DNA of 64,000 bases, taken from positions 4,224,001-4,288,000 of the forward strand of contig OY764216.1 in the NCBI GenBank assembly GCA_963668315.1, written 5' to 3'. This document shows positions 1 to 64,000 of this stretch, in pieces. Source of the stretch: Spirochaetia bacterium (GTDB taxonomy: Bacteria; Spirochaetota; Spirochaetia; DSM-2461). The notes below the pieces were generated by a model that saw only the letters and a list, made by a program, of their open reading frames with translations, made no database searches and was not told where the DNA came from. Numbering within the stretch: the stretch's first letter is position 1; every line of letters begins with the position of its first letter. The position numbers were made by a program, and so were the translations under genes.

Positions 1-778
1 CAGTGCTCTCCTGGAAGAAGCCTTCGGCCTTCAGCTCTTCAATAGCTTTATTGATTGCCGCCTGAAGATCGGAATTGCCTTTTTTAATGGCTACGCCGAA
101 CTGTTCGGGTTCGCTCTTGTCAAGGTAAGCGACCTTGTACTTGTCGGGATTCTTACCAACCTGGCCGTCTGCCACGGTGGAGTCCACAACGGCGGCATCG
201 ATCTCTTTATTATCAAGCTGGGTAAAGCAGGTAATGACTTTTTCGTTCTGAGCCAAAGTACAGTTCAGAGAACCGGTGGAAATGTAGTCGGAGATAAGGA
301 TGTCCGATGTGGTTTCCTTCTGGACAGCCAGGGCAAGGCCCTCGAGATCGAGAAAGCTTCCCACCGTCATGTCAGAATCGGTCCGGACAACGACTGCCTG
401 GTAATTGTCGATATAGGGGGTGGAGAAGTCCATTGTCTCTTTTCTTTCATCGGTGATGGTTACTGCGGAAATAACAACGTCATAGTTAACGCCGATACCC
501 TGGAAAATTCCGTCCCAGGCGGTGTTGATGAAAACGATTTCGAGACCGAGCTTTTCACCAAGGGCTTTAGCGAAGTCAATATCGTAACCGACAGGAGTAA
601 CGCCGTCGTTGGCAAAATCTTCGAACGGGGGATAGCCGATCTCTACACCGATGGCCAGTGTTCCAGCTTTCATCAGGTTAAGTTCTGATGTGGCTTCCTT
701 TTCTTCGGAACCGCCGTTAGCGGCAACGAAAGACAGAGCGGTCATGGCGACCAGGGCCATGAATAAAACCTTTTTCAT
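1..778 (-). CDS. Amino-acid ABC transporter substrate-binding protein (SBP family 3), 3' end runs off the window
   Basis: Not in the ORF track; hand translation from ATG at 778 (RBS AAGGAG upstream): MKKVLFMALVAMTALSFVAANGGSEE...GVEIGYPPFE...GYDIDFAKALGEKLGL...TAWDGIF...VISAVTITDERKETMDFSTPY...EQFGVAIKKGN, typical family-3 SBP motifs. Confidence 0.9.
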   Translation of the reverse strand, partial: MKKVLFMALVAMTALSFVAANGGSEEKEATSELNLMKAGTLAIGVEIGYPPFEDFANDGVTPVGYDIDFAKALGEKLGLEIVFINTAWDGIFQGIGVNYDVVISAVTITDERKETMDFSTPYIDNYQAVVVRTDSDMTVGSFLDLEGLALAVQKETTSDILISDYISTGSLNCTLAQNEKVITCFTQLDNKEIDAAVVDSTVADGQVGKNPDKYKVAYLDKSEPEQFGVAIKKGNSDLQAAINKAIEELKAEGFFQEST

Positions 779-1032
779 ATTTCTCTCCTTAAAGATACCG
801 GGGAACTTTCAGAAGTTCTCCATTTTAACTATTTGCGATTATCGTAGCTTACTTCTACGTTTACGCCAGATTTGTCTATACACGGCAAGATATTGCCACA
901 AATACAGTGCTCCCTATTTTATACACTAATTGTCAGTTTAATGTAAAGAGAAATGGTAGAAATCAAGTCACCCCATGGCTTCCCCCTTTCTACTCCGCCT
1001 TGTATAATGGGGCCAACAGGAGGAATTCGAGA

Positions 1033-1377
1033 ATGATTATCAGAAGAAAAGATATGAAAACAGAGGTCAGGGATGCCATGAGAGGCGGCCCCGGTTCGGT
1101 GACGATGACACATCTGGAAGCCGATTCAAATATGAAGAACTGCCGTCTCCTCAGTGAAATCACAATCCCTCCCGGAGCGGGTATCGGTCAGCATGAGCAT
1201 TCCAACGAGACGGAGTATTACATCATCACCGGCGGAGAAGGACTGGTCATTGACAACGGAGAGGAAGAGAAAGTCAAGGCCGGTGAAGTAGTCGCCACCC
1301 CCCACGGCAGTACCCACAGCATAACCAATACCGGTTCGGTCGATCTGACCATGATTGCGGTCATCGTCACCTACTGA
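1033..1377 (+). CDS. Cupin-domain protein
   Basis: IPPGAGIGQHEHSNETEYY...PHGSTHSI cupin metal-binding motifs; likely start ATG 1033 after AGGAGG rather than 907. Confidence 0.85.
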   Translation: MIIRRKDMKTEVRDAMRGGPGSVTMTHLEADSNMKNCRLLSEITIPPGAGIGQHEHSNETEYYIITGGEGLVIDNGEEEKVKAGEVVATPHGSTHSITNTGSVDLTMIAVIVTY

Positions 1378-1379
1378 TA

Positions 1380-3548
1380 ATGGATTTATTCCAGGCGGAG
1401 CAGTCCCATGCAGGCGAGCCTCTGGCCGCCCGCATGAGACCGAGAACTTTAGATGAATATGTCGGCCAGGACCATATCCTGGGCAATGGACGTCTTCTCA
1501 GACGGGCAATCCAGGCCGACCAGCTCTCTTCCCTCATCTTCTACGGACCTCCCGGAACGGGAAAGACGACTCTCGCCCGGGTCATAGCCAACAGCACGAA
1601 GAGCTATTTTCTCTCCCTGAACGCCGTGCTCAGCGGAGTGAAAGAGCTCCGCGCTTCCATAGACGATGCCAGGGAGAAGAGGGATCTCTACGACCGCCGC
1701 ACCATACTCTTCGTTGACGAGGTTCACCGCTGGAACAAGAGCCAGCAGGACGCCCTTCTCCCCTGGGTGGAAAACGGCACCATCATCCTCATAGGCGCCA
1801 CCACGGAAAATCCCTATTTCGAAGTCAACTCCGCCCTGGTGAGCCGGAGCCGCGTCTTCCAGCTGAAGGAACTGACCGACGACGATCTGCGGGCCATTGC
1901 CCGTCAGGCTCTGTCCGATACATCCAGAGGCTACGGAAGATGGAAGGTCAACCTGGCCGCGGACGGGCTGGATCACCTGGTGTCCGTCGCCTCCGGCGAT
2001 GCCCGTTCCCTTCTCAACGCCCTGCAGCTGGCCGTGGAGACAACCCCGTCGAACTTCCCGCCGCCGGCCGGAACGGAAATCGATATAGACCTGGCCACCT
2101 GCGAGGAGAGTATCCAGAAAAAGGTTGTCCTCTATGACAAGGAGGGGGATTACCATTTCGACACCATAAGCGCTTTTATCAAGTCCATCCGGGGTTCCGA
2201 TCCGGATGCCGCCCTCTACTGGATGGCCCGCATGATCCGTGCGGGGGAGGATCCCCGTTTTATCCTGAGACGCATGCTTATCTCGGCCAGCGAAGACATC
2301 GGCATGGCCGACCCCTATGCGCTTAATGTGGTGACCTCTGCGGCGGCCGCCTTTGACCGGGTGGGTCTTCCGGAGGGCCAGTTCCATCTGACCCATGCGG
2401 CCCTCTACCTGGCCACGGCGCCTAAATCCAATTCGGCCCTGGCCTATTTTGATGCGGTTCGCGCCGTGGACAAAGAACAGGCCGAAGTCCCCAACCACCT
2501 GAAAGATCCCAGCCGTGACAAACATGCCTTCGGACACGGCGAAGGGTATAATTATCCCCATGCCTACCGGGATCACTGGGTGGCCCAGCAGTATCTGCCC
2601 AATACGCTCAAAGGACGGCTGTTCTACCAGCCCTCATCCCAGGGCTATGAAGGGAAGATACAGGAGGATGTACTCCGGCGGCGGGAAGCCCAGCTGGCCG
2701 TTATGCTCGATGAATCTCCCGAAGTCCTGACCTACTCCCCCGGCGGCAAGGAGAGGGACAAATGGCTCAAGCGCACCATGGCCGCCGGCACCTCCCTGCC
2801 AGACGCCCTCTTTGAAAATCTATTCAGCGATCTCAGGCTGACCCGCCATGACAGGCTCCTTATCGCTCCCATCGTCACGGGGCAGATCTTCTGGGAAGCC
2901 TACCGCCAGGTTCCGGAAGGCGGCGTCTGGGGCCTGGCCGATTCGGAAAGGGTAAGGGAGCTCATCAGTTTTTCCCTGGAGAGCCTGCCCGAATCGGAGA
3001 GACCGGTCCTGATAGACAGAACCACCGTGGATACTCTGCCCGACCTGGAAGGGATCTTCCTGACCGAACCTCTTCGCAGGGACATGGGGCAGGTTCTTCT
3101 GAGTGTCATGATCTCCCGTCTCATCCCGGGAGGCTTTCTTAAGTGCAGCGAAATTGAAAGAACCCGGACGACCCGTCTCTCCTTTTTCCTCGAAGGGAGC
3201 TCTCTTTCTGAAGAAATTCTGGGGGGCATTAAAAACCGCGAGGAGTCCCTGTACGGCAGTTTCAATTCCGAAAGCCGACTCGCCGTTCTGCTCGGCAACG
3301 AACTGGAGCGGGAATCGTCCCTGACGATAGAAACAGGAGAGAACCGTTTTATCTCCGCCTCGCTCCTTGATACCTGGATCAATCGTGATAAGTCCCCGGG
3401 AAACTGGGGTGCTTCGGTGAGCAAAGACCTGAGTGATGAAGAGTGGAATCTCGTCAGAGGGGTTCTGGAAAGCAGACTAAAGGACAAGGAAATTGAATGG
3501 CGGCGCTTCTGGAAGGTGGATACCTACAGGAAAGCTGAAAACGAGTAA
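1380..3548 (+). CDS. rarA: Replication-associated recombination protein A (MgsA/RarA AAA+ ATPase) with ~280-aa C-terminal extension
   Basis: PLAARMRP, Walker A GPPGTGKTT, DEVHRW, GATTENPYF, SAFIKSIRGSDPDAA, ASEDIG, PKSN motifs. Confidence 0.92.
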   Translation: MDLFQAEQSHAGEPLAARMRPRTLDEYVGQDHILGNGRLLRRAIQADQLSSLIFYGPPGTGKTTLARVIANSTKSYFLSLNAVLSGVKELRASIDDAREKRDLYDRRTILFVDEVHRWNKSQQDALLPWVENGTIILIGATTENPYFEVNSALVSRSRVFQLKELTDDDLRAIARQALSDTSRGYGRWKVNLAADGLDHLVSVASGDARSLLNALQLAVETTPSNFPPPAGTEIDIDLATCEESIQKKVVLYDKEGDYHFDTISAFIKSIRGSDPDAALYWMARMIRAGEDPRFILRRMLISASEDIGMADPYALNVVTSAAAAFDRVGLPEGQFHLTHAALYLATAPKSNSALAYFDAVRAVDKEQAEVPNHLKDPSRDKHAFGHGEGYNYPHAYRDHWVAQQYLPNTLKGRLFYQPSSQGYEGKIQEDVLRRREAQLAVMLDESPEVLTYSPGGKERDKWLKRTMAAGTSLPDALFENLFSDLRLTRHDRLLIAPIVTGQIFWEAYRQVPEGGVWGLADSERVRELISFSLESLPESERPVLIDRTTVDTLPDLEGIFLTEPLRRDMGQVLLSVMISRLIPGGFLKCSEIERTRTTRLSFFLEGSSLSEEILGGIKNREESLYGSFNSESRLAVLLGNELERESSLTIETGENRFISASLLDTWINRDKSPGNWGASVSKDLSDEEWNLVRGVLESRLKDKEIEWRRFWKVDTYRKAENE

Positions 3549-3658
3549 ATTCCTGTTAATCCGGTTTTTGCCGGGCCGGAAGAAACGATCCGACCGGAAA
3601 AATGTGTATTAAATAGTTTTCAATATAATCCTCTCTCTCTTCCCCTTCCCCATCCCTC

Positions 3659-3709
3659 TTGACATATAATTGTGCCCATCATATATTATCTACCATGGTA
3701 GTTAATATA
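3659..3709 (+). promoter_or_regulatory. Sigma70-type promoter with an overlapping 28-bp inverted repeat (probable TrmB operator)
   Basis: TTGACA (3659-3664), 17 bp, TATATT (3682-3687); palindrome TATATTA-T-CTACCATGGTAG-T-TAATATA at 3682-3709 covers the -10 box and ATG 3695. Confidence 0.7.
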
Positions 3710-4510
3710 GTCAATTTAATGGGAGAGCTGGGATTCTCCGAATATGAGGCGCGGGCCTATGTCTCACTTTTGCAGGAAAACCCCGTTACCGCCTATGAAG
3801 CGGCGAAAAACGGCGGGCTTCCCACGGCGAAAATTTACCAGGTTCTGGCCAAACTTATGGATAAGGGCGTCGTCCTTGAACTGGTGGAAAGCGGCAAGAA
3901 ACGCTATGTTCCCATGGATCCCGAAGAATTCATCGCCAGACAGAGAGTCCGCATGAATACCCACCTGTCTTCCCTGAAGCGGGAGATGGACAAAACCCGG
4001 GTAGAATCCAATGTCTCCTATATCTGGAATATCAATGACAGGGAAGAATTTCTCCAGCAGGCGGAGATGATGATCGGCCGGGCGGAGAAAAGTCTCCTTA
4101 TCTCTCTCTGCGAAGAGGAGATGGCCGTGCTTTACGGTTCTCTCAAGCTCAAGGAGGAGCAGGGTCTTTCCCTGGCCGTGGTACTGTTCGGAGACGCTCC
4201 CTATAACTTGAATCCCCTGTTCTACCACCCCCTGGCCGATACGCTTCAGTCGGAAAAGGGAGGAAGAAACTTTTCCCTGGTAACCGATTCCAGCCTGGCC
4301 ATGGCCGCAACCATTATCGACGAGAAAGCCGTGGAAGGAGCCTGGAGCGGCAACCGGGGTTTCGTGACCGTAACGGAAGATTATATCAAGCATGACATAT
4401 ACATAATGAAGATCGTCAATCGCTTTGATGAAGAGCTGATCGACCGATTCGGTGAAAATTACCATCACATGAGAGATGTATTCCACGATAAGGAGGAAAA
4501 TCATGGATAA
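3695..4510 (+). CDS. TrmB-family transcriptional regulator
   Basis: LGFSEYEARAYVSLL...TAYEAAKNGGLPTAKIYQVLAKLMDKG wHTH plus C-terminal effector domain; the TTG at 3659 is the -35 box, so start is more likely ATG 3695. Confidence 0.88.
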   Translation: MVVNIVNLMGELGFSEYEARAYVSLLQENPVTAYEAAKNGGLPTAKIYQVLAKLMDKGVVLELVESGKKRYVPMDPEEFIARQRVRMNTHLSSLKREMDKTRVESNVSYIWNINDREEFLQQAEMMIGRAEKSLLISLCEEEMAVLYGSLKLKEEQGLSLAVVLFGDAPYNLNPLFYHPLADTLQSEKGGRNFSLVTDSSLAMAATIIDEKAVEGAWSGNRGFVTVTEDYIKHDIYIMKIVNRFDEELIDRFGENYHHMRDVFHDKEENHG

Positions 4511-5369
4511 AAGCAAGGCAGTCATTAATATCGACGGAGAATGGTGTTCGGGGAATGAGGCGAAGATTTCCGTGTATGATCACGGGTTACTCTACGGCGA
4601 CGGTCTTTTTGAAGGCATCCGTATCTACGGCGGCCGGATCTTCAAACTGGAAGAACATATGGAAAGGCTCTACGAAGGAGCCCGCGCCATTATGCTGACC
4701 ATTCCCATGACGGCCGAAGAGATGGGCTCCCTTCTGGAGGAGAGCGTCCGCCGCTACGGCGAGAAGGAAGGCTATATCAGACTGGTCGTTACCCGCGGCC
4801 CCGGTTCCCTGGGAATTTCCCCGGATACCTGCCCCAGAGCCTCGGTAATCGTGATAGTCGATTCCATTCAGCTCTATCCCAGGGAGCACTACGAGAAGGG
4901 AATCGCCGTAGTGACCGCTGCGTCCCGCCGGCTTTCCGGCGATATTTTCGATCCGCGGATCAAATCCCTCAACTACCTGAACAATGTTCTGGCCAAGCTG
5001 GAAGCCAAGCAGGCGGGCTGCCTGGAAGCGATTATGCTGAATAAAGAAGGCTATGTCTGTGAGTGTACGGGGGATAATATTTTCGTGGTAAAGAAAGGGG
5101 TCCTTCATACGCCTCCCTCCTACCTGGGCATGCTGGAGGGGATTACCCGGAACACTATGATCGAGCTGGCAGAAGAGGGAAATATCCCCTTCTCCGAAAG
5201 GGTCATGACCCGTTTTGACCTCTATACGGCGGATGAATGCTTCCTCACCGGTTCGGGGGCGGAAATCATTCCCGTTATTTCGGTGGACGGCCGCATGGTA
5301 GGTTCGGGCAAGCCGGGAGAGATGTCCCGTAAGCTGGCCGGATTATTCTCCGAGCGGGTTCTCCGCTAA
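4503..5369 (+). CDS. ilvE: Branched-chain amino acid aminotransferase (class IV PLP enzyme)
   Basis: DHGLLYGDGLFEGIR, KSLNYLNN, LEGITR, ADECFLTGS motifs; start 4503 after AGGAGG. Confidence 0.92.
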   Translation: MDKSKAVINIDGEWCSGNEAKISVYDHGLLYGDGLFEGIRIYGGRIFKLEEHMERLYEGARAIMLTIPMTAEEMGSLLEESVRRYGEKEGYIRLVVTRGPGSLGISPDTCPRASVIVIVDSIQLYPREHYEKGIAVVTAASRRLSGDIFDPRIKSLNYLNNVLAKLEAKQAGCLEAIMLNKEGYVCECTGDNIFVVKKGVLHTPPSYLGMLEGITRNTMIELAEEGNIPFSERVMTRFDLYTADECFLTGSGAEIIPVISVDGRMVGSGKPGEMSRKLAGLFSERVLR

Positions 5370-5930
5370 GACACCATCCCTGCCGACAAGGGGGGTTTTA
5401 TCAAAGGGGCAGACCTCCGCTTCGGCGCTGTAGAAAACGGTGCCGCAGTGGGGGCAGAGCCGGTAGGTTCCGTCCTGCTTGAAGCGAATGGATTTCACCA
5501 GATTGTAATGAAGAAAAAGGCGGGCGTAGGAACCGAAATCCGGATCAAACCCTCCCATATAGCCCAGGGTATCCATGAAGATATCATAGGTATTCCCGTT
5601 CGTCAGAGTGATGCGGGCGGGAGTGAAATCGTTATCGGGAGTTCCGAACACATCGGTGAACTCCACTTCTCTAATCCTGTTAAGTTCCAGAGCGTAGGTA
5701 ACCACACCCGTTTCGGTTCCCCGTCGGATCCAGAAGAAATATTTCTGCTCATCCTCCATATTATGAAAGGAGGATGCGGTCAGGTCAATCTGCGTTCCGT
5801 CCGCCAGCTCCACCACCGCGTCGTAAAAAGGGTCATAGATTCGTTCCCTTCCGAAATTCAGGGCATCCTGAGCCCTTAGGGAAGCGAGGGAGATCAGGAA
5901 TAGAAATAAGAACGGCAGATTACGCTTCAT
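5343..5930 (-). CDS. Hypothetical exported protein with C-terminal CxxC...CxxD zinc-ribbon-like tail
   Basis: Signal peptide MKRNLPFLFLFLISLASLRA; CPHCG...CPFD near the C-terminus; follows the RNase gene on the same strand. Confidence 0.7.
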   Translation of the reverse strand: MKRNLPFLFLFLISLASLRAQDALNFGRERIYDPFYDAVVELADGTQIDLTASSFHNMEDEQKYFFWIRRGTETGVVTYALELNRIREVEFTDVFGTPDNDFTPARITLTNGNTYDIFMDTLGYMGGFDPDFGSYARLFLHYNLVKSIRFKQDGTYRLCPHCGTVFYSAEAEVCPFDKTPLVGRDGVLAENPLGE

Positions 5931-5943
5931 GGCCGTTATTCTA

Positions 5944-7764
5944 TCACTCATCCACGGCAAAGACAACTCGCCTTTCGGGCAAATCCACCGACTGAACTTT
6001 CAGCCGGACCTTCTCGTTATACTCCCGGCTCTCCTTCAGGGCTATCCGCGGTTCCATGGCCAGTTCGGGAATCATAAAAACGCCCAGTTTGTCCGTCTTA
6101 TCCACGACGATGGCCTCTCCCCGCCAGTCAGGCCGTTCCAGTAGGTAGTTGATTTTCCAGTGCTGATTGGAGGCCCGCTCCGCCTGAGTCACCTGGGAAG
6201 CCAGGGATTCGCAGGCGGTCGTGCCCTCGAGCATATCCTCTTCGTCCCGTACATGCCCCCCGGTAATATGCGCCCGGAGCTGCTGCATGGTCATCAGGTC
6301 GGAATAGCGCCTCAGGGGACTGGTCACGCGGGTATACACATCCAGCCCCAGACCGCTGTGCTTCGAAGGAGACAGGGTGACGCGGCTTCTCTGCATGATT
6401 TTCCGCTTCGCGTACTCTCCGGCCATGCCCTCCAGTTTCTGGGGGTTGTTCTCGGGGGTGGGCTGGCTGACAAAGGGGACGGGAATTTCCCGGGCTATAG
6501 CATAGGAGGCAGCGGCATTTCCGGCCAGCATCATGCTTTCGGCGACCATTTCCCGGCTTCTGAGCCGGGGCAGAGAGGAGATGAGGATATCGCCCCTGCC
6601 CTCATCCTCCACCCGCATTTTCACCTCGGGCAGATTGATATTCCGGGCGCCGTTCTCCATCCGCCGATCATGAAAGGAGCCGAGAATCCGCTCAATGGTG
6701 CAGAAAGGCTCTTCCTCCATCTTCCCGTCGGCCTCTTCATAACTCATCCTCTCCACCTTCACCCAGGAGAGTTTGATATCCACATCGCCCACGGAACCGT
6801 CGTCATTCAGCTTGATTCCGAAGGAGAACGCGGGGGAACGGTTTTCCTGAAGCCCCATTCCCAGCTGCTCGGTCACGCCGGGGGGCAGCATGGTCACCGT
6901 CTTCTCCGGTATATACAGATTGGCCCCTCTTTCGCGGGCTTCCAGATCCAAAGGAGAATCGGGCGTCACCAGGGCGGCGGCGTCGGCTATATGAACCCAG
7001 AGGCGCTCCCCGTCCCAGCCGACCGCATCATCGGGATCGGTATTGCCCTCGTCATCTATGGCATAGGAAACGAAACCTGTCAGGTCGATTCTCTCCTCGG
7101 CGGGCAGTTCCGGAACGGGCAGATCGGGGTTATTTCCTTTGCAGCTGAACCGGGGAGGATAGGGATTCCACCGGGAAGGCACCCGCTTCCATTTGATCAG
7201 AAGCTTATGGGCGTTCTCCGGAGTCTGTTCCTTTTTCAGCTCGGAGAGCACGGCGCTCCTCTTGATATAGCCCTGGGCCATCTGCTCGACTTCGCGCAGC
7301 CAGGGATCATCCTCCTCCCGGAACTCCTCTTTTTTGAGACGGGTCAGAAAATCCTGCCACCTCTCCTCGGCTTCTTCCTTTTCCCTGCGGGCGCTCTCTT
7401 TCTTCTCCCGTTCATCGGCCGAGGTCACTTCGATACAGTCCAGAGACCCCTTGAACCAGGCCGTTCTGTTGATCAGAAGAAAGACGGACCATACCGCCGA
7501 AGGACTGTATTCGCCGTAGATGAGCTCGGCAAGGTCCTGAACACTCGGATTTTCCCCCTGGAAAAGCTCCCAGGCTTCCTCCGGATCTCCTTCCAGGACT
7601 TCCAGGGCCCCCAGGGAGGAGAGGGGACCTTCATGCATGGGAAGGATGTCCTTCAGACGGACTTTTTTCTCCCCCTTGGCGAGGGCTATGGTAATTTTGT
7701 CTCCGTCAATACTTTTGATAAGGGCGGGACTCTGCTTATATAATACAAGGGATTTCTCTTTCAA
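5944..7764 (-). CDS. rnb: RNB-domain exoribonuclease (RNase II/R family)
   Basis: AIDDEGNTDPDDA catalytic motif, VHIADAA, YTRVTSPLRRYSDL. Confidence 0.88.
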   Translation of the reverse strand: MKEKSLVLYKQSPALIKSIDGDKITIALAKGEKKVRLKDILPMHEGPLSSLGALEVLEGDPEEAWELFQGENPSVQDLAELIYGEYSPSAVWSVFLLINRTAWFKGSLDCIEVTSADEREKKESARREKEEAEERWQDFLTRLKKEEFREEDDPWLREVEQMAQGYIKRSAVLSELKKEQTPENAHKLLIKWKRVPSRWNPYPPRFSCKGNNPDLPVPELPAEERIDLTGFVSYAIDDEGNTDPDDAVGWDGERLWVHIADAAALVTPDSPLDLEARERGANLYIPEKTVTMLPPGVTEQLGMGLQENRSPAFSFGIKLNDDGSVGDVDIKLSWVKVERMSYEEADGKMEEEPFCTIERILGSFHDRRMENGARNINLPEVKMRVEDEGRGDILISSLPRLRSREMVAESMMLAGNAAASYAIAREIPVPFVSQPTPENNPQKLEGMAGEYAKRKIMQRSRVTLSPSKHSGLGLDVYTRVTSPLRRYSDLMTMQQLRAHITGGHVRDEEDMLEGTTACESLASQVTQAERASNQHWKINYLLERPDWRGEAIVVDKTDKLGVFMIPELAMEPRIALKESREYNEKVRLKVQSVDLPERRVVFAVDE

Positions 7765-9752
7765 CGTTTACTCTTCTCTTCAAATTCCTGTTCCAGCTGC
7801 TCCAGACTGCGGGCAACATCCAAATAAAGGGGCATGATATCATGGCCGTCCGGCTCTTTCAAGGCCGATTCGAGAAGGAGCGCGTTCCGGGCAAGATCAT
7901 CGGCCATAATGCTCATGGCTCCCCCCTTGAGGGAGTGGCTGTTCCTGTGGGCTCTTTCCCAGTTTTTTCCCTCCACATCCCTCTTTATCTCCTCCATAAG
8001 GTTCTCCGAGGAATCAAGATACCCCCGGATAATCAGATCCCCGTCCTCGCGGCTCTCGATCTCTTCGCAGAACTCCCTGTACCGCAGAATCGGACGCTCC
8101 CGGTTGTTCTCTTCCTGCAGGCGGCACTCCCAGGCCAGGGCCCGATGGAGCGCATCCTCCTCACCGTCGCTGTTCAGCCAGAAATAGAGATGGTCGAGAA
8201 GGGTCTGCCGGCGGATCGGCTTGGCGAGAAAATCACTCATCCCCACCCGGCGGCAGGCTTCTCTGTCGGCGGTGAAGGCACTGGCGGACATTCCGATGAT
8301 GGGAATGTTCTTTCCCCTTTCCATCTTCCTTATCTGCGCCGTGGCTTCCAGACCGCTCAGAAGGGGCATATGGACATCCATGATAATCAGATCGTAGCGG
8401 TTCCTGGTGAAAAGCAGAATGGCCTCTTCTCCATTCTCGGCCACATCCACTTCCATGGCATAGGGCTCCAGATGGAGAAGGACCACATCCTGATTGATTT
8501 TATAGTCTTCCACAAGCAGAATGCGTCCCGGACGGAGAGTTCCCAGGTCCGCCTTGACCTCTTCTCCCCCGGCGGGCAGAGGGATCTGGGATTTTTCGCT
8601 GAGATTCAGGGGAATGACGAAAACAAAGGCCGATCCCTCCCCCAGGCGGCTGGACAGGGTGATATGCCCCCCCATCAGCTCCACCAGCTCCTTGCAGATA
8701 GCGACCCCCAGTCCGGTGCCGCCGAAACGCCTCTCGATGGAATTATCGGCCTGAACGAATTTTTCAAAAACCGCTTCCTGCATCTCCAGGGGAATCCCGA
8801 TTCCCGTATCCCTGATCTCAAAACGGACCCAGTCCTGTTTGTCCCGGTGCTCAAACAGGGTGACGGACAGCTCCACCTTCCCTTCGGAGGTAAACTTGAC
8901 CGCATTGGATATAAGGTTGGTCAGAATCTGCCCCAGCCTGAACGCATCGCCCAGATAGCAGTCCCACAGCTTATCATCATAGATCTGCCCGAACTCCAGC
9001 CCCTTATTGTCCAGGACAGGCAGAAAGGGACTGATCTGATCCTGAATAAGGCGGCTCAGCAGAAAGGTTCTGGTCTCCAGGTGGATCTGGTTGGCCTCTA
9101 TCTTCGAAATGTCCAGCAGCTGGTTGATCAGAGTCATGAGACGTTCCGACTCGTTCAGAATATTCTGCGCATAGGGGGCGATGTTTTCATCCCCGTCCCT
9201 CTGAATCAGTTCGGCGAACCCCACGATGCCGTTCAGGGGGGTCCGGATCTCGTGGGACATATTGGCGAGGAAAAGGGATTTGGCATGGTTGGCCTGTTCC
9301 GCTTCCCGGATAGCCTCGAGCATCCTTTTCTCGGCATTCACCAGGCTGGTGATATCCCGGGCGGCCCCTTCGATAACATGATACTCTTCCTTATACCGGG
9401 CGGAGATTCGGACCATCCTCTCCTCATCGCCTATGCGCAGGGGGGTGGAGAAGGTCAGCGACTCCTCCTCGGGATAGGCGTCTTCCTTCAGTTCATCAAG
9501 CTCGTCGAATATACCGAAGCGGTTGAAGACGTAATCCAGCTCCTCCAGCCTCTCCACCCCGAAAGTGCGGAGAAGCTCCTTGTTCGCCGTCAGGACCCGG
9601 TTTGATTTCACGTCTATACGGAAAAGCCCGGCCAGGGCATTCTCAAAAAGATACTGGTACTGCTCCTCGAGAGCCAGCTTCTGGTCTTCCAGCTGGAACA
9701 TTTCCTGCTGGATCAGACGCCGTTCAGACTCCCCGAGAAACCGATTAGCCAT
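7761..9752 (-). CDS. Cytoplasmic hybrid histidine kinase (PAS-like, HisKA, HATPase, REC, Hpt)
   Basis: FLANMSHEIRTPLNG H-box, NLISNAVKFT, DTGIG, GGTGLG, receiver DLIIMDVHMP, Hpt HSLKGGA. Confidence 0.92.
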   Translation of the reverse strand: MANRFLGESERRLIQQEMFQLEDQKLALEEQYQYLFENALAGLFRIDVKSNRVLTANKELLRTFGVERLEELDYVFNRFGIFDELDELKEDAYPEEESLTFSTPLRIGDEERMVRISARYKEEYHVIEGAARDITSLVNAEKRMLEAIREAEQANHAKSLFLANMSHEIRTPLNGIVGFAELIQRDGDENIAPYAQNILNESERLMTLINQLLDISKIEANQIHLETRTFLLSRLIQDQISPFLPVLDNKGLEFGQIYDDKLWDCYLGDAFRLGQILTNLISNAVKFTSEGKVELSVTLFEHRDKQDWVRFEIRDTGIGIPLEMQEAVFEKFVQADNSIERRFGGTGLGVAICKELVELMGGHITLSSRLGEGSAFVFVIPLNLSEKSQIPLPAGGEEVKADLGTLRPGRILLVEDYKINQDVVLLHLEPYAMEVDVAENGEEAILLFTRNRYDLIIMDVHMPLLSGLEATAQIRKMERGKNIPIIGMSASAFTADREACRRVGMSDFLAKPIRRQTLLDHLYFWLNSDGEEDALHRALAWECRLQEENNRERPILRYREFCEEIESREDGDLIIRGYLDSSENLMEEIKRDVEGKNWERAHRNSHSLKGGAMSIMADDLARNALLLESALKEPDGHDIMPLYLDVARSLEQLEQEFEEKSKR

Positions 9753-10128
9753 TGAGTGCTTCCTTCAGGGCGCCCAGGATCTGGGTGAATGTGACCGGTT
9801 TGGTCAGATAATAATCGGCCCCTACGGCATATCCCTGTTCTATATCGCTGTCCTGAGCCCGGGCGCTGAGCAGGATGAGCGGGATGGCCGAGGTCTGCCC
9901 TTCCTCCTTGAGCCTCCGCGCCACGGTCAGGCCGTCAAGGCCGGGCATCTGGACATCCATGATGATGACGTCCGGCTCCCGGTTCACCAGTTCCAGAACC
10001 TCATCACCGGTTCCCGCTTCCAGAACGGTAAGGCCCCGGGAACGGAGTCCCTTGGCTATATGCTTGCGGATATACTCCTCGTCATCGGCTATCAGAACCG
10101 ATTTTCCCTGTAAACCTTCGTCGGTCAA
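9745..10128 (-). CDS. Single-domain response regulator (CheY-like)
   Basis: VLIADDE, DVIIMDVQMPGLDG, LLSA, YLTKP. Confidence 0.92.
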   Translation of the reverse strand: MTDEGLQGKSVLIADDEEYIRKHIAKGLRSRGLTVLEAGTGDEVLELVNREPDVIIMDVQMPGLDGLTVARRLKEEGQTSAIPLILLSARAQDSDIEQGYAVGADYYLTKPVTFTQILGALKEALNG

Positions 10129-10143
10129 TACAAACCTCCGCCG

Positions 10144-11457
10144 TCAGTTCGTCAGCGCTGCGATGGCAGCCCCCAGAAGCGGAGCATCCTCGACACGGAC
10201 AATTTCATAATACCGTTCATCATCTCCGCCCAGGGCCTCCTTCAGGTAGGACTCCACCCGGAACCGGAACCGGCAGTAGGCATAGAAAGTGGTTCCGTCA
10301 ACGGTCAGACAGTAGGGATTAAGGATATTTTTCCCGAAATCCGTTTTCAGCAGAACGGCGGCCATACTGCCTGCGGTCATCTTGGCGGCCCGTTCCAGCA
10401 GGAAGTCGATCAGCCAGTAGAGCTTCTCTTTCTCTTCGGCGGACTCGCCGGCCATGGCCTGAACCAGCCGGTTGCTCCCGTCCTGGGGATTATGCAGGTA
10501 ATTGTCCCCGTCAATGGTGGTCAGCGTTCCCAGAGCGGCGATTTTCCCGGCGGCCGAAGAGGAGAGAAATCCCTCGGAGGCAGCCAGGTCCAGAGTTTCC
10601 TGTACAATAGCGCCGAAGTAGCCGCCGGAGGAGAGTTTCTCCTGGTAATAGTCGCCGGGGCAGGTGGTTTTCTTATCGAGGGACTTGTCGGCTGTACCCC
10701 GGGGAAGCCTGGCGTAACCGCCCGATTCGGTATTGATGATCTGATGGGTCAGACCGCCCTCTTTTCCCTTGATTTTGGGGATATTCTTCGTGTCTTCCAG
10801 GTAGCAGCTGTTTAAGCCCGTTCCCAGGATATAGCCCATGTATCCGTCATAGGTTCTGTCCGGATGAACGGCCATGCCCGTGAGAAGGGTGGCTACCGTA
10901 TCATTGAGGACAATCACCTTCTGATCGCCCCGGCATCCGGCTTTCTTCAAATAGGCCAGGAGATTCTCGGCGATGGATTTGCCCAGGACCTCGGGGGCTT
11001 TGATCTCCTTGGTGAAAACCAGGGGAATGGCGTCGCATTCGGGAGTGATCTCGGCGGGATAGGAGAAGCAGAATCCTATGGCGTCGCTCTCATCGGCGAA
11101 ATCCTTGATCCGCTCGGCAAACACCGTGTAGAACTCATCAAGGGAGACTTCTCTTTCGAAACCGGGCATACGGATCTTGGAGAATTTCTCGATGACCCCT
11201 TTTCCGGAATCATCAAAATGCACCAATGCTGCCCGCAGATTCGTACCGCCCGCGTCCAGGACGACAACCTTCTTGTTCCGCGGAATCTCCGGACGGGCGT
11301 CAATATAGGTGGGAATCATGGCCAGGGAAGAGTTCTCCCCCGCAAGACCCCTGTCCATTTCATCCTGAAAGTCCCTTATATAGTCTTTTAGTTCCATATC
11401 GCCGGCGTACATGCCGTGGCGGCTTAAAAAATCGATGGCAGCTTTTTTCATACCCAT
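10144..11457 (-). CDS. Hexokinase (eukaryote-type hexokinase family)
   Basis: SSLAMIPTY, LDAGGTNLR, GFCFSYP, LNDTVATL, ILGTGLN, INTESG motifs; start 11457 after AGGAG. Confidence 0.88.
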   Translation of the reverse strand: MGMKKAAIDFLSRHGMYAGDMELKDYIRDFQDEMDRGLAGENSSLAMIPTYIDARPEIPRNKKVVVLDAGGTNLRAALVHFDDSGKGVIEKFSKIRMPGFEREVSLDEFYTVFAERIKDFADESDAIGFCFSYPAEITPECDAIPLVFTKEIKAPEVLGKSIAENLLAYLKKAGCRGDQKVIVLNDTVATLLTGMAVHPDRTYDGYMGYILGTGLNSCYLEDTKNIPKIKGKEGGLTHQIINTESGGYARLPRGTADKSLDKKTTCPGDYYQEKLSSGGYFGAIVQETLDLAASEGFLSSSAAGKIAALGTLTTIDGDNYLHNPQDGSNRLVQAMAGESAEEKEKLYWLIDFLLERAAKMTAGSMAAVLLKTDFGKNILNPYCLTVDGTTFYAYCRFRFRVESYLKEALGGDDERYYEIVRVEDAPLLGAAIAALTN

Positions 11458-11527
11458 GGTTATTGCTCCTGGACTTGATGATAAGTATCCCATAAGTCTA
11501 TAGTTAATAGAGGGGGAAGGTCAAGTT

Positions 11528-12007
11528 ATGCAGATCACCATTCTTACCGTTGGTAAGCTAAAGGAAAAATACCTGAGACTGGGTGTGGAAGAGTATGTCA
11601 AACGTCTGGGAGCCTGGGGAAAAATCAATCTCATTGAAGTCGGCGACGAGAAATGTCCCGACCGGGGCAGCGACAGGGAAAAGGAGCTGGTGCTCCAGAA
11701 GGAGGGGGACCGGCTTCTGGCCAAACTTCCCGCCGACGCCTGGCCGGTGACCCTGGAGATCGGAGGCCAGTCTCTTTCCAGCGAAGAACTGGCCAGAAAA
11801 ATGGATGAGCTGCCCCACCGGGGAGTCAGCCACGTGGCCTTCATCATCGGCGGCTCCCTGGGGCTGGATAAAAGGGTGCGGGAGAAAAGCCGGCTGGCCC
11901 TCTCCTTCTCCCGGATGACCTTTCCCCACCAGCTGATGCGCCTGATTCTGGTGGAGCAGATCTACCGGGCCTATACGATAATCCAGGGGTCGCCCTATCA
12001 TAAATAA
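11528..12007 (+). CDS. rlmH: 23S rRNA (pseudouridine-1915-N3)-methyltransferase
   Basis: VGKLKEKY, FIIGGSLGL, SFSRMTFPHQLMRLILVEQIYRA...PYHK. Confidence 0.96.
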   Translation: MQITILTVGKLKEKYLRLGVEEYVKRLGAWGKINLIEVGDEKCPDRGSDREKELVLQKEGDRLLAKLPADAWPVTLEIGGQSLSSEELARKMDELPHRGVSHVAFIIGGSLGLDKRVREKSRLALSFSRMTFPHQLMRLILVEQIYRAYTIIQGSPYHK

Positions 12008-12042
12008 CGGAAGGAATCGGACAGCTGACTCCTCCCCGGGAA

Positions 12043-13209
12043 TCAGGAAAGAGCCTTCTCGATCCTCTTCATGCACTCTTCAACCAGAGGCCGGGGACAG
12101 GCGGCGTTTATTCGGACAAAACCTTCCCCCTCCCTGCCGAACATGGCTCCCATGTCAAAGAGGACATCTCCCTTCTCTATCATCCGGCTCTCCAGTTCCT
12201 CCGGAGAGTATCCGTAGGCCCTCAGATCCAGCCATGCCAGGTAGGTTCCTTCGCTGATTCTGTGCCGGGCCAGGGGAAGCCTCTCCTTCACGTACCGGTC
12301 GATAAAAGCCATGTTTTCATCGAGATAAAGATTTATTTCCTCCACCCAGTCATCGCACCGGGTATAGGCGGCTTCCACGGCGGCTATGGAGAGGGGATTG
12401 AGCAGCGTATAGCCCCTTTCGCGCTCCCAGGCTTTCTGATATTCCGGGTGGGAAATGATGATATGGGAACACTGCATCCCGGCCATATTAAAAGTTTTGC
12501 TGGGGGCGGTACAGGTTATAATGCGGTCTTCTCCGGGAAAGAGATCGGCCAGGACCTGGTGTTTCTTGTCCTTTCTGATCAGATCGAAGTGGATTTCATC
12601 GGACACCAGGATGACATCATTCGCCAGGCATATCTCTCCGACCCGCTTAAGTTCGTCCTTCGTCCAGACACGGCCCACCGGATTATGGGGGCTGCAGAGG
12701 ATCATCATGACATTATTCGCATCCTGCGCCAGAGAGGCCAGATGATCAAAGTCCATGGTGTAGTATCCGTCCGTCTCTATCAGGGGATTATTGGCGATTT
12801 TCCGCCCTTCCCCCTCAATGACCTGACCGAAAGGGTAATAGACGGGATTCTGGATGATGACCCCGTTCCCTTTTCCGGTAAGCTGCCGAACCAGGGTGGA
12901 GATGGCGGGGACAACTCCCGGTGAGATAAAGATATCCTCCCTGGGAACAGACCATGAAAACCGTTTTTCAAACCAGCCGGTAACCGCCTCCCAGTAGGAG
13001 GATGTCTCATAGGAGCTGTAACCGAATATCCGGCGGTCCACCCTCTTGTGGAGGGCCTCAATGACCGGAGGGGGACAGGCAAAATCCATATCGGCCACCC
13101 AGCTGGGAAGAGTCGTCTCTCCGGCCTTGGGTGAAAGCTGTCCCATAAACTCCCATTTGAGGGAATTGGTATTTTTTCTATCGATGATTTCGTCAAATTG
13201 GTACTTCAT
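12043..13209 (-). CDS. MalY/PatB-family PLP-dependent C-S lyase
   Basis: WVADMDF, LCSPHNPVGRVW, SDEIH, APSKTFN, GTYLAWLD. Confidence 0.92.
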   Translation of the reverse strand: MKYQFDEIIDRKNTNSLKWEFMGQLSPKAGETTLPSWVADMDFACPPPVIEALHKRVDRRIFGYSSYETSSYWEAVTGWFEKRFSWSVPREDIFISPGVVPAISTLVRQLTGKGNGVIIQNPVYYPFGQVIEGEGRKIANNPLIETDGYYTMDFDHLASLAQDANNVMMILCSPHNPVGRVWTKDELKRVGEICLANDVILVSDEIHFDLIRKDKKHQVLADLFPGEDRIITCTAPSKTFNMAGMQCSHIIISHPEYQKAWERERGYTLLNPLSIAAVEAAYTRCDDWVEEINLYLDENMAFIDRYVKERLPLARHRISEGTYLAWLDLRAYGYSPEELESRMIEKGDVLFDMGAMFGREGEGFVRINAACPRPLVEECMKRIEKALS

Positions 13210-13237
13210 AACTTTGTCATACCATATAGGCTCTGCC

Positions 13238-13266
13238 TTGACAAGGAAGGGGGGAATGATTATATT
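13238..13266 (+). promoter_or_regulatory. Sigma70-type promoter of the ECF-coaX operon
   Basis: TTGACA (13238-13243), 17 bp, TATATT (13261-13266). Confidence 0.65.
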
Positions 13267-13306
13267 CGAATTATCGCTTGGATTCGATTGAACCGGGACG
13301 AGGCTT

Positions 13307-14977
13307 ATGAACTATATAGATATAAAAGATATAACCTTCGCCTACGACACGGAAAGTACTCCGGTTATAAGGCAGCTGTCACTTACCATACCTCAAGGGG
13401 AATTCACCGTCATAGCCGGCAGTAACGGTTCAGGTAAAAGTACCCTGTTAAGAGTGATAAACGGACTTCTCATACCCCAATCGGGCCGTGTGATCACCGC
13501 CGGATACGATACTTCCCTTAAATCCAATATACGCTCTCTCAGGCAGACGGCAGGAATGGTGTTCCAGGAACCGGAAAACCAGCTGACCGCCACGGTGGTG
13601 GAAGAGGATGCGGCTTTCGGACCGGAAAACCTGGCCTACCCCCGGGAGAAAATGGAGCAGGCGGTGAATGAAGCCCTGGAACTGACCGGTCTTCTCGAGC
13701 TGCGCAAGCGGTCTACGAATGCCCTGAGCGCCGGGCAGCTGCAGAGGCTGGCCCTGGCCGGAGTCCTTGCCATGAATCCCCGCTGCCTCCTCCTCGATGA
13801 GCCGACGAGTATGCTCAATCCCCGGGCCCGCCACCGCTTCATGGAACTTATCCGCCGGCTGAACCGGGAAAGGGGCCTGACGGTCGTCATGGTCTCCCAT
13901 CATCAGCAGGAGATCCTCGCTGCCGACCGGCTCATAATTATGGACCGGGGAGGAGTGGCCAGGGACGGAAAGCCCGATCTGCTCTTCAGGGACAGGGACC
14001 TGGAATCCTGGGGTCTCGTGCCTCCCATCGCCCTGGAGGCCTCGGAAAAGCTTCATGCCGCCTTCCCCTCCTTTCCCGCCGTCACGGAAGAATCCCAGCT
14101 CTGTTCTGCCCTGAGAGATGCAGGGGAAGGGGCGATCTCCCTCCTTAAGAAGGAATATCCCCTTTTCCGCAGCCGGTCCTTTATGGAGGCCGACAGGGAC
14201 GAGCCCGTCCGGGTGATAAACCTGACCCATGACTATCTTAAGGGAACCCTGCTTCGGCACAGAGCCCTTGATGACATAAGCTTTACGTTGAGAGGCGGGG
14301 AAACGGCCTGCCTGATCGGTACGACCGGATCGGGAAAATCCACCCTTCTACAGCATCTGAACGGTCTGCTTCTGGCCGATGAAGGAGAAGTCCGCCTGAT
14401 GGGTCTCGAACCTCTGGGGCGGCATACCCGGGAGAAGGATGTGATATCCCTCCGCCGGCAGATCGGCCTGGTTATGCAGAGACCGGAAAAACAGCTCTTC
14501 GAACGCTATGTGGGTGACGATGTGGCCTATGGTCCCCGCCAGCAGGGAGTCACGGGTAAAACCCTGGCCCGCCGGGTAAAGCAGGCCATGGATACGGTGG
14601 GCCTTCCCTTCGCGGAGTTCAAGGACAGACCGGTCTATGCCCTATCGGGAGGGGAAAAAAGAAAAGCCGCCCTGGCAGGAGTTCTGGCCATGGAACCGAG
14701 GGTTCTCCTTCTGGACGAACCCTCTGCCGGTCTTGATCCCCGTTCCCGCGGAGAGCTGCACCGTATACTGGCGGGACTGCAGAAAAAAGGGATTTCCCTG
14801 GTTATCGCTACCCATGATATGGATGAAGCCGCCCTTCTGGGGCACCAGATACTCCTGATGGACAAGGGCCGAATCGTCTTATCCGGCTCTCCCGGTCAGG
14901 TCTTCTCACAGGGAGAGGAACTGCGGAACCGGGGCCTCGAGGCCCCCTTTATCAAGCGCATTGAGGAGGGACTGTGA
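13307..14977 (+). CDS. ECF transporter ATPase, fused EcfA-EcfA'
   Basis: Two ABC domains: GSNGSGKST/LSAGQLQR/LLLDEPT and GTTGSGKST/LSGGEKRK/LLLDEPS. Confidence 0.92.
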   Translation: MNYIDIKDITFAYDTESTPVIRQLSLTIPQGEFTVIAGSNGSGKSTLLRVINGLLIPQSGRVITAGYDTSLKSNIRSLRQTAGMVFQEPENQLTATVVEEDAAFGPENLAYPREKMEQAVNEALELTGLLELRKRSTNALSAGQLQRLALAGVLAMNPRCLLLDEPTSMLNPRARHRFMELIRRLNRERGLTVVMVSHHQQEILAADRLIIMDRGGVARDGKPDLLFRDRDLESWGLVPPIALEASEKLHAAFPSFPAVTEESQLCSALRDAGEGAISLLKKEYPLFRSRSFMEADRDEPVRVINLTHDYLKGTLLRHRALDDISFTLRGGETACLIGTTGSGKSTLLQHLNGLLLADEGEVRLMGLEPLGRHTREKDVISLRRQIGLVMQRPEKQLFERYVGDDVAYGPRQQGVTGKTLARRVKQAMDTVGLPFAEFKDRPVYALSGGEKRKAALAGVLAMEPRVLLLDEPSAGLDPRSRGELHRILAGLQKKGISLVIATHDMDEAALLGHQILLMDKGRIVLSGSPGQVFSQGEELRNRGLEAPFIKRIEEGL

Positions 14978-15822
14978 AAGAACTGGATTTCGGCCAGAAA
15001 GCGTCTCTGGGACAGTTTCTTCCCGGTGATTCCCCCCTGCACAAACTCACCCCCCAGATAAAACTGGCCGGGGTCATGGTGCTGACGGTGGGCCTACTTT
15101 TCACATCTGCCTTACTGGGTTCGCTCTTCGGCCTGATCATGGTCATGATGCTCGGGGAAACGGGGAAAATTCCGGTCAGGTTCCTTTTCCGCAATATCAA
15201 GCCCATCCTTCCCTTTCTCCTCATTATTGCGGTCATGCAGCTCTTCTTCACCACCGCCGGAGACGGGGAGATCATCGCACAGTGGAAAAGGTTCACCCTG
15301 ACCCGGGCCGGACTCTTCAACGGCCTTTCCGTATTTCTGCGATTTTTCGCCCTCATGGGCCTTCTGACCCTTTTTACGGCGGTCACGCCCTCCCGGGAAA
15401 TAGGCCACGGCACGGAGAATCTCACCGCTCCCCTGGCGAAAATCGGCTTTCCCGCCCACGCCTTCTCCCTGATCATCACCATTACCTTCCGCTTTATCCC
15501 CATTCTTACGGGAGAAGCGGAAAACCTGATGAAAGCCCAGGCCTCCCGGGGCGCCCTGATCGGCATGGGCCGGAATCCGGTTAAAAGAATTCTGTCTTAC
15601 CTCCCCCTGCTGGTTCCTCTCTTTATATCTTCACTCCAGAGGGCTGAACAGCTGGCCGAAGCCATGGAAGCCCGCGGTTTCCAGCAGGGAGAAAAGCGTA
15701 CCCGCTATATCAGCTATCACTACTCTTTCAGGGATGTAATCGCCCTGATCGTCATCTGTCTTCTATCCGCAGGACTTTTTCTCTTCCGTCTGGGAAACTG
15801 GGAAAGTCTGCTCACGTTCTAA
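14974..15822 (+). CDS. ecfT: ECF transporter transmembrane component T
   Basis: GDSPLHKL, RFIPIL, AQASRG and AMEARG coupling motifs. Confidence 0.92.
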   Translation: MKELDFGQKASLGQFLPGDSPLHKLTPQIKLAGVMVLTVGLLFTSALLGSLFGLIMVMMLGETGKIPVRFLFRNIKPILPFLLIIAVMQLFFTTAGDGEIIAQWKRFTLTRAGLFNGLSVFLRFFALMGLLTLFTAVTPSREIGHGTENLTAPLAKIGFPAHAFSLIITITFRFIPILTGEAENLMKAQASRGALIGMGRNPVKRILSYLPLLVPLFISSLQRAEQLAEAMEARGFQQGEKRTRYISYHYSFRDVIALIVICLLSAGLFLFRLGNWESLLTF

Positions 15823-15834
15823 AAGGAGTTTTTT

Positions 15835-16446
15835 ATGAACGAAGGATTAAGTATCAAGAAAATCACCGTTGCCGGCGTCCTTTCCGCCGTTGCAGTCGTA
15901 CTGGGCATAACCCCCTTCGGACTGATTCCCTGGTTCTCCGGGGCGTCCATTACCATCATGCACGTGCCGGTCATTATCGCCGCCATACTGGAGGGTCCCC
16001 TTGTCGGCATGATCGTGGGACTGATATTCGGCGTTTCCAGCCTGATCAAGGCGGCCGTACAGCCCATGGGCATCCTGGATCCCTATTTTGTCAACCCTCT
16101 GATCTCCGTTCTGCCCCGGGTGCTTATCGGCCTGACGACTTATCTGGTCTACCGGGGACTGAAGAGATGGGAAATTCCCGCCATAATCGCCGCGGCCCTC
16201 ATGGGGAGCCTGACCAATACGGTTCTGGTCATCGGCTCTTTGGGACTCTTCTCTCAAATCAACTGGGAAGAGATGATGGGCATGAGCTTCGGGCCCCTCT
16301 TCGGCGCGATCTTCCTGGCGAACGGCATACCCGAAGCCATAGGGGCAACCCTGATAACCATAGCGGTCGTTACCGCCTGGAAGCGGATAGACCGGGGAGC
16401 GAATAAATCCTCCCTGGAAGATCTTGGTGAGGAGGATTCGGAATAA
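15835..16446 (+). CDS. panT: ECF S component, PanT-like (pantothenate)
   Basis: TPFGLIP...TIMHVPVIIAAILEGP...SVLPRVLIG...GSLTNTVLV...NGIPEA; directly upstream of coaX. Confidence 0.8.
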   Translation: MNEGLSIKKITVAGVLSAVAVVLGITPFGLIPWFSGASITIMHVPVIIAAILEGPLVGMIVGLIFGVSSLIKAAVQPMGILDPYFVNPLISVLPRVLIGLTTYLVYRGLKRWEIPAIIAAALMGSLTNTVLVIGSLGLFSQINWEEMMGMSFGPLFGAIFLANGIPEAIGATLITIAVVTAWKRIDRGANKSSLEDLGEEDSE

Positions 16447-17207
16447 TGCTCTTAGCCATAGATGTGGGAAATACCAATATCGTCTTCGGTGTACACGACG
16501 GTGATTCCTGGGTCAGCCACTGGCGCATAGCCACGGTGCACTCCAAAATGCCCGATGAATACGGCGTGCTCTTCAGGGACATGCTGCGCGACGGGGGCAT
16601 TGATAAAAACCTTCTGGACAAGGCGATTATCTCCAGCGTGGTTCCCGTATTGACAGGAAAGATCCGGGAAATGGTGACCTCCCTCATAGGAAAGCCCCCC
16701 CTGGTTGTGGGGCCCGGAGTCAAAACGGGACTGAAAATCCGCATAGGCAATCCCTCCGAGCTGGGAACGGATATCGTCTGCAACTGCGTGGCCGCCTACG
16801 AAAAGGTGAAGGACAGCTGCATCGTGGTTGACTTCGGAACAGCCCTGACATTTTCCGCCGTGGCGGCGGGCGGGGAGATCCGGGGCGTGGCCATAGCCCC
16901 CGGGCTGCAGTCAGCGGCGGGCGCCCTTTCCCTGAACACGGCCCAGCTTCCCCAGGTATGGCTGGAAGCGCCGGAAAAGGCGATAGGAACCAATACTACC
17001 GCCAGTATCCAGTCGGGAGTGATCTTCGGCTATACGGGTCTTGTGGAGAAGCTGATTGACAAAATGAGCGCCGAGCTGGACGGTGTGAAAGCGGTGATCG
17101 GGACCGGAGGCCTGTCCGGCGTCATAGCCCCCCTGACCGATCGTTTCACGTTCAGGGAACCCTGGCTGATTCTTGACGGCCTGCGGCTGATCGCGGAAAA
17201 GAACTGA
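16446..17207 (+). CDS. coaX: Type III pantothenate kinase
   Basis: LLAIDVGNTN, SSVVP, ELGTD, VVDFGTA, IAPG, GTNT, IGTGG. Confidence 0.95.
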   Translation: MLLAIDVGNTNIVFGVHDGDSWVSHWRIATVHSKMPDEYGVLFRDMLRDGGIDKNLLDKAIISSVVPVLTGKIREMVTSLIGKPPLVVGPGVKTGLKIRIGNPSELGTDIVCNCVAAYEKVKDSCIVVDFGTALTFSAVAAGGEIRGVAIAPGLQSAAGALSLNTAQLPQVWLEAPEKAIGTNTTASIQSGVIFGYTGLVEKLIDKMSAELDGVKAVIGTGGLSGVIAPLTDRFTFREPWLILDGLRLIAEKN

Positions 17208-17283
17208 ACCTCCGGCCAGTTCTCTGACTCTTAGAATCATTCTCTCCCTATTCCTTGGAAACGACCGGCGATATAATGGGAGA

Positions 17284-18147
17284 ATGAATCTGAAAATCAT
17301 AGAAGAATCGGCCTTAACCCCCGAACATATTCAAGACATTTATGAGCTCTATATCGTCTGCAACAGGCATGACCGGACCGCTTACACCTTTGATGATGAG
17401 GATGATTTCAGGGAAGAGGGGGATATCAATACCTTTCTGCTTTACGAGGATGACCGGCTTGCATCTTCTCTGACCATCTTTTCACCGACGAAAAAAGAGG
17501 CGGAAGTGACGGCCCTTACCTCTCCGGATAAAAGGAAGAAGGGATACTTCAGTTCGCTTCTTCATCGTGCGCGAAAGGAGATAGAAAGAAGGAATATTCA
17601 ATCGATTCTCTTTGTCTGCGATGCACATTCGAAAGACGGGACCGAAGTGCTTTCCCGCATTAAAGCCCGCTATGAATATTCGGAGTTCCTGATGATATAC
17701 AGGCAAGAGGGAAAAAGGGATTTCGGGAAGAGAGAGGAGATCAGGATTTCCCCGGCGGAAACAGCCGACAAGGAGCGATTGGTCGAAATCAACCGGCTTG
17801 CCTTTGACAATGGGAAAGATGAGTCCCGGGAAATTCTGGAAGAGTCCTATCACAGCTCAAAAAGGGTATTGTACAGCATCATTTTCGGAAACGACGTTAT
17901 CGGCATGATCGGTGTTTACGATGAATCGGCAAGAAAATATATCTACGGCTTCTGCATCGATTCGGAGCATAGGGGCCGGGGAATAGGAAAATACGTTCTA
18001 TATGAGACAGTGAAAAGGCTGGAAAATGAGGGCAAAGAGATAGTTCTGGAAGTTCAGACCGATAATAGAAATGCACTGAGCGCCTATGAGGCCGTGGGTT
18101 TTGCCATAGAGGCGGAGTTCAGATACTGCCGGGAAGCGAACTCCTAA
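17284..18147 (+). CDS. Tandem GNAT-family N-acetyltransferase
   Basis: Two acetyl-CoA-binding motifs PDKRKKGYF and SEHRGRGIG; LEVQTDNRNALSAYEAVGF. Confidence 0.85.
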   Translation: MNLKIIEESALTPEHIQDIYELYIVCNRHDRTAYTFDDEDDFREEGDINTFLLYEDDRLASSLTIFSPTKKEAEVTALTSPDKRKKGYFSSLLHRARKEIERRNIQSILFVCDAHSKDGTEVLSRIKARYEYSEFLMIYRQEGKRDFGKREEIRISPAETADKERLVEINRLAFDNGKDESREILEESYHSSKRVLYSIIFGNDVIGMIGVYDESARKYIYGFCIDSEHRGRGIGKYVLYETVKRLENEGKEIVLEVQTDNRNALSAYEAVGFAIEAEFRYCREANS

Positions 18148-18204
18148 AAAGATCCCCCGCTGATTTTTCTTTACTTCCCCCTTCATCGGGCTTATGCTTA
18201 AATC

Positions 18205-19392
18205 ATGAAAGTATTAATTGCCGATAAGTTATCAGAAAAAGCCGTGGCGGATCTTGAGTCCCTGGGGGCGAAAGTCACTTATAAGCCGGAACTGACAGCG
18301 GAGGACCTGCCCGACAAGGTGGGGGGGCATGAGATACTCATCGTCCGTTCCACCAAAGTTACCTCTCAAACCATAGATGCGGGAGGGGAATTGGCATTAA
18401 TCATCAGGGCGGGAGCGGGTGTGAATACGATAGACCTGCTGGAGGCTTCCGCACGGGGAATCCATGTGGCCAACTGTCCGGGCAAAAATTCCGACGCGGT
18501 GGCGGAACTGGCCATCGGTCTTATGATTGCCGCGGACCGGCGGATTGCGGACGGCACGGAAGATCTGCGCCGGGGCGTCTGGAATAAGAAATTATACGGA
18601 CAGGCCCAGGGGCTCAAAGGCCGTACTTTCTCGATCATCGGCATGGGTTCCATCGGCAAAAAAGTCGCACTGATCGCCCGGGCCATGGGAATGGATGTGG
18701 CCGCCTGGTCCCGAAGCCTCACACCGGAAAAGGCGATGGAACTGAATGTGGAATACTGCTCCACCCCCCTGGAGGCCGCAGCCATAGCCGATGTGCTGAC
18801 CGTCCACCTGGCCGCCGGCAAGGATACGAAACACTTCATCAACGAGAAAACCTTCAACGCCATGAAGGAAGGGGCGATTTTCATCAATACATCCCGGGGA
18901 GAAGTCGTTAATACGGACGCCCTGAAGAAAGCCGTGAAAAGCAAAAATATCAAGGCCGCCCTGGATGTCTATGAGGACGAACCGGCTTCGGGGGATAAAA
19001 GATTCCCCCATGAAGAACTGGCCTCTCTCATCACGGGAACCCATCACATCGGAGCTTCGACCGAACAGGCTTCCGAAGCGATTGCCGGCGAAGTGGTGAA
19101 TATCGTCAAAGCCTTCAAAGAGACGGGAAAGCCTTTGAATCTGGTCAACCACCAGGATAAAAGCTCTGCCAGCTTCAATCTCGTCGTACGCCACTACAAT
19201 AAAATTGGCGTACTGGCCGCCGTTCTTGATGAGCTGCGAAGGGCCCAGATTAACGTGGAGGAGATGGAAAACAGTATATTCTCAGGGGGAAAGGCGGCGG
19301 TCTGCACCCTGAAGCTGGACAGTCCCCCGACGGAAACGATTATTGAAAAGATTAACCAGGGAGAATTCATTATCAAGGCGACATTGAAGTAA
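18205..19392 (+). CDS. serA: D-3-phosphoglycerate dehydrogenase-like 2-hydroxyacid dehydrogenase with C-terminal ACT domain
   Basis: IVRSTKV, IRAGAGVNTID, IGMGSIG, INTSRG, LDVYEDEP, HIGASTEQA, ACT HYNKIGVLA. Confidence 0.8.
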   Translation: MKVLIADKLSEKAVADLESLGAKVTYKPELTAEDLPDKVGGHEILIVRSTKVTSQTIDAGGELALIIRAGAGVNTIDLLEASARGIHVANCPGKNSDAVAELAIGLMIAADRRIADGTEDLRRGVWNKKLYGQAQGLKGRTFSIIGMGSIGKKVALIARAMGMDVAAWSRSLTPEKAMELNVEYCSTPLEAAAIADVLTVHLAAGKDTKHFINEKTFNAMKEGAIFINTSRGEVVNTDALKKAVKSKNIKAALDVYEDEPASGDKRFPHEELASLITGTHHIGASTEQASEAIAGEVVNIVKAFKETGKPLNLVNHQDKSSASFNLVVRHYNKIGVLAAVLDELRRAQINVEEMENSIFSGGKAAVCTLKLDSPPTETIIEKINQGEFIIKATLK

Positions 19393-19419
19393 TTTCCCCG
19401 GGAAGACCGATCTGAGGCG

Positions 19420-20448
19420 CTAATAGTAAGTAATGTCCCGTTTCCAGAGAAGAGGCTCTTCGCCGGGATGGTTCAGTTCATCCCGGTAGCTGAGTTCCAC
19501 CCAGTTATCATTATCGTCATAAGCGAGGGACCAGGACTCCTTCCTAAAGGGTTCCGTCACTTTGGTAATCCGGTCCTCCCCGTCGTATTCGTAGTGCTGC
19601 TCTTCCGTAAGAATTAGCCCGTCCGGACCGTTCCAGTTGTAGTTTCTGAGCCGTATAAGCCGATTTTGACCGTCATAGTCCTTAATGCTCTGAAAAACCG
19701 GCGTATCCAGGGGAGCCGTGGACACCATGGTTTCCGTAACCGGATGGTCCAGCACATATTTGGTAAAGGTAATGCGGTTTTCCCCGTAGGAATAATCGCC
19801 CCGCTCATAGAGCTGCCTGTTCAGATCGGTCTGGATAAGAGTCGCCAAGCGGCCTTCCCCGTCATACAGATACCGCTCTTCCCAGTAAATTTTCCCCTCC
19901 CGGGTCCCCCGCTTCGCCGTCAGTTTTCCCTCGCTGTTGAAACTGATGCCCACATCAAGATCCATGAGGGAATCGCTCTCATGGATCAAGCGGCCTTCCC
20001 CGTCATAATAGCGGTAGACGGATTTCACCGGACGGCTCTGTACGGTTTCGAAACGTGTCTCCGCCAGGGAGGGATCGTCCCCTTCTCGCAATGTGTACCA
20101 GTGCTCATATCCGGCAAGCCGACGAAGAGGCGGGCGCCCGTCGGGTGTGATGAAATAGGTTACCCAGACCGTTCTCTCCCGGCCTTCCCCGTCCTTCTCG
20201 TACCGGAATTCATGACGGCGGTACTCCTGCCCCATGTTATAATACCATTGAGTAACCGGACGCTGCTGCTCATCGTAATCAGCATTAACCAGCCAGGGCT
20301 CATCAACAGTCCCGGCGGGAATGGGGCGAAGGAGTATCTTGTAAGTGCGTACCGATTCTACAGGACCCTTGAGTTGATCGGGAGGGGTATAGGCGCTAAG
20401 CGGAATGAGGCTGATAAGAAACAGGAAGGCTATGGGGAGTCTTGCCAT
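19420..20448 (-). CDS. Exported protein with YD-like repeats (YDxxG/xR)
   Basis: Signal peptide MARLPIAFLFLISLIPLSA; LKGPVESV, repeated YDGEGRL/YDGQNRL/YDGEDRI, ends KRDITYY. Confidence 0.7.
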   Translation of the reverse strand: MARLPIAFLFLISLIPLSAYTPPDQLKGPVESVRTYKILLRPIPAGTVDEPWLVNADYDEQQRPVTQWYYNMGQEYRRHEFRYEKDGEGRERTVWVTYFITPDGRPPLRRLAGYEHWYTLREGDDPSLAETRFETVQSRPVKSVYRYYDGEGRLIHESDSLMDLDVGISFNSEGKLTAKRGTREGKIYWEERYLYDGEGRLATLIQTDLNRQLYERGDYSYGENRITFTKYVLDHPVTETMVSTAPLDTPVFQSIKDYDGQNRLIRLRNYNWNGPDGLILTEEQHYEYDGEDRITKVTEPFRKESWSLAYDDNDNWVELSYRDELNHPGEEPLLWKRDITYY

Positions 20449-20684
20449 AGTGTCTATTGTAGCAGGAAATTCTGTTTTTAACAGGGATGCCCGCGGACGG
20501 ACACGGACTTTTTTCATGACAAAAACGCTTCTAGATTAATCTTGCGTTTTTCAAATTAACAAGATAGCCTCCTTTTTTAAAATGATTTTTCATGGCAATT
20601 TGTTACCGCAAAGGAGAAAAAAAGACTTTCTGAACAGCGGTTTCGCTTGTTTATAAGGGGCGGTTTGTCTATTATAATGCAGAT

Positions 20685-22583
20685 ATGAGTGAAGCCATCA
20701 AACACGAATGCGGGATAGCCATGATACGGCTCCTTAAACCGCTTGAATATTATCAGGAAAAGTACGGGACCTGGAATTACGGACTTCAAAAGCTCTATCT
20801 GCTTATGGAGAAACAGCATAACCGCGGACAGGACGGAGCCGGTGTGGCATCGGTGAAATTCGATGTTTCCCCGGGCAAGCGCTACTTCCACAGAAGCCGC
20901 TCGAACGGAGCCTCCCCTATCAAGGAAGTCTTCGACGATATCGCGAAGCGGCAGATGAGTGCGGGAACCTGTCCCGAAGGGGAGAACTGCGCCGAATGGG
21001 CCAAGGAGAATGTCGACTTTGCGGCGGAACTCTTCATGGGCCATCTGCGCTACGGCACCTTCGGGCGGAATAATATCGAGAACGTCCATCCGGTCATGCG
21101 GGAAAACAACTGGAACTCCCGTAACCTGGTGGTGGCGGGAAACTTTAACCTGACCAATGTGTCGGAGTTATTCTCCACCCTCATAGATCTGGGCCAGCAG
21201 CCCAACAATTACAACGATACGGTTACCATCCTGGAAAAAATCGGTCACTTCCTGGACCGGGAAAACCAGGCGGAATTCGATAAATACAAAAAACAGGGCA
21301 TGAACAACCGGGAAATTTCCCAGACCATCTATAAAACCCTGAATGTGGGGAAAATCCTGCAGGAGTCGTGCAAGCGGTGGGACGGGGGCTACGTGATCGG
21401 CGGTATGATCGGTCACGGCGATGCCTTCATCATGCGCGATCCCTGGGGCATACGGCCCTGCTACTACTATATCGATGACGAAGTGGTGGTGGCGGCCAGC
21501 GAGCGCCCGGTCATCCAGACGGTTATGAACGTCACCACGGGAGACATCAAAGAACTCGGTCCCGGCAAGGGATTAATCATCAAAAAGGACGGAAGAATCA
21601 GCCTGGAAGAGATCCGGGCGGCCCAGGAGAAGAGATCCTGTTCCTTTGAGAGAATCTACTTTTCCCGGGGAGGGGATGAGGCTATCTACCGGGAAAGAAA
21701 AATGCTCGGCGAATGCCTGGTTCCCGATATTCTCAAGAAAGTTGATTACGATATGGAGAACACGGTTTTCTCCTTTATTCCCAATACGGCGGAAGTCGCC
21801 TTTTTCGGTATGAACGAGGGTTTGGAAAAATTCCTCTACGAGCAGAAGAAAGCTCTCCTCCTGGATAAGGAGAATCCGATCAAGGAAAAACAGCTGGATA
21901 AGCTTTTAAAGCGCAAGCCCCGTGTTGAGAAGATCGCCATAAAGGATATCAAACTCCGCACCTTTATCTCCCAGGATGAAGGCCGGGACGATATGGTGGC
22001 CCACGTATACGATGTGACCTACGGCGTAATCCGCAAGGGTATCGACAATCTGGTCATCATTGACGATTCGATTGTCAGGGGAACCACCCTCAAGCAGAGC
22101 ATTCTGCGGATGCTGGACAGGCTGGGCCCCAAGAAAATCGTGGTCGTCTCCTCGGCGCCCCAGATCCGTTATCCCGACTGTTACGGGATAGACATGGCCC
22201 GTCTGGGTGATTTCGTCGCGTTCCAGGCGGCTATCTCCCTCCTCAAGGGGACGGGCAGACAGTCTGTCATTGATGATGTCTATCGCAAGTGCAAGGAGCA
22301 GGAGCATCTGCCCAAGGAAGAAGTCATCAACCACGTTAAGGAAATCTATGCTCCCTTTACGGACGAAGAGATTTCCGAACGGATCGGTGAACTTCTCAAG
22401 CCCGTGGACATGAAGGCCGAAGTGGAAATTCTCTATCAGAGCCTGGAAGGGCTTCACCGCGCCTGCCCCAATGATCTGGGTGACTGGTATTTCAGCGGAA
22501 ACTACCCCACCCCCGGGGGCAATAAAGTGGTTAATACGGCTTTTATTAACTACGTGGAAAAAAACAACAAAAGAGCCTATTGA
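20685..22583 (+). CDS. purF: Amidophosphoribosyltransferase (long form)
   Basis: Propeptide then ECGI, QHNRGQDGAG, GHLRYGT, RDPWGIRP, CSFERIYFSR, IIDDSIVRGTT, CYGIDM. Confidence 0.92.
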   Translation: MSEAIKHECGIAMIRLLKPLEYYQEKYGTWNYGLQKLYLLMEKQHNRGQDGAGVASVKFDVSPGKRYFHRSRSNGASPIKEVFDDIAKRQMSAGTCPEGENCAEWAKENVDFAAELFMGHLRYGTFGRNNIENVHPVMRENNWNSRNLVVAGNFNLTNVSELFSTLIDLGQQPNNYNDTVTILEKIGHFLDRENQAEFDKYKKQGMNNREISQTIYKTLNVGKILQESCKRWDGGYVIGGMIGHGDAFIMRDPWGIRPCYYYIDDEVVVAASERPVIQTVMNVTTGDIKELGPGKGLIIKKDGRISLEEIRAAQEKRSCSFERIYFSRGGDEAIYRERKMLGECLVPDILKKVDYDMENTVFSFIPNTAEVAFFGMNEGLEKFLYEQKKALLLDKENPIKEKQLDKLLKRKPRVEKIAIKDIKLRTFISQDEGRDDMVAHVYDVTYGVIRKGIDNLVIIDDSIVRGTTLKQSILRMLDRLGPKKIVVVSSAPQIRYPDCYGIDMARLGDFVAFQAAISLLKGTGRQSVIDDVYRKCKEQEHLPKEEVINHVKEIYAPFTDEEISERIGELLKPVDMKAEVEILYQSLEGLHRACPNDLGDWYFSGNYPTPGGNKVVNTAFINYVEKNNKRAY

Positions 22584-22667
22584 TTCCAGGCAAAACGGAC
22601 ATATCCTCTCAGTGGCGGGTATGTCCGGAATCGGGCATATAATTACTCAAAATAAGGACAGGACTAT

Positions 22668-24923
22668 ATGGTTGAATTATTCGATAAGAAGGTAGTGATT
22701 TCCAGAGGAAAGGAGATCAGGGAAAACGTACGGGGAAACCGGCAGGGCACGATGGCCGCAGCGATTCTGGCGGAACACAACGTATCCGACGATCCGGCTC
22801 TGATGAAAATCAAGTTCGACGCCCTGGCCTCCCATGATATTACCTATGTGGGAATCATCCAGACGGCCCGGGCTTCGGGACTCAGAAGATTCCCCATTCC
22901 CTACGTTCTGACCAACTGCCACAACTCCCTCTGCGCCGTGGGAGGAACCATCAACGAAGACGACCACAGATTCGGCCTTTCCGCCGCGGAGAAATACGGC
23001 GGGATATTCGTACCGGCCCATCAGGCGGTCATCCACCAGTATAACCGGGAAATGCTCGCCGGCTGCGGCAGGATGATCCTCGGGTCGGACAGCCATACCC
23101 GTTACGGCGCTCTGGGAACCATGGGCGTGGGCGAAGGCGGTCCGGAGCTGGTGAAACAACTTCTGGAAAGGACCTACGATGTGGCCACTCCCGAAGTCAT
23201 TGCCGTCTACCTGGAAGGCGCCCCCAAACCGGGGGTTGGTCCCATGGATGTGGCCCTGGCCATCGTGGGCAAGGTTTTCGCCTCGGGATTTGTCAAAAAC
23301 AAGGTCATGGAATTCGTGGGACCGGGAGTCACCGGCCTGAGCGTGGATTACCGGAACGGCATCGATGTCATGACCACGGAAACAACCTGTCTCAGCTCCC
23401 TATGGTCTACCGACGAAAAAGTCAGAGAGTGGTATGAAGTCCACGGGAGGGAAGGCGAATATAAAGAGCTGACTCCCGCCGAAGATGCCGAATACGACGG
23501 CCTGATCAAGGTCGATTTGAGCGCCGTTGAGCCCATGATCGCCATGCCTTTCCACCCCAGCAACGTCTTTACCGTCAGGGAAGTCGCCGCCGATCCCAAG
23601 CCCTTTCTGGAAGCGGTGGAAAAGTATTCCGTGGAAAACCTCGGCTATGCCAAGGGAGCCCTGGATCTTCTGCCCAAGGTAATCGACGGCAAGCTTCATG
23701 TAGACCAGGCCAGCATCGTAGGCTGCTCCGGCGGAACCTACGAGAACCTTATGGCCGCCGCCGATATCCTTAATAACAAGTATATCGGATCGGGCAGTTT
23801 TACCATGAGCGCCTACCCTTCGAGTCAGCCTGTCTATACCGGCTTGATCGAAGACGGCGCCATCGGTAAACTGATGAAAGCGGGCGTCGTCGTCCGTTCC
23901 GCCTTCTGCGGCCCCTGTTTCGGTGCGGGCGATACCCCCCGGAACAACGGCTTCAGCATCCGCCATGCCACACGGAACTTCCCCAACCGGGACGGTTCCA
24001 AGCCCGGCGACGGCCAGGCCGCCTGTGTAGCCCTGATGGACGCCCGCTCCATCGCCGCCACCGCCGCCAACGGGGGTATCCTGACTCCCGCCGACGAAGT
24101 CATGACCTCCGAACCGTCCTGTACCTATAAATACGACGGTTCCATCTACGATAACCGCTGTTACAACGGCTGGGGAAAAGCCAAGCCCGAATCGGAATTA
24201 ATCTACGGTCCCAATATCAAAGACTGGCCCCGGATGATCAGCCTCACGGATAACCTGCTTCTGAAAGTGGCCTCCTATATCACCGATCCGGTCACCACCA
24301 CCGATGAGCTCATACCTTCGGGGGAAACCTCCAGCTACCGGTCCAACCCCCTCCGCCTGGCCGAGTTTGCCCTGGGACGGAAAGATCCCGAATATGTGGG
24401 ACGGGCCAAGGATATCCAGAAAATGGAAAAGATCCGCATCAAATGGATTGATGGTAAAGCGGAATCCGATGAAAGTGAGGCCCTCATGGCCTATGCCAAA
24501 GAGCTCTACCCTTCCATGGATGAGTCTCTCCTGAAAACCTGTTCCCTCGGAAGCCTTATCTATGCGGTGAAACCCGGTGACGGCTCAGCCCGCGAGCAGG
24601 CGGCGTCGGTACAGAAAGTGCTCGGCGGCTGGGCGAATATAGCTCAGGATTACGCGACCAAACGATATCGCAGCAATGTCATCAACTGGGGAATGCTGCC
24701 CTTTATCATGAATAAGGACGATGCGGGGAAATTCACGGTTGATTCGGTCATCCTGATCAAAGGTATTCGTGATGCCGTTATCAGCGGAGCCGATTCCCTG
24801 AAGGCACAGATAGTCGGCGGCGAGGAAATTACCCTTAACATGCCCTCCTTTACCGAAGGGGAGCGAAGCATTGTGACCGAAGGGTGCCTGATCAATTTCT
24901 ATGCCAGTGAAAAGACTAAATAA
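22668..24923 (+). CDS. Aconitase-family hydratase (YbhJ-like)
   Basis: SHDITY, TNCHNSLCAVGG, GSDSHTR, GCSGG, FCGPCFG, TRNFPNR, TTDELIPSG, GDGSAREQA. Confidence 0.88.
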   Translation: MVELFDKKVVISRGKEIRENVRGNRQGTMAAAILAEHNVSDDPALMKIKFDALASHDITYVGIIQTARASGLRRFPIPYVLTNCHNSLCAVGGTINEDDHRFGLSAAEKYGGIFVPAHQAVIHQYNREMLAGCGRMILGSDSHTRYGALGTMGVGEGGPELVKQLLERTYDVATPEVIAVYLEGAPKPGVGPMDVALAIVGKVFASGFVKNKVMEFVGPGVTGLSVDYRNGIDVMTTETTCLSSLWSTDEKVREWYEVHGREGEYKELTPAEDAEYDGLIKVDLSAVEPMIAMPFHPSNVFTVREVAADPKPFLEAVEKYSVENLGYAKGALDLLPKVIDGKLHVDQASIVGCSGGTYENLMAAADILNNKYIGSGSFTMSAYPSSQPVYTGLIEDGAIGKLMKAGVVVRSAFCGPCFGAGDTPRNNGFSIRHATRNFPNRDGSKPGDGQAACVALMDARSIAATAANGGILTPADEVMTSEPSCTYKYDGSIYDNRCYNGWGKAKPESELIYGPNIKDWPRMISLTDNLLLKVASYITDPVTTTDELIPSGETSSYRSNPLRLAEFALGRKDPEYVGRAKDIQKMEKIRIKWIDGKAESDESEALMAYAKELYPSMDESLLKTCSLGSLIYAVKPGDGSAREQAASVQKVLGGWANIAQDYATKRYRSNVINWGMLPFIMNKDDAGKFTVDSVILIKGIRDAVISGADSLKAQIVGGEEITLNMPSFTEGERSIVTEGCLINFYASEKTK

Positions 24924-24955
24924 TGAAGAATTAAGAATGTAGAATTAAGAATTGG
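24921..24955. repeat. Short imperfect heptamer tandem repeat
   Basis: TAATGAA GAATTAA GAATGTA GAATTAA GAATTGG. Confidence 0.5.
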
Positions 24956-24963
24956 AGAAATAG

Positions 24964-25002
24964 AAAAACACGGAGCAGTCATTAATTCTCCGTGTTTTTT
25001 TT
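24964..25002. terminator. Probably bidirectional intrinsic terminator between convergent genes
   Basis: Stem AAAAACACGGAG (24964-24975) / CTCCGTGTTTTT (24988-24999) followed by a T-run. Confidence 0.8.
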
Positions 25003-25031
25003 ATTATAATTAAATTACTTTAAGACTAGTT

Positions 25032-25676
25032 TTAATACCAAACGTCTACCAGGACTTTCTCACCGATTTCCATAGCCTGCATATCGCGGAAGGTTTCCTT
25101 GACGATGCTGGCGTTGTTTTTACCGATGACAATCTGGTCGGTGGGTGTAATAAGGCGATAGTTAAAATTATACGTAGTCATGGACACTTTGGGAGTTATG
25201 ACGTTAGTTTTTTTGGAAGCCTCCACCATGATAATAATACTGGCCATGGTGGGATCATAGGTTTCCAGGACCTCATAATTCTCATCAAGATTTATATGAT
25301 CCCGGGCGTATTCAATCAGCTCCTGACTCAAAGAAGTAGTCAGTGCCTCGGAAGTTGTGGCCGAAGTCATTTCCTCCCCAAGGGGCATAAATTCCCAGTT
25401 CACAATGATCGGATCATAGGTTCTGCGCAGTTCGTTAAAGACAGTATAAATAGCCTCGGGCTGACCGGATTTCACCGTATTTCTCCCGATGGCATTGTAG
25501 ATATTCTGGTCCGGATAGGTCTCCACGATATTGATAACCGCAGGATCGTTTCTGTCGAGCTCCTCAGCCTGAATGACAGGTTCTTCCCGTATAAGCTGAG
25601 GTTCGGGTTTACCGGAAGCGAAAAGTGCCGCCGCTGAAATCAAAGCAAAGAAATAAACAATCAAAGACCTTTTCAT
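25032..25676 (-). CDS. Hypothetical exported protein
   Basis: Signal peptide MKRSLIVYFFALISAAALFASGKPE; no recognisable domain. Confidence 0.7.
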   Translation of the reverse strand: MKRSLIVYFFALISAAALFASGKPEPQLIREEPVIQAEELDRNDPAVINIVETYPDQNIYNAIGRNTVKSGQPEAIYTVFNELRRTYDPIIVNWEFMPLGEEMTSATTSEALTTSLSQELIEYARDHINLDENYEVLETYDPTMASIIIMVEASKKTNVITPKVSMTTYNFNYRLITPTDQIVIGKNNASIVKETFRDMQAMEIGEKVLVDVWY

Positions 25677-25709
25677 ACCTATCCTTATACAACTAATCAC
25701 CGGGACTGG

Positions 25710-26918
25710 TCAACTCTTCATGGCGAGGGGCTCGTAGTCCACCTCTTCTTCCCGGGAAATTTTTTTTTCCACTTTTTTCACGAGCTTCCCGTAGTGATGG
25801 GCCAGAAGAGCGAAGACAGTGGGAATGGTGCTCAGAAGAATTTTGATGTCGTTTATCAGGGAAAGATGGCGGGCATATTTAATATCCAGACGAACCATCT
25901 CCTTAAAAGTCAAATCATTCTTACCGCTTACCTGCCACAGTCCGGTCATTCCGGGAACCGTATCAAACCGGTGAGTATGCCAGCGAAGATACTCTTCCGC
26001 CTCATAGGGAATACAGGGACGGGGTCCGACAAGACTCATATCCCCTTTGAGTACATTCAGCAGCTGGGGAAGCTCATCGATACAGCTGTTGCGGAGAAAA
26101 CCGCCTCCCCTGATAATACGGGGATCGTTGGCATCGTCAAGCTTGATCATGGGCACGTTGCCGTCTTTGATAAAACTCTGGGCATGCTTCCCGTGGAGAG
26201 CTTCATTGTTGCTGCAGTGCATACTGCGGAACTTGTAGAATTTAAAGGTTTTTCCCTTATGCCCCACTCTGTCCTGGACAAAGAAAACCGGGCCGGGAGA
26301 AACGATTTTAATATAAAGAGCCGTCAGAATCAGAAGGGGCGACAAGATGAGCAGAATGAGAGAGGAAGCCGTAATATCAAGAGTCCTCTTCCAAAGAGGA
26401 ATCTTTCGAGCCACCCTCTCCCCTACTTCGTTAAACTGCTTATCCTTCTTCCAGGGCGTATAATCCAGATCCCCGTTGTCATACTTATGATTGAACCAGT
26501 TCGTCGGATAGGTATGGCATACCGTCGGATAATTGATGCCGGTATCCTTGAGCTGTCTCTTGATGCGGAATTCAATGCCTTCCGCCTCTTCGCTGTCTGT
26601 CAGAGGCATAATGACGGCTATGGACCGGGAACCGTACCAGCCGATATGATCAATAGATCTGAGATTGGGCTTTATAAGCTGAGTGATCATCCGAAGTTCC
26701 ACTTCATCCCGAATGGACCGGTTTCCTTCAAATATCAATAATGAAAAAGCCTCTCCCGTACGGTCGGAACGAATCCTCTCGTACTGAAGAAGTTCAAGAA
26801 AATCCTTATAAGGAATGATATGACGGAGATCGTCACTGCTATTATATTTTGCCTTATCCTTTACGATAGGATTAAACGTATTCAAATTACTCACGGAGCC
26901 TATCCTTCCTTCACACAA
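25710..26918 (-). CDS. Priming sugar transferase (Bac_transf, WcaJ/WbaP-type C-terminus) with N-terminal degenerate GGDEF-like domain
   Basis: KRTLDI, SPGPVFFVQDRVG, FYKFRSM, DPRI, DELPQLLNVLKGDMSLVGPRP, PGMTGLWQVSG; N-terminus ERIRSDRTGEAFSLL...LRSIDHIGWYGSRSIAVIMP. Confidence 0.9.
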   Translation of the reverse strand: MCEGRIGSVSNLNTFNPIVKDKAKYNSSDDLRHIIPYKDFLELLQYERIRSDRTGEAFSLLIFEGNRSIRDEVELRMITQLIKPNLRSIDHIGWYGSRSIAVIMPLTDSEEAEGIEFRIKRQLKDTGINYPTVCHTYPTNWFNHKYDNGDLDYTPWKKDKQFNEVGERVARKIPLWKRTLDITASSLILLILSPLLILTALYIKIVSPGPVFFVQDRVGHKGKTFKFYKFRSMHCSNNEALHGKHAQSFIKDGNVPMIKLDDANDPRIIRGGGFLRNSCIDELPQLLNVLKGDMSLVGPRPCIPYEAEEYLRWHTHRFDTVPGMTGLWQVSGKNDLTFKEMVRLDIKYARHLSLINDIKILLSTIPTVFALLAHHYGKLVKKVEKKISREEEVDYEPLAMKS

Positions 26919-27098
26919 AACACATATTCTCCATAAACTGCAACTTAACTATAAATATGCCACAATTTTCAATATAAAACCATAAATGAACGAGATAAAA
27001 TCGGATATTTCATGATTTTTTTCATAAATCAGCTGGATTAAGGAGAAATATAGCTCAAGTGTTGTTTTTTTTCCATTTTTAGGTATTCTATTATTAAC

Positions 27099-27776
27099 AT
27101 GAGATTATTATCTTTACCTATCCGATGCCTTAAAACAGCCATGACTCTTTTTTTGACTGTCGGATATATAATGTCCTGTACAACGAAAAACCCGGTACAG
27201 CCGGTAAAGGAGCCCGCTCCCATACGCTATGATAATCTCTTTTCCTACAAAGGAATATCCTTTTCCTACATTCCCCTTGACACGTCGTTTCTAGAAGATT
27301 TACACGGATTGGACAGTCGTTATTTTACTCAATCATCGGGACTTTTCCCACCCCGCCTACCCTGTGTAATTTCATTTAAAGCGACCGTACCCGATCATAC
27401 GGAACTTGTCTTGAAATACAGCGAGTCCTATCTGCAGGATGAAGTGGGTAACCGATTTTATTCACAGACAAGAAATGGATATTATGATCTGTGGAAAGAG
27501 AAAACACCTGCTTCTCTCCAATCAAAATTGAGCTGGCTTCTTGACCATAATCTCTATAAAGAGGTGCAATCCATTGCACCCGGACAGGAAAGGGAGGGCT
27601 ATTTTGTGTTTTTGATGAACCGTCCCAGAAGGGGAGATTTTACCCTCAACATCCCCTTGAAAATAGATAACGAGGAAGGCAGACTCACCCTTCCTCTGAC
27701 CTTGAACATCGACCGTTTAGAACCGGAAAATGGGGCGGAACCGGAAGGTCCGGCTTTTATTCCACAAATAGACTGA
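27099..27776 (+). CDS. Hypothetical lipoprotein
   Basis: Hydrophobic stretch ending IMSC (lipobox-like); start uncertain. Confidence 0.6.
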   Translation: MRLLSLPIRCLKTAMTLFLTVGYIMSCTTKNPVQPVKEPAPIRYDNLFSYKGISFSYIPLDTSFLEDLHGLDSRYFTQSSGLFPPRLPCVISFKATVPDHTELVLKYSESYLQDEVGNRFYSQTRNGYYDLWKEKTPASLQSKLSWLLDHNLYKEVQSIAPGQEREGYFVFLMNRPRRGDFTLNIPLKIDNEEGRLTLPLTLNIDRLEPENGAEPEGPAFIPQID

Positions 27777-27783
27777 GGTAATT

Positions 27784-29484
27784 ATGAAAAAAATCCTGAC
27801 AGCAGCGTTTCTCATCCTGTTCCTTTCCCTATTAACCGGCCAGACATCCGGCACCGATGAGAACCTGACGCCTGAGCAGAAGTACCTGCGGACCCGTCTG
27901 AATCCCCAGGGAACGGGAGCGGGAATTTCCATGGAGTATTCCGTTACGGGAAGCGCCCGTCTGGATTACGGAACCCAGTTTGACGACGGTGCTGATGATT
28001 TCGCCCAGGGATTCGAAACCACCATCGATTCCTCCCTGGACATCAGTTTTACCTTCCGCCCGGACAGCTTTACAGCCAGTCCCCGCCAATCCTACTTAAG
28101 AAGGGGACTCTATGCCGAGATTATCCTGACCGACTTCGGGGTGGTGATTTCCAACGATGCGGGTATCAATTTTTGGGATAATTATGAGATCATCGACAAC
28201 GAGGGCAACGTCTATGTTCCCAGCCAGTCCGCCGATACCAGAACGGTTCTGGACAATGCCGATGAGGAGGACGAGCTGACCTATGACTCCACCATGCTCT
28301 ATACGGGCGTGCAGGTGACGGCACCGACGGTGGAGGCGAATATCCACCTGAATCCGAATGTCTACTTTCAGATAGCCAGCCAGCCCGAACTGGACCATAA
28401 CCTTTCCACCACCCTGGGCGGCCAGGGGGAATGGGCCGGTGCGGAAACGGAAAATTCCGGCGGTCTGAGTTTCATCCTCGACTACCCTCTCTTCAACCTC
28501 AAAGCCTCAGTCGTGTCCCAGCACTACTACGACTACTCCAGCACCACCGACTCAACCCGCCAGAATGATGAATTCGGGGGAACCCTCACCGCGTCCTACG
28601 AGATACGCGACAATCTCCTTTTTCAGGGATACGGCGGCTACATCAACTTCTATACCGCTTCCAACGACGACGATTTCTATTTTGCCACGGGACGAACAGG
28701 CTCCACGGCGGATGCCATGGCCCTGGGAGGAGCCAGCCTGACCTATAATCTTTTCGAGCTGGCCGAGTTCGGTATTTACGGGGATTTTGCTTATGTCTCC
28801 GGCGGTAAATACAACAGAGGAACGGCTACAACTGACAGTGATGGAGATGGATACTATGAAGATGGAACTTATGTAGACATAAACGGCTTTCTTTACGATG
28901 TCCGAATGGACCTGCCCTTGCCTTTCGCCTTTGACAGGGGTCTCTTCACCTTTTCTGTGGATACCTATAATTACTCCTATCGGGATCAAATTTTCACCGA
29001 TGATGAGAAAAATACTGAGTTCCCCCTGGATCTGCAGCTGGGTTTCACCTATATGGAGGAACGATGGCAGGTTCAGAGCGCCATACAGGCCTTCAATATA
29101 CTGGATGCCACGAACAGTTATGAAAATTACCTCCTCGATGATCATCAGGAACTGGCTTTCCTCTTTTCGGGACAATATACCTTCGGGAATCCCTCCCGTC
29201 TGGCAGTCACCCCCGGTCTGGATATGATCGTCTCCCTGGGAAGGCTGATGACAGAAGGATGGTACTATTCAGCAATCGGTGATACGGGGACTTACATTGA
29301 TGACTGGAAGGACGATTACCTAAGCCTGGAAGCCTCGGTGGCCCTGGAGTTTCCCCAGACGGTGATTACTATCAGCTACGCTTCCCTGCAGCTGCTGCCG
29401 GGACAGGGAAATTCTCCGGAAGGAAGCGATTATACGGGAATCGATACGGGGGTGATGACGGTGTCCACGGTGATTAGTTACTGA
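27784..29484 (+). CDS. Outer-membrane beta-barrel protein, Msp/MOSP-like
   Basis: Signal peptide; SVTGSARLDYG...GFET and YAEI segments reminiscent of spirochaete major outer sheath protein; alternating aromatic beta-strands; C-terminal aromatic residue (VISY). Confidence 0.55.
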   Translation: MKKILTAAFLILFLSLLTGQTSGTDENLTPEQKYLRTRLNPQGTGAGISMEYSVTGSARLDYGTQFDDGADDFAQGFETTIDSSLDISFTFRPDSFTASPRQSYLRRGLYAEIILTDFGVVISNDAGINFWDNYEIIDNEGNVYVPSQSADTRTVLDNADEEDELTYDSTMLYTGVQVTAPTVEANIHLNPNVYFQIASQPELDHNLSTTLGGQGEWAGAETENSGGLSFILDYPLFNLKASVVSQHYYDYSSTTDSTRQNDEFGGTLTASYEIRDNLLFQGYGGYINFYTASNDDDFYFATGRTGSTADAMALGGASLTYNLFELAEFGIYGDFAYVSGGKYNRGTATTDSDGDGYYEDGTYVDINGFLYDVRMDLPLPFAFDRGLFTFSVDTYNYSYRDQIFTDDEKNTEFPLDLQLGFTYMEERWQVQSAIQAFNILDATNSYENYLLDDHQELAFLFSGQYTFGNPSRLAVTPGLDMIVSLGRLMTEGWYYSAIGDTGTYIDDWKDDYLSLEASVALEFPQTVITISYASLQLLPGQGNSPEGSDYTGIDTGVMTVSTVISY

Positions 29485-29498
29485 CGGAAGCCCTTCGG

Positions 29499-31457
29499 CT
29501 AAAGAGACTCTCTCCACACCTGATAGGCTGTCAGATCCCAGACATCCATCAGTTTGGTATCGTCCTTATCCTCCATATAGGCCCTGCGTATCCTCTCTAC
29601 TTCATCCAGATTCAGAAAGGGATCATCTCTTCTTATTGATCTGAGCTTCCGGTCGATCATTTCAGAGCAGTAATTTCTGTATCTGTCGTAAGCCTGAAAA
29701 CTGAGATCTCCCTTGCCTCCCCTCAATCGTATTTTGTCCGGAAGGATTCCTTCCATTGCTCTACGGAAATGCTGCCTGGTCATCCCTTCCTTCAGCTTAT
29801 ATTCGGATGGAACGGATAGGGCGAATTCGGCTAATTCACGGGAAAAAAACGGATGGCGCAGTTCTATTCCGCAAAAAGAAGCGACTCTCTCGGCGTACTC
29901 AAGAATATAAGCATTACCCGATAATGCCATATCAATATAATGGAGTCGGTTATCGGCGGCAGGATATTTTCCTATTGTCGATTGAGATCTAAGATACCTC
30001 AGACGTTCCTCTAAATGATAGGTTTTCACCACAGACGACTTAAGAAGGGAATCATCAAAGGTAAGTTTATCCGGTTTTATCGCGAGAATAGAACGGAGTA
30101 ATTTTTTCCTGGAAACATTTGTCACCCTGTGGATTTCGTTGAAATTTTTATACAAGCCCATGAGGCGCCCCTTGCGAAGCATATACTGAAGATAGGGTAA
30201 GGCGTACTTATCAAAGGAGGCAGCCCTGGAATAGAAGGGGATATCACGCCCGAAACTGGTTGAAACACCGGACGCTTCCGAAAAAAAAGTTCCCCACTCC
30301 CCAGACTGAGCCAATTGCACGAAGCGGTCATACCCATGGGACATGATCCCGTCGCCGTCCTCCCCGTCGAGAAAAACACATATCCCCTGCTTTCTCGCCT
30401 CCCGGTACAAACCAATCTGCAGATCGTTATTACCCCCCAGATAGGGTCCTTCATGGAGCCAGAGCATATCCTTGACATATTCCATGGGACTTATCCTGTC
30501 GGGATAAACATAATGGGGTGTGATATTACCTTCACGCAGTACATGCTGAATCCACTCCGTCTCATCAGATGAAGACTCAAAAAGACAGGAGAAAGAGTGG
30601 AGAGGCCCTAGACTGTGATCTTTATGGTAATCCCGTGCGGCGCATGTAACCGAAGAAGAATCAAGGCCTCCGCTTAAAGCTGTACCGACTCCTCCGGCAG
30701 CTCTCATTTTCGATGCTATACTCTTCGTGAAGAGTTCCCGAATTTTCTCGTAATAATCGCTTTCAGTTTTGCATTCAGGGGCATGCGCCGGTTCGATCTG
30801 CCAATATTTTTTTTTATCGATTGCCCCGTCGTTAACGGTAAGAGTATGAGCCGGAGGTAAGCGGTAAATTCCCTCATAAAAAGAGTTTGCCTGATCCTGA
30901 ACCACAATTTCCGGAACAAAATGATAAGAACAATACTCAAGATTCAATTTATTCTCAACCAAACCGGAAGCCAATATGGCCTTTGCTTCCGAAGCGAAGA
31001 GGAAAAAATCAGAGCTGTGATAATAAAAAAAGGGTTTGACCCCGAAGCGGTCCCGCCCGCAGAACAGTTTGACTCCGTCCCAGAGAGCAAAAGCAAAATC
31101 GCCGTCAATTTTCTGAAGGCAACTCTCTCCCCATTTTCTATAAGCTTCAATGAATAATTCGTGATCGGAAATATGGCGCAGCGGCTTCTGATCAAATCCG
31201 CATGCACGATACACTTCACTCCTGTTATCCAGCCTGCCGTCCAGCAACAGAATAAATTTGCCCTTGCAAAAAGGTCCCTTTATGTTCTTTTCCTCTTCGG
31301 TTACGGGAAAAGCCCCCCATCCCAAGAGGGCTGCTCCGGATTTTATGACTTTGGGAGCCTCTGTATATCTATGCATAATAGACTTCAGCATCAATTCAAC
31401 ATGAGATGTCCTGTCCGGAGAGGAGGAGAACTGGATCAGACCGGCAATGGCACTCAT
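29499..31457 (-). CDS. Lasso peptide cyclase (protein C, asparagine-synthetase-like)
   Basis: Starts MSAIAG (no catalytic Cys), DGRLDNR, RDRFGVKP, PP-loop LSGGLDSSSV, DGEDGD, ELRHPF; clustered with RRE, B2 and precursor. Confidence 0.9.
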   Translation of the reverse strand: MSAIAGLIQFSSSPDRTSHVELMLKSIMHRYTEAPKVIKSGAALLGWGAFPVTEEEKNIKGPFCKGKFILLLDGRLDNRSEVYRACGFDQKPLRHISDHELFIEAYRKWGESCLQKIDGDFAFALWDGVKLFCGRDRFGVKPFFYYHSSDFFLFASEAKAILASGLVENKLNLEYCSYHFVPEIVVQDQANSFYEGIYRLPPAHTLTVNDGAIDKKKYWQIEPAHAPECKTESDYYEKIRELFTKSIASKMRAAGGVGTALSGGLDSSSVTCAARDYHKDHSLGPLHSFSCLFESSSDETEWIQHVLREGNITPHYVYPDRISPMEYVKDMLWLHEGPYLGGNNDLQIGLYREARKQGICVFLDGEDGDGIMSHGYDRFVQLAQSGEWGTFFSEASGVSTSFGRDIPFYSRAASFDKYALPYLQYMLRKGRLMGLYKNFNEIHRVTNVSRKKLLRSILAIKPDKLTFDDSLLKSSVVKTYHLEERLRYLRSQSTIGKYPAADNRLHYIDMALSGNAYILEYAERVASFCGIELRHPFFSRELAEFALSVPSEYKLKEGMTRQHFRRAMEGILPDKIRLRGGKGDLSFQAYDRYRNYCSEMIDRKLRSIRRDDPFLNLDEVERIRRAYMEDKDDTKLMDVWDLTAYQVWRESL

Positions 31458-31462
31458 ACTAA

Positions 31463-32401
31463 TTACTCCGAGATAGCCTGATCTCTTAATTCGTTGACCA
31501 GCTCAAGAGACAAGGGCAGTTTTTCCAGGGAACGGGGTCGCACAAGCCGGTATACACGGCCGGTTCGAGCCAATGCGGCGCACTCGTCAAAAAGGCGCTG
31601 TTTCCCCAGCATGGGCAGTAATAAACCATTAAACATGGAACCGTACCAATGGGGCATAAGATAGAATAGGGCCTCTTTCTTATTAAGCGGCTCTATCCGA
31701 GGACTCTCGTCTTCTCCATAATCCAAAAAAATAACGGAATTCAATGGGAGAGGAGAATCGATATACAGATCCTCCAGAGAAACGATTCTTTTATCATAAT
31801 CCACATCCTTTCCTCCAATGGAAGGAAGACTGGATACATCATCGCTTATCTGCTTCGCCGCATCGGGCCAGAGCTTCATTCCGGGAAATCCCGGTTCAAC
31901 CCAGGAGCCATCCCTATGACGATCGACAGCCAGCAGATCATCACTAACAAGGGAGTAACCGTTTTGTATCATGAGAGTTGCCATGGTGGACTTACCGCCA
32001 CCCTTACTGGCGACGAAAGCGACAGCCCCTTTACCATCATGTTTGCCCACAACACTGGAATGATAGACAAAATGGCTCTGTCGCTGAAACATGAGAAGTC
32101 CCAGAACGGGACCGAGAAAGACAGAATTGATCAAGCCCCAGCGGGCCGGTTCCGTTGCAGGCTGGTAAGTAACCGTTGTCCCATCCTCTATGAGGAAAAC
32201 ACCGATTTCTCTCCAGTACATAAACATCCCGGAAGGGACCTTCATCATGACCCTTAACCGGGATTGATCCACTTCCTCCGGAATCGTAACAACTCCTCTC
32301 TTGAAGTAGACATCGTAATTCTCAACAGGAACAATCGGGGTAAAGGGAATCACTTCCACATCTGAACAGACAGTCATCCCGAAGGTCTTGTAGTAATACA
32401 C
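31463..32401 (-). CDS. HPr-kinase-like lasso peptide kinase
   Basis: YHSSVV, Walker A ASKGGGKST, LVSDD, PGMKLWPD; directly downstream of the precursor. Confidence 0.85.
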   Translation of the reverse strand: MYYYKTFGMTVCSDVEVIPFTPIVPVENYDVYFKRGVVTIPEEVDQSRLRVMMKVPSGMFMYWREIGVFLIEDGTTVTYQPATEPARWGLINSVFLGPVLGLLMFQRQSHFVYHSSVVGKHDGKGAVAFVASKGGGKSTMATLMIQNGYSLVSDDLLAVDRHRDGSWVEPGFPGMKLWPDAAKQISDDVSSLPSIGGKDVDYDKRIVSLEDLYIDSPLPLNSVIFLDYGEDESPRIEPLNKKEALFYLMPHWYGSMFNGLLLPMLGKQRLFDECAALARTGRVYRLVRPRSLEKLPLSLELVNELRDQAISE

Positions 32402-32461
32402 GATGTCAAACTCCTAAAAACTTGGAAGAAGAGCTGCAGTATGATTTCGAATCAAAAGCAA

Positions 32462-32632
32462 TTACGATGCGGAATAATCTTTGTTATCGGCAAAGGGATG
32501 AGTGGTGGGATCGTCATCAAAAATGAGATCAACTCTCCACCAGTCATGCCAACCCAGTTTACCGACACCTTTTGTCAAATCCATTACCTCGCCAAGATCA
32601 GTCATCTCGGGAGCGTTGTACACTTTTTTCAT
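32462..32632 (-). CDS. Lasso peptide precursor (56 aa): MKKVYNAPEMTDLGEVMDLTK / GVGKLGWHDWWRVDLIFDDDPTTHPFADNKDYSAS
   Basis: Hand translation (below ORF-track cutoff); AGGAGG RBS; leader YxxP motif, G...T(-2); core Gly1, Asp9; C-terminal Ser. Confidence 0.92.
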   Translation of the reverse strand: MKKVYNAPEMTDLGEVMDLTKGVGKLGWHDWWRVDLIFDDDPTTHPFADNKDYSAS

Positions 32633-32684
32633 TTATGCCTCCTGAAGCGTTTTAACATTATTAAATGAAAACTCTTTCTTCCAA

Positions 32685-32714
32685 GTATGTTATCATACAA
32701 GGAATATTATAGCA
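32685..32714 (-). promoter_or_regulatory. Candidate extended -10 promoter and imperfect palindrome upstream of the precursor
   Basis: TGcTATAAT on minus strand at 32714-32706; GTATG-TTAT-CATAC at 32685-32698. Confidence 0.35.
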
Positions 32715-32867
32715 CACTTACAACACGTTTTCTTCATATTCCACATATTTCTTCCTAATTTATCAACATTTTCTAATTGTCAAATCGATACCGATATAAT
32801 ATACGCCTTTTATCATGATAATAATGACTCGTTTACATTTTCCTGTGTCTATTATAAAATGATTCCA

Positions 32868-34118
32868 ATGAATAAAAACTGGTCCCGGCTGACAAGGGAA
32901 GAAGAGCTGCTTCTCGCGCTTCTGAATGATGATGACGAAAAAACGGGACAACTCATGGACTCCCATCCCTCCTTGAATTACATGCGATTCTTTGATTTAC
33001 TGACTCTTCATAGAATCAGTCCTTTAATAATGGCAAAATTACTCAAGAACTCCCCTCGTATCCCTTTGCCGGCGGAGTACCTTAAAATCGCCAAACTTGA
33101 TATTCTACGAAACAGCGCGTTTAGAAAACTTCGATTACGGGAACTGCTGAAAGTAGTATCGTTATTGAACAAGCACAATTTTGACATTACCCTGATGAAG
33201 GGTTTTTCCTATGACCCTGATGATCTTTTCTTGCGTTATTTCACTGATATAGACTTGCTGATTGATGAAGATAAGATCCTAGAAGCAATAACAGTATTAA
33301 CTGGAAACGGCTACAATTACAAAGGCAGTTTTATTCTTTCCGAAAAGGAGAAACTTGATATTAATGGGCAGCTGATCTGGAATAATCAATATCAATTTAC
33401 AAGCCCCGGAACACAACTGACAATAGAAATCCATACCAATCTATTTGAAAGAGACAGGATACGCTATGAGAACCTTGAAGTACTCCTGAATCACCCCGAG
33501 ATTTTCAAGAACAACAGAACATGGAGTGACAAGTTAAGCTGCTTTGTTCCCTGTACGGAAGCCTGTCTTCTTCTTTTATGCCTCCACGGTTCGCTTAAAC
33601 GTTCCCTGGCCAATGATTCCTTTATCCTGCGCCATATAACCGACATGGACATACTCTTTTCCCGGGGGATAGATAGCAGCTATTTCATCAGCTTAGTTCA
33701 GAATACTCAGACAGCTTATCACCAGGCCTTTGCCCTTAATCTCTACGAAAGGATAAAAAAAATAGACAGGATGGCTTTGACAGAATCGATAATGGCACTC
33801 CTCTCTGCCAAAGAACTTCGCCTTATGAAATACCACCTATCCTGTATGAAAAACCTATACCACAGCAGCCGTTTTTATCGGTATGTATATCATCTGACAG
33901 CCCCTTTTATCATCGGGGCCCGGGGAAAAAAACGTATTCTCTGGATTCTCTCGGCATTTTTTAATTCGAAGGTACAGCAGGAACAACGCTACATGAAATA
34001 CGGAATCACGAAGGAATCACCCTTAATTTATCTAACCTATCTCATTAACCCCTTTCAGTCGACCTGGCAATTTTTCAAAAAAACAGGAAGAATGATAGGA
34101 AAAACACATCAGCGGTAA
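32868..34118 (+). CDS. Nucleotidyltransferase (NTP_transf_5 type, lasso-cluster associated)
   Basis: LMKG...RYFTDIDLLI...IEIH signature; TTTACA-N17-TAAAAT upstream suggests start at ATG 32868 (ORF track gives 32859). Confidence 0.8.
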   Translation: MNKNWSRLTREEELLLALLNDDDEKTGQLMDSHPSLNYMRFFDLLTLHRISPLIMAKLLKNSPRIPLPAEYLKIAKLDILRNSAFRKLRLRELLKVVSLLNKHNFDITLMKGFSYDPDDLFLRYFTDIDLLIDEDKILEAITVLTGNGYNYKGSFILSEKEKLDINGQLIWNNQYQFTSPGTQLTIEIHTNLFERDRIRYENLEVLLNHPEIFKNNRTWSDKLSCFVPCTEACLLLLCLHGSLKRSLANDSFILRHITDMDILFSRGIDSSYFISLVQNTQTAYHQAFALNLYERIKKIDRMALTESIMALLSAKELRLMKYHLSCMKNLYHSSRFYRYVYHLTAPFIIGARGKKRILWILSAFFNSKVQQEQRYMKYGITKESPLIYLTYLINPFQSTWQFFKKTGRMIGKTHQR

Positions 34119-35908
34119 TTTTCCGCCTGCAGATTAAAAAGTTCGAAGTAAAGGCCTTTCTTTTCCATAAGCTCATCATGGGTGCCTTCCTCGACGATAC
34201 GCCCCTTATCCATGACACAGATACGGTCGGCCATGCGTACCGTAGCCATTCTATGACTGATCAGCAAAGCCGTTTTTCTGGTAACCATAGATCTAAACCG
34301 GGAGAAAACTTCCAACTCTGCTTTCGGGTCCAGGGAGCTGGTTGGCTCGTCAAGCACGATAATCCCTGAATCTTTATAAAAGGCCCTTGCCATGGCCACT
34401 TTCTGCCATTGCCCCCCGGAAAGCTCTTTACCATGTTCGAATAAAACCCCGAGAAGGGTGTCGTATCCCTCATCGAGGTGTTCAACAAGATCTTCGGCCC
34501 CTGCCAGATTAACAGCTTCTTCCAACCTTTTCCTATCAAGGGGACTATTCCAGTCGCCTATATGGATATTTTCTCTCAGTGTCAGATTATATTTAACAAA
34601 ATCCTGGAAAATAACGCCCACATTTTCACGCAGATCCTGCAAATTCAACAACCGGATATCGTTTCCGTCAATTTTGATTGCACCGTCGTTGACTTCATAA
34701 AGCCTGCATAAAAGCTTGACAAGAGTCGTTTTACCGCAACCGTTCAGCCCCACAAGAGCTACGACCTCCCCTTCTCCTATCTCCAGGGAAAGATTATCCA
34801 GAACCTTGTTCTGCGATCGGGGATAGGTAAAGGAAACGTTCTCAAAAACAATCCCTCCGCTTAAGGGACACTTCAACGTCACTGGAATCTCCGGAGAAAC
34901 GATCTGAGGCTCATCATTAAGAAATTCGAATAAATTCCTTAAGAAGAGATTATGACTGTACAAGGAAGTCATTCCATTCAACGCACCTCTCAGAAACCCC
35001 TGTCCTCTCTGGAAAGCCTGATAGAACATGACGAAATCACCCACTGACACCTGGCCTTTCACCACGTCCTTTCCGACCCAGATATAGGCAGAAAACACCA
35101 GAATCACCATAAAAGTATTGCTTATAATCGTATAGAGAGTCCGCCTTGCATCAAGCGCATTTCTGATATTACGCAGTTCCTCCCTGCCCTTGTAAAAACG
35201 TTCCATAATGGTTCTGCCCAGGTGGAAAAGCCTTACTTCCTTGGCGTAATCCCTTTCCAGCATCATAAACTGATAATAAAATGAGCGGCGTTCCTTAACC
35301 GTACACTCCCTCTCCCTCCGATACTCCTTGGAAGAGAAGAAAAGACGATTCACCAGACCGGGCAGGGATGCCAGGAAGAGAACAAGTATAATGAGAGGAT
35401 TAAACCGCGCAATGATCCACAGGACTCCGGCCAGGGAAATGGCATTCTGCAGAATACCGGCCAGGGAGTTGACAATCATACGGGGACGGCTGGCCGCCTG
35501 CTCCTGGGCCCTCTGAAGAGAATCGAGTTTCTTCGAATCTTCGAAAAACTGATAATCAAGGGTTTCCGATTTCTCCAGCAGCATTCCTGTCATGTAATCG
35601 GTCACCCGCCTCCCCTGCTCACGGCTGATCCATTGGGCAAGGGCTCCTGCGATATGAGAACCAAGAGTAACTAAACCGGTTAATACGATGACGATAAGGA
35701 TACGGGAATAATTACCCTCTCCTCCAGCCGCCTGGGCGACGGCATCAACCATCCTTTTTAACAGGAAGAGAAGAAGCACGGGAAACACACCGTTTACCAG
35801 CTGCAGTAAAAAGTTCAATACCAGCCAGAGGGGTGAACTATCCCAGACGAATCGAAGGGAAGTCAATATTCCCGATAGGATCTCCCGTATTTTTTTGCTC
35901 ATTTTCAT
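34109..35908 (-). CDS. ABC exporter, fused permease-ATPase (lasso protein D)
   Basis: N-terminal TM domain; GLNGCGKTT, LSGGQWQK, VLDEPT, ISHR. Confidence 0.9.
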   Translation of the reverse strand: MKMSKKIREILSGILTSLRFVWDSSPLWLVLNFLLQLVNGVFPVLLLFLLKRMVDAVAQAAGGEGNYSRILIVIVLTGLVTLGSHIAGALAQWISREQGRRVTDYMTGMLLEKSETLDYQFFEDSKKLDSLQRAQEQAASRPRMIVNSLAGILQNAISLAGVLWIIARFNPLIILVLFLASLPGLVNRLFFSSKEYRRERECTVKERRSFYYQFMMLERDYAKEVRLFHLGRTIMERFYKGREELRNIRNALDARRTLYTIISNTFMVILVFSAYIWVGKDVVKGQVSVGDFVMFYQAFQRGQGFLRGALNGMTSLYSHNLFLRNLFEFLNDEPQIVSPEIPVTLKCPLSGGIVFENVSFTYPRSQNKVLDNLSLEIGEGEVVALVGLNGCGKTTLVKLLCRLYEVNDGAIKIDGNDIRLLNLQDLRENVGVIFQDFVKYNLTLRENIHIGDWNSPLDRKRLEEAVNLAGAEDLVEHLDEGYDTLLGVLFEHGKELSGGQWQKVAMARAFYKDSGIIVLDEPTSSLDPKAELEVFSRFRSMVTRKTALLISHRMATVRMADRICVMDKGRIVEEGTHDELMEKKGLYFELFNLQAENYR

Positions 35909-35931
35909 AAAGCCCCGTCACTCCCTTCGAT

Positions 35932-36390
35932 CTATAGAAATTTCCCATCAAATGCTTCGAAAACTGCGAATTTATCCAGTCCGTAAAGCTCCCCCAGAAG
36001 CACTTTCCCGTCTTTTTCCAGCCAGGCATGAGCTTCGACAGGATATCCGGGGCGACGCCTTCGCGCTCCTATTTTAAGAGTGACATCCCACCCGCACCGG
36101 CGGAGAAGAATGAATCCGGCCAATGCCCTGGGAAGGCATTTAAGGAGACCGGGAAACGCAATTCCCGTGGATTCAATCAGCCAGGCCAGTCTTTCAGGAT
36201 CGGACAACGTCCGGAGCTCTACCCGCGGACTTTGCTTTTTGACCCAGGCAAGTACCTTGGGAAAAGAAGTAACGGTCATAAGGATGCGTATTTTGAAAAG
36301 GAGAAAGACAGCCTGTCGAAAGAGTTTCCGCTCTCCCCTCTCCATGGAAAAGACAGTTATTATTCTCTTAAGCTTCCTGTTCAAGGACAC
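35932..36390 (-). CDS. Lasso peptide leader protease B2 (transglutaminase-like)
   Basis: KCLPRALA...LLRRCG...LKIGAR...EAHAWLE Cys-His motifs; likely start GTG 36390 or TTG 36384, overlapping the B1 stop. Confidence 0.9.
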   Translation of the reverse strand: MSLNRKLKRIITVFSMERGERKLFRQAVFLLFKIRILMTVTSFPKVLAWVKKQSPRVELRTLSDPERLAWLIESTGIAFPGLLKCLPRALAGFILLRRCGWDVTLKIGARRRRPGYPVEAHAWLEKDGKVLLGELYGLDKFAVFEAFDGKFL

Positions 36391-36646
36391 CCTGACTGAC
36401 CATCTGCTGAATAATTTTTTCAAGATCTCTGCGGCAAAGGTCCTCTTCCACATCATACTCCTGCATGATAAGAGAGACTAAATCCTCCAGAGAAGCACTT
36501 CCCTTCTCAAGTTTCTGCCAGACAAGACTTCCCGTATCGTTCAGAGAGAAATATTTACCTTCCTGAACATGCATCAGTACGGATTCGCCGTCCATTTCTG
36601 TTGATATGACATCACTGGCAATTGTAAACGTGTCGGATAGTTTCAT
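36368..36646 (-). CDS. PqqD-family RiPP recognition element (lasso protein B1)
   Basis: MDGESVLMHVQEGKYFSLNDTGSLVWQKL...EYDVEEDLCRRDL; start 36646 or 36658. Confidence 0.92.
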   Translation of the reverse strand: MKLSDTFTIASDVISTEMDGESVLMHVQEGKYFSLNDTGSLVWQKLEKGSASLEDLVSLIMQEYDVEEDLCRRDLEKIIQQMVSQGVLEQEA

Positions 36647-36860
36647 GTGGTTGATCATACTTGTTACCTTACTTGCGGGTCAAGCTGATTTACTATAGAA
36701 AGGCATATTATCAACTTGGAGGATTGTTATTTATGGAATAATTTTTATTTTTATTTCTGGAAAGTATAATTCACACATTCTTCAATTTTGCCCCATCATC
36801 CCTTCATATCACAAGAGTTAGGACTGTTTTTTTTGTTTAATGTTGTATATTCTTAGGCAT

Positions 36861-37934
36861 ATGAAAAAAGAGGGAAAAATTAATCCTAACATTGAACTTT
36901 TACGGATTATATCGATTCTTGCTCTTGTTCTCTACCATGTTGCTTGTATGGGAGAAAGAAACAGTCACCTGGAAGAGCTTTTTCTTTACATTGCCGACAG
37001 GGGTTGGATGGGAACAGATATGTTTCTCGTTATAGCGGGCTATTTCTTCTATCGATCTTTTCTTCATACATATGAAGGAAATATATATTCATTCCTAAAA
37101 AGCCGTTTTTTTCGAATAGTCCCCTCCTATTTCCTCTTTGTTATTTTATACTTAACGATCGGATTATTTATTGAAAGGAAGGTAGGAAATACTTTTATAT
37201 TACCCAATGCTTATTGGCTTTATTTCCTTACATTTACGGCGAATATCCCCATGGCCATGGGCAATTGGAGCGGTGTTGCCCTGGAAGGTTTATTTGGGAT
37301 TTCCCTCCTTGTACAACTTTACTTAATTTTTCTCTTGATATTTTCCATAAGTAAAGACAAAAACAACCTTAAGAAAATACTGCTTATAATAGAAACGGTC
37401 GTGCTTATCAGCCGTTTCATTCCTTTGCTTAAAAACACAGCATGGTTCAGCTATTTTTTCACATTGACTAGAATGGACGGTTTCATTTTCGGGATTCTTT
37501 TGGCGGTTCTATATGAGGATAAGCAAGCTAAGGAACTGCTTATCCGACTAAAAACGAAAATTCTTCTCATTTCGTTTTTAGCGTTATTATCAACAGCCCC
37601 TTTTACAGGGATATTATCAGTTAACCACAGCAATACTTCCTGCCTGGCTTTTCCCCTTATAGGACTGTTCTTTTCCGCTCTACTGAACTATATTCTTACC
37701 TGGAGAATAAGGATTCCCCAGTTCTACGCGGGAGATTTTGTCTATTCCGTTTATCTTGTCAAACTCCCGTTAATATATATTGTTCTACGTTTTTTGGATC
37801 ATCTTCCCAATATAACACATATACCCTTCATCTCTGTTATAGCATCTCTGATATTCTGTATAGCCTGGGGAGCAGGATTAAGCTTTATTCATAAACATAG
37901 CTGTAAGCTGATAAAAGGAATTAACAAAAAGTAA
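36861..37934 (+). CDS. Acyltransferase family 3 (OafA-like membrane acyltransferase)
   Basis: IELLRIISILALVLYH, GWMGTDMFLVIAGY, FLKSRFFRIVPSY, TRMDGFIFG; multiple TM helices; ends 3 bp before the PKS. Confidence 0.8.
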   Translation: MKKEGKINPNIELLRIISILALVLYHVACMGERNSHLEELFLYIADRGWMGTDMFLVIAGYFFYRSFLHTYEGNIYSFLKSRFFRIVPSYFLFVILYLTIGLFIERKVGNTFILPNAYWLYFLTFTANIPMAMGNWSGVALEGLFGISLLVQLYLIFLLIFSISKDKNNLKKILLIIETVVLISRFIPLLKNTAWFSYFFTLTRMDGFIFGILLAVLYEDKQAKELLIRLKTKILLISFLALLSTAPFTGILSVNHSNTSCLAFPLIGLFFSALLNYILTWRIRIPQFYAGDFVYSVYLVKLPLIYIVLRFLDHLPNITHIPFISVIASLIFCIAWGAGLSFIHKHSCKLIKGINKK

Positions 37935-37937
37935 CAT

Positions 37938-40900
37938 ATGAAAGATCGAAATTACTATGAAAGTTTGGAAGGCGCCATCGCCGTAATCGGAATGTCTGGA
38001 GCTTTCTCCAAATCGAAAGACATTAATGAATACTGGCAAAACATCCTTGCAGGCAGAGAATGTATTGATGATCTGACCGCTGAAGAGTTACAGGCCGCCG
38101 GAATACCCCAGGAACTTTCCGATAATCCCCTTTATGTGCGTCGGACCGCCGGCCTGGAATCGGCCAAGGAGTTTGACCCTGCCTTTTTTGGATATACCCC
38201 TGCGGAAGCCCGGCTTATGGATCCCCAGCACCGGCTTTTCCTGGAACACTCCTGGAAGTGTCTGGAAGACGGAAATATTATACCCGATCATTACGACGGT
38301 CTTATTGGTGTTTTCGGCGGATGCAGCCAGAATAATTATCTCTTAAAAAACCTCATTTATAGCGATCAGGCGGATAAAGCCGGTGCCTTTCAGATAATGA
38401 TCGGTAACGACAAGGATTATCTGACGACCAAAGTTTCCTACAAACTGAACCTCAAGGGCCCCAGCATTACCATGCAGACTGCCTGTTCCACATCCCTTAC
38501 GGCCATTCAGCAGGGATGCCTCTCTCTGCTCAATTACCAAAGTGATATGGCTCTGTGCGGGGGCGCTTCCGTCAATGTACCCTACAGGGGAGGCTACCTT
38601 TATCAGGACGGGATGATTTTTTCTCCCGATGGACATTGCCGCGCCTTTGACAAGGATGCAAACGGAACGGTTTTCGGTGACGGTGTAGGAGTTGTCCTTC
38701 TTAAGAGATTTGAAGATGCCCTAGAGGACGGAGATCTAATTCATGCCATAATCCGCGGGTCGGCGATTAATAACGACGGATCGGAAAAGGTCGGATATAC
38801 GGCTCCCGGTGTTAAGGCCCAAGCCGAAGTCGTCGCCACCGCCCTGGCAGTGGCTGATGTATCGGCAGATACAATCGGTTATGTTGAAACCCACGGCACA
38901 GGAACGCTTATGGGTGACCCCATCGAACTGGCGGCCCTGACAGAAGCCTTTCGTATGTCTACCGAGGAAAAAAACTACTGCCACATTGGATCGGCAAAAC
39001 CCAATATAGGCCATCTTGATGCGGCGGCAGGCGTCGCCAGTTTCATCAAAGCCGTCATGGTTCTCAAAACAGGGACTATACCGCCCTTGACAAACTTCAC
39101 ATCCCCCAATCCGGCATTAAACATAGAAGAGACTCCTTTTACCATAACTTCCACCCCCGTAAAATGGGATACGGAAGTGATACCCCGCCGAGCCGGAGTA
39201 AGCGCTTTAGGAGTAGGAGGAACGAATGTTCATCTGGTACTGGAGGAATATACTCCTTCGAAAGAACCTTCACCGGAACCGGGTGATAAGCCCAATCTTC
39301 TCGTTTTCTCCGCTAAATCAGAGGAATCCCTGACTAGACAGAAGGAACTTTTCTCTACGTTCCTGAAAAAAAAGGATATCTCCCTGCCTTCCCTGGCCTA
39401 TACGCTCCAGAAAAAACGGGTACCCTTCCCCTATCGGGACTTTCTGGTCACAGACGGAAAGGGTGAATATGACGAAAGTACATTCATAAATAAAAAGTCC
39501 CTTCCCTGCAACGGTTCGCCCGAAATTGCGTTTATATTCACCGGTCAGGGAAGTCAATATCCTAATATGGGAAAAAGTCTTTATGAATCGGTACCCTTCA
39601 TTAAAAAAATCATGGATCATGGTTTTTCTATTCTGGAACGAACCCATAATCTACCCCTCAAAGAAATTATCTACCCTGAAGGCTCCGCTTCCCTTAAGGA
39701 AAGCGAAATGAAACTTATGCAGACGACCTATACACAGCCAGCTTTGTTTCTTTTGGAATACGCCCTGGCCAGATATCTGATAATACTCGGTTTACAGCCG
39801 GCCTATCTTCTCGGCCATAGCCTGGGAGAGTACACCGCCGCCTGCCTGAGCGGGATTTTCACATTCGAAGATGCCCTGTCTCTCGTTGCGGAGCGGGGAC
39901 GGATCATGCAGACGGCACCAAAGGGTTCCATGATAAGCATCCCCCTTTCCCGTAACGCGATTGAATCCATGATTACCGGTGATCAGCTTCAGGTATCTGT
40001 CATTAACGCCCCGGATCGCTGTGTTGTATCCGGATCGGACGAGGCGGTGGACCTGTTTCAAAAAGAACTGACGGAAAAGGATATCCGCCACTCCCGTTTA
40101 AAGACCAGCCATGCTTATCACTCTTTTCTCATGGATAGCATACTGGATGAGTTCGCCTCAAGCTTTTCGTCCGTGACCTTTCATAAACCGGAGATTCCGA
40201 TTATCACCAACCAGTCCACAGAATCTTTCGGGTCGGAAAATATGGAAAGTGCTGAATACTGGGTAGATCAGCTCCGTCAACCGGTTGATTTTGATAAGGG
40301 GATTTCTCTTCTTCTCAAGAATAAAAACGTTACCCTGGTAGAAGTCGGACCCGGAAATACACTGATAACCCTAGCAAAGCTCAATCCTGATATGAAGGGA
40401 GATAATCTCTGCCTCCCTACGGTAAGAAACCCTAAACAGCAAACTCCGGACCATACCTTTTTCCTCACGGCTCTTGGAAAACTCTGGCAGAAAGGCCATT
40501 CTCTGCATTGGGATGAATTCTACGGTGAAAGGAAGCCCGAATATATCCGTATCCCCACCTATGAATTCGATAACAGAAGCTACTGGATAGAAGGGATAAA
40601 AAGCAAGAAATCCCCCCTTCCAATTGAGGAGACCGAGGAAAATTATATCGAAAAAAGGGAAGAACTGACGGTAAAAGAGAAGGTTCTTCATGTCTGGAGT
40701 GAAATCTTCGGCAACGATGATATCGGCGAAACGGATAATTTTTATGATATGGGAGGGCACTCCGTCCTGGCGACGCAGCTGCTTTCCAGAATAAACGAAA
40801 CCTTTAATCTGGAAATCGGCATGGGAGCCCTGCTCATGGAGCCGACACCGGCTAATTCCCTTGCTCTAGTGGAAGAACAGTTGCCCCGAAAAAAGCCCAC

Positions 40901-41771
40901 AGAAGTCCAATCTCCTTCTTCTCCGAAAGAGAAAGTCCTGCCCATGATGTTTCCCGTACAGAAGGGAGATCCTGAGAAAAAACCTCTTTTCATGGTGGCT
41001 GGTATGTACTTTAACCGGTATGATCATGAATCAGAGGAAGAGGGGCAGAGGAAATACGAAGAGGATTACTTCCGCTACTTCAGCACCCTGGTCAAAAACA
41101 TCGGAACGAGCCAACCAATATATGGTTTTCGACCAAAGGGGATTTTCCTTAATGAAAAACCCCATAAAAATGTTAAAGCAATGGCGGAGTCTTATATTAC
41201 AGAAATGAAAAAGATTCAGCCCGAAGGGCCTTATCTGATAGGAGGGGAATGTATCGGAGGTATTATTACTTACGAAATGGCTATGCAATTACAAGGACAG
41301 GGAGAGGAGGTCAAACACCTTATACTGATAGATACGTTCTATCCCAGGGCTAAAGCCATGTTTCGGGATGCTATTCGAGTAACATTATGGAGGTTTAAAG
41401 ACGAATTTATTACACCTCTGAAAAACAAGGAAAAATCCTTCATTAACCGTCTGTTAACCGTAATTAATCACTTGCAATTGTTTTTATTTCCCATAGGAAA
41501 AAAACAGAAAAATTTAAAACAGGTACAATACAGTAATGTGGCTTATATGTATCGGTTAATGAGTTATTCTCTTAAATTGTACGATAAAAAAAATATAACC
41601 CTTCTCGTGAATCAAGAGTGGAGCGATGACATCAGCCCCACCCTCAATTGGAAGAAAAAGCATATATTAAACGTAAATCTAATAACCGTTCCCGGAACTC
41701 ATGTTTCCTGTTTAACGGATTACGGACATATAACGGGCAAACACATAAGAGATATAATTGATAATGATTAA
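37938..41771 (+). CDS. Single-module type I PKS: KS-AT-ACP-TE (TE nucleophile Cys)
   Basis: KS DPQHRLFLE, TACSTSL, HGTGT, KPNIGH; AT GHSLGE and HAYH (malonyl-type); ACP MGGHSVLA; TE GGECIGG and VPGTH; no reductive domains. Confidence 0.92.
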   Translation: MKDRNYYESLEGAIAVIGMSGAFSKSKDINEYWQNILAGRECIDDLTAEELQAAGIPQELSDNPLYVRRTAGLESAKEFDPAFFGYTPAEARLMDPQHRLFLEHSWKCLEDGNIIPDHYDGLIGVFGGCSQNNYLLKNLIYSDQADKAGAFQIMIGNDKDYLTTKVSYKLNLKGPSITMQTACSTSLTAIQQGCLSLLNYQSDMALCGGASVNVPYRGGYLYQDGMIFSPDGHCRAFDKDANGTVFGDGVGVVLLKRFEDALEDGDLIHAIIRGSAINNDGSEKVGYTAPGVKAQAEVVATALAVADVSADTIGYVETHGTGTLMGDPIELAALTEAFRMSTEEKNYCHIGSAKPNIGHLDAAAGVASFIKAVMVLKTGTIPPLTNFTSPNPALNIEETPFTITSTPVKWDTEVIPRRAGVSALGVGGTNVHLVLEEYTPSKEPSPEPGDKPNLLVFSAKSEESLTRQKELFSTFLKKKDISLPSLAYTLQKKRVPFPYRDFLVTDGKGEYDESTFINKKSLPCNGSPEIAFIFTGQGSQYPNMGKSLYESVPFIKKIMDHGFSILERTHNLPLKEIIYPEGSASLKESEMKLMQTTYTQPALFLLEYALARYLIILGLQPAYLLGHSLGEYTAACLSGIFTFEDALSLVAERGRIMQTAPKGSMISIPLSRNAIESMITGDQLQVSVINAPDRCVVSGSDEAVDLFQKELTEKDIRHSRLKTSHAYHSFLMDSILDEFASSFSSVTFHKPEIPIITNQSTESFGSENMESAEYWVDQLRQPVDFDKGISLLLKNKNVTLVEVGPGNTLITLAKLNPDMKGDNLCLPTVRNPKQQTPDHTFFLTALGKLWQKGHSLHWDEFYGERKPEYIRIPTYEFDNRSYWIEGIKSKKSPLPIEETEENYIEKREELTVKEKVLHVWSEIFGNDDIGETDNFYDMGGHSVLATQLLSRINETFNLEIGMGALLMEPTPANSLALVEEQLPRKKPTEVQSPSSPKEKVLPMMFPVQKGDPEKKPLFMVAGMYFNRYDHESEEEGQRKYEEDYFRYFSTLVKNIGTSQPIYGFRPKGIFLNEKPHKNVKAMAESYITEMKKIQPEGPYLIGGECIGGIITYEMAMQLQGQGEEVKHLILIDTFYPRAKAMFRDAIRVTLWRFKDEFITPLKNKEKSFINRLLTVINHLQLFLFPIGKKQKNLKQVQYSNVAYMYRLMSYSLKLYDKKNITLLVNQEWSDDISPTLNWKKKHILNVNLITVPGTHVSCLTDYGHITGKHIRDIIDND

Positions 41772-42014
41772 TCAGCCAGCCAGGCGTCCTTCGATATAGC
41801 GAACCATCTTGTCCACGGAACCGAAGTTGTCACGGACCATATCTTCCGTTTCCACTTCGAATCCGTGGGTATTTTTCATATATGCCGATATCTCTACCAG
41901 ACCGAAAGAATCAATAATCCCCTCATCGATGAGCGATTTATCGTGGGGGATCTCTTCTAATTCCACCATAAAATTGTCCGCGATAAATTCGAGTAAACCT
42001 TTTTTAATTTCCAT
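41772..42014 (-). CDS. Discrete acyl/aminoacyl carrier protein
   Basis: SLIDEGIIDSFGLVEI phosphopantetheine motif; 80 aa, acidic. Confidence 0.88.
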   Translation of the reverse strand: MEIKKGLLEFIADNFMVELEEIPHDKSLIDEGIIDSFGLVEISAYMKNTHGFEVETEDMVRDNFGSVDKMVRYIEGRLAG

Positions 42015-42054
42015 AACTGTTCAAGCTCCTTAAATGTATGAAAGATATTTTATC

Positions 42055-44028
42055 TTAATTCTCATGAATTTCCACCCGTTTAAGTGATTCATCCAGACTT
42101 TCATGTCGGGGATTATCCATGGCCCGGCTGATCATCTGAGTGGAAAGAATGAAAGTAATGAGCATATTGTCCCTATAGCCTATCTGCTTTGGCATGCGGC
42201 GGGAAAACTTATTTATCAGCCGATTCACATATTTCTTATCGAATACTCCGGCCATATCCACCGCTTCCTCCGAAAGAAAGGGAGCCGCTTCGTCGGTCAG
42301 ACGTCCGTCGGAGAAGAAAGATTTCAGATCCGGCGCCTGATAAGGCTGCTTGGGCCTGTCTATAATGGAAGGGGGCACCACATCCCGGAAAGCATCGCGA
42401 AGGATGTGCTTCTGAGAAAATCCCTTAAGTTTGTAGTCGTCAGGATAGGCGAAGGCCTTTTCCACCAGACGGTGATCAAGGAAGGGATAGCGTCCCTCAA
42501 CACTGTGTCCCATGGACATCCGGTCCCCCTGGGAAGAGAGAAGGTAGCCGGGCAACAGGGTTTTCATCTCTAGATACTGCTCCTTCTGCATAAGGGACCA
42601 TTTCCCATAATCCGCAGGGAGGGTCTCTTTCAGGTTGGCCAGCAGTTCCTCCTTCTCATAGGTGACGGCATAATCCTTGTTCAGGTAGTTCCCCAGAATC
42701 CGGTTGTTATTCATGCGGATATTCAGGCCCATCAGATCGTTGTCGAAATCATCAAGGAAATCCTCGTAGTACATCTTCATGAAACCCATCTGGGTCTTGT
42801 CCTTGTAGTGGGAGAGGTGGGGATAAAGCTGGCCCAGCAGCTTTTCCACAGGGGCGTTATCCCTGTTGTCCCTCCACATCTGCAGCATCCGTACTTCCTT
42901 GAAAACATCGTAGCCGCAGAGAATCTCGTCGGCCGCTTCACCGGTCAAAACGACCTTGATGTTCTCTTCCCTCACCTTTCGGCTCAACAGGTAGAGAGGT
43001 ACTGGAGCGGTACGGAAGACGGGCCGTTCAAAGTGATAAGCCGCTTCGCCCAGGTAACTATTGATCATAGTGTAATCAATCTTCAAATCGATATGCTCGG
43101 AATTCAGCCGTTCCACCATCTCCTGCTGATAGACCGACTCATCATAGCCTTTGTCCGTAAAGGAGACAGCAAATGTCTTGAACCGGTCCTTATTGTGGAT
43201 TTTCGTCAGATGGGCAATAACCGAGGAGTCGATTCCCCCGGAAAGATAATTCCCTACGGGCACGTCACTTCTAAGCCGCAGGCGCACGGCGTCGCTTAGA
43301 AGCTCCACCATCTCCTCCCGGGCCTGTTCGTAATCCGGCGTCGGCAAGTCGTAATTCTCTCCCAGCTGATAATAGGTAAACCGGCGGGGCTCTTCCCCGA
43401 TGCGGTATTCAGCATAATCTCCGGCGGGCAGGGAAATAATATCGTTGTAGACGGTCCGGTCTCCCAGAGTGTTCCAGAGAAGACCATGCTCGTAGAGATT
43501 CTTCATGTGAAAGGAACGGTGGTATCCGGGAATCTGATCAAAGCACTTGAGTTCAGAGGCGAAATAGAAAACCCCCATATGGTCCAGCACATAGAGAGGA
43601 CGGATACCGTAGCGGTCCCGGGCCACAGTCAGAACCTTCTCCTTTTTATCCCAAAGGAGGATGGCGAACTGTCCGTTAAAGGAGGAAAAGGCGGCGGGAC
43701 CGTCCAGTTCAAAGGCCTTGAGAACTATCTCCGTGTCGCAGGTCGTCTTGAATTGAACACCCCGCTTCTCCATCTCCGCCCTAAGCTCAATGAAGTTAAA
43801 AACCTCCCCGTTAAAGGAGATGACGTATCTTCCCGTCGACATAGGCTGATGCCCCCCGGAGAGATCCTGAATGGAAAGCCGGGCATGGCCCAGGGCGACA
43901 TGGGAATCGGTGTAGAGCCCCCATCCGTCGGGTCCCCGGTGGCCTAGAACGGAAATCATCTTCTTCAAGGTGTCCTTCTGTTCTTCTCGCTCTCTATAAT
44001 ATCCTAAAAATCCGGTTATTCCGCACAT
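42055..44028 (-). CDS. asnB: Glutamine-dependent amidotransferase, AsnB family
   Basis: MCGI N-terminal Cys, HRGPD, HARLSI, NGEVFN, LSGGIDSS, LTGEAADE, EGRYPFLD. Confidence 0.9.
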   Translation of the reverse strand: MCGITGFLGYYREREEQKDTLKKMISVLGHRGPDGWGLYTDSHVALGHARLSIQDLSGGHQPMSTGRYVISFNGEVFNFIELRAEMEKRGVQFKTTCDTEIVLKAFELDGPAAFSSFNGQFAILLWDKKEKVLTVARDRYGIRPLYVLDHMGVFYFASELKCFDQIPGYHRSFHMKNLYEHGLLWNTLGDRTVYNDIISLPAGDYAEYRIGEEPRRFTYYQLGENYDLPTPDYEQAREEMVELLSDAVRLRLRSDVPVGNYLSGGIDSSVIAHLTKIHNKDRFKTFAVSFTDKGYDESVYQQEMVERLNSEHIDLKIDYTMINSYLGEAAYHFERPVFRTAPVPLYLLSRKVREENIKVVLTGEAADEILCGYDVFKEVRMLQMWRDNRDNAPVEKLLGQLYPHLSHYKDKTQMGFMKMYYEDFLDDFDNDLMGLNIRMNNNRILGNYLNKDYAVTYEKEELLANLKETLPADYGKWSLMQKEQYLEMKTLLPGYLLSSQGDRMSMGHSVEGRYPFLDHRLVEKAFAYPDDYKLKGFSQKHILRDAFRDVVPPSIIDRPKQPYQAPDLKSFFSDGRLTDEAAPFLSEEAVDMAGVFDKKYVNRLINKFSRRMPKQIGYRDNMLITFILSTQMISRAMDNPRHESLDESLKRVEIHEN

Positions 44029-44029
44029 A

Positions 44030-47000
44030 CTATCGTTTCCTTACATTCTTCAGACGCTGAGCCGCATGACGGCTCCGTTCTGCCCGATCCAACAATTTAC
44101 CTATCCCCTCATCGGAAGAATTCATTTCCTGTCCCAGGTATCCCGCCAGACCTTTGACGGTGGTATGGATGAAAAGATCCGTCACGGGAATAGCACGGCC
44201 GAACCGCTCAGAGAGTTCCCGCTGAAGTTGAATAATGTGGAGAGAGGAACCTCCCAATTCAAAAAAGTTTTCCTCCCTGCCCACCTTCTCCAGCCCCAGC
44301 AGCTTCTTCCAGAGATCGGCGATAAACCCCTCCCCTTCCCCTTCGGGCAGAGTAAAGGGCTTATCCGACGGGGTATGGCAGATTCCCGGCTCGGGCAGGT
44401 TCTTCCTGTCCAGCTTCCCATTGGCGTTAAGGCTGATTTGCTCAACGAAGATAATCCGCTTGGGAACCATATGAAGAGGAAGACGCCGGCTCAGAAAAGA
44501 GATCAGCTCTTCCACGCTCAGCTCTTCACGTTTGACTATATAGGCAACAAGGGACTGATCGGCCCCAAACTCTCCGTGAACAATCACGACGGCCGTTTCC
44601 ACGGCGGGGTGGTCGTTAATCCCATTTTCGATTTCACCCAGCTCAATACGAAGCCCATGGAGCTGCACCTGGCTGTCGTTCCGGCCCAGATAGAGAATCT
44701 CCCCCTTGAGATTCCACTGCCCCAGATCTCCCGTCTTATACATCCGCCCCCCATCGAAAGGGTTGGGAACAAAGCGTTCCGCCGTCAGCTCCGGCTTGTT
44801 CAGATAACCCCGGGCCAGCTGAACACCGGCCAGATAAATCTCTCCGGTAACGCCGGGTGGCAGAGGATTCAATGCCTCATCCAAAATATGGATTTTCGTA
44901 TTGGCGACAGGCCTTCCTATGGGTACAACCCGGCAATCAGGCTTACAAGGCCAGTAGGTTACATCGATGGATGCCTCGGTAGGCCCGTAAAGATTATGGA
45001 GCCGGACATGGGGCAGCGTTTCATAGAACTCCCGCACCACCGCGGCGGGCAGAGCTTCTCCACTACACATCACATCACGCAGAGAGGGACAGTCCCCGGG
45101 ACGACAGCTCTTTAGGAACTCCCGTAGCATGGAGGGTACGAAATGGATAAGGGAAATATTCTCTCTCCCTATCGTTTCGATAAGATAGCCATTGTCCTTG
45201 TGACCCTCCGGTTCGGCGATGACCAGGGGCACTCCTTTCATCAAAGGCCACCAGAATTCCCAGCCGGAGACATCAAAATTATAGGGCGTCTTCTGGAAAA
45301 GCACATCCTTCCCGGTCAGCTCATACTCCTCATCCATCCACAAGATACGGTTAATCAAACCTCTATGGGTGATTTCCACTCCCTTGGGGCGACCGGTTGA
45401 ACCGGAGGTATAAAGGATGTAAACCCGGGAATCGGGATCTATAGCCGGGAAAAGCCCCTCTTCCTTACCGGCTGAAAAATCAAAGGTATCCAGGGCGGTA
45501 AAACCTTCCAGCCCGGAAAAGAGCGGGCGGTATTTCTCGTTGGAGAGGATCAGAGATAGCTGTGAATCCCCGCGAATATAAGCGATGTAATCGGCGGGAA
45601 GAGTCGGCTCGATAGGCAGATAGGTTCCCCCGGCCAGAACGATGGCGTACATACCTATGACCATCTCGAAAGAGCGTTCCAGGGAGAGGCCGACAATCGT
45701 CTCCGGACCGACGCCCTTCTCCTTAAGGTAAGCCGCTACAATCCTTACACGCCGGGCCAGTTCGCCGTAAGTCATGGTTTCGTCGCGGAAAATCAGCGCC
45801 CTTTCTTCGGGCCGAATCCGAACCTGTTCCAGAAAGGCGTCAATGACGCCGCCGGTAATCGGATAGTCCCGTTCCGTCCCATTCCAGGCAGCAATCATGT
45901 CCCGGCTCCGATCATCCATCACGCCCATGGAACCTACAGCGAGACTGTCCCTGTCCAGCCCCTGTTCCAGAAGAATCAGGAAGGAGGAAAAAAATCCCTC
46001 CACCCTCTCCCGGGTAAAAAGATCGGAACAGTACTCCACGGCCCAGCGGAAACGGTCGTTTTCCTGCCAGAAGTAAAAAAACAGATCCAGCTGGGCCGCA
46101 TCGGGAGCCGCATCCAGGGATTTAACATCCAATCCATCCAACTTCAATCCCATGGGGTGTTCGAAGGTGAATCCCACTTGGAAGAGAGGATTGTACTTGC
46201 CATCCCGCTTTCCCCTATTCAGCTTAACCACTTCCAGATAGGGAACGTTCTGGTTACGGTGCATGCCCAGCATCTTAACCCTGATCTGACGTAAAAGTTT
46301 CCTGAAGGTCATCCCCTCCCCGATGTTCAGGCAGAGGGGCAGGATATTCACAAAACAGCCGATGGTATCCTCAAAACCTTCCGGCCGGTTTGTCCGAGGA
46401 ATACCGATGGAGAAACGATTCTGACCGGAGAACCGGTTCAGAAAAACCGCGTAAGCAGAGAGAAGCACGAGAAATGGGTCGGAGCCCTGATTCCGGCAAT
46501 AGGCATCAAGTTTATCCTTAAGAGGACCGGGAAGCGACCCAAAAATCCGATGGCCCCGGGATGAGGGTATGGGCTGCCTATCTTTATCGGCAGGAAGGTT
46601 CAGTAAAGAACTTTCCAGGTGTTCATTCTCCCAGTAGGCAAGCATCTCTCGGTATTTGTCCGAATTGGCGAATTGTTCATACCAAACACCGTAATCGTCA
46701 TAGGAGCGGACCGGCTTCAGATCGGGTTCCCGGGATTTGGATAGTGAGTTATAGATTTCACTAAACTCGCGGGAAAAAATCTCCTTGGAACGAAGATCGA
46801 AAAGAATGTGATGAAAGAGGAATAGGAGATAGATTTGGGAGTCCTTTCTCCAGAGATGAGCTCGAAATAGGGGTTCCTCGTTCAGAACGAAGGGTGTATT
46901 AATGACCGAGGCACAATCCTCCGTTGAATAGAAACTATCATGATAGACAGGTTCTACCTTACCACCCCAATCATACCGCTCAGACATGATATCAAGGACC

Positions 47001-47146
47001 CGCTTAAATTGAATGCGATCAAGGGGACCGATGATTTCAAAGAGCGAGGCGAGGTTGTAAGCCCTGTTATCCGGATTCAGACGGGATACGAGCCGAAACT
47101 GTTCTTGTATGAGTGAGATTTTTGACTCTCCTTTCCCTTTTTCCAA
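44030..47146 (-). CDS. NRPS module C-A(Ser predicted)-T
   Basis: C-domain HHILFD; A-domain YTSGSTGRPKG, NLYGPTE, YKTGDL; pocket residues read by eye DVWHMSLIDK (Ser-type); T FFELGGSSL; basic helical C-terminal tail; TTG start. Confidence 0.88.
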   Translation of the reverse strand: MEKGKGESKISLIQEQFRLVSRLNPDNRAYNLASLFEIIGPLDRIQFKRVLDIMSERYDWGGKVEPVYHDSFYSTEDCASVINTPFVLNEEPLFRAHLWRKDSQIYLLFLFHHILFDLRSKEIFSREFSEIYNSLSKSREPDLKPVRSYDDYGVWYEQFANSDKYREMLAYWENEHLESSLLNLPADKDRQPIPSSRGHRIFGSLPGPLKDKLDAYCRNQGSDPFLVLLSAYAVFLNRFSGQNRFSIGIPRTNRPEGFEDTIGCFVNILPLCLNIGEGMTFRKLLRQIRVKMLGMHRNQNVPYLEVVKLNRGKRDGKYNPLFQVGFTFEHPMGLKLDGLDVKSLDAAPDAAQLDLFFYFWQENDRFRWAVEYCSDLFTRERVEGFFSSFLILLEQGLDRDSLAVGSMGVMDDRSRDMIAAWNGTERDYPITGGVIDAFLEQVRIRPEERALIFRDETMTYGELARRVRIVAAYLKEKGVGPETIVGLSLERSFEMVIGMYAIVLAGGTYLPIEPTLPADYIAYIRGDSQLSLILSNEKYRPLFSGLEGFTALDTFDFSAGKEEGLFPAIDPDSRVYILYTSGSTGRPKGVEITHRGLINRILWMDEEYELTGKDVLFQKTPYNFDVSGWEFWWPLMKGVPLVIAEPEGHKDNGYLIETIGRENISLIHFVPSMLREFLKSCRPGDCPSLRDVMCSGEALPAAVVREFYETLPHVRLHNLYGPTEASIDVTYWPCKPDCRVVPIGRPVANTKIHILDEALNPLPPGVTGEIYLAGVQLARGYLNKPELTAERFVPNPFDGGRMYKTGDLGQWNLKGEILYLGRNDSQVQLHGLRIELGEIENGINDHPAVETAVVIVHGEFGADQSLVAYIVKREELSVEELISFLSRRLPLHMVPKRIIFVEQISLNANGKLDRKNLPEPGICHTPSDKPFTLPEGEGEGFIADLWKKLLGLEKVGREENFFELGGSSLHIIQLQRELSERFGRAIPVTDLFIHTTVKGLAGYLGQEMNSSDEGIGKLLDRAERSRHAAQRLKNVRKR

Positions 47147-47208
47147 TTTATCCCTTCTTCCCTTTATTCCATATCAATATCACGATGTCCCAGATGTCAG
47201 AGCATTGA

Positions 47209-49638
47209 TTATCTATCTATTTTCTCTTTAAGAAAATCGGCAAGCTTAACGACATGGGGTTGATTCAAGATCCCCATATGATCATCGGGGAGTTCCAGAA
47301 TACCAACTTGACCGGATGTCAAATCATTCCATCCCAGATCATCACTGAAGCTTTCTCCCTTGCTGTAAACATTTGTCAAAGCCCTTATCAGATAAATATC
47401 CCCGTCAATGGGAGTGGCTACCTTATCAAATACTTCGATGGCCTGATCATTGATGAAATCCCGCATCGCCTCGATATAAGCCTGATCTGGATTTAATTTA
47501 TTCTTTGGCTCTCCAGGTTTTCCCGATCTGTGTTTAAGAGACCTTAAGGCAGAGTATATCTTACCGAACGGCGTAAGTCTACGTGCATGGGGAAGATGGG
47601 AATCCAGAATAAACAGTTCCCCCCTGGCCCCTTCATTCGCTTTAATGAGTTTTGATGCTTCAAAAGCTATCATGCCCGCAATTGAAACTCCCAGAATATG
47701 ACAGGGCCCCTGGGGATAATACTTGCGGATATCCCTTAAATAAGCCCCGGCCATTCCCTGGATGGACACATACTCCCACTCGTCAATGGTTCCCCGCTGT
47801 ATATTATCTATCAGCTGTTCCTCATAGGGAAGGAATACACCATAAACTGGTCTCTCCCCTTCAAAACAGGCGGCCAGTTCTGAATAGATGTCAATTCCCC
47901 CCAGACAGAAGAGAGGGACCCCTTCAGTCGTATTATTCAGAAGGAGCACGGTCATCTCCTTATCTGATCCGGATTTAGCCTGATTTATCATATCATCGAT
48001 CACGGGATTCATGAAGAACGCCCCCAAGGGAACCGTCAGTCCGCAGAACTCACCAATCTCCCTTAAAAGCTGAACCGCCAGAATTGAATTCCCCCCAATT
48101 TCAAAAAAATTCTGATCTGTCGAGATATCCTCCCGCTGTAGAACCCTTTTCCAGACAAAGAGGATTTTCTCCTTTAAAGACAGGTCATCCCCATTTCCCT
48201 CAAGAACGATCTCCTTCACCTGCGGAAGGGGTAGATTTTTTCTGTCAATCTTGCCGTTTGTGTTCAGGAGAAACTTATCGAGGCGGACGAAATAGGCGGG
48301 GATCATATAATCGGGAAGAATCCGGGAAAGATGCTCCACCAGCACTCGCTCCTCCACAGGTTTACGTTCTATCAAATAGGCCACCAGATCCTTCATACCC
48401 TTGCGGACAACTTGAGGATGGACAACTGCACTTGCGATCTCGTCAAGCGTCAGAAGAGCGCTCTCGATTTCTCCCAGTTCGATCCGGAAACCGCGGATTT
48501 TCACCTGAAAGTCGGAACGGCCCAGACACTCAAGCCTGCCGTCGGCCATATAACGGACCAGATCTCCGGTCTTATATATGGTCTCCCCGGGGGTAAAGGG
48601 ATTGGGGATAAACACTTTCTCGGTCAAATCGGGCCTTTTAAAATAACCCGCAGCCAGCCCTTTGCCTCCTATGAAAAGATCCCCTTCGACCCCATGGAGC
48701 ACTTTATTCATATTCTCATCAAGAATATAGATTTCCGTATTATCAATGGGTTCACCTATGGATATAGGTTTATCCCTCTCCACTTTTTCGATGGTAGACC
48801 ACACGGTCGTTTCTGTCGGACCATACATGTTCCAAAGCTCGCCGCAACGGTCCAATAATTCCTCTGCCAGTTCCGGCGTTAACGCTTCCCCTCCGCATAA
48901 CACCTTCAGATTATCCTTCCCTTTCCAGCCTGCGTCGATAAGCATTCTCCATGTTACGGGAGTAGCCTGCATTACGGTAATGTCATAACTATCCAGGGCA
49001 GAAATTATGGAATCGGGATCATGTGATTCATTTTTATCCAGAAGAAACAATTGCGCACCCGTACGAATAGGCAAGAAAATCTCAAGTACGGAAATATCAA
49101 AGGATACCGTTGTGACAGCAAGAAGTCGATCATTTGCTGTTAATCCGGGTTTCTTAGCCATGGAATCGAGAAAATTGTCCATGGCAGGGCGGGGTATCAT
49201 AACCCCCTTAGGTTTACCGGTGGAACCGGAAGTAAAGATAATGTAGGCAATACTCTCTCTGTCCTGGCAAAACTCCCGGCTCACTGGTTCTGGAACACTC
49301 TCATCGGAGGAAAGAGAATCCACATCAATCTTGACAGAATCAGAAGGAAGCTTTGACAGATAATGGCCATGAGTAAGAATCAGGTCCGGTTTAACATCCT
49401 CCAGAATCATATTAATCCTTTCGGCAGGATGGTCCGGGTCCAGAGGGATATAAGTGTTGCCGGTAATAAGGCAAGCATTTACTGCGGCGACAAGAGCAGG
49501 AGTTCTATCCAGGTAGATACCTACGTTTAACCCCGTTTTGGGGAATTCTGAAATCCTATGACAGATAAGATTAATAAGATTCCCAAACTCAACTTTTTCC
49601 CCATGGTAGACTAGCGTATCCATTGCTTCTTTCGTCAT
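47209..49638 (-). CDS. NRPS-like protein A(Gly predicted)-T-TE
   Basis: FTSGSTGKPKG, NMYGPTETTVW, YKTGDL; pocket residues read by eye DILQLGMVWK (Gly-type); T FFEIGGNSIL; TE GVSIAG and DDHM. Confidence 0.88.
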   Translation of the reverse strand: MTKEAMDTLVYHGEKVEFGNLINLICHRISEFPKTGLNVGIYLDRTPALVAAVNACLITGNTYIPLDPDHPAERINMILEDVKPDLILTHGHYLSKLPSDSVKIDVDSLSSDESVPEPVSREFCQDRESIAYIIFTSGSTGKPKGVMIPRPAMDNFLDSMAKKPGLTANDRLLAVTTVSFDISVLEIFLPIRTGAQLFLLDKNESHDPDSIISALDSYDITVMQATPVTWRMLIDAGWKGKDNLKVLCGGEALTPELAEELLDRCGELWNMYGPTETTVWSTIEKVERDKPISIGEPIDNTEIYILDENMNKVLHGVEGDLFIGGKGLAAGYFKRPDLTEKVFIPNPFTPGETIYKTGDLVRYMADGRLECLGRSDFQVKIRGFRIELGEIESALLTLDEIASAVVHPQVVRKGMKDLVAYLIERKPVEERVLVEHLSRILPDYMIPAYFVRLDKFLLNTNGKIDRKNLPLPQVKEIVLEGNGDDLSLKEKILFVWKRVLQREDISTDQNFFEIGGNSILAVQLLREIGEFCGLTVPLGAFFMNPVIDDMINQAKSGSDKEMTVLLLNNTTEGVPLFCLGGIDIYSELAACFEGERPVYGVFLPYEEQLIDNIQRGTIDEWEYVSIQGMAGAYLRDIRKYYPQGPCHILGVSIAGMIAFEASKLIKANEGARGELFILDSHLPHARRLTPFGKIYSALRSLKHRSGKPGEPKNKLNPDQAYIEAMRDFINDQAIEVFDKVATPIDGDIYLIRALTNVYSKGESFSDDLGWNDLTSGQVGILELPDDHMGILNQPHVVKLADFLKEKIDR

Positions 49639-49670
49639 GATCTTTCTCCTACATTATTATGCAATAGATT

Positions 49671-50588
49671 TCAGTCGTATAAACCGGCAGGAGGTGCGGG
49701 GATTTTTTCCAAACGGGCCCCCAGTTTAAAGCGGCTTCTCTGCCATGCTCTGAGAGATTTTCGAAATGCCAGATCGGGATATCTTTTCATAGGGCTGAAC
49801 ATGGCCTTCAGGTATCCCAAGAGGATATAAAATCCTCCGACGATATAGGGTTTTTCGGTACTTCTGTAAATAGAAATAGCAATGACATACCAAAGGGGAG
49901 TCCCCATAAAGTACTGTCCCCTTCCCCATCGAAGACGACCGGTGTAAATTCCTTTGAAAGAAGATCCCATCTGCCTTAGATGAATAAATTCAAGCTCCCT
50001 ATTCCTGATGCTTCGCGTCCTCCAACCGAACATACGGGCCCGGTGAAAGGTAATACCGTCCCAGTGTACTTCTTTAACAAAACCGCCGATCTGTTCAAAA
50101 CATTCCCGGCGATAAAAATTTATCATGCCGGCGACCATCTCATCGTTGTGACGCTCTTCTACCAGTTTACCGTTTTCATTAACATAGGGCTTACCGCTGG
50201 CCGCTCCCAATTGGGGGTCCTTATCAAAATAATCAAGAAGGGTATCAAAATATCTACTCTTGAAGTCAATATCTCCGTCCATCTTGCAGATAAAATCATA
50301 ATCTTTGCTTTCGATCCTGTCATAACCATAATAGAAAGCTTCAACCACTCCGGGACCGACAGCCCGTTCTCCCCGATCCGGTTTCTGAATAAGCCGAATC
50401 CACGGATTATTCTTACTCGCCTCACGAACCAGCTCCGCCGTTCTGTCCTTGGAACCGTCATCCACGACGATCCATTCGACGGGAAGAACACCTTCCTGAT
50501 TAATTAGGGAATCTATCGTCTTTTGAATGTACTCTTCTTCATCTCTCACGGGAGACACTATTACGATTTTGTCTTTTCTTTGGCTCAT
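49671..50588 (-). CDS. Glycosyltransferase family 2
   Basis: VSPVRDEE, VVDDGSKD, KMDGD, CFEQIGGF. Confidence 0.9.
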   Translation of the reverse strand: MSQRKDKIVIVSPVRDEEEYIQKTIDSLINQEGVLPVEWIVVDDGSKDRTAELVREASKNNPWIRLIQKPDRGERAVGPGVVEAFYYGYDRIESKDYDFICKMDGDIDFKSRYFDTLLDYFDKDPQLGAASGKPYVNENGKLVEERHNDEMVAGMINFYRRECFEQIGGFVKEVHWDGITFHRARMFGWRTRSIRNRELEFIHLRQMGSSFKGIYTGRLRWGRGQYFMGTPLWYVIAISIYRSTEKPYIVGGFYILLGYLKAMFSPMKRYPDLAFRKSLRAWQRSRFKLGARLEKIPAPPAGLYD

Positions 50589-50614
50589 TTTCCTATCCTT
50601 ATTACTATGTACTA

Positions 50615-51679
50615 CTATAGATCTTTTCGAATCAATTTATCCAACTCAACGGCAATCTTTTTATTGTTCTCCACCGTAATATGACCATCACTCTTAAAAT
50701 TAACTGGATTTTTCGTCGAAACTATATCCCCGGTATTAAGATAATCCACCTCCAAATCGTCAAGAAAAGAAGTAAAACTTTCTCCCAAAGCATCATTGTA
50801 TTTCTGCGTTTCAATGAGAATAACGACAGGAGTACAACCGTATTCCCTCGCTTCCTTGACGAAAAGAGAAATGAGATCTTCAGCCTGTGAAACGATCTCT
50901 TCATTAAACTTATGATTGTGGAATACTTTTTCCGTTACATTATTATTATGCTTACTCTTATACCACCGTTTAATAAAACGTCCTATTATTGAATAATCAA
51001 GGACATTACGTTTATAGATAAAGGGGGAATAGGATTTATCGTACTTCTCCAGCAAATCAAGATTTTCATTCCACAACTCTCTATCAGACAACGCCGTCTG
51101 CAAATCTTCAAAGGAGTTAATATAAGGAGTAATCTGTTCATAACCTTCCGGAGAGACAACAAACTGGGAGTAAAATGACCCCATGGGAGTATCCACCCCA
51201 ATCGTGTCGTTAGTCATAGCATTAATATACTTTAGAGAAGAATCCAAAACTCCGAGAGCTGCAAATCTAGATGTACATACATCCTTATCGACCAAGAAAG
51301 AGGATAGTGAGTGATTTATAGGAGAAGCGGGTCCATCAATCTTTCTTACGAGAAGCTCATTATCCAACCCTATCAGCTGATCGGCGATATGATTACTAAA
51401 CGACATACCATAAAAAGTAATATCTGCGGTTGTGCCTCTTTGTCTGAATTTCTCGTCGCTAATCCAACCGGAATGAAGTACTGAATTCGCTGGAATTTCC
51501 TTTTTGAACATTTCACGAATTTGCATTTCCGTAGAGAGCCCATAGGAAAAAAATTTATTTAGCTTCTCATTATTAAGAACTTTCAGTAAAAACTGTGAAC
51601 CAATATCAAAAACCACAAGCCAGACGATAATGATCAGCGATGTTCTTTCTAATTTGTGAATAATTTCTCTCATATTCAA
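50615..51679 (-). CDS. Membrane-anchored SGNH-like (AlgJ/AlgX/PatB/DltD-analogous) protein
   Basis: N-terminal TM helix; FYGMSFS (GxS-like) and C-terminal SDGH (DxH); 6 bp downstream of the MBOAT gene. Confidence 0.55.
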   Translation of the reverse strand: MNMREIIHKLERTSLIIIVWLVVFDIGSQFLLKVLNNEKLNKFFSYGLSTEMQIREMFKKEIPANSVLHSGWISDEKFRQRGTTADITFYGMSFSNHIADQLIGLDNELLVRKIDGPASPINHSLSSFLVDKDVCTSRFAALGVLDSSLKYINAMTNDTIGVDTPMGSFYSQFVVSPEGYEQITPYINSFEDLQTALSDRELWNENLDLLEKYDKSYSPFIYKRNVLDYSIIGRFIKRWYKSKHNNNVTEKVFHNHKFNEEIVSQAEDLISLFVKEAREYGCTPVVILIETQKYNDALGESFTSFLDDLEVDYLNTGDIVSTKNPVNFKSDGHITVENNKKIAVELDKLIRKDL

Positions 51680-51685
51680 GCTCCT

Positions 51686-53089
51686 TTAGAATTGAAAGTA
51701 GATAAACTCAGCCGGAGCGTTAGTCATGCCCATAAATAGAATGAATAAAGACAGAGCATACATAAAAGACCGTACGACTTTATGGTAGGAAAAATAAAAA
51801 GCTGCATTATCGTGGACAACACTAATGACATCAAATATAAACAGAAACATTATACCTATTAACGTTGCGATGGAAGGAATATGTATAATAGAATGAAGCG
51901 TATCTAGATGAATCAGCAATTCCGTAAACTGAACTATCTGGCTTAGTGAATTAGCCCTAAATAATAGCCATCCGTAGCATGTCACCTGGAAGAAAAATAC
52001 AATAGCTAACAAATTGATGGCAGGATTTTTCGTTCTTCTTTTCTTCTTTTGAAAAAGCCGATAGAGGACAAGAATAACACCCTGGTATGTACCCCAGAGA
52101 ACAAAATTCCAGGCAGCCCCATGCCAGAGTCCTCCCAAAACCATAGTAATAATCAGATTGCGATAGGTACAGAAAGAACCTTTCCGATTGCCACCCAATG
52201 GAATATAAAGATAGTCTCTAAGCCAGGAGGAGAGACTAATGTGCCATCGATTCCAGAATTCACTGGGATCTTTGGAAATATAGGGGACTCGGAAATTCTC
52301 CATAAGTTCAAAGCCCATCATCTTAGAAACACCTCTGGCGATATCGGAATATCCAGAAAAATCACAGTAGATTTGCAAAGCAAAAAGATAAGTGGCCAAT
52401 ATGACATCTATCCCAGTAACTCCGCCGGCAGCATTATAGATCTGATTTACAGAGGGAGCCACCCCATCGGCAATAACAACTTTCTTAAAAAGGCCGAAAA
52501 CTATGAGAAACAATCCCCTTCGGATTTTCTCATAGGTCACAACTCTTTCGGTAGTAACATTAGGTAGAAGGTTTTTCGCCCTTTCAATAGGCCCGGCTAC
52601 CAACTGGGGAAAGAAAGAAACAAATAGAGCAAAATCAAAAAAATTGTCACAAGGCTTCAATTCTTTCCGATAGACATCAATTGTATAACTCATCGTTTGA
52701 AAAGTATAGAAGGATATCCCCACAGGAAGAAGAATGTTCAATGTGGAAAAATTCACATTCAGATTAAATGTTTGCAGAAAATCGATCAAAGACTGGGTGA
52801 AAAAATTAAAATACTTGAAAAAAGCTAAAATACCAAGATTACAAAACATGGAGAGAAATAGCCATTTTTTACGAACAAGCTTATCAACGGAAGCATCAAG
52901 TTTACGTCCTACCATATAATCGATTACTGTGGAAATAACGATCAAACTCAGAAAACGCCAATTCCAACATCCATAAAAAAAATAACTGGCAATTAGAAGA
53001 ATTCTATTCTGCCATTTGTGTTGCACACTTAAATAGAGTACATAAACAATGGCAAAAAAAATAAGGAAGGACAAACTATTGAACGTCAT
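51686..53089 (-). CDS. MBOAT-family O-acyltransferase (AlgI/PatA/DltB-like)
   Basis: LPVGISFYTFQTMSY, FFPQLVAGPIER, YCDFSGYSDIA, FWNRWHISLSSWLRDYLYIPLGG, GLWHGA. Confidence 0.93.
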   Translation of the reverse strand: MTFNSLSFLIFFAIVYVLYLSVQHKWQNRILLIASYFFYGCWNWRFLSLIVISTVIDYMVGRKLDASVDKLVRKKWLFLSMFCNLGILAFFKYFNFFTQSLIDFLQTFNLNVNFSTLNILLPVGISFYTFQTMSYTIDVYRKELKPCDNFFDFALFVSFFPQLVAGPIERAKNLLPNVTTERVVTYEKIRRGLFLIVFGLFKKVVIADGVAPSVNQIYNAAGGVTGIDVILATYLFALQIYCDFSGYSDIARGVSKMMGFELMENFRVPYISKDPSEFWNRWHISLSSWLRDYLYIPLGGNRKGSFCTYRNLIITMVLGGLWHGAAWNFVLWGTYQGVILVLYRLFQKKKRRTKNPAINLLAIVFFFQVTCYGWLLFRANSLSQIVQFTELLIHLDTLHSIIHIPSIATLIGIMFLFIFDVISVVHDNAAFYFSYHKVVRSFMYALSLFILFMGMTNAPAEFIYFQF

Positions 53090-53455
53090 ACTTTTTTTTA
53101 CTTTTCCTTAAAACATTAGTTATCGATAAAGTTATCACAGATTATCATTTTTTTCTAACATTCATAAATGAAATATTTTTTTTAACCCATATCACTTTTA
53201 ATACAAAAAAAAGGAGAAAACATTTGGTGAATTAAATTTTAACCAATAATTAATATCCCTACTTGATAACAATATCAGATCTGCCCTAAAAACAATAAAA
53301 ATAAAACCATAGTGCATAATAATACCTTACTATAAATGTGTTATTTTTATATAAAGGTGCTAGAATATTATTTGTGATACAGGATGACAAATGGAAAGTA
53401 ATATATTTTCCGAAAATAGTTATCCGCAATTATATAATAAAGGAAATAATACTCC

Positions 53456-54430
53456 ATGGAACTCTCCATAATCATTGTCAGTTACAATACAAAAGAAATA
53501 CTGAAGAAATGCCTCCAACTTTTATATAATGATATTGGAAATATAAATACCGAAATTCTTATTATAGATAATGCCTCCCATGACGGATCACCGGATATGA
53601 TAGAACAAGATTTTCCCAATGTGCGTCTTATCCGCTGCGAAAAGAATTATGGTTTTGGTAAAGCAAATAATATTGCGATGAAAGAAGCCAAGGGAGATTA
53701 CTTTCTTCTCTTGAACTCTGACGCCTACGTTAAACCGGGTGTGATTGACTCAACTCTGGATTATATGAAAAATAATTCCGATGTTGGGATTCTTGGTGTA
53801 AAATTGGTTGATAAGGAAGGCAACCTACAGCCATCCGCCCGGCATTTTCCTTCTTCCTTCTCAAAGTTTATTGTTTTAGCCGGAATATCAAAACATTTTC
53901 CTCATTCAAGATTATTAGGGGGACCTGACTATTCCTGGTGGGACCATAGTTCCATTAAAAATGTCGACTGGGTTGTGGGAGCTTACTTCATGATCCGAAA
54001 AGATGTTGCTGAGCAAGTCGGTTATTTTGATGAAAGATATTTTCTATACTACGAAGAGACCGATTTTTGTCTGCAGGTCAAAAGAAAAGGCTATAAGGTT
54101 ATATTTTATCCCTATGCCGAGGTAATCCATCTTGGAGGAGAAAGCAGTAAAAAAACGGATAAGCGTGTCTCTGAAGCGGGCAAACAGATCACAAGTATAA
54201 GGGTCGACAGCGAGCAAAAATTCCATTGGAAAAATTTTGGGATTATTCGCATGCTTAGTATTGTTTACGTGGAAGTGTTATGGCTTAGATTATCCATAGG
54301 GAAAAACATTTTATTCCCCCGGAAGGATTCAAAGACAAAAATGAAAAATGCGCGTCTAATAATTGAGCTGCATAAAGATAATATGAAAAATAAAAATTAT
54401 CGCAATACGAGTTATGACTATGCTAAGTGA
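53456..54430 (+). CDS. Glycosyltransferase family 2 (WbbL-like)
   Basis: IIIVSYNT, IDNASHDGS, GFGKANN, LLLNSD, FDERYFLYYEETD. Confidence 0.9.
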   Translation: MELSIIIVSYNTKEILKKCLQLLYNDIGNINTEILIIDNASHDGSPDMIEQDFPNVRLIRCEKNYGFGKANNIAMKEAKGDYFLLLNSDAYVKPGVIDSTLDYMKNNSDVGILGVKLVDKEGNLQPSARHFPSSFSKFIVLAGISKHFPHSRLLGGPDYSWWDHSSIKNVDWVVGAYFMIRKDVAEQVGYFDERYFLYYEETDFCLQVKRKGYKVIFYPYAEVIHLGGESSKKTDKRVSEAGKQITSIRVDSEQKFHWKNFGIIRMLSIVYVEVLWLRLSIGKNILFPRKDSKTKMKNARLIIELHKDNMKNKNYRNTSYDYAK

Positions 54431-54929
54431 ATTACAAAAAGATCTAGCAACATATGGAGGAAACAGATGGGCTCCGGGTTACCGGGTCATGCGTGTCTAC
54501 CGATTCGGGAATTGGCGCTATGAAATAAAGAATCCACTTCTCCGGAAGCCCTTCTCCCTACTATATAAATATCTATATCGAAAAATTATAGAAAAAACAG
54601 GAATTGAACTCCCTTGTGAGGCAAGGGTAGGTCAGAATTTCCGAATCGACCATCAATCGGGAATTGTGGTTAGTGGATTTACGGAAATCGGTGATAACTG
54701 TGTCATTAGAAACGGTGTTACCATAGGATTGAAAAATACTGACGTACTAAAAGCACCAAAAATCGGTAATAATGTAGATATTGGTACCGGAGCGAAAATC
54801 CTTGGAGATATAACTATTGGAGACAATGTTCATATTGGAGCCAATGCAGTTGTCCTGATAGATATTCCATCCAATTCTCTAGCAGTAGGAACACCTGCGC
54901 GCATTATTCCCAAGGAAAACAAAGCATGA
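54414..54929 (+). CDS. Hexapeptide-repeat O-acetyltransferase (WcaB/CysE-like)
   Basis: TGIELP, IDHQSGIVV, IGDNCVIRNGVTIG, PKIGNNVDIGTGAKILG, IGANAVV, VGTPAR. Confidence 0.88.
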   Translation: MTMLSELQKDLATYGGNRWAPGYRVMRVYRFGNWRYEIKNPLLRKPFSLLYKYLYRKIIEKTGIELPCEARVGQNFRIDHQSGIVVSGFTEIGDNCVIRNGVTIGLKNTDVLKAPKIGNNVDIGTGAKILGDITIGDNVHIGANAVVLIDIPSNSLAVGTPARIIPKENKA

Positions 54930-55912
54930 ATCAGCCACTTATTTCAATCGTTATTATTGGCCGCAACGAGGGAGAACGTCTTGGTCGCTGCATCAAAGCT
55001 GTACAGGATCTTGACTATCCCACTCAAAAAAAAGAAATCATCTATGTTGATTCCCGTTCTTCCGACGGTAGCGTAGCATATGCTAAAAAGCTTGGCGTTG
55101 AAAAAGTTTTCACCCTTAAACAGGAAAAAACCTGCGCTGCCATGGGACGCAACATGGGCCTAAGTCAAGCCAAGGGAGAATTAATACTTTTCCTTGACGG
55201 AGACACTCAGATATCAAGGGACTTTTTAACTGTGGCAGTTCCCCACTTCGACAAGGAAGAAATTGCAATTGTTTACGGCCGCCGAAACGAAATACATCCT
55301 GAATCGCTCTATATACGGCTGTGCGGTTCTGACTGGAGCCAGAGGATTCCCGGCTTTACAGAAACGTCAGCCGGAGATGTTCTCATAAGATCAAGTGTCA
55401 TTAGAGATATCGGAGGTTACAAGGAGATAATTGCCGGAGAAGATCCGGAGATGTCCAATAGAGTAATCAACTCCGGTTTTAAAATTCTGTTTATTAATAA
55501 GGACATGGTAAACCATGATTTAGGCATACGCAGTTTTCATCAATACTGGAAGCATTCCGTAAGAAGCGGTTTCGCCTATGCCGTTGTAGCCAATATGACA
55601 AAAAAAAGAGAGATACCCCTTTGGGTGGATAAGAATAGAAAGATTATGTTACAGGGATCAATTTACTTGCTGGCTCCTATTATTACAATCCTTGTTTCAC
55701 TAATTTTGAAAAGCATTCTACCTGCTATTTTCTATTTGATTCTGGGATTTCTCATTGTAGTACGTTCGTATATGAAAAATCGTAAGAAAGGTATGAACGG
55801 CGGGTTCAATTTATTCTATTCCATGCACAGTCATTTTTTAAAAATCCCAATGCTCATTGGACAACTTACTTACCATACGAATAAAAATAAATCCCTCATA
55901 GAATATAAATAG
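54926..55912 (+). CDS. Glycosyltransferase family 2 with C-terminal TM helices
   Basis: VIIGRNEG, YVDSRSSDGS, FLDGD, AGEDPE. Confidence 0.88.
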   Translation: MNQPLISIVIIGRNEGERLGRCIKAVQDLDYPTQKKEIIYVDSRSSDGSVAYAKKLGVEKVFTLKQEKTCAAMGRNMGLSQAKGELILFLDGDTQISRDFLTVAVPHFDKEEIAIVYGRRNEIHPESLYIRLCGSDWSQRIPGFTETSAGDVLIRSSVIRDIGGYKEIIAGEDPEMSNRVINSGFKILFINKDMVNHDLGIRSFHQYWKHSVRSGFAYAVVANMTKKREIPLWVDKNRKIMLQGSIYLLAPIITILVSLILKSILPAIFYLILGFLIVVRSYMKNRKKGMNGGFNLFYSMHSHFLKIPMLIGQLTYHTNKNKSLIEYK

Positions 55913-55920
55913 GACTAATC

Positions 55921-56655
55921 ATGAATAAATCAGTTTACTTCGGCAGTTTAAGATTTGATCATTATACCAGGGAGGAACTGGTCAATAATATACTTGACTA
56001 CAAAGGCACTCTTCAAACTGTGGTAACCCCGAACGTTGATCATGTTATCCGTGCCAATGAATCTCCCGAACTTCTGCCCCTTTACCAAAATGCGGAAATA
56101 AGTGTTAACGACAGCAGAATACTTAATAAGCTATCTCGACTAGCCCGTAAGGATCTGGGAAATGTCATACCCGGAAGTGATCTGACAAAGGAACTCATTG
56201 AAAAATTACATAATACAGAAGTCGCAATAACCGTTATCGGCTGCCGGGACGAGTCCATAAAAATAATCAAAGAGAAATATCATCTAAATAAACTCACTCA
56301 CTATAATCCCCCCATGGGATTCATAGAAGAGGAAGCAGAGATAACCAAATGTGTCGATATGATTGTCAGCAATTCCCCATCCATCATTTTTCTTGCCGTC
56401 GGTTCTCCTCGGCAGGAGATTTTGGCAGGAAGGGCAAAAGAAGCAGGAGCCAAGGGCAGCGCCCTGTGTATAGGAGCCTCCCTCATGTTTCTGGCGGGAG
56501 AAGAAAAAAGGGCTCCTAAGATTATCCAAAAGCTTTCTCTTGAGTGGTTATTCAGGCTTCTTCAGTCCCCCAAAAGACTGGCGAAACGCTATCTTGTGGA
56601 CGGACTGAAGATTATTCCGATCTTAATTAAGGAAATGAATACTTCCAAGAATTAG
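55921..56655 (+). CDS. WecB/TagA/CpsF-family glycosyltransferase (GT26)
   Basis: VVTPNVDH, PGSDL, PPMGF, AVGSPRQE, CIGAS, KRAP, LEWLFRL...RY. Confidence 0.9.
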   Translation: MNKSVYFGSLRFDHYTREELVNNILDYKGTLQTVVTPNVDHVIRANESPELLPLYQNAEISVNDSRILNKLSRLARKDLGNVIPGSDLTKELIEKLHNTEVAITVIGCRDESIKIIKEKYHLNKLTHYNPPMGFIEEEAEITKCVDMIVSNSPSIIFLAVGSPRQEILAGRAKEAGAKGSALCIGASLMFLAGEEKRAPKIIQKLSLEWLFRLLQSPKRLAKRYLVDGLKIIPILIKEMNTSKN

Positions 56656-56664
56656 AATTTTCCC

Positions 56665-59307
56665 TTATTTATTTTTCCACTGAAAATTCATCTCATACAT
56701 CTTTCTGTATAAGAAGTAAAAGGTTAATAAGAACAGAATGATGGGAATCAGCAATGCTGCAATATTGGGAACACCTACAGCTTCCATAATCCCCTTAAAG
56801 GGTATGACAAGCTCATGGCCAACATACAGAGGAAATGCCAGCAGGCCGGTTAAAGAAAAGAACTGCAATATCACCCGAAGCACAACCCCTGACCGGTTAT
56901 AAAAACCTAACAAAGATCCTATCCCTTTGAAGAATATCATCACAATCCCCCAATAGATTAACCATCCCCATAGGTAAGTAGCAGTAAGAGGCCAAGTAAC
57001 AAGCAATTTGATGCTATCGGCATGATACGCAATGATCATTCCAAGCAAAATAGCAATGAGCCCCCAGGAAAGAAAGTTCTTTGCTGCTAGAGCATTACGT
57101 TTTAGATGTATCCCCAAAGTCAATCCCAGAAAAGCCCCGCCAATTAGGTTAAAATAACTGTATTTTGCACAAAATGCCATTTTGACTAATTCCCATATAC
57201 CCGTAGTTTTCATAATACTAAGTTTATCCCAAACGAGAGGATAGGTAATATAGAGTATACAAGCGGTAAGTAAAATAGGCAGAGTCACATCTTTGAACCG
57301 TGCAAAGAAGCGAAACCAAAGAGGCAGAGTTAAAGAAGCCAGAAAATAGAATAACAGAACTGAATAAAAAGTATTGGCAATCTCTGTACCCGTCAAATTC
57401 CCATGCATTAGAATTTTCTCGGTCAACGAAAGCAAGGCCAGAACAAAAATCCCAGCCCCCAGCAATAATTGAGTATTACGAAGTATTGACTTAAAACGCT
57501 TATTATCCTTTTGGGATATATCGAAAAGTGAAAATCCGACGGTAAGTCCATAGACAATAGCAAATCCCGGGGTACCCATATTAAAGAAGAATGAGAGAAA
57601 TGGAGATATTATCTGAGCAAGAGAACCGGGCAACTTATCCATAACGAAACCGGACCAATGGGCACCAATTACTAGCAAAACAAAAATGCCTCTAACAGCA
57701 TTTACATTAAGACTATTCTTTATAGCCTGATTTCTTATGGTATGCCTATGAGGTTCCTCAGAGGTAACAGTCTGATCAAGTTTCTCGGATAGCTCTCTTA
57801 CAGACATTCCCTGAAGCATTCCCTGAAGCAGATCCTTGGGTAGACCCATACGATTCATCTTTACTATAACCGAAATAGCGGTTAAGGAATCCCCCCCCAA
57901 ATCATAAAAGGTATCCTTTGCTCTAATCTTGCTGACTTTTAAAACATCCTTCCAGGCTCGAATAATCTTTTCTTCAGTCTCGGAAAGGTTTTCCTGTTCT
58001 TCAACTCCATCTTTTTCATCTACCGTCTCTATCTGATTTTTTGCATATTCGCTATAAATCTCAGTCAATAATCTTCTTTTTATCTTACCCGTATCTGTTG
58101 CGGGAAAAGATAATAGAGACATTAGTTTTACGGAACCGGAACCTTTGATATCATTCTCAGAAGCGGCTTGTAAAGCCGCCTTCTCAATATCGTGTTTCCG
58201 CCCTTCCAATTCCTGTAAATAACAGATAATAATAATCTCCCCACGGACCTTATCATTACCCCGAGCTACGGCTATTCCCTTCTCTATCCCCATAATCTCC
58301 CGGATACGCTTTTCAATAATATCGGGATAGACTTTAATACCGCCGCAATTGATAATATCGTCAGATCGACCTTTATAATATACGAAGCCTTCTTTTATAT
58401 CACCCAAGTCATTTGTCGTATGCCACAAGTCATCACTGATATTATCAACAACTTCAGAATCCTTTATTATTTTCTTTGAAACATGGGGACCCTTTATCAT
58501 AATCCGACCGTCATCGGATAACTTTATCTCCGTCTTCCCATATCCTTTTCCTACAGACTCATAAAACTCTACGGGAGTATCATTCAAACGCAAAAAAGTA
58601 GACCGGGACGCTTCGGTTAAACCATAGTGTTGTACAATGGTAGCCTTGGGGAAAATCTTTGAGAGTCGAAGTTTTTCATCACTACTCATATACTGGCTAC
58701 CTATCTCAATCCATTTCACCCTATGAGTTTCTTTTCCAAAAATTTCCTGATTATCAAAAAGAACACGCCATAGACTTGGAACTGCAGATATGGCATTGAT
58801 TTCTCCCTTTTGGAGCATTTCCTTAATTTCGAAGGGATTGAATCCTGCTTCAGGGACGAAGAAACGCCCTCCCACGGAAGCAACAACGCGACACCGTCCA
58901 AAACCAAAAGAATAATTAACAGGAATGCCCACATATTCAGAAATAGACGAATCTATATTCATAATATCAACCAATCGTTCGACTACATCGTTCAAGGCAC
59001 TGTGGCTGAGCAAAACACCTTTAGGGTTTCCCGTAGTACCGGATGAAAAAGAGATTTGGGCAATACTGTCATTGGATTTGAAATTTATTTTTTCCGTAAA
59101 CCATCCATAGTTTTTTCTGGGAGTGACAATTTTTTCGACATTTGTCATTTTGATTTTGTATTCATCCTGCTCATTTTTAAGTAGAACAACCACTTCGTCA
59201 TTCTCATAAGCTGTAAATACCTTTTCTAGAAAATCGATTGAGTTGGTTGAAACGACCCCTACGGTGCTTCTATTTTCCAATTCAGCGGATAAGTGATCTG
59301 TCAACAT
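56665..59307 (-). CDS. Fusion protein: adenylation (AMP-binding) domain, carrier domain, multi-TM acyltransferase-like domain
   Basis: SFSSGTTGNPKG, HYGLTE, TNDLG, KGRSDD, TGKIKR; carrier FYDLGGDSL; then NAVRGIFVLLVIGAH and about ten hydrophobic helices. Confidence 0.8.
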   Translation of the reverse strand: MLTDHLSAELENRSTVGVVSTNSIDFLEKVFTAYENDEVVVLLKNEQDEYKIKMTNVEKIVTPRKNYGWFTEKINFKSNDSIAQISFSSGTTGNPKGVLLSHSALNDVVERLVDIMNIDSSISEYVGIPVNYSFGFGRCRVVASVGGRFFVPEAGFNPFEIKEMLQKGEINAISAVPSLWRVLFDNQEIFGKETHRVKWIEIGSQYMSSDEKLRLSKIFPKATIVQHYGLTEASRSTFLRLNDTPVEFYESVGKGYGKTEIKLSDDGRIMIKGPHVSKKIIKDSEVVDNISDDLWHTTNDLGDIKEGFVYYKGRSDDIINCGGIKVYPDIIEKRIREIMGIEKGIAVARGNDKVRGEIIIICYLQELEGRKHDIEKAALQAASENDIKGSGSVKLMSLLSFPATDTGKIKRRLLTEIYSEYAKNQIETVDEKDGVEEQENLSETEEKIIRAWKDVLKVSKIRAKDTFYDLGGDSLTAISVIVKMNRMGLPKDLLQGMLQGMSVRELSEKLDQTVTSEEPHRHTIRNQAIKNSLNVNAVRGIFVLLVIGAHWSGFVMDKLPGSLAQIISPFLSFFFNMGTPGFAIVYGLTVGFSLFDISQKDNKRFKSILRNTQLLLGAGIFVLALLSLTEKILMHGNLTGTEIANTFYSVLLFYFLASLTLPLWFRFFARFKDVTLPILLTACILYITYPLVWDKLSIMKTTGIWELVKMAFCAKYSYFNLIGGAFLGLTLGIHLKRNALAAKNFLSWGLIAILLGMIIAYHADSIKLLVTWPLTATYLWGWLIYWGIVMIFFKGIGSLLGFYNRSGVVLRVILQFFSLTGLLAFPLYVGHELVIPFKGIMEAVGVPNIAALLIPIILFLLTFYFLYRKMYEMNFQWKNK

Positions 59308-59433
59308 TTAATACATCCCTATACTTTTTTAGATATAGTATATCACAAGATATCTTATAAACAATTATTACGCACACCTTGGAAAAAGTATATTGATAAT
59401 AAGTTGATTCACAACCAGGATTTTTACAACCTC

Positions 59434-61191
59434 TTAATTAGAAACCCCAGCTCTAAGCCACGTATTTATCATACCCGCCGTTAAGTCTGTGTCCCAATTA
59501 TCCCGACTTTGCTCTCGTATTTTTTCAATGAAGGAGTCATAAGTACCATCTCCCCCTAAAACTAAGCTATCATAGTCTTCGATAGTTCTACCTATCGTTA
59601 CCTGACTATTCTTGGCATCCTTCTCATTACTGGAAACCCAATCATTATAGGAATAATTAATGCCTTCAGATTCTATAGGTGATTCAGATTCTGAATAATA
59701 GGAATTCCCATATAATCCAACTAGGGGAGAAAGGTTGTCATACCCAGCAACAGTAGCTTCTCTATCCTCTGATAATACGTTGTCATATATATATATATTC
59801 GTTTGATAGGGAAGAGTACCCTCATCTGAAATAAATTTAATATGGCCTGTACCAGACCCGATATTTGATACCATATTGGATCTAACAATAGTATCTTTAA
59901 TCTCACTAATTAATTCTATACCAAAAATATTTGTTGCATTAGTAGAAAAATCTATTAAATAATTTCCCTCAACAATACCTGATTCCCAGTCGACGCAGTC
60001 AAATCCCCAGGCAACACCTCGACCTGTTTGATTAGACTCACCGAATTTTGTTAGTACATTATCCAATAGGTTAACATTTTTAAATCGATAGGGATCAGTT
60101 GTATTCCCACCGATACTTACACCTATTTCTCCATCAACCATTAAGTTATTTATCATATAAATATTATTAGATGCGTAGTCAGCAGGATTTTCATGGTTCT
60201 CCGTAAATTTGAAACACATACTGGAAGGTCTCATGGATATATTATTTATTAAATATACGTTACTGCATGAAGAGAAGTAAAAATTATGATTAAACTTAGT
60301 AGCAACACCAACAGTTTCACCACTGTCTACTGAATTAAGCCACCCGTTATGATCCCAGAGACATTCATAAAATCTTAAACCATCTATATACTGACCGTAC
60401 ATACCTTGGCTGTGCCCGTCTTCGTTCGTATACACATAACGATCAAGGAATTGACACCGATTGAATGTAAAATCACTGGCTGTTCCATCACCATAGAGTG
60501 GGCCAATAGTAGCCCCAATATATTGAAAGCGACATCCCTCTATTAAAATGTCATACATATCACCGTAGTGGCCAGATCTAAGGGATAATGCACTGGTTCC
60601 CTCAAATTTTTCTATTGTTCCAACATTCGGATCAATATCTTCATTATAAAAGTTCAACGATGTAATTGCAGAATGAGCGAGCTCATCACCATCATGAGGC
60701 CAATTCACAAAAATAAATTCATAACATGTATAATCAGTTATTGACTCACTCAAAGTAGGTCTGACAATTGGTAAATTACCAGCACCATAAGCTCCTATTA
60801 ATGATTTATGATCCTCATCTACCCCGGATTTAAGCGCACCATTTGTTATTTCGAAGGTTCCATCCCTCTCAAATAGTAACCAATCATCGTATCCATCCCT
60901 TTGGTATTCTTCTGCCGCGTCATAAGTGGCAAATGGTAGTATAGCATCGGTAGGTTGAAATGGATCATCTCCTATTTCCGAATCTGTAGAACTATAATAA
61001 GCTGCATTTTCATCATCTCCGGTATTTGAAATATAAATAATTCTCGAGTTACTGGATGGAGAAAATTCCGTCCATCCCATGACATTAGCATCGATTCTTG
61101 AAGGCTCATTAAAATTGAGTATCATTGAGCACTGTGTATTTAATAACAAATAGATTAGTAATAACATGATTACAATTATTCTCTTTTTCAT
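59434..61191 (-). CDS. Exported, probably right-handed beta-helix (pectin-lyase-like) protein
   Basis: Signal/lipoprotein-like N-terminus from ATG 61191 (MKKRIIVIMLLLIYLLLNTQC); Asn/Gly-rich ladder repeats (NNISM, NNLMV, DNVLT, GNYLI, SNMVS); strongly AT-rich. Confidence 0.6.
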   Translation of the reverse strand: MKKRIIVIMLLLIYLLLNTQCSMILNFNEPSRIDANVMGWTEFSPSSNSRIIYISNTGDDENAAYYSSTDSEIGDDPFQPTDAILPFATYDAAEEYQRDGYDDWLLFERDGTFEITNGALKSGVDEDHKSLIGAYGAGNLPIVRPTLSESITDYTCYEFIFVNWPHDGDELAHSAITSLNFYNEDIDPNVGTIEKFEGTSALSLRSGHYGDMYDILIEGCRFQYIGATIGPLYGDGTASDFTFNRCQFLDRYVYTNEDGHSQGMYGQYIDGLRFYECLWDHNGWLNSVDSGETVGVATKFNHNFYFSSCSNVYLINNISMRPSSMCFKFTENHENPADYASNNIYMINNLMVDGEIGVSIGGNTTDPYRFKNVNLLDNVLTKFGESNQTGRGVAWGFDCVDWESGIVEGNYLIDFSTNATNIFGIELISEIKDTIVRSNMVSNIGSGTGHIKFISDEGTLPYQTNIYIYDNVLSEDREATVAGYDNLSPLVGLYGNSYYSESESPIESEGINYSYNDWVSSNEKDAKNSQVTIGRTIEDYDSLVLGGDGTYDSFIEKIREQSRDNWDTDLTAGMINTWLRAGVSN

Positions 61192-61425
61192 ACTTACCAA
61201 TATGATTGAAAAAGATTTATAAATCAACTCCGAATAATATATGATAATAATAGTTAATATAAAGCAACATATATTCAACAATACGTTCATATAAATTAGA
61301 TATTTAAAATCTAAGGAATTAATATTTGTTACATAATTAACAATAATTTAAATATAACATTTTTCCTGAAAACACAATAAACATTAAATATATCATTTCT
61401 TCAAATATATATTTTTGCTGTAATT

Positions 61426-61649
61426 TGGGCCTGCTGAAAAAGTCTCTCAAGCAGCCTATGCTGAGCCCACAGGGTAAAGGGAAGGTAAAAATCCTCTAAT
61501 TTCTGCTGTTCCTTGGATTCGTCTTTATACATCAATAACCTCCCTGCAAGGGTTTTGGGCCAAAATGGCCGGAAGCAATGCAGTTACGGATAGTATATTG
61601 ATCATTAAATCCTTTGTATATTTAAAGTTACGGATTTTTCAGTAAGCCA
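61426..61649. mobile_element. MITE-like element / internally deleted IS remnant (~224 bp)
   Basis: Imperfect terminal inverted repeats GGCCTGCTGAAAAAGTC (61428-61444) and GGATTTTTCAGTAAGCC (61632-61648), flanked by TAATT on both sides; no transposase ORF. Confidence 0.55.
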
Positions 61650-61994
61650 TAATTAATATTAGTAAAACATCCTTCCCAATCCCATAAAAAAGCCTTTTAT
61701 TATCCTATTATTAATTTCAATAATTCGCTAAACGTATTTCTTTCTATAAATAGCCCATTTTCAGATCTCGATATAAAAAAAATATGATTTTAAAAAACTC
61801 AAAATCCTCCAACTCTATTTCCCCTCTTAAATATAATACAAAAGGGCTCCCTAAAATTAAAAAAAAGCGGATATATTCCTTCATTGCGAATATAGTGATC
61901 TCAAAAGTCTGTACACATCATAAAGTTCAAATGATGTAGTATACTACTACAAAGGGAGCACAAATGAGAAAGAAATGGAGTGATGCCGCCGAGA

Positions 61995-63294
61995 GATAGT
62001 GTACAATAGTGTCTGTAAATTAGAAATAAAGGGGGCTTGAAAAAGTTAGCCAATCAGTCTTCGATTAGTTCGACGAAAAACAAAAGAAGGCATCATGACT
62101 AACGAGGATTACTATAGCGTTTTCGATCAAATGATTGAAGACCTCCAGGCAGAGAATAGAGAAGGATTAACAAAAGTCATAAGTTCAATAATGAATTTAT
62201 CTATGCGGTTAGAGCAGGAGAAGGCAATTCAAGCCAGTCATTATGAACGGAACGATGATCGTATTGGGCATAGGAATGGGTACAAGAGCAGAAAGATCCG
62301 GACTCGAGTCGGCGAAATTCCCATCGAGATCCCACAGGTCCGTGGGATGGAATTCTATCCTGGCAGCATTGAAAAGGGGTGCCGCAGCGAAAGAGCCCTG
62401 AAAATGGCCATAGCTCAGATGTACATCCAAGGCGTATCAACTCGCAGAGTGACCAAAATAGTAGAACAGCTCTGCGGCTTCGAAGTTTCCCAATCGCAGG
62501 TTTCAGAAGCGGCAGCTCTCCTTGATGAAGAGATCACCAAATGGCGTAATCGTCCTCTGGGAGCTTTTCCTTATCTTGTCGTTGACGCCACTTATGAGAA
62601 GGCTCGAGTGAATAGAACTGTTGTTTCTGCAGCCGTTCTAATTGCCTATGGTGTTGATAATAATGGGATGAGACGAGTATTGGGTATTTCTACAGAACTC
62701 AGTGAGGCCGATGTACACTGGAGAGGTTTTCTTTCCGGTCTGGTAGATCGGGGGCTCCATGGCGTGAAGATGATAACTTCCGATGCTCATAGCGGCCTGA
62801 GATCAGCAATAGAATCGGTTTTTCCAACAGTTCCCTGGCAGCGGTGCCAGTTCCATCTGCAACAGAATGCGGGACATCATGTGCCAAAGAAAAGTATGGA
62901 TAAAGAGGTCGCGGAGGATATAAGAACCATTTTTAACGCTCCCAATGGAGAGGAGGCTAACCGTTTTCTTTCTATGGCGGTGAAGAAGTATGAGAAAACT
63001 GCGCCAGAACTAAGCAGTTGGATGGATCAGAATGTTCCTGAAGCGCTCACGATCTTTAAAATGCCAAAGTCACATTGGAGAAGGTTAAGGACTTCAAATC
63101 TGGCAGAACGTCAGATGAGGGAAATTAAAAGAAGAACGAAGGTGGCTATGATATTTCCAAATAAGGAATCTGTCGATAGATTGGTTTCCGCTCTGTTAAT
63201 GGAAATAGATGAACAATGGTTCACAGGTAAGCGGTATTTAAATATGGAGACTGATTAACTTTTTTGATTTTACAGACAAAGGGGTTGCTCTATC
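61995..63294 (+). mobile_element. IS256-family insertion sequence (1300 bp)
   Basis: Imperfect IRs GATAG...TGTCTGTAAA / TTTACAGACA...CTATC; flanked by CGCCGAGA and TGCCGAGA (GCCGAGA identical). Confidence 0.9.
62095..63258 (+). CDS. IS256-family (Mutator) DDE transposase
   Basis: RNGYKSR, TRVGEI, MYIQGVSTRRV, YLVVDATY, TSDAHSGL, WQRCQFH, LRTSNLAER. Confidence 0.95.
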   Translation: MTNEDYYSVFDQMIEDLQAENREGLTKVISSIMNLSMRLEQEKAIQASHYERNDDRIGHRNGYKSRKIRTRVGEIPIEIPQVRGMEFYPGSIEKGCRSERALKMAIAQMYIQGVSTRRVTKIVEQLCGFEVSQSQVSEAAALLDEEITKWRNRPLGAFPYLVVDATYEKARVNRTVVSAAVLIAYGVDNNGMRRVLGISTELSEADVHWRGFLSGLVDRGLHGVKMITSDAHSGLRSAIESVFPTVPWQRCQFHLQQNAGHHVPKKSMDKEVAEDIRTIFNAPNGEEANRFLSMAVKKYEKTAPELSSWMDQNVPEALTIFKMPKSHWRRLRTSNLAERQMREIKRRTKVAMIFPNKESVDRLVSALLMEIDEQWFTGKRYLNMETD

Positions 63295-63566
63295 TGCCGA
63301 GAAAGCCCGGATTGCCCTGATGGCGTTCAAAGAAGAGAAAACCGTTGCAGAGATTTCACAGGAAACAGGAGCCCATCCTTCCATGATCAATAAATGGAAA
63401 AAGGAACTTCTTGAGAATGCTGATATTGTATTCAGTAAGGGGAAATCAGATAATGAGAAGGAACTGGAAAAAGAACAGGAAGAGCTCTATAAAACGATTG
63501 GGAAACTTCATGCTGGAAATGACTTTCTAAAAAAAAATTAAAAGAACAGGGCCGATATTGAGATCT

Positions 63567-64000
63567 ATGGTTAATCCTAAACATAAAACTCTTTCTATTG
63601 AGGACCAATGCCGTCTTCTTGGTAAGAGTCGCGCCTGGTACTACTATAAACCATATAAAAGTCCCTCTAGAACCAGAAGAGATAATCTGGAAAAAAAGAA
63701 AATAAAGGACCTCTGGGAAGAACATATCTTTCTTGGCTATATACAGATATCTGATCTTCTTAATGAGAAAAATACAAAAACCTCTCCTAAAAGAGTTTAC
63801 CGGTTAATGAGAGAATTAGGGATTAAGGCGGTTGTTCCTAAAAGAGGTCTGACAAAACCGAATAAGAAACATAAAAAAAACCCTTATTTGTTAAGGGGTC
63901 TTAAAGTAATCCATAAGAACCAGGTGTGGTCGACTGATATCACCTATGTTGGGCTCCCAGGTGGAACGGCTTATATCATTGCGATAATCGATCTCCATAG
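63567..64000 (+). CDS. IS3-family OrfB (integrase core), truncated by window end
   Basis: Hand translation MVNPKHKTLSIEDQCRLLGKSRAWYYYKP...PYLLRGLKVIHKNQVWSTDITYV...IIAIIDLH. Confidence 0.88.
   Translation, partial: MVNPKHKTLSIEDQCRLLGKSRAWYYYKPYKSPSRTRRDNLEKKKIKDLWEEHIFLGYIQISDLLNEKNTKTSPKRVYRLMRELGIKAVVPKRGLTKPNKKHKKNPYLLRGLKVIHKNQVWSTDITYVGLPGGTAYIIAIIDLH

What the first reader, a model, noticed from the sequence alone, without database searches (positions are those of the whole stretch)
32462..32632. Unannotated lasso peptide precursor with an unusually long (35-aa), Trp-rich and acidic core ending in Ser
Seen: a 56-codon minus-strand ORF with an AGGAGG RBS, absent from the ORF track, lying directly upstream of the kinase and cyclase. 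Leader MKKVYNAPEMTDLGEVMDLTK; core GVGKLGWHDWWRVDLIFDDDPTTHPFADNKDYSAS. Established: lasso leaders carry YxxP (RRE binding) and Thr at -2, and the ring forms between residue 1 and Asp/Glu 7-9. Here Asp9 is the only acceptor in range, giving a Gly1-Asp9 ring. Most cores are about 15-26 aa, and pandonodin, a notably long one, is 33 aa. Inference: a class II (no Cys) lasso peptide with a 26-residue loop/tail, a W7/W10/W11 aromatic cluster and a DDD patch. I do not recognise it as a described compound.
Basis: partly seen in the sequence, partly recalled or inferred. Interest (0 to 1): 0.9.

Follow-up and report, generated by a model that had tools for sequence, protein, structure and literature searches.

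The report
Long-tailed spirochaete phospho-lasso peptide precursor
This small conserved gene sits in a complete seven-gene lasso-peptide cluster of a known kinase-bearing type and likely yields a knotted, tail-phosphorylated 35-residue peptide, a little longer than any solved lasso, but a close relative is already catalogued and predicted peptides this long are common.

Summary
A 56-codon minus-strand ORF (32462-32632) with an AGGAGG site has a YxxP/Thr(-2) leader and a 35-residue core; Asp9 is the only ring acceptor and the last residue is Ser. It lies in a complete cluster: RRE, B2 protease, cyclase, ABC exporter, HPr-type kinase and nucleotidyltransferase. These are the seven gene types of the pseudomycoidin and bsf clusters. 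Two orthologs (34- and 36-aa cores) keep Gly1, Asp9, the DDD patch, THPFA and the terminal Ser, but not Trp10/Trp11. One is already labelled 'lasso peptide' in NCBI and listed in the LassoPred table. Length is less unusual than claimed: 500 of 4749 predicted cores are 35 aa or longer, though no solved lasso exceeds 33. In related spirochaete loci the ring acceptor tracks the cyclase: Asp9 in 3 of 3 loci with it, no acceptor in 4 of 4 precursors from loci where none is seen. The product is most likely a Gly1-Asp9 class II lasso, phosphorylated (perhaps hexosylated) on Ser35, with a short loop and an 18-22-residue tail. No expression or product data exist here. Verdict: a new member of a known kind.

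The parts
32462..32632 (-). Precursor gene A: 21-aa leader plus 35-aa core
   Evidence: leader resembles NCBIfam lasso models below their cut-offs (lasso_leader_L3 18.9 of 19 bits; lasso_cyano 21.1 of 33); two orthologs at 70% and 62% identity
32638..32643 (-). Ribosome-binding site AGGAGG, 5 nt before the ATG
32570..32632 (-). Leader peptide codons (YxxP at 5-8, Gly15, Thr at -2)
   Evidence: 15 of 21 positions invariant in three precursors
32465..32569 (-). Core peptide codons, Gly1 to Ser35; predicted Gly1-Asp9 ring
   Evidence: the cleavage site is inferred from the Thr(-2) rule
31463..32401 (-). HPr-kinase-like tailoring kinase (K), His114-Lys137-Asp154-Asp155
   Evidence: weak Pfam and NCBIfam hits below cut-off; motif positions; motif named in PMC9266682
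29499..31457 (-). Lasso cyclase (C), 652 aa; SGGLDSS at 262-268; Ser, not Cys, at residue 2
   Evidence: NF033535 500 bits, cut-off 525; groups with precursor-linked cyclases and apart from the asparagine-synthetase-like rows, SH-aLRT 100; alignment
32859..34118 (+). NTP_transf_5 nucleotidyltransferase (N), Asp130-x-Asp132
   Evidence: PF14907 79 bits, cut-off 31; motif
34109..35908 (-). ABC exporter (D)
   Evidence: 63% identical to the G014 cluster exporter, 43-44% to cyanobacterial lasso-cluster exporters
35932..36390 (-). Leader protease B2 (likely GTG start at 36390; the longest ORF starts at 36456), catalytic Cys and His present
   Evidence: NF033537 83.7 bits, cut-off 33
36368..36658 (-). 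RiPP recognition element B1 (PqqD family)
   Evidence: PF05402 74 bits; best solved relative TbiB1, E 1e-12

Best explanation
[quoted passage not shown] Shown here: the ORF, its conservation, and the presence of B1, B2, C, D, K and N with the catalytic motifs I checked intact. Inferred steps, by analogy with paeninodin, pseudomycoidin and bsf: (1) B1 binds the YxxP leader; (2) K (poly)phosphorylates Ser35 on the linear precursor (about 0.75); (3) N adds one or two hexoses on the phosphate (about 0.45); (4) B2 cuts after Lys(-1) and C joins the Gly1 amine to Asp9 (about 0.88); (5) the chain threads with a short loop, plugged near Leu15-Phe17, leaving a tail of about 18-22 residues (about 0.5); (6) D exports it. 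The cluster lies among surface-polysaccharide genes, so a role tied to the capsule or biofilm is more likely than antibiotic action. That role is a guess.
For: Full gene set. Same seven gene types as psm (PMC6993621, passages) and bsf (PMC10368454, passages). Three precursors keep G1, G3, G6, W7, D9, R12, D14, L15, D18-20, T23-A27, N29 and the terminal Ser while core length varies 34-36. The terminal Ser is the only invariant Ser and position 3 is Gly, which rules out the Ser3 site used by BsfK and LppK. Acceptor follows cyclase in Spirochaetia loci with a related kinase: Asp9 in 3 of 3 loci with a cyclase (G000, G014, G831), no Asp/Glu at 7-9 in 4 of 4 precursors from three loci where none is seen (G001 two, G919, G947). 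Cyclase tree. Of 19 solved lassos with a 9-residue ring, 18 have a loop of 4-8, which puts the upper plug at 13-17. Ortholog P0059 has Cys17 and Cys34, which would fit a tail-tail disulfide as in pandonodin. Polysaccharide genes flank the cluster, as reported for paeninodin-type clusters (PMC13381572).
Against: No transcript or peptide data. The cyclase scores just under the NF033535 cut-off (500 against 525) and the kinase is far under its family cut-offs. I did not align K or N with PadeK, PsmK, BsfK or PsmN. The longest tail among the 19 solved ring-9 lassos is 9 residues, so an 18-22-residue tail is outside precedent for that ring size. LassoPred's first choice for the ortholog is a plug at Phe26 (loop 17), with Phe16 second. 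Unmodified pseudomycoidin behaved as an unthreaded branched cycle. LppN made no detectable change in a heterologous host. The covariation count rests on six related loci, two of them on short contigs (G919 3.4 kb, G947 6.2 kb) whose genomes I did not search for a cyclase.
Confidence: 0.68

Rival explanations
1. Same lasso and same phosphorylation, but threaded with a large loop (about 17 residues) plugged at the invariant His24-Pro25-Phe26 and a short tail, as in ubonodin and achromonodin.
For: T23-H24-P25-F26-A27 is invariant in 3 of 3 cores, while position 16-17 varies (Ile-Phe against Phe-Cys). LassoPred ranks Phe26 first for the ortholog. Loops up to 20 are known.
Against: 18 of 19 solved ring-9 lassos have loops of 4-8, the largest 13. 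The residue after Phe26 is Ala, a poor lower plug (own knowledge of steric plugs). LassoPred's top-1 plug accuracy is about 63%.
Confidence: 0.25
2. The ring forms but the isolated peptide is a branched cycle, or stays threaded only when the bulky phospho-hexose cap is on Ser35.
For: Pseudomycoidin made without K and N was unthreaded (PMC6993621 section 8); its authors propose the sugar cap as a lock.
Against: This core has several bulky residues after the ring (W10, W11, R12, F17, H24, F26, Y32) that could act as plugs.
Confidence: 0.15
3. The mature compound in the native host is shorter than 35 residues because the long tail is trimmed, so the length record applies only to the gene.
For: Tail truncation by carboxypeptidases is reported for lasso peptides (PMC13352647, passage).
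Against: The terminal Ser and the THPFA motif are invariant, which suggests the far tail is under selection; a phosphorylated terminus may also block trimming (inference).
Confidence: 0.15
4. The cyclase is decaying and the peptide is released as a linear phosphopeptide, as seems to have happened in two genomes of the same genus.
For: G001 and G003 carry K, D, N, B1 and B2, and no lasso cyclase was found in either genome with NF033535 (96% and 90% complete). Linear polyphosphorylated peptides are a described family (PMC13381572). B1 and B2 of the window are closer to those two (59-70%) than to G014 (40-47%).
Against: The window's cyclase is full length with no stop, has the ATP-binding motif intact, is 49% identical to the G014 cyclase over 646 positions and sits directly behind A and K; Asp9 is kept.
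Confidence: 0.07

Closest known systems
Pseudomycoidin (psm) cluster of Bacillus pseudomycoides DSM 12442 (PMC6993621; passages and section 8 read)
   Same: Same seven gene types A, C, K, B1, B2, N, D; ring to residue 9; C-terminal Ser; kinase Asp-Asp (D154/D155 here, D158/D159 in PsmK) and transferase DxD (D130/D132 here, D134/D136 in PsmN).
   Different: Core 35 aa and about 4.0 kDa against 2.6 kDa; spirochaete host; different gene order with N on the opposite strand; cyclase groups with cyanobacterial and Chloroflexota cyclases among those I sampled (no Bacillota lasso cyclase was in the tree); YxxP leader, where paeninodin-type RREs favour WxxP.
Paeninodin family (PadeK, ThcoK, SyanK; seen through review PMC9266682 and LassoPred rows; the primary paper was not held)
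   Same: Class II, Asp9 ring, acidic patch after the ring, terminal Ser, HPr-type kinase with His-Lys-Asp-Asp.
   Different: Paeninodin-family cores shown were 22-26 aa (27 rows); the pade cluster lacks N.
bsf cluster of Bradymonas sediminis FA350 (PMC10368454; passages read)
   Same: Gram-negative host, same seven gene types, YxxPxL-type leader.
   Different: BsfK phosphorylates Ser3 in the ring and the leader has Ile(-2); here position 3 is Gly and -2 is Thr.
LassoPred database entry, supplementary file 3 row 1037 (PMC12214591), identical to P0058, the G014 precursor
   Same: 62% identical precursor, 34-aa core, ring 9, Spirochaetota.
   Different: Prediction only, no compound; one Cys in the core; the window's own core is not in that table.
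Pandonodin (33 aa, class IV) and achromonodin-1 (30 aa, class II) (PMC13352647 and bioRxiv 2023.06.21.545946; passages read)
   Same: The longest characterised lasso peptides; pandonodin has the short-loop, long-tail shape that I favour here.
   Different: No sequence likeness found (PDB profile search); 8-residue rings; pandonodin has a tail disulfide, which the window's core cannot form.
Linear polyphosphorylated peptides, LPP (PMC13381572; sections 6, 7 and 12 read)
   Same: Shares RRE, HprK kinase, NTP transferase, MsbA-like exporter, YxxP leader and location in polysaccharide loci.
   Different: LPP clusters lack the cyclase and use a signal-peptidase-like protease; the window has a cyclase and B2. 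The cyclase-less sister cluster in G001 resembles LPP but has B2.

Membership tests
Lasso peptides | Precursor with YxxP leader motif and Thr at -2 | tested here: met
Lasso peptides | Asp or Glu at core position 7-9 with a small first residue | tested here: met
   Gly1, Asp9, invariant in 3 of 3 cores
Lasso peptides | Adjacent RRE and transglutaminase-like leader protease | tested here: met
   PF05402 and NF033537 above cut-off; Cys and His present
Lasso peptides | Adjacent asparagine-synthetase-like macrolactam cyclase | tested here: met
   NF033535 500 bits, slightly under the 525 cut-off, but it groups with precursor-linked cyclases and lacks Cys2
Lasso peptides | Product is cyclised and threaded | not testable with these tools
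   needs expression, MS/MS, protease and NMR work
Class II lasso peptides | No disulfide bond | tested here: met
   no Cys in the core; orthologs have one and two Cys
Paeninodin/pseudomycoidin-type phosphorylated lassos | HPr-type kinase with His-Lys-Asp-Asp in the cluster | tested here: met
   H114, K137, D154, D155; family scores are below cut-off
Paeninodin/pseudomycoidin-type phosphorylated lassos | Conserved C-terminal Ser | tested here: met
   3 of 3 precursors
Paeninodin/pseudomycoidin-type phosphorylated lassos | Phosphate (and hexose) actually installed on that Ser | not testable with these tools
   needs mass spectrometry
Paeninodin family in the strict sense | Bacillota host, Trp-type leader, 22-26-aa core | tested here: not met
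   spirochaete host, Tyr-type leader, 35-aa core; no paeninodin-named model among the three NCBIfam hits; family traits
Paeninodin family in the strict sense | Kinase or RRE falls in the PadeK/PadeB1 clade | not tested
   reference sequences were not fetched
Linear polyphosphorylated peptides (LPP) | No macrolactam cyclase; signal-peptidase-like leader protease; Ser3 phosphorylation site | tested here: not met
   cyclase and B2 present, position 3 is Gly

The most novel reading that the evidence does not exclude
This small spirochaete family makes the longest threaded lasso peptides yet isolated (34-36 aa, 9-residue ring, tail of 18 or more), capped by a phospho-sugar drawn from the neighbouring polysaccharide pathway. 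Its three members span no, one and two Cys (class II to a possible class IV), and sister clusters in the same genus have lost both cyclase and ring acceptor, a lasso-to-linear transition that keeps B2 as the protease.
Probability: 0.3. Interest if true: 0.58.

Novelty: new member of a known kind. Interest (0 to 1): 0.33.

Why it matters
If made at full length it would pass pandonodin (33 aa) and achromonodin-1 (30 aa, the longest class II named in the papers read) and give a cyclase that threads a long acidic tail through a 9-residue ring, which is useful for grafting sequences onto lasso scaffolds. My one search for lasso peptides with spirochaetes listed 17 of 19 papers, none with a title on a characterised spirochaete lasso (listing only), so it may be a first compound from the phylum. 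The cluster is also a second test bed for the poorly understood N enzyme. The gain is incremental: the chemistry and gene set are described and a close ortholog is catalogued.

Tried and rejected
Expression: no RNA holder was listed; this says nothing for or against transcription. Promoter and terminator scans were at chance level (15 against 10.9 +/- 3.6; 10 against 7.4 +/- 2.8), and the A-K gap folds no better than shuffles (z +1.0), so no regulatory element is claimed. A single-sequence homolog search found only the query. The two-sequence profile found 3 weak hits (E about 0.009) in 400 phylum genomes, all inside long ORFs and taken as chance; in the 50%-representative library it gave a 2289-aa repeat protein (chance), one 55-aa lasso-like precursor P0009 and a 268-aa protein with repeated leader-like motifs. 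The best PDB hit, an okadaic-acid-binding protein (E 0.007), is taken as chance. The Atlas gave unnamed clusters only. A mosaic origin (A, K, C, D closer to G014; B1, B2, N closer to the same-genus clusters by identity) was not resolved by trees of D, B1 and B2, and the N tree pointed the other way, so it is not claimed. A Trp-cluster function was rejected because W10 and W11 are not conserved. One identity (N of G001) used the wrong strand and was redone. The primary papers on paeninodin, RODEO and pandonodin were not held, so those facts come from reviews. Phrase searches for 'largest/longest lasso' and 'cyanobacterial lasso' returned 0 papers. MIBiG could not be searched. No structure or complex prediction was run: these programs do not model the isopeptide knot, and RRE-leader is a textbook pair.

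Full report
Observation. The minus strand at 32462-32632 encodes a 56-aa peptide exactly as reported, with AGGAGG five bases before the ATG. Splitting after Thr-Lys gives a 21-aa leader and a 35-aa core with Trp7, His8, Asp9, no Cys and Ser35. A leader-plus-acceptor pattern matched 3 of 22,548 small reading frames in the 5.6-Mb genome; the genome has one B2 gene, and only this ORF is near it. Three runs of one sample carry the whole cluster without a differing letter, but they may be its source.

The cluster. Family scans give B1 (36368-36658), B2 (35932-36390), an ABC exporter (34109-35908), a nucleotidyltransferase on the opposite strand (32859-34118), the precursor, an HPr-type kinase (31463-32401) and a cyclase (29499-31457). 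B2 is well above its cut-off and has its Cys and His. The cyclase scores 500 bits against a cut-off of 525. It has SGGLDSS at 262-268 and Ser in place of Cys2. In a 29-row tree it groups with 17 cyclases of relatives, cyanobacteria and Chloroflexota, most of them beside a precursor-like ORF, and apart from 11 asparagine-synthetase-like proteins (SH-aLRT 100, quick method). The kinase has His114, Lys137, Asp154 and Asp155, the motif named for lasso kinases in a review (PMC9266682, passages). The transferase has Asp130-x-Asp132. The cluster is flanked by a priming sugar transferase on one side and by a PKS, two NRPS genes, three GT2 enzymes, a WecG enzyme and an MBOAT on the other.

Relatives. 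One of 60 related genomes has a close cyclase (G014, 49%). It carries all seven genes in another order and a precursor with a 34-aa core. A profile of the two found a third precursor, P0059, with a 36-aa core. All three keep Gly1, Gly3, Gly6, Trp7, Asp9, Arg12, Asp14, Leu15, Asp18-20, Thr23-Ala27, Asn29 and the last Ser. Trp10 and Trp11 are not kept. The cores have none, one and two Cys; P0059 has Cys17 and Cys34. Over the first 50 codons window and G014 share 24 identical codons, 9 synonymous and 17 non-synonymous changes. The G014 precursor is named 'lasso peptide [Spirochaetaceae bacterium]' in NCBI, which places the window in the Spirochaetota, since G014 is of the same family. The system is rare there: B2 in 3 of 37 other family genomes and 2 of 400 phylum genomes; the kinase in 12 of 400 class genomes.

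A natural control for the ring. Among Spirochaetia loci with a related kinase, three have a cyclase (G000, G014, G831) and all three precursors have Asp9. Three show no cyclase (G001, G919, G947) and their four precursors have no Asp or Glu at 7-9. For G001 the whole genome was searched and only the Cys2-type asparagine synthetase was found; G919 and G947 are short contigs and were not searched further. G003 has kinase, exporter, transferase, B1 and B2, no cyclase was found, and its precursor lies off the contig. One more distant locus (G977, 1.7 kb) has a precursor with Asp7 and Asp9 and too little DNA to judge; it is left out of the count. The loci are related, so this is a pattern and not a statistic.

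How unusual is the length? Solved lassos run from 14 to 33 aa (PMC12214591, passages). A 2026 review names achromonodin-1 (class II, 30 aa, loop 20) and pandonodin (class IV, 33 aa, tail 18) as record holders (PMC13352647, passages). A full-length product would exceed both. Among predictions it is ordinary: 500 of 4749 LassoPred cores are 35 aa or longer (supplementary file 7). In 301 cyanobacterial genomes, 12 had this cyclase family. Beside the nine loci with a full-length match I found 14 precursor-like ORFs, 10 with cores of 35 or more (24-58 aa); the five loci with a partial match add 7 cores, 1 of them that long. Those cleavage sites come from a pattern and are unverified. The G014 precursor is row 1037 of the LassoPred table; the window's core is in neither the seven supplementary files nor the paper library. 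The G831 relative has a 20-aa core, so among the Spirochaetia lasso loci seen the long core belongs to this trio.

How unusual is the composition? Of 27 paeninodin-family rows shown (74 matches in all), 26 have a 9-residue ring, 26 end in Ser, and most have an acidic run after the ring; they are 22-26 aa long. The window's core reads as a stretched version of that plan.

Mechanism. Shown: genes, motifs, conservation. Inferred from PadeK, PsmK and PsmN: the kinase phosphorylates Ser35 on the precursor and the transferase may add hexose to the phosphate. BsfK and LppK use Ser3 instead, but position 3 here is an invariant Gly. B2 would cut after Lys(-1) and the cyclase would close Gly1 to Asp9. 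For threading, 18 of 19 solved ring-9 lassos have loops of 4-8, which puts the plug at Leu15-Phe17 and leaves 18-22 tail residues; the Cys17/Cys34 pair of P0059 would then be a tail disulfide as in pandonodin. Against this, the longest ring-9 tail solved is 9, LassoPred prefers Phe26 for the ortholog, and unmodified pseudomycoidin was not threaded. The role is unknown for the whole group; paeninodin and pseudomycoidin showed no antibacterial activity and such clusters often sit in capsule loci, as this one does.

Verdict. A real lasso precursor in a pseudomycoidin-type cluster. It is a new member of a known kind, with a modest length record if made whole. The cyclase-less sister clusters are the more curious by-product. 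Earlier notes of this scan report similar long cores and a ring-less spirochaete system elsewhere; they are unchecked and were not used as support. Supplements of the psm, bsf and LPP papers and of LassoESM (listed) were not read and could hold this sequence or its relatives.

Noticed in passing
L055 9222-16275 (G001:C35, same genus): Cluster beside the same PKS/NRPS genes with two precursors (43- and 32-aa cores, no Asp/Glu at 7-9), two kinases, exporter, a 291-aa ORF with no Pfam hit, transferase, B1 and B2, but no lasso cyclase in the locus or found in the genome. Likely a linear phosphopeptide system that uses B2, unlike the described LPP family.
   Followed up: partly
L056 1-4020 (G003:C354, same genus): Kinase runs straight into the exporter, then transferase, B1, B2; no cyclase found in the genome (90% complete, 370 contigs); precursor lies off the contig.
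   Followed up: partly
L095 (G919:C235) and L096 (G947:C167): Two more spirochaete loci with RRE, precursor, kinase and exporter, no cyclase within the short contigs and no ring acceptor in the precursors (21- and 36-aa cores).
   Followed up: partly
P0059 (JGI protein, longest contig 7777 bases): Ortholog with a 36-aa core and two Cys (17 and 34): a possible class IV member of the same family.
   Followed up: partly
window 36840-59307: Acyltransferase, single-module PKS (KS-AT-ACP-TE), asparagine-synthetase-like gene, two NRPS genes, GT2, WecG, MBOAT and hexapeptide transferases: looks like a polysaccharide-decorating PKS/NRPS locus, partly conserved in G001 (PKS 50%, synthetase 82%).
   Followed up: no
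window 27099-29484: A 225-aa lipoprotein-like ORF and a 566-aa ORF with a signal peptide and terminal Tyr, both without Pfam or NCBIfam hits; relatives flank the cluster in G003 (566-aa protein 79% identical) and G001. Probably an outer-membrane pair.
   Followed up: no
L064-L067 (cyanobacteria): Cyclase-like genes that match only the first 420 model positions; the precursor-like ORFs beside them lack Asp/Glu at 7-9 under my cleavage rule.
   Followed up: no
L057-L062, L068 (cyanobacteria): Lasso-type precursors with 32-58-aa cores, several with two Cys near the end and a shared Gly-Ser-x-Asp/Asn motif; none found characterised in my searches.
   Followed up: no
L083 8947-15172 (G048) and L085 4946-9972 (G169): B2, transferase and RRE genes (with kinase and exporter in G048) without a cyclase or a recognisable precursor.
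   Followed up: partly
P0010: A 268-aa protein made of about five repeats, each with a lasso-leader-like motif: possibly a multi-core precursor.
   Followed up: no
window 25710-26918: Priming sugar transferase with a weak GGDEF-like N-terminal part.
   Followed up: no
window 62095-63258: Mutator-family transposase.
   Followed up: no

Follow-up and report, generated by a model that had tools for sequence, protein, structure and literature searches.

A run of seven co-oriented genes in a spirochete polysaccharide locus may best be read as a composite, in which an acyl-CoA-type MBOAT/SGNH O-acylation pair sits beside a glycan-associated NRPS-AsnB-ACP module that would work without the MBOAT. We hold this reading tentatively, at somewhat less than an even chance, ahead of the expanded Dlt-like pathway of the preliminary description. 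The architecture, the pairing, the Gly/Ser specificities and the polysaccharide context of that proposal were supported; the MBOAT as receiver of a carrier-bound Gly/Ser unit was not.

Organization of the seven-gene run

The run occupies positions 41772-53089 of the window (the whole 64,000-nucleotide stretch analysed):

51686..53089, minus strand: MBOAT O-acyltransferase, PatA/AlgI type, 467 aa (PF03062, E 5e-21)
50615..51679, minus strand: membrane-anchored SGNH-fold partner, 354 aa (AlphaFold model and structural matches)
49671..50588, minus strand: GT2 glycosyltransferase, 305 aa, hydrophobic C-terminus (PF00535, E 4e-15)
47209..49638, minus strand: NRPS A(Gly)-T-TE, 809 aa (Pfam; TIGR01733, 398 bits, above 317)
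44030..47146, minus strand: NRPS C-A(Ser)-T, 1038 aa (Pfam; HHILFD condensation motif)
42055..44028, minus strand: glutamine-dependent asparagine-synthase-type amidotransferase (AsnB), 657 aa (TIGR01536, 455 bits, above 267)
41772..42014, minus strand: free carrier protein (ACP), 80 aa (PF00550; Ser36 in IIDSFG)
53090..53455, no strand: divergent, AT-rich intergenic region of 366 bp between the MBOAT arm and the glycosyltransferase (GT) arm

The ORF listing gives intergenic gaps of 6, 26, 32, 62, 1 and 40 bp, exactly as first described; the 354-aa protein is 352 aa in the public protein collection, and with that start the first gap becomes 12 bp. Pfam and NCBIfam, with the SGNH fold from the AlphaFold model, return in run order MBOAT, SGNH-fold, GT2, AMP-binding+PP-binding+Thioesterase, Condensation+AMP-binding+PP-binding, Asn_synthase+GATase and PP-binding, which together with the A-domain codes agrees with the order claimed earlier. 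Every gap holds an AGGAG-like ribosome-binding site, and the short gaps and these sites bear out the operon-like architecture. No terminator-like site was found in the gaps, in a scan at chance level overall (15 found versus 14.3 expected), and promoter-like sites lie upstream on the minus strand (53390-53362 and 53344-53316), likewise in a scan at chance level. The seven genes look like one transcription unit, and co-expression of the MBOAT pair and the NRPS genes is likely. Their composition nonetheless steps within the run, from a GC content of 0.37 in the MBOAT and 354-aa genes, like that of the GT block (0.37-0.42), to 0.46 in the GT2 and A-T-TE genes (as in the PKS gene nearby) and 0.51-0.52 in C-A-T and AsnB.

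The MBOAT and its SGNH-fold partner

The conserved His323 of the MBOAT aligns with DltB His336, and the protein ends in FIYFQF, a fused acyl-shuttle motif of the FxYxxF type of which Tyr464 is the predicted shuttle residue. Against the DltB model TIGR04091 it scores 176 bits (cut-off 375); two paralogs in the same genome, one with an AlgX-like partner and the other with a DUF459 partner, score 178 and 159 bits. Its profile matches DltB (6bug_C, E 1.4e-40) over positions 78-343 of 433, with about 90 extra C-terminal positions beyond the match. Because of the FIYFQF end and the sub-cut-off DltB score, like that of the paralogs, the protein is by its sequence an MBOAT of the PatA/AlgI type. According to the accessible part of PMC12148441, the FxYxxF motif is assigned to acyl-CoA-using PatA/AlgI-type MBOATs and PatA auto-acetylates the motif Tyr from acetyl-CoA, while DltB, without the motif and its two extra helices, depends on DltX and DltC. 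The fused motif alone would be compatible with a carrier-protein donor, since the phosphopantetheine arm offered by a carrier protein is the same as that of CoA. The group moved by this MBOAT is probably acetyl.

The 354-aa protein falls in no curated Pfam or NCBIfam family and has 15 homologs among 5.8 billion clusters. It has an N-terminal transmembrane helix, and in the homolog alignment Ser93 (YGMSF) is invariant and Asp331-Gly-His333 near-invariant. The Asp-Gly-His spacing, in place of the DxxH usual in SGNH proteins, is unlike PatA/PatB, as are the missing family assignment and the identity of only about 10-13% to solved SGNH proteins. The AlphaFold model (pLDDT 91.1, pTM 0.88) matches SGNH/GDSL structures, including PatB, OatA and OafB, with Z 13-17 (PatB 7tjb: Z 15.8, rmsd 2.9, 174 aligned).

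The pairing of the MBOAT with an SGNH partner, as proposed earlier, is real. The 354-aa gene lies immediately downstream of an MBOAT gene in 36/40 genome loci, and 67 of the 71 fetched loci holding the 354-aa family contain an MBOAT, with the ending FIY[S/F/L]QF in 54. A carrier domain is present in only two of the 71, L072 and L043, and the A-T-TE of L072 is a relative of the 880-aa A-T-AT3 protein described below, not of the NRPS. None of the 71 contains C-A-T, ACP or the full C-A-T/AsnB/ACP set; one has an AsnB fragment.

The NRPS, AsnB and carrier genes

Motif reading and alignment gave the Stachelhaus codes DILQLGMVWK for the 809-aa NRPS and DVWHMSLIDK for the 1038-aa NRPS, which we take from the reference codes to denote Gly and Ser, respectively, in agreement with the specificities first predicted. 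The latter is kept as DVWH[M/I/V]SLIDK in two related genomes (G001 and G005), and a Ser code of DVWHFSLVDK is quoted in the accessible text of PMC8313283. The TE domain of the 809-aa protein, which has a full-length ortholog in G005 (46-47%), shows GVSIAG and DDH motifs. The C domain of the 1038-aa protein is closest to the elongation C domains of Txo2, Txo1, TomB and TycC, and C-A-T orthologs reach 66% identity in G001 and 34-37% in G005, G033, G075 and G101. AsnB has an MCGI N-terminus and orthologs in G001 (82%) and five more genomes (49-51%), always adjoining C-A-T and ACP. The ACP (89% in G001, 53% in G005) appears weakly DltC-like: it scores 35.9 bits against the DltC model PRK05087, below 68, and its best PDB matches, DltC 8jf2/6bug at E 1e-5, are tied with a PCP and AcpM. 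The 305-aa GT2 has a 74% ortholog upstream of C-A-T in G001 and 44-46% homologs in the MBOAT/SGNH polysaccharide loci L072 and L079.

Flanking genes

37938..41771, plus strand: type I PKS KS-AT-ACP-TE, 1277 aa, convergent (Pfam)
36840..37934, plus strand: AT3 (Acyl_transf_3) membrane acyltransferase, 364 aa (PF01757, E 2.5e-22)
53456..56655, plus strand: GT2 (324 aa), hexapeptide acyltransferase (171 aa), GT2 (328 aa) and WecG/TagA-family GT (244 aa) (Pfam)
56665..59307, minus strand: adenylation-carrier-AT3 fusion, 880 aa (Pfam A and T; PF01757 in the C-terminal domain)
59434..61290, minus strand: 618-aa protein with N-terminal hydrophobic segment (paralogs nearby)
25710..26918, minus strand: Bac_transf initiating sugar-phosphate transferase, 402 aa (PF02397, E 1e-60)

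The PKS stop abuts the ACP stop. PKS orthologs lie beside ACP in G001 (50%) and are fused to A(Gly)-T in G005 and to an A domain in G033, G075 and G101; the PKS is a conserved partner of the NRPS genes. In the window, an ABC exporter and lasso-peptide-type genes also adjoin the PKS. An AT3 gene adjoins the module in G005, G033 and G075 as well. The GT2-Hexapep-GT2 block recurs in G005 (53/68/51%) and in L072 and L079, and the Bac_transf protein is 54% identical to that of the G005 locus.

The 880-aa fusion lies in the same polysaccharide locus but outside the seven-gene run. Its C-terminal domain matches PF01757 at E 0.014 over the full profile length; 11 of its 73 homologs have a precomputed PF01757 match, as do 9/24 aligned members by comparison with the profile. 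Its A-domain code, SFGSEGH-RK, is without Asp235, and the substrate is therefore predicted to be an acid other than an alpha-amino acid. The 618-aa protein has no Pfam match and is probably a secreted beta-helix protein; it has paralogs in neighbouring loci, one with PF13229 Beta_helix.

The module in related genomes

C-A(Ser)-T, AsnB, ACP and KS-AT-ACP-TE recur as a set, usually with an A(Gly) domain, in 7 of the 401 genomes of the class, the same number that hold AsnB orthologs (E<=1e-170). C-A-T/AsnB/ACP and the PKS are syntenic in G001, G005, G033, G075, G101 and G316, and the synteny of the C-A-T/AsnB/ACP sub-block in these six other genomes exceeds chance. In the six genomes with usable flanks, which reach at most 10-20 kb, GT genes are present in every case, with Wzx in G001, G005 and G033, Wza in G005 and G033, GNVR in G033 and Bac_transf in G000 and G005. 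The module is embedded in a setting of Wzx, Wza, GT2, GT4, hexapeptide-transferase and AT3 genes. Its context is rearranged in several ways over four families, and translational coupling to GT genes is frequent; in G005 the junctions that lead from GT4 by way of A-T-TE, Hexapep and C-A-T to AsnB overlap or measure 18-35 bp. A second locus of the window's genome contains a paralogous C-A-T, with neither TE nor PKS, between Wzx genes and an AsnB-like gene. The presence of NRPS genes in polysaccharide transcription units, which the preliminary description had singled out, recurs in all six related genomes with usable flanks and in this second locus.

Among the seven genomes with the set, the MBOAT pair accompanies it only in the window's: the stretches searched in the six syntenic genomes contain neither an MBOAT nor a 354-aa homolog, and the sole MBOAT match of G001 is about 317 kb from the module on the same contig. 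The combination probably does recur in two uncultured relatives, since close homologs (67-75% identity) of the 354-aa protein, C-A-T and A-T-AT3 are on metagenome contigs of identical size (173042 and 61105 bases). Another related genome, G014, has a different NRPS, C-A-T-T-TE, 1.3 kb from an MBOAT/AlgX-like pair.

Comparison with known systems

Full-text literature searches found no published description of such an NRPS-PKS glycan module. PatA/PatB and, by the comparison in the accessible part of PMC12148441, AlgI and further MBOAT-SGNH pairs for O-acetylation resemble the present pair: the MBOAT has a conserved catalytic His and two extra C-terminal helices ending in FxYxxF, the SGNH-fold protein next to it is anchored in the membrane and has a conserved Ser, and the setting is a cell-envelope polymer locus. 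The DltABCD(X) system for D-alanylation of teichoic acids likewise has an MBOAT, an SGNH-fold protein, adenylation domains and a free carrier in one run, and DltC is the best solved relative of the carrier here. It differs in that our MBOAT and carrier fall below the DltB and DltC cut-offs, that the MBOAT bears the shuttle motif itself, which would make a separate DltX redundant, that the A domains sit in true NRPS modules with C and TE and read Gly and Ser rather than D-Ala, and that pair and NRPS occur apart in other genomes.

The exosortase/PEP-CTERM exopolysaccharide genes (TIGR03098 ligase, TIGR03108 amidotransferase), a set that also includes an ACP and alpha/beta hydrolases, resemble the module in combining an AMP-ligase, a carrier, an AsnB-type amidotransferase and an alpha/beta-hydrolase domain in an exopolysaccharide locus. 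Here, in contrast, there are a real C domain and a PKS, and AsnB (368 versus 817 bits) and both A domains (184 and 220 versus 592 bits) match the corresponding models far below cut-offs. AlmEFG of Vibrio cholerae modifies an envelope glycolipid, lipid A, with glycine by means of an adenylation enzyme that activates this amino acid and a carrier protein; unlike there, no AlmG-type acyltransferase is evident here, and the A domain shares one protein with T and TE and is accompanied by C-A(Ser)-T and the PKS. The Collimonas carenaemin loci, as far as the accessible text of PMC8313283 goes, also show a functional tie between a hybrid PKS-NRPS, one A domain of which is specific for Ser, and Wzy-type sugar repeat-unit genes, but as two separate loci with a diffusible antifungal product and another domain set.

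Alternative explanations

In the expanded Dlt-like pathway, a Gly or Gly/Ser unit would pass from the NRPS carriers or the free ACP to Tyr464 of the MBOAT, then to the SGNH partner, and end as an ester on the exported glycan. The single co-oriented run with its short gaps and ribosome-binding sites, the top (if weak and tied) DltC matches of the ACP, the two metagenome contigs and the G014 NRPS next to an MBOAT/AlgX-like pair all speak for it and count against the composite reading; the A-T-AT3 fusion further suggests that hand-off from carrier to membrane acyltransferase is used in this locus. We nevertheless consider it improbable. For MBOATs with the fused motif only acyl-CoA use is documented in the accessible part of PMC12148441, and this one is no more DltB-like than its paralogs. 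The hand-off is unsupported because pair and NRPS set occur separately in related genomes: 69/71 pair loci are without a carrier domain, 6/6 other genomes with the NRPS set have no pair nearby, and the ACP is highly conserved in G001 despite its distant MBOAT. The GC step separates the same two parts. Less probable still is the same logic with the 364-aa AT3 protein or the A-T-AT3 fusion, not the MBOAT, moving the carrier-bound product across the membrane: AT3 genes flank the module in 4/6 genomes with flanks (G000, G005, G033 and G075) and the 73-protein A-T-AT3 family fuses carrier and AT3, yet the fetched stretches of G001 and G101 have no AT3, and OatA, the AT3 mechanism described in the accessible part of PMC12148441, uses acetyl-CoA.

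A free metabolite or lipopeptide, possibly glycosylated, made by the NRPS/PKS, with the sugar genes providing sugar supply or export or being unrelated and the MBOAT pair irrelevant, is a more serious contender, although on balance unlikely. The modules are complete, with an elongation-type C domain and two TE domains, a PPTase gene adjoins the module in G033, the lasso-peptide-type genes and exporter stand beside the PKS, and the diffusible carenaemins of Collimonas require a Wzy-type locus as well as a PKS-NRPS cluster with a pyruvyl transferase (accessible text of PMC8313283). Set against this, the module is placed centrally in polymer loci that also carry Wzx, Wza, GNVR and an initiating transferase, often coupled to GTs and in varied contexts as described above; the second locus has a lone C-A-T between Wzx genes; and the module has no conserved companion gene for dedicated efflux or regulation.

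Proposed pathway

Under the composite reading, the NRPS module would supply the glycan with a small aminoacyl unit, for which the MBOAT would not be needed. The C domain would condense Gly on A-T-TE with Ser on C-A-T or, alternatively, Gly would serve as the PKS starter, as in relatives whose PKS begins with A(Gly)-T. AsnB might then amidate a free carboxylate, on a carrier-bound or sugar intermediate, KS-AT-ACP-TE would add one malonyl unit, and the product could be placed on a repeat-unit sugar by the hexapeptide transferase, by an AT3 protein or by a TE domain. After export, the MBOAT pair would O-acylate (probably acetylate) the polysaccharide from an acyl-CoA donor, His323 moving the acyl group to Tyr464 and the 354-aa protein handing it on to the polymer through Ser93, by the mechanism shown for PatA/PatB. 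The NRPS-PKS product likely decorates the sugar polymer.

A proposed composite run of seven co-oriented genes

The most economical account of the seven genes at 41772 to 53089 is that of a composite operon, in which an acyl-CoA-type MBOAT/SGNH pair is joined to an independent NRPS-AsnB-ACP-PKS cassette. The region comprises the following features.

10144-11493, minus strand: hexokinase of eukaryote type (Hexokinase_1/2 domains), within the conserved backbone
29499-36456: lasso-peptide-type gene set, adjoining the AT3/PKS genes
36840-37934, plus strand: AT3 protein (364 aa)
37938-41771, plus strand: PKS (KS-AT-ACP-TE), convergent with the seven-gene run
41772-53089, minus strand: seven-gene run
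56665-59307, minus strand: A-T-AT3 fusion protein (880 aa)
62095-63998: Mutator-family transposase (387 aa) and start of an IS3-type element, bordering the low-GC polysaccharide region

The ORFs of the run, their gaps (6, 26, 32, 62, 1, and 40 bp in the ORF list), and their Pfam/NCBIfam domains all agree with the preliminary description. Every gap contains an AGGAG-like ribosome-binding site and none a terminator-like site, in a scan that overall was at chance level for terminators (15 versus 14.3) and likewise for promoters (24 versus 23.5). Judging from the co-orientation, the gaps of ≤62 bp, and the ribosome-binding sites, the seven genes probably form a co-transcribed operon.

Genes of the seven-gene run in order (all minus strand; annotation source last)
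MBOAT, 467 aa, Pfam/NCBIfam
354-aa protein, no Pfam or NCBIfam family
GT2, 305 aa, Pfam/NCBIfam
AMP-binding/PP-binding/Thioesterase (A-T-TE), 809 aa, Pfam/NCBIfam
Condensation/AMP-binding/PP-binding (C-A-T), 1038 aa, Pfam/NCBIfam
Asparagine-synthase type, glutamine-dependent (AsnB), 657 aa, TIGR01536 (455.2 bits; cut-off, 267.1)
Carrier protein (free ACP), 80 aa, Pfam/NCBIfam

Chromosome backbone with a GC content of 0.54 occupies the window's first 24 kb, and GC is lower throughout the 25- to 62-kb region, which ends at transposase genes. Composition also differs along the run, which is therefore a mosaic: the MBOAT and 354-aa genes have a GC of 0.37, matching the divergent GT block (0.37 to 0.42), AT3 (0.36), and A-T-AT3 (0.39), with values of 0.46 for the GT2 gene, A-T-TE, and the PKS and 0.51 to 0.52 for C-A-T and AsnB. 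A candidate variant locus in the reads of run X4 (share, 0.43; X4 and X1 compared with 41000 to 60999) was rejected, as the X4 contigs were short, identical, and scattered over NRPS, MBOAT, and GT genes, i.e., the same organism at low coverage. The PKS and ACP genes converge with zero bases between their stop codons (41771/41772), and the corresponding ORFs share about 10 bases in G001, another genome of the genus; transcripts running toward each other in this way would collide or overlap.

The MBOAT is of the PatA/AlgI rather than the DltB type

Membership of the MBOAT in its family is clear (PF03062, 75.7 bits; threshold, 27), and its catalytic His323 (WHG), aligned to DltB position 336, is invariant across 19 sequences. 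According to PMC12148441, PatA auto-acetylates the Tyr of a C-terminal FxYxxF hexapeptide from acetyl-CoA, the motif lying on two extra helices, while DltB lacks these helices and depends on DltX, a microprotein, and on DltC, a carrier; the remaining MBOAT/SGNH pathways are described there as using no carrier protein. The window MBOAT ends in FIYFQF, an FxYxxF hexapeptide at the very C-terminal end in which I463, Y464, Q466, and F467 are invariant among the aligned relatives, and an SGNH-fold partner gene, that of the 354-aa protein, adjoins it across a 6-bp gap. When a profile of the MBOAT and 18 relatives was compared with DltB (6bug_C), the alignment was confined to profile positions 78 to 343 of 433. 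FIYFQF falls on the approximately 90 extra positions past it, so that, unlike in DltB, a shuttle motif is fused to the enzyme. The DltB model TIGR04091 gave 176.1 bits, under the curated cut-off of 375; the three MBOATs of the genome score 159 to 178 bits (the two paralogs, 178 and 159), and among the control genomes, three (Bacillus subtilis, Bacteroides thetaiotaomicron, and Lactococcus lactis) gave matches, two of them above the cut-off. Both paralogs end in FIYF[Q/R]F, one with a DUF459 partner and the other with an AlgX-like one. By these sequence features, the window MBOAT is assigned to the PatA/AlgI class and is not a DltB, from which it differs in both the fused motif and the sub-cut-off score. 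That the pair is a housekeeping peptidoglycan O-acetylation system is unlikely, because another MBOAT, that with the DUF459 partner, has 41 to 42% matches in each of the other three genomes of its genus, whereas the pair sits in a low-GC polysaccharide island.

A new SGNH subfamily accompanies the MBOAT

The 354-aa protein has only 15 relatives in a collection of 5.8 billion clusters. Its alignment has an N-terminal hydrophobic helix, an invariant Ser93 within YGMSF, and Asp331-Gly-His333, with D-G-H spacing, kept in at least 90% of the 15 sequences. Neither the curated DltD model nor any other NCBIfam or Pfam family matched it at E ≤0.001. A Foldseek search of the PDB with its AlphaFold model (pLDDT, 91.1; pTM, 0.88) gave nothing at E ≤0.001; the GDSL, DltD, and PatB rows were weak (E of 1.5e-3 at best), and solved DltD structures (6pfx, 3bma, and 6o93) reached E values of only 0.014 to 0.036 and TM scores of 0.32 to 0.35. 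The exhaustive VIA-align search recovered SGNH proteins at Z scores of 13 to 17, which confirm the SGNH fold for the predicted model and bear out the label "SGNH-like" previously given to the protein.

Matches of the 354-aa model in the VIA-align search
4rsh: Z 16.8, rmsd 2.5, 158 residues aligned
PatB 7tjb: Z 15.8, rmsd 2.9, 174 residues aligned
OatA 6vjp: Z 14.0
OafB 6se1: Z 13.8

The protein is a new sequence subfamily of SGNH. Scans with the family yielded 40 genome loci and 31 metagenome loci; of these 71, at least 3 are duplicate records of a contig already counted. With the single 354-aa protein as the query, a first metagenome scan found no relative, and a second, with the family alignment, found relatives at 25 to 30% only; closer homologs on metagenome contigs have 56 to 72% identity. 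Cyanobacteria make up most of the named genome records, and a few belong to Cytophagia, Gammaproteobacteria, Planctomycetota, and Myxococcales. In 36 of the 40 genome loci, the 354-aa gene directly follows an MBOAT gene; an MBOAT is present in 67 of all 71 loci, and an MBOAT ORF ends in FIY[S/F/L]QF in 54 of the 71. In a homolog on a 4170-base contig (P0005), the predicted C terminus runs into sequence resembling an MBOAT N terminus; hence the SGNH gene precedes the MBOAT there, opposite to the window order.

The neighbors of the pair elsewhere are polysaccharide genes, two loci (L072 and L079) sharing the GT2-hexapeptide-GT2 block of the window and a homolog of its 305-aa GT2. Tblastn with all window proteins and a carrier-domain HMM detected, within the flanks fetched, an adenylation or carrier domain in just 2 of the 71 loci, i.e., an A-T-TE 43% identical to the 880-aa window protein in L072 and a PP-binding domain in L043. 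An AsnB fragment occurred in one locus, and C-A-T and the free ACP in none. As many loci are short, this absence is valid only within those flanks.

Predicted specificities of the NRPS genes

The adenylation domains of A-T-TE and C-A-T score 398 and 405 bits with TIGR01733 (cut-off, 317.4). The condensation domain (PF00668, 221.7 bits) has HHILFD as its HHxxxD motif and is nearest, among solved chains, to the elongation domains of Txo2, Txo1, TomB, and TycC. The carrier Ser motifs are GGNS and GGSS; the thioesterase match is weak (31 bits; threshold, 26.4), its motif reading GVSIAG where GxSxG is expected, and the His of DDH is present. AsnB carries the N-terminal Cys nucleophile in an MCGI start, as well as its above-cut-off TIGR01536 match. 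Stachelhaus positions were extracted by motif and then verified in the alignment.

Stachelhaus codes of the adenylation domains
Window A-T-TE: DILQLGMVWK
A-T-TE of genome G005: DLPQLGMVWK
A domain fused to the PKS of G005: DILQLGMIWK
C-A-T of the window, G005, and G001: DVWH[M/I/V]SLIDK (window, DVWHMSLIDK)
Window 880-aa protein: SFGSEGH-RK, no Asp235

Compared with the reference codes, those of A-T-TE and C-A-T fit predicted specificities for Gly and Ser, in keeping with the earlier assignment of the two domains. A Ser code, DVWHFSLVDK, is separately quoted in PMC8313283.

The NRPS-PKS module recurs in polysaccharide loci of the class

At E ≤1e-170, 7 of the 401 class genomes carry an AsnB ortholog; within the family, at E ≤1e-150, 3 of 38 genomes do. 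C-A-T, AsnB, and ACP are contiguous in every one of these genomes, with a KS-AT-ACP-TE PKS adjoining except in G316, whose contig stops before any PKS.

Gene contexts of the module in other genomes (percent identity in parentheses)
G001 (same genus): Wzx, 435-aa ORF without Pfam match, RgpF, GT4, GT2 of 305 aa (74%), 294-aa gene, methyltransferase-like, C-A-T (66%), AsnB (82%), ACP (89%), convergent PKS (50%)
G005: Wza, LuxR, Bac_transf, Wzx, several GTs, GT2-Hexapep-GT2 (53/68/51%), GT4, A-T-TE (46%), Hexapep, C-A-T, AsnB, ACP, 348-aa PP-loop-like gene, A-T-KS-AT-ACP-TE, AT3
G033: GT4 genes, Wzx, GT4, Hexapep, AT3, PPTase, C-A-T, AsnB, ACP, A-fused PKS, esterase-like alpha/beta hydrolase, methyltransferase-like, GNVR, Wza
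G075 and G101: similar contexts, with GT2/GT4/Hexapep/AT3 or GT2 genes
G316: 4.3-kb contig, module alone

The module lies inside polysaccharide loci in all six genomes with usable flanks, including that of the window, and AT3 genes flank it in four of the six; the MBOAT and 354-aa genes accompany it in the window's genome only. C-A-T homologs at 61 to 66% identity come from sources named "Spirochaetales bacterium." Two conserved genes are missing from the window: a 348-aa gene between ACP and the A-fused PKS (L088 8433-9479, G005), with weak matches to PP-loop ATPases (QueC/DUF7411), and a methyltransferase-like gene of 299 to 301 aa, after the PKS in G033, G075, and G101 and before C-A-T in G001 (loci consulted: L088 for G005; L095/L096 and L101 for G033 and G316).

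At 12 to 52 kb past the window end (G000:C1:4300001-4340000; L092 and L093), the same genome has two further polysaccharide loci, in which Wzx genes and an AsnB-like gene bracket another C-A-T (46% identity; code, DVMHLCLIFK). Also present there are two additional AsnB genes, an ATP-grasp gene, beta-helix proteins, an MBOAT/AlgX-like pair, and an NAD-synthase-like gene paired with an AMP-ligase, the last pair being found also in G005. A 24-residue end of the window's Mutator-family transposase reappears at the start of L092.

An adenylation-carrier-AT3 fusion and other neighbors

The 880-aa protein consists of an adenylation domain, a carrier, and a multi-pass membrane domain related to Acyl_transf_3, an architecture confirmed at the level of predicted domains. 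Its 73 homologs are mostly of about 860 to 890 aa, a few having an extra N-terminal C domain (1415 to 1421 aa). An hhalign comparison of the family with three AT3 proteins was not significant (probability, 0.02); the AT3 assignment is based on matches to PF01757, namely, that of the window protein's C-terminal domain (E of 0.014 over the full profile length), precomputed ones for 11 of the 73 homologs, and those of 9 of 24 aligned members. Asp235 of A domains serves the recognition of alpha-amino acids, so its lack here makes an alpha-amino acid substrate unlikely. The lasso-type set nearby includes an AsnB-like cyclase (652 aa), a B2 transglutaminase-like protein (NF033537), an ABC exporter, NTP_transf_5, and a weakly HPr-kinase-like 312-aa protein; in G001, the 312-aa and ABC genes are likewise beside the PKS.

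Routes for the NRPS product

The preliminary description had proposed a Dlt-like route in which the NRPS unit is handed to the MBOAT. The pair and the NRPS genes do stand in one run, whose genes are probably co-transcribed, and the best NCBIfam and PDB matches of the free ACP are DltC, yet these are below cut-offs (PRK05087, 35.9 bits against 68; TIGR01688, 22.6 against 52.35) and, in the PDB (E of about 1e-5), level with a PCP and AcpM. For the 354-aa protein (72% and 67%), C-A-T (72% and 71%), and A-T-AT3 (74% and 72%), homologs occur on contigs with the same two lengths, 173042 and 61105 bases, so that the three probably occur together in two uncultured relatives as well; in genome G014, an MBOAT/AlgX-like pair lies 1.3 kb from an NRPS of another kind (C-A-T-T-TE). 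What did not hold is the DltB-like nature of the MBOAT, given its fused FIYFQF and 176 bits against 375, and the pair occurs without the NRPS set in the flanks fetched for the 71 loci. We consider this hand-off improbable, and one based on AT3 proteins, whose genes flank the module in four of the six genomes, more improbable still. A free or glycosylated metabolite, as with Collimonas carenaemin, the only relevant case that our literature search for NRPS in polysaccharide loci found (PMC8313283), is unlikely; the module would then be an ordinary hybrid BGC neighboring sugar genes by chance, and it lies within polysaccharide loci in every genome with usable flanks.

In the composite reading, the MBOAT/SGNH pair would be self-sufficient and of the acyl-CoA type, O-acylating (probably acetylating) an exported polymer by the PatA/PatB mechanism. 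The cassette would be independent of it, a conserved constituent of the polysaccharide loci of the class, building a small Gly/Ser-containing unit that may be amidated and malonate-extended, with the two TE domains, the hexapeptide acyltransferase, and the AT3 proteins as candidate attaching enzymes. We tentatively propose, at somewhat less than even confidence, that a conserved, probably spirochaetal cassette (Gly, Ser, one malonyl extension, and AsnB amidation) puts a non-ribosomal aminoacyl/peptidyl substituent covalently on a Wzx/Wzy-made surface polysaccharide, here in one operon with an MBOAT-SGNH pair and beside an A-T-AT3 fusion. One locus would then hold three ways to pass activated acyl groups to a glycan. 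All domains of the locus are already known. In the literature searched, with subscription journals poorly covered, neither the 354-aa subfamily nor a conserved NRPS-PKS cassette within Wzx/Wzy-type loci was described, and nothing was found on A-T-AT3 proteins.

Decorating bacterial surface glycans with amino acids or acyl groups alters their charge, antigenicity, and resistance to enzymes, and to our knowledge Dlt is the sole well-understood carrier-protein route for installing them. If the proposal is true, a conserved NRPS-PKS cassette in polysaccharide loci would add to Dlt a second decoration route with a richer chemistry, and genome miners would have grounds for keeping such clusters apart from ordinary secondary-metabolite BGCs in their scoring. 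The locus offers natural test cases of CoA versus carrier-protein donors for the MBOAT, AT3, and the A-T-AT3 fusion.
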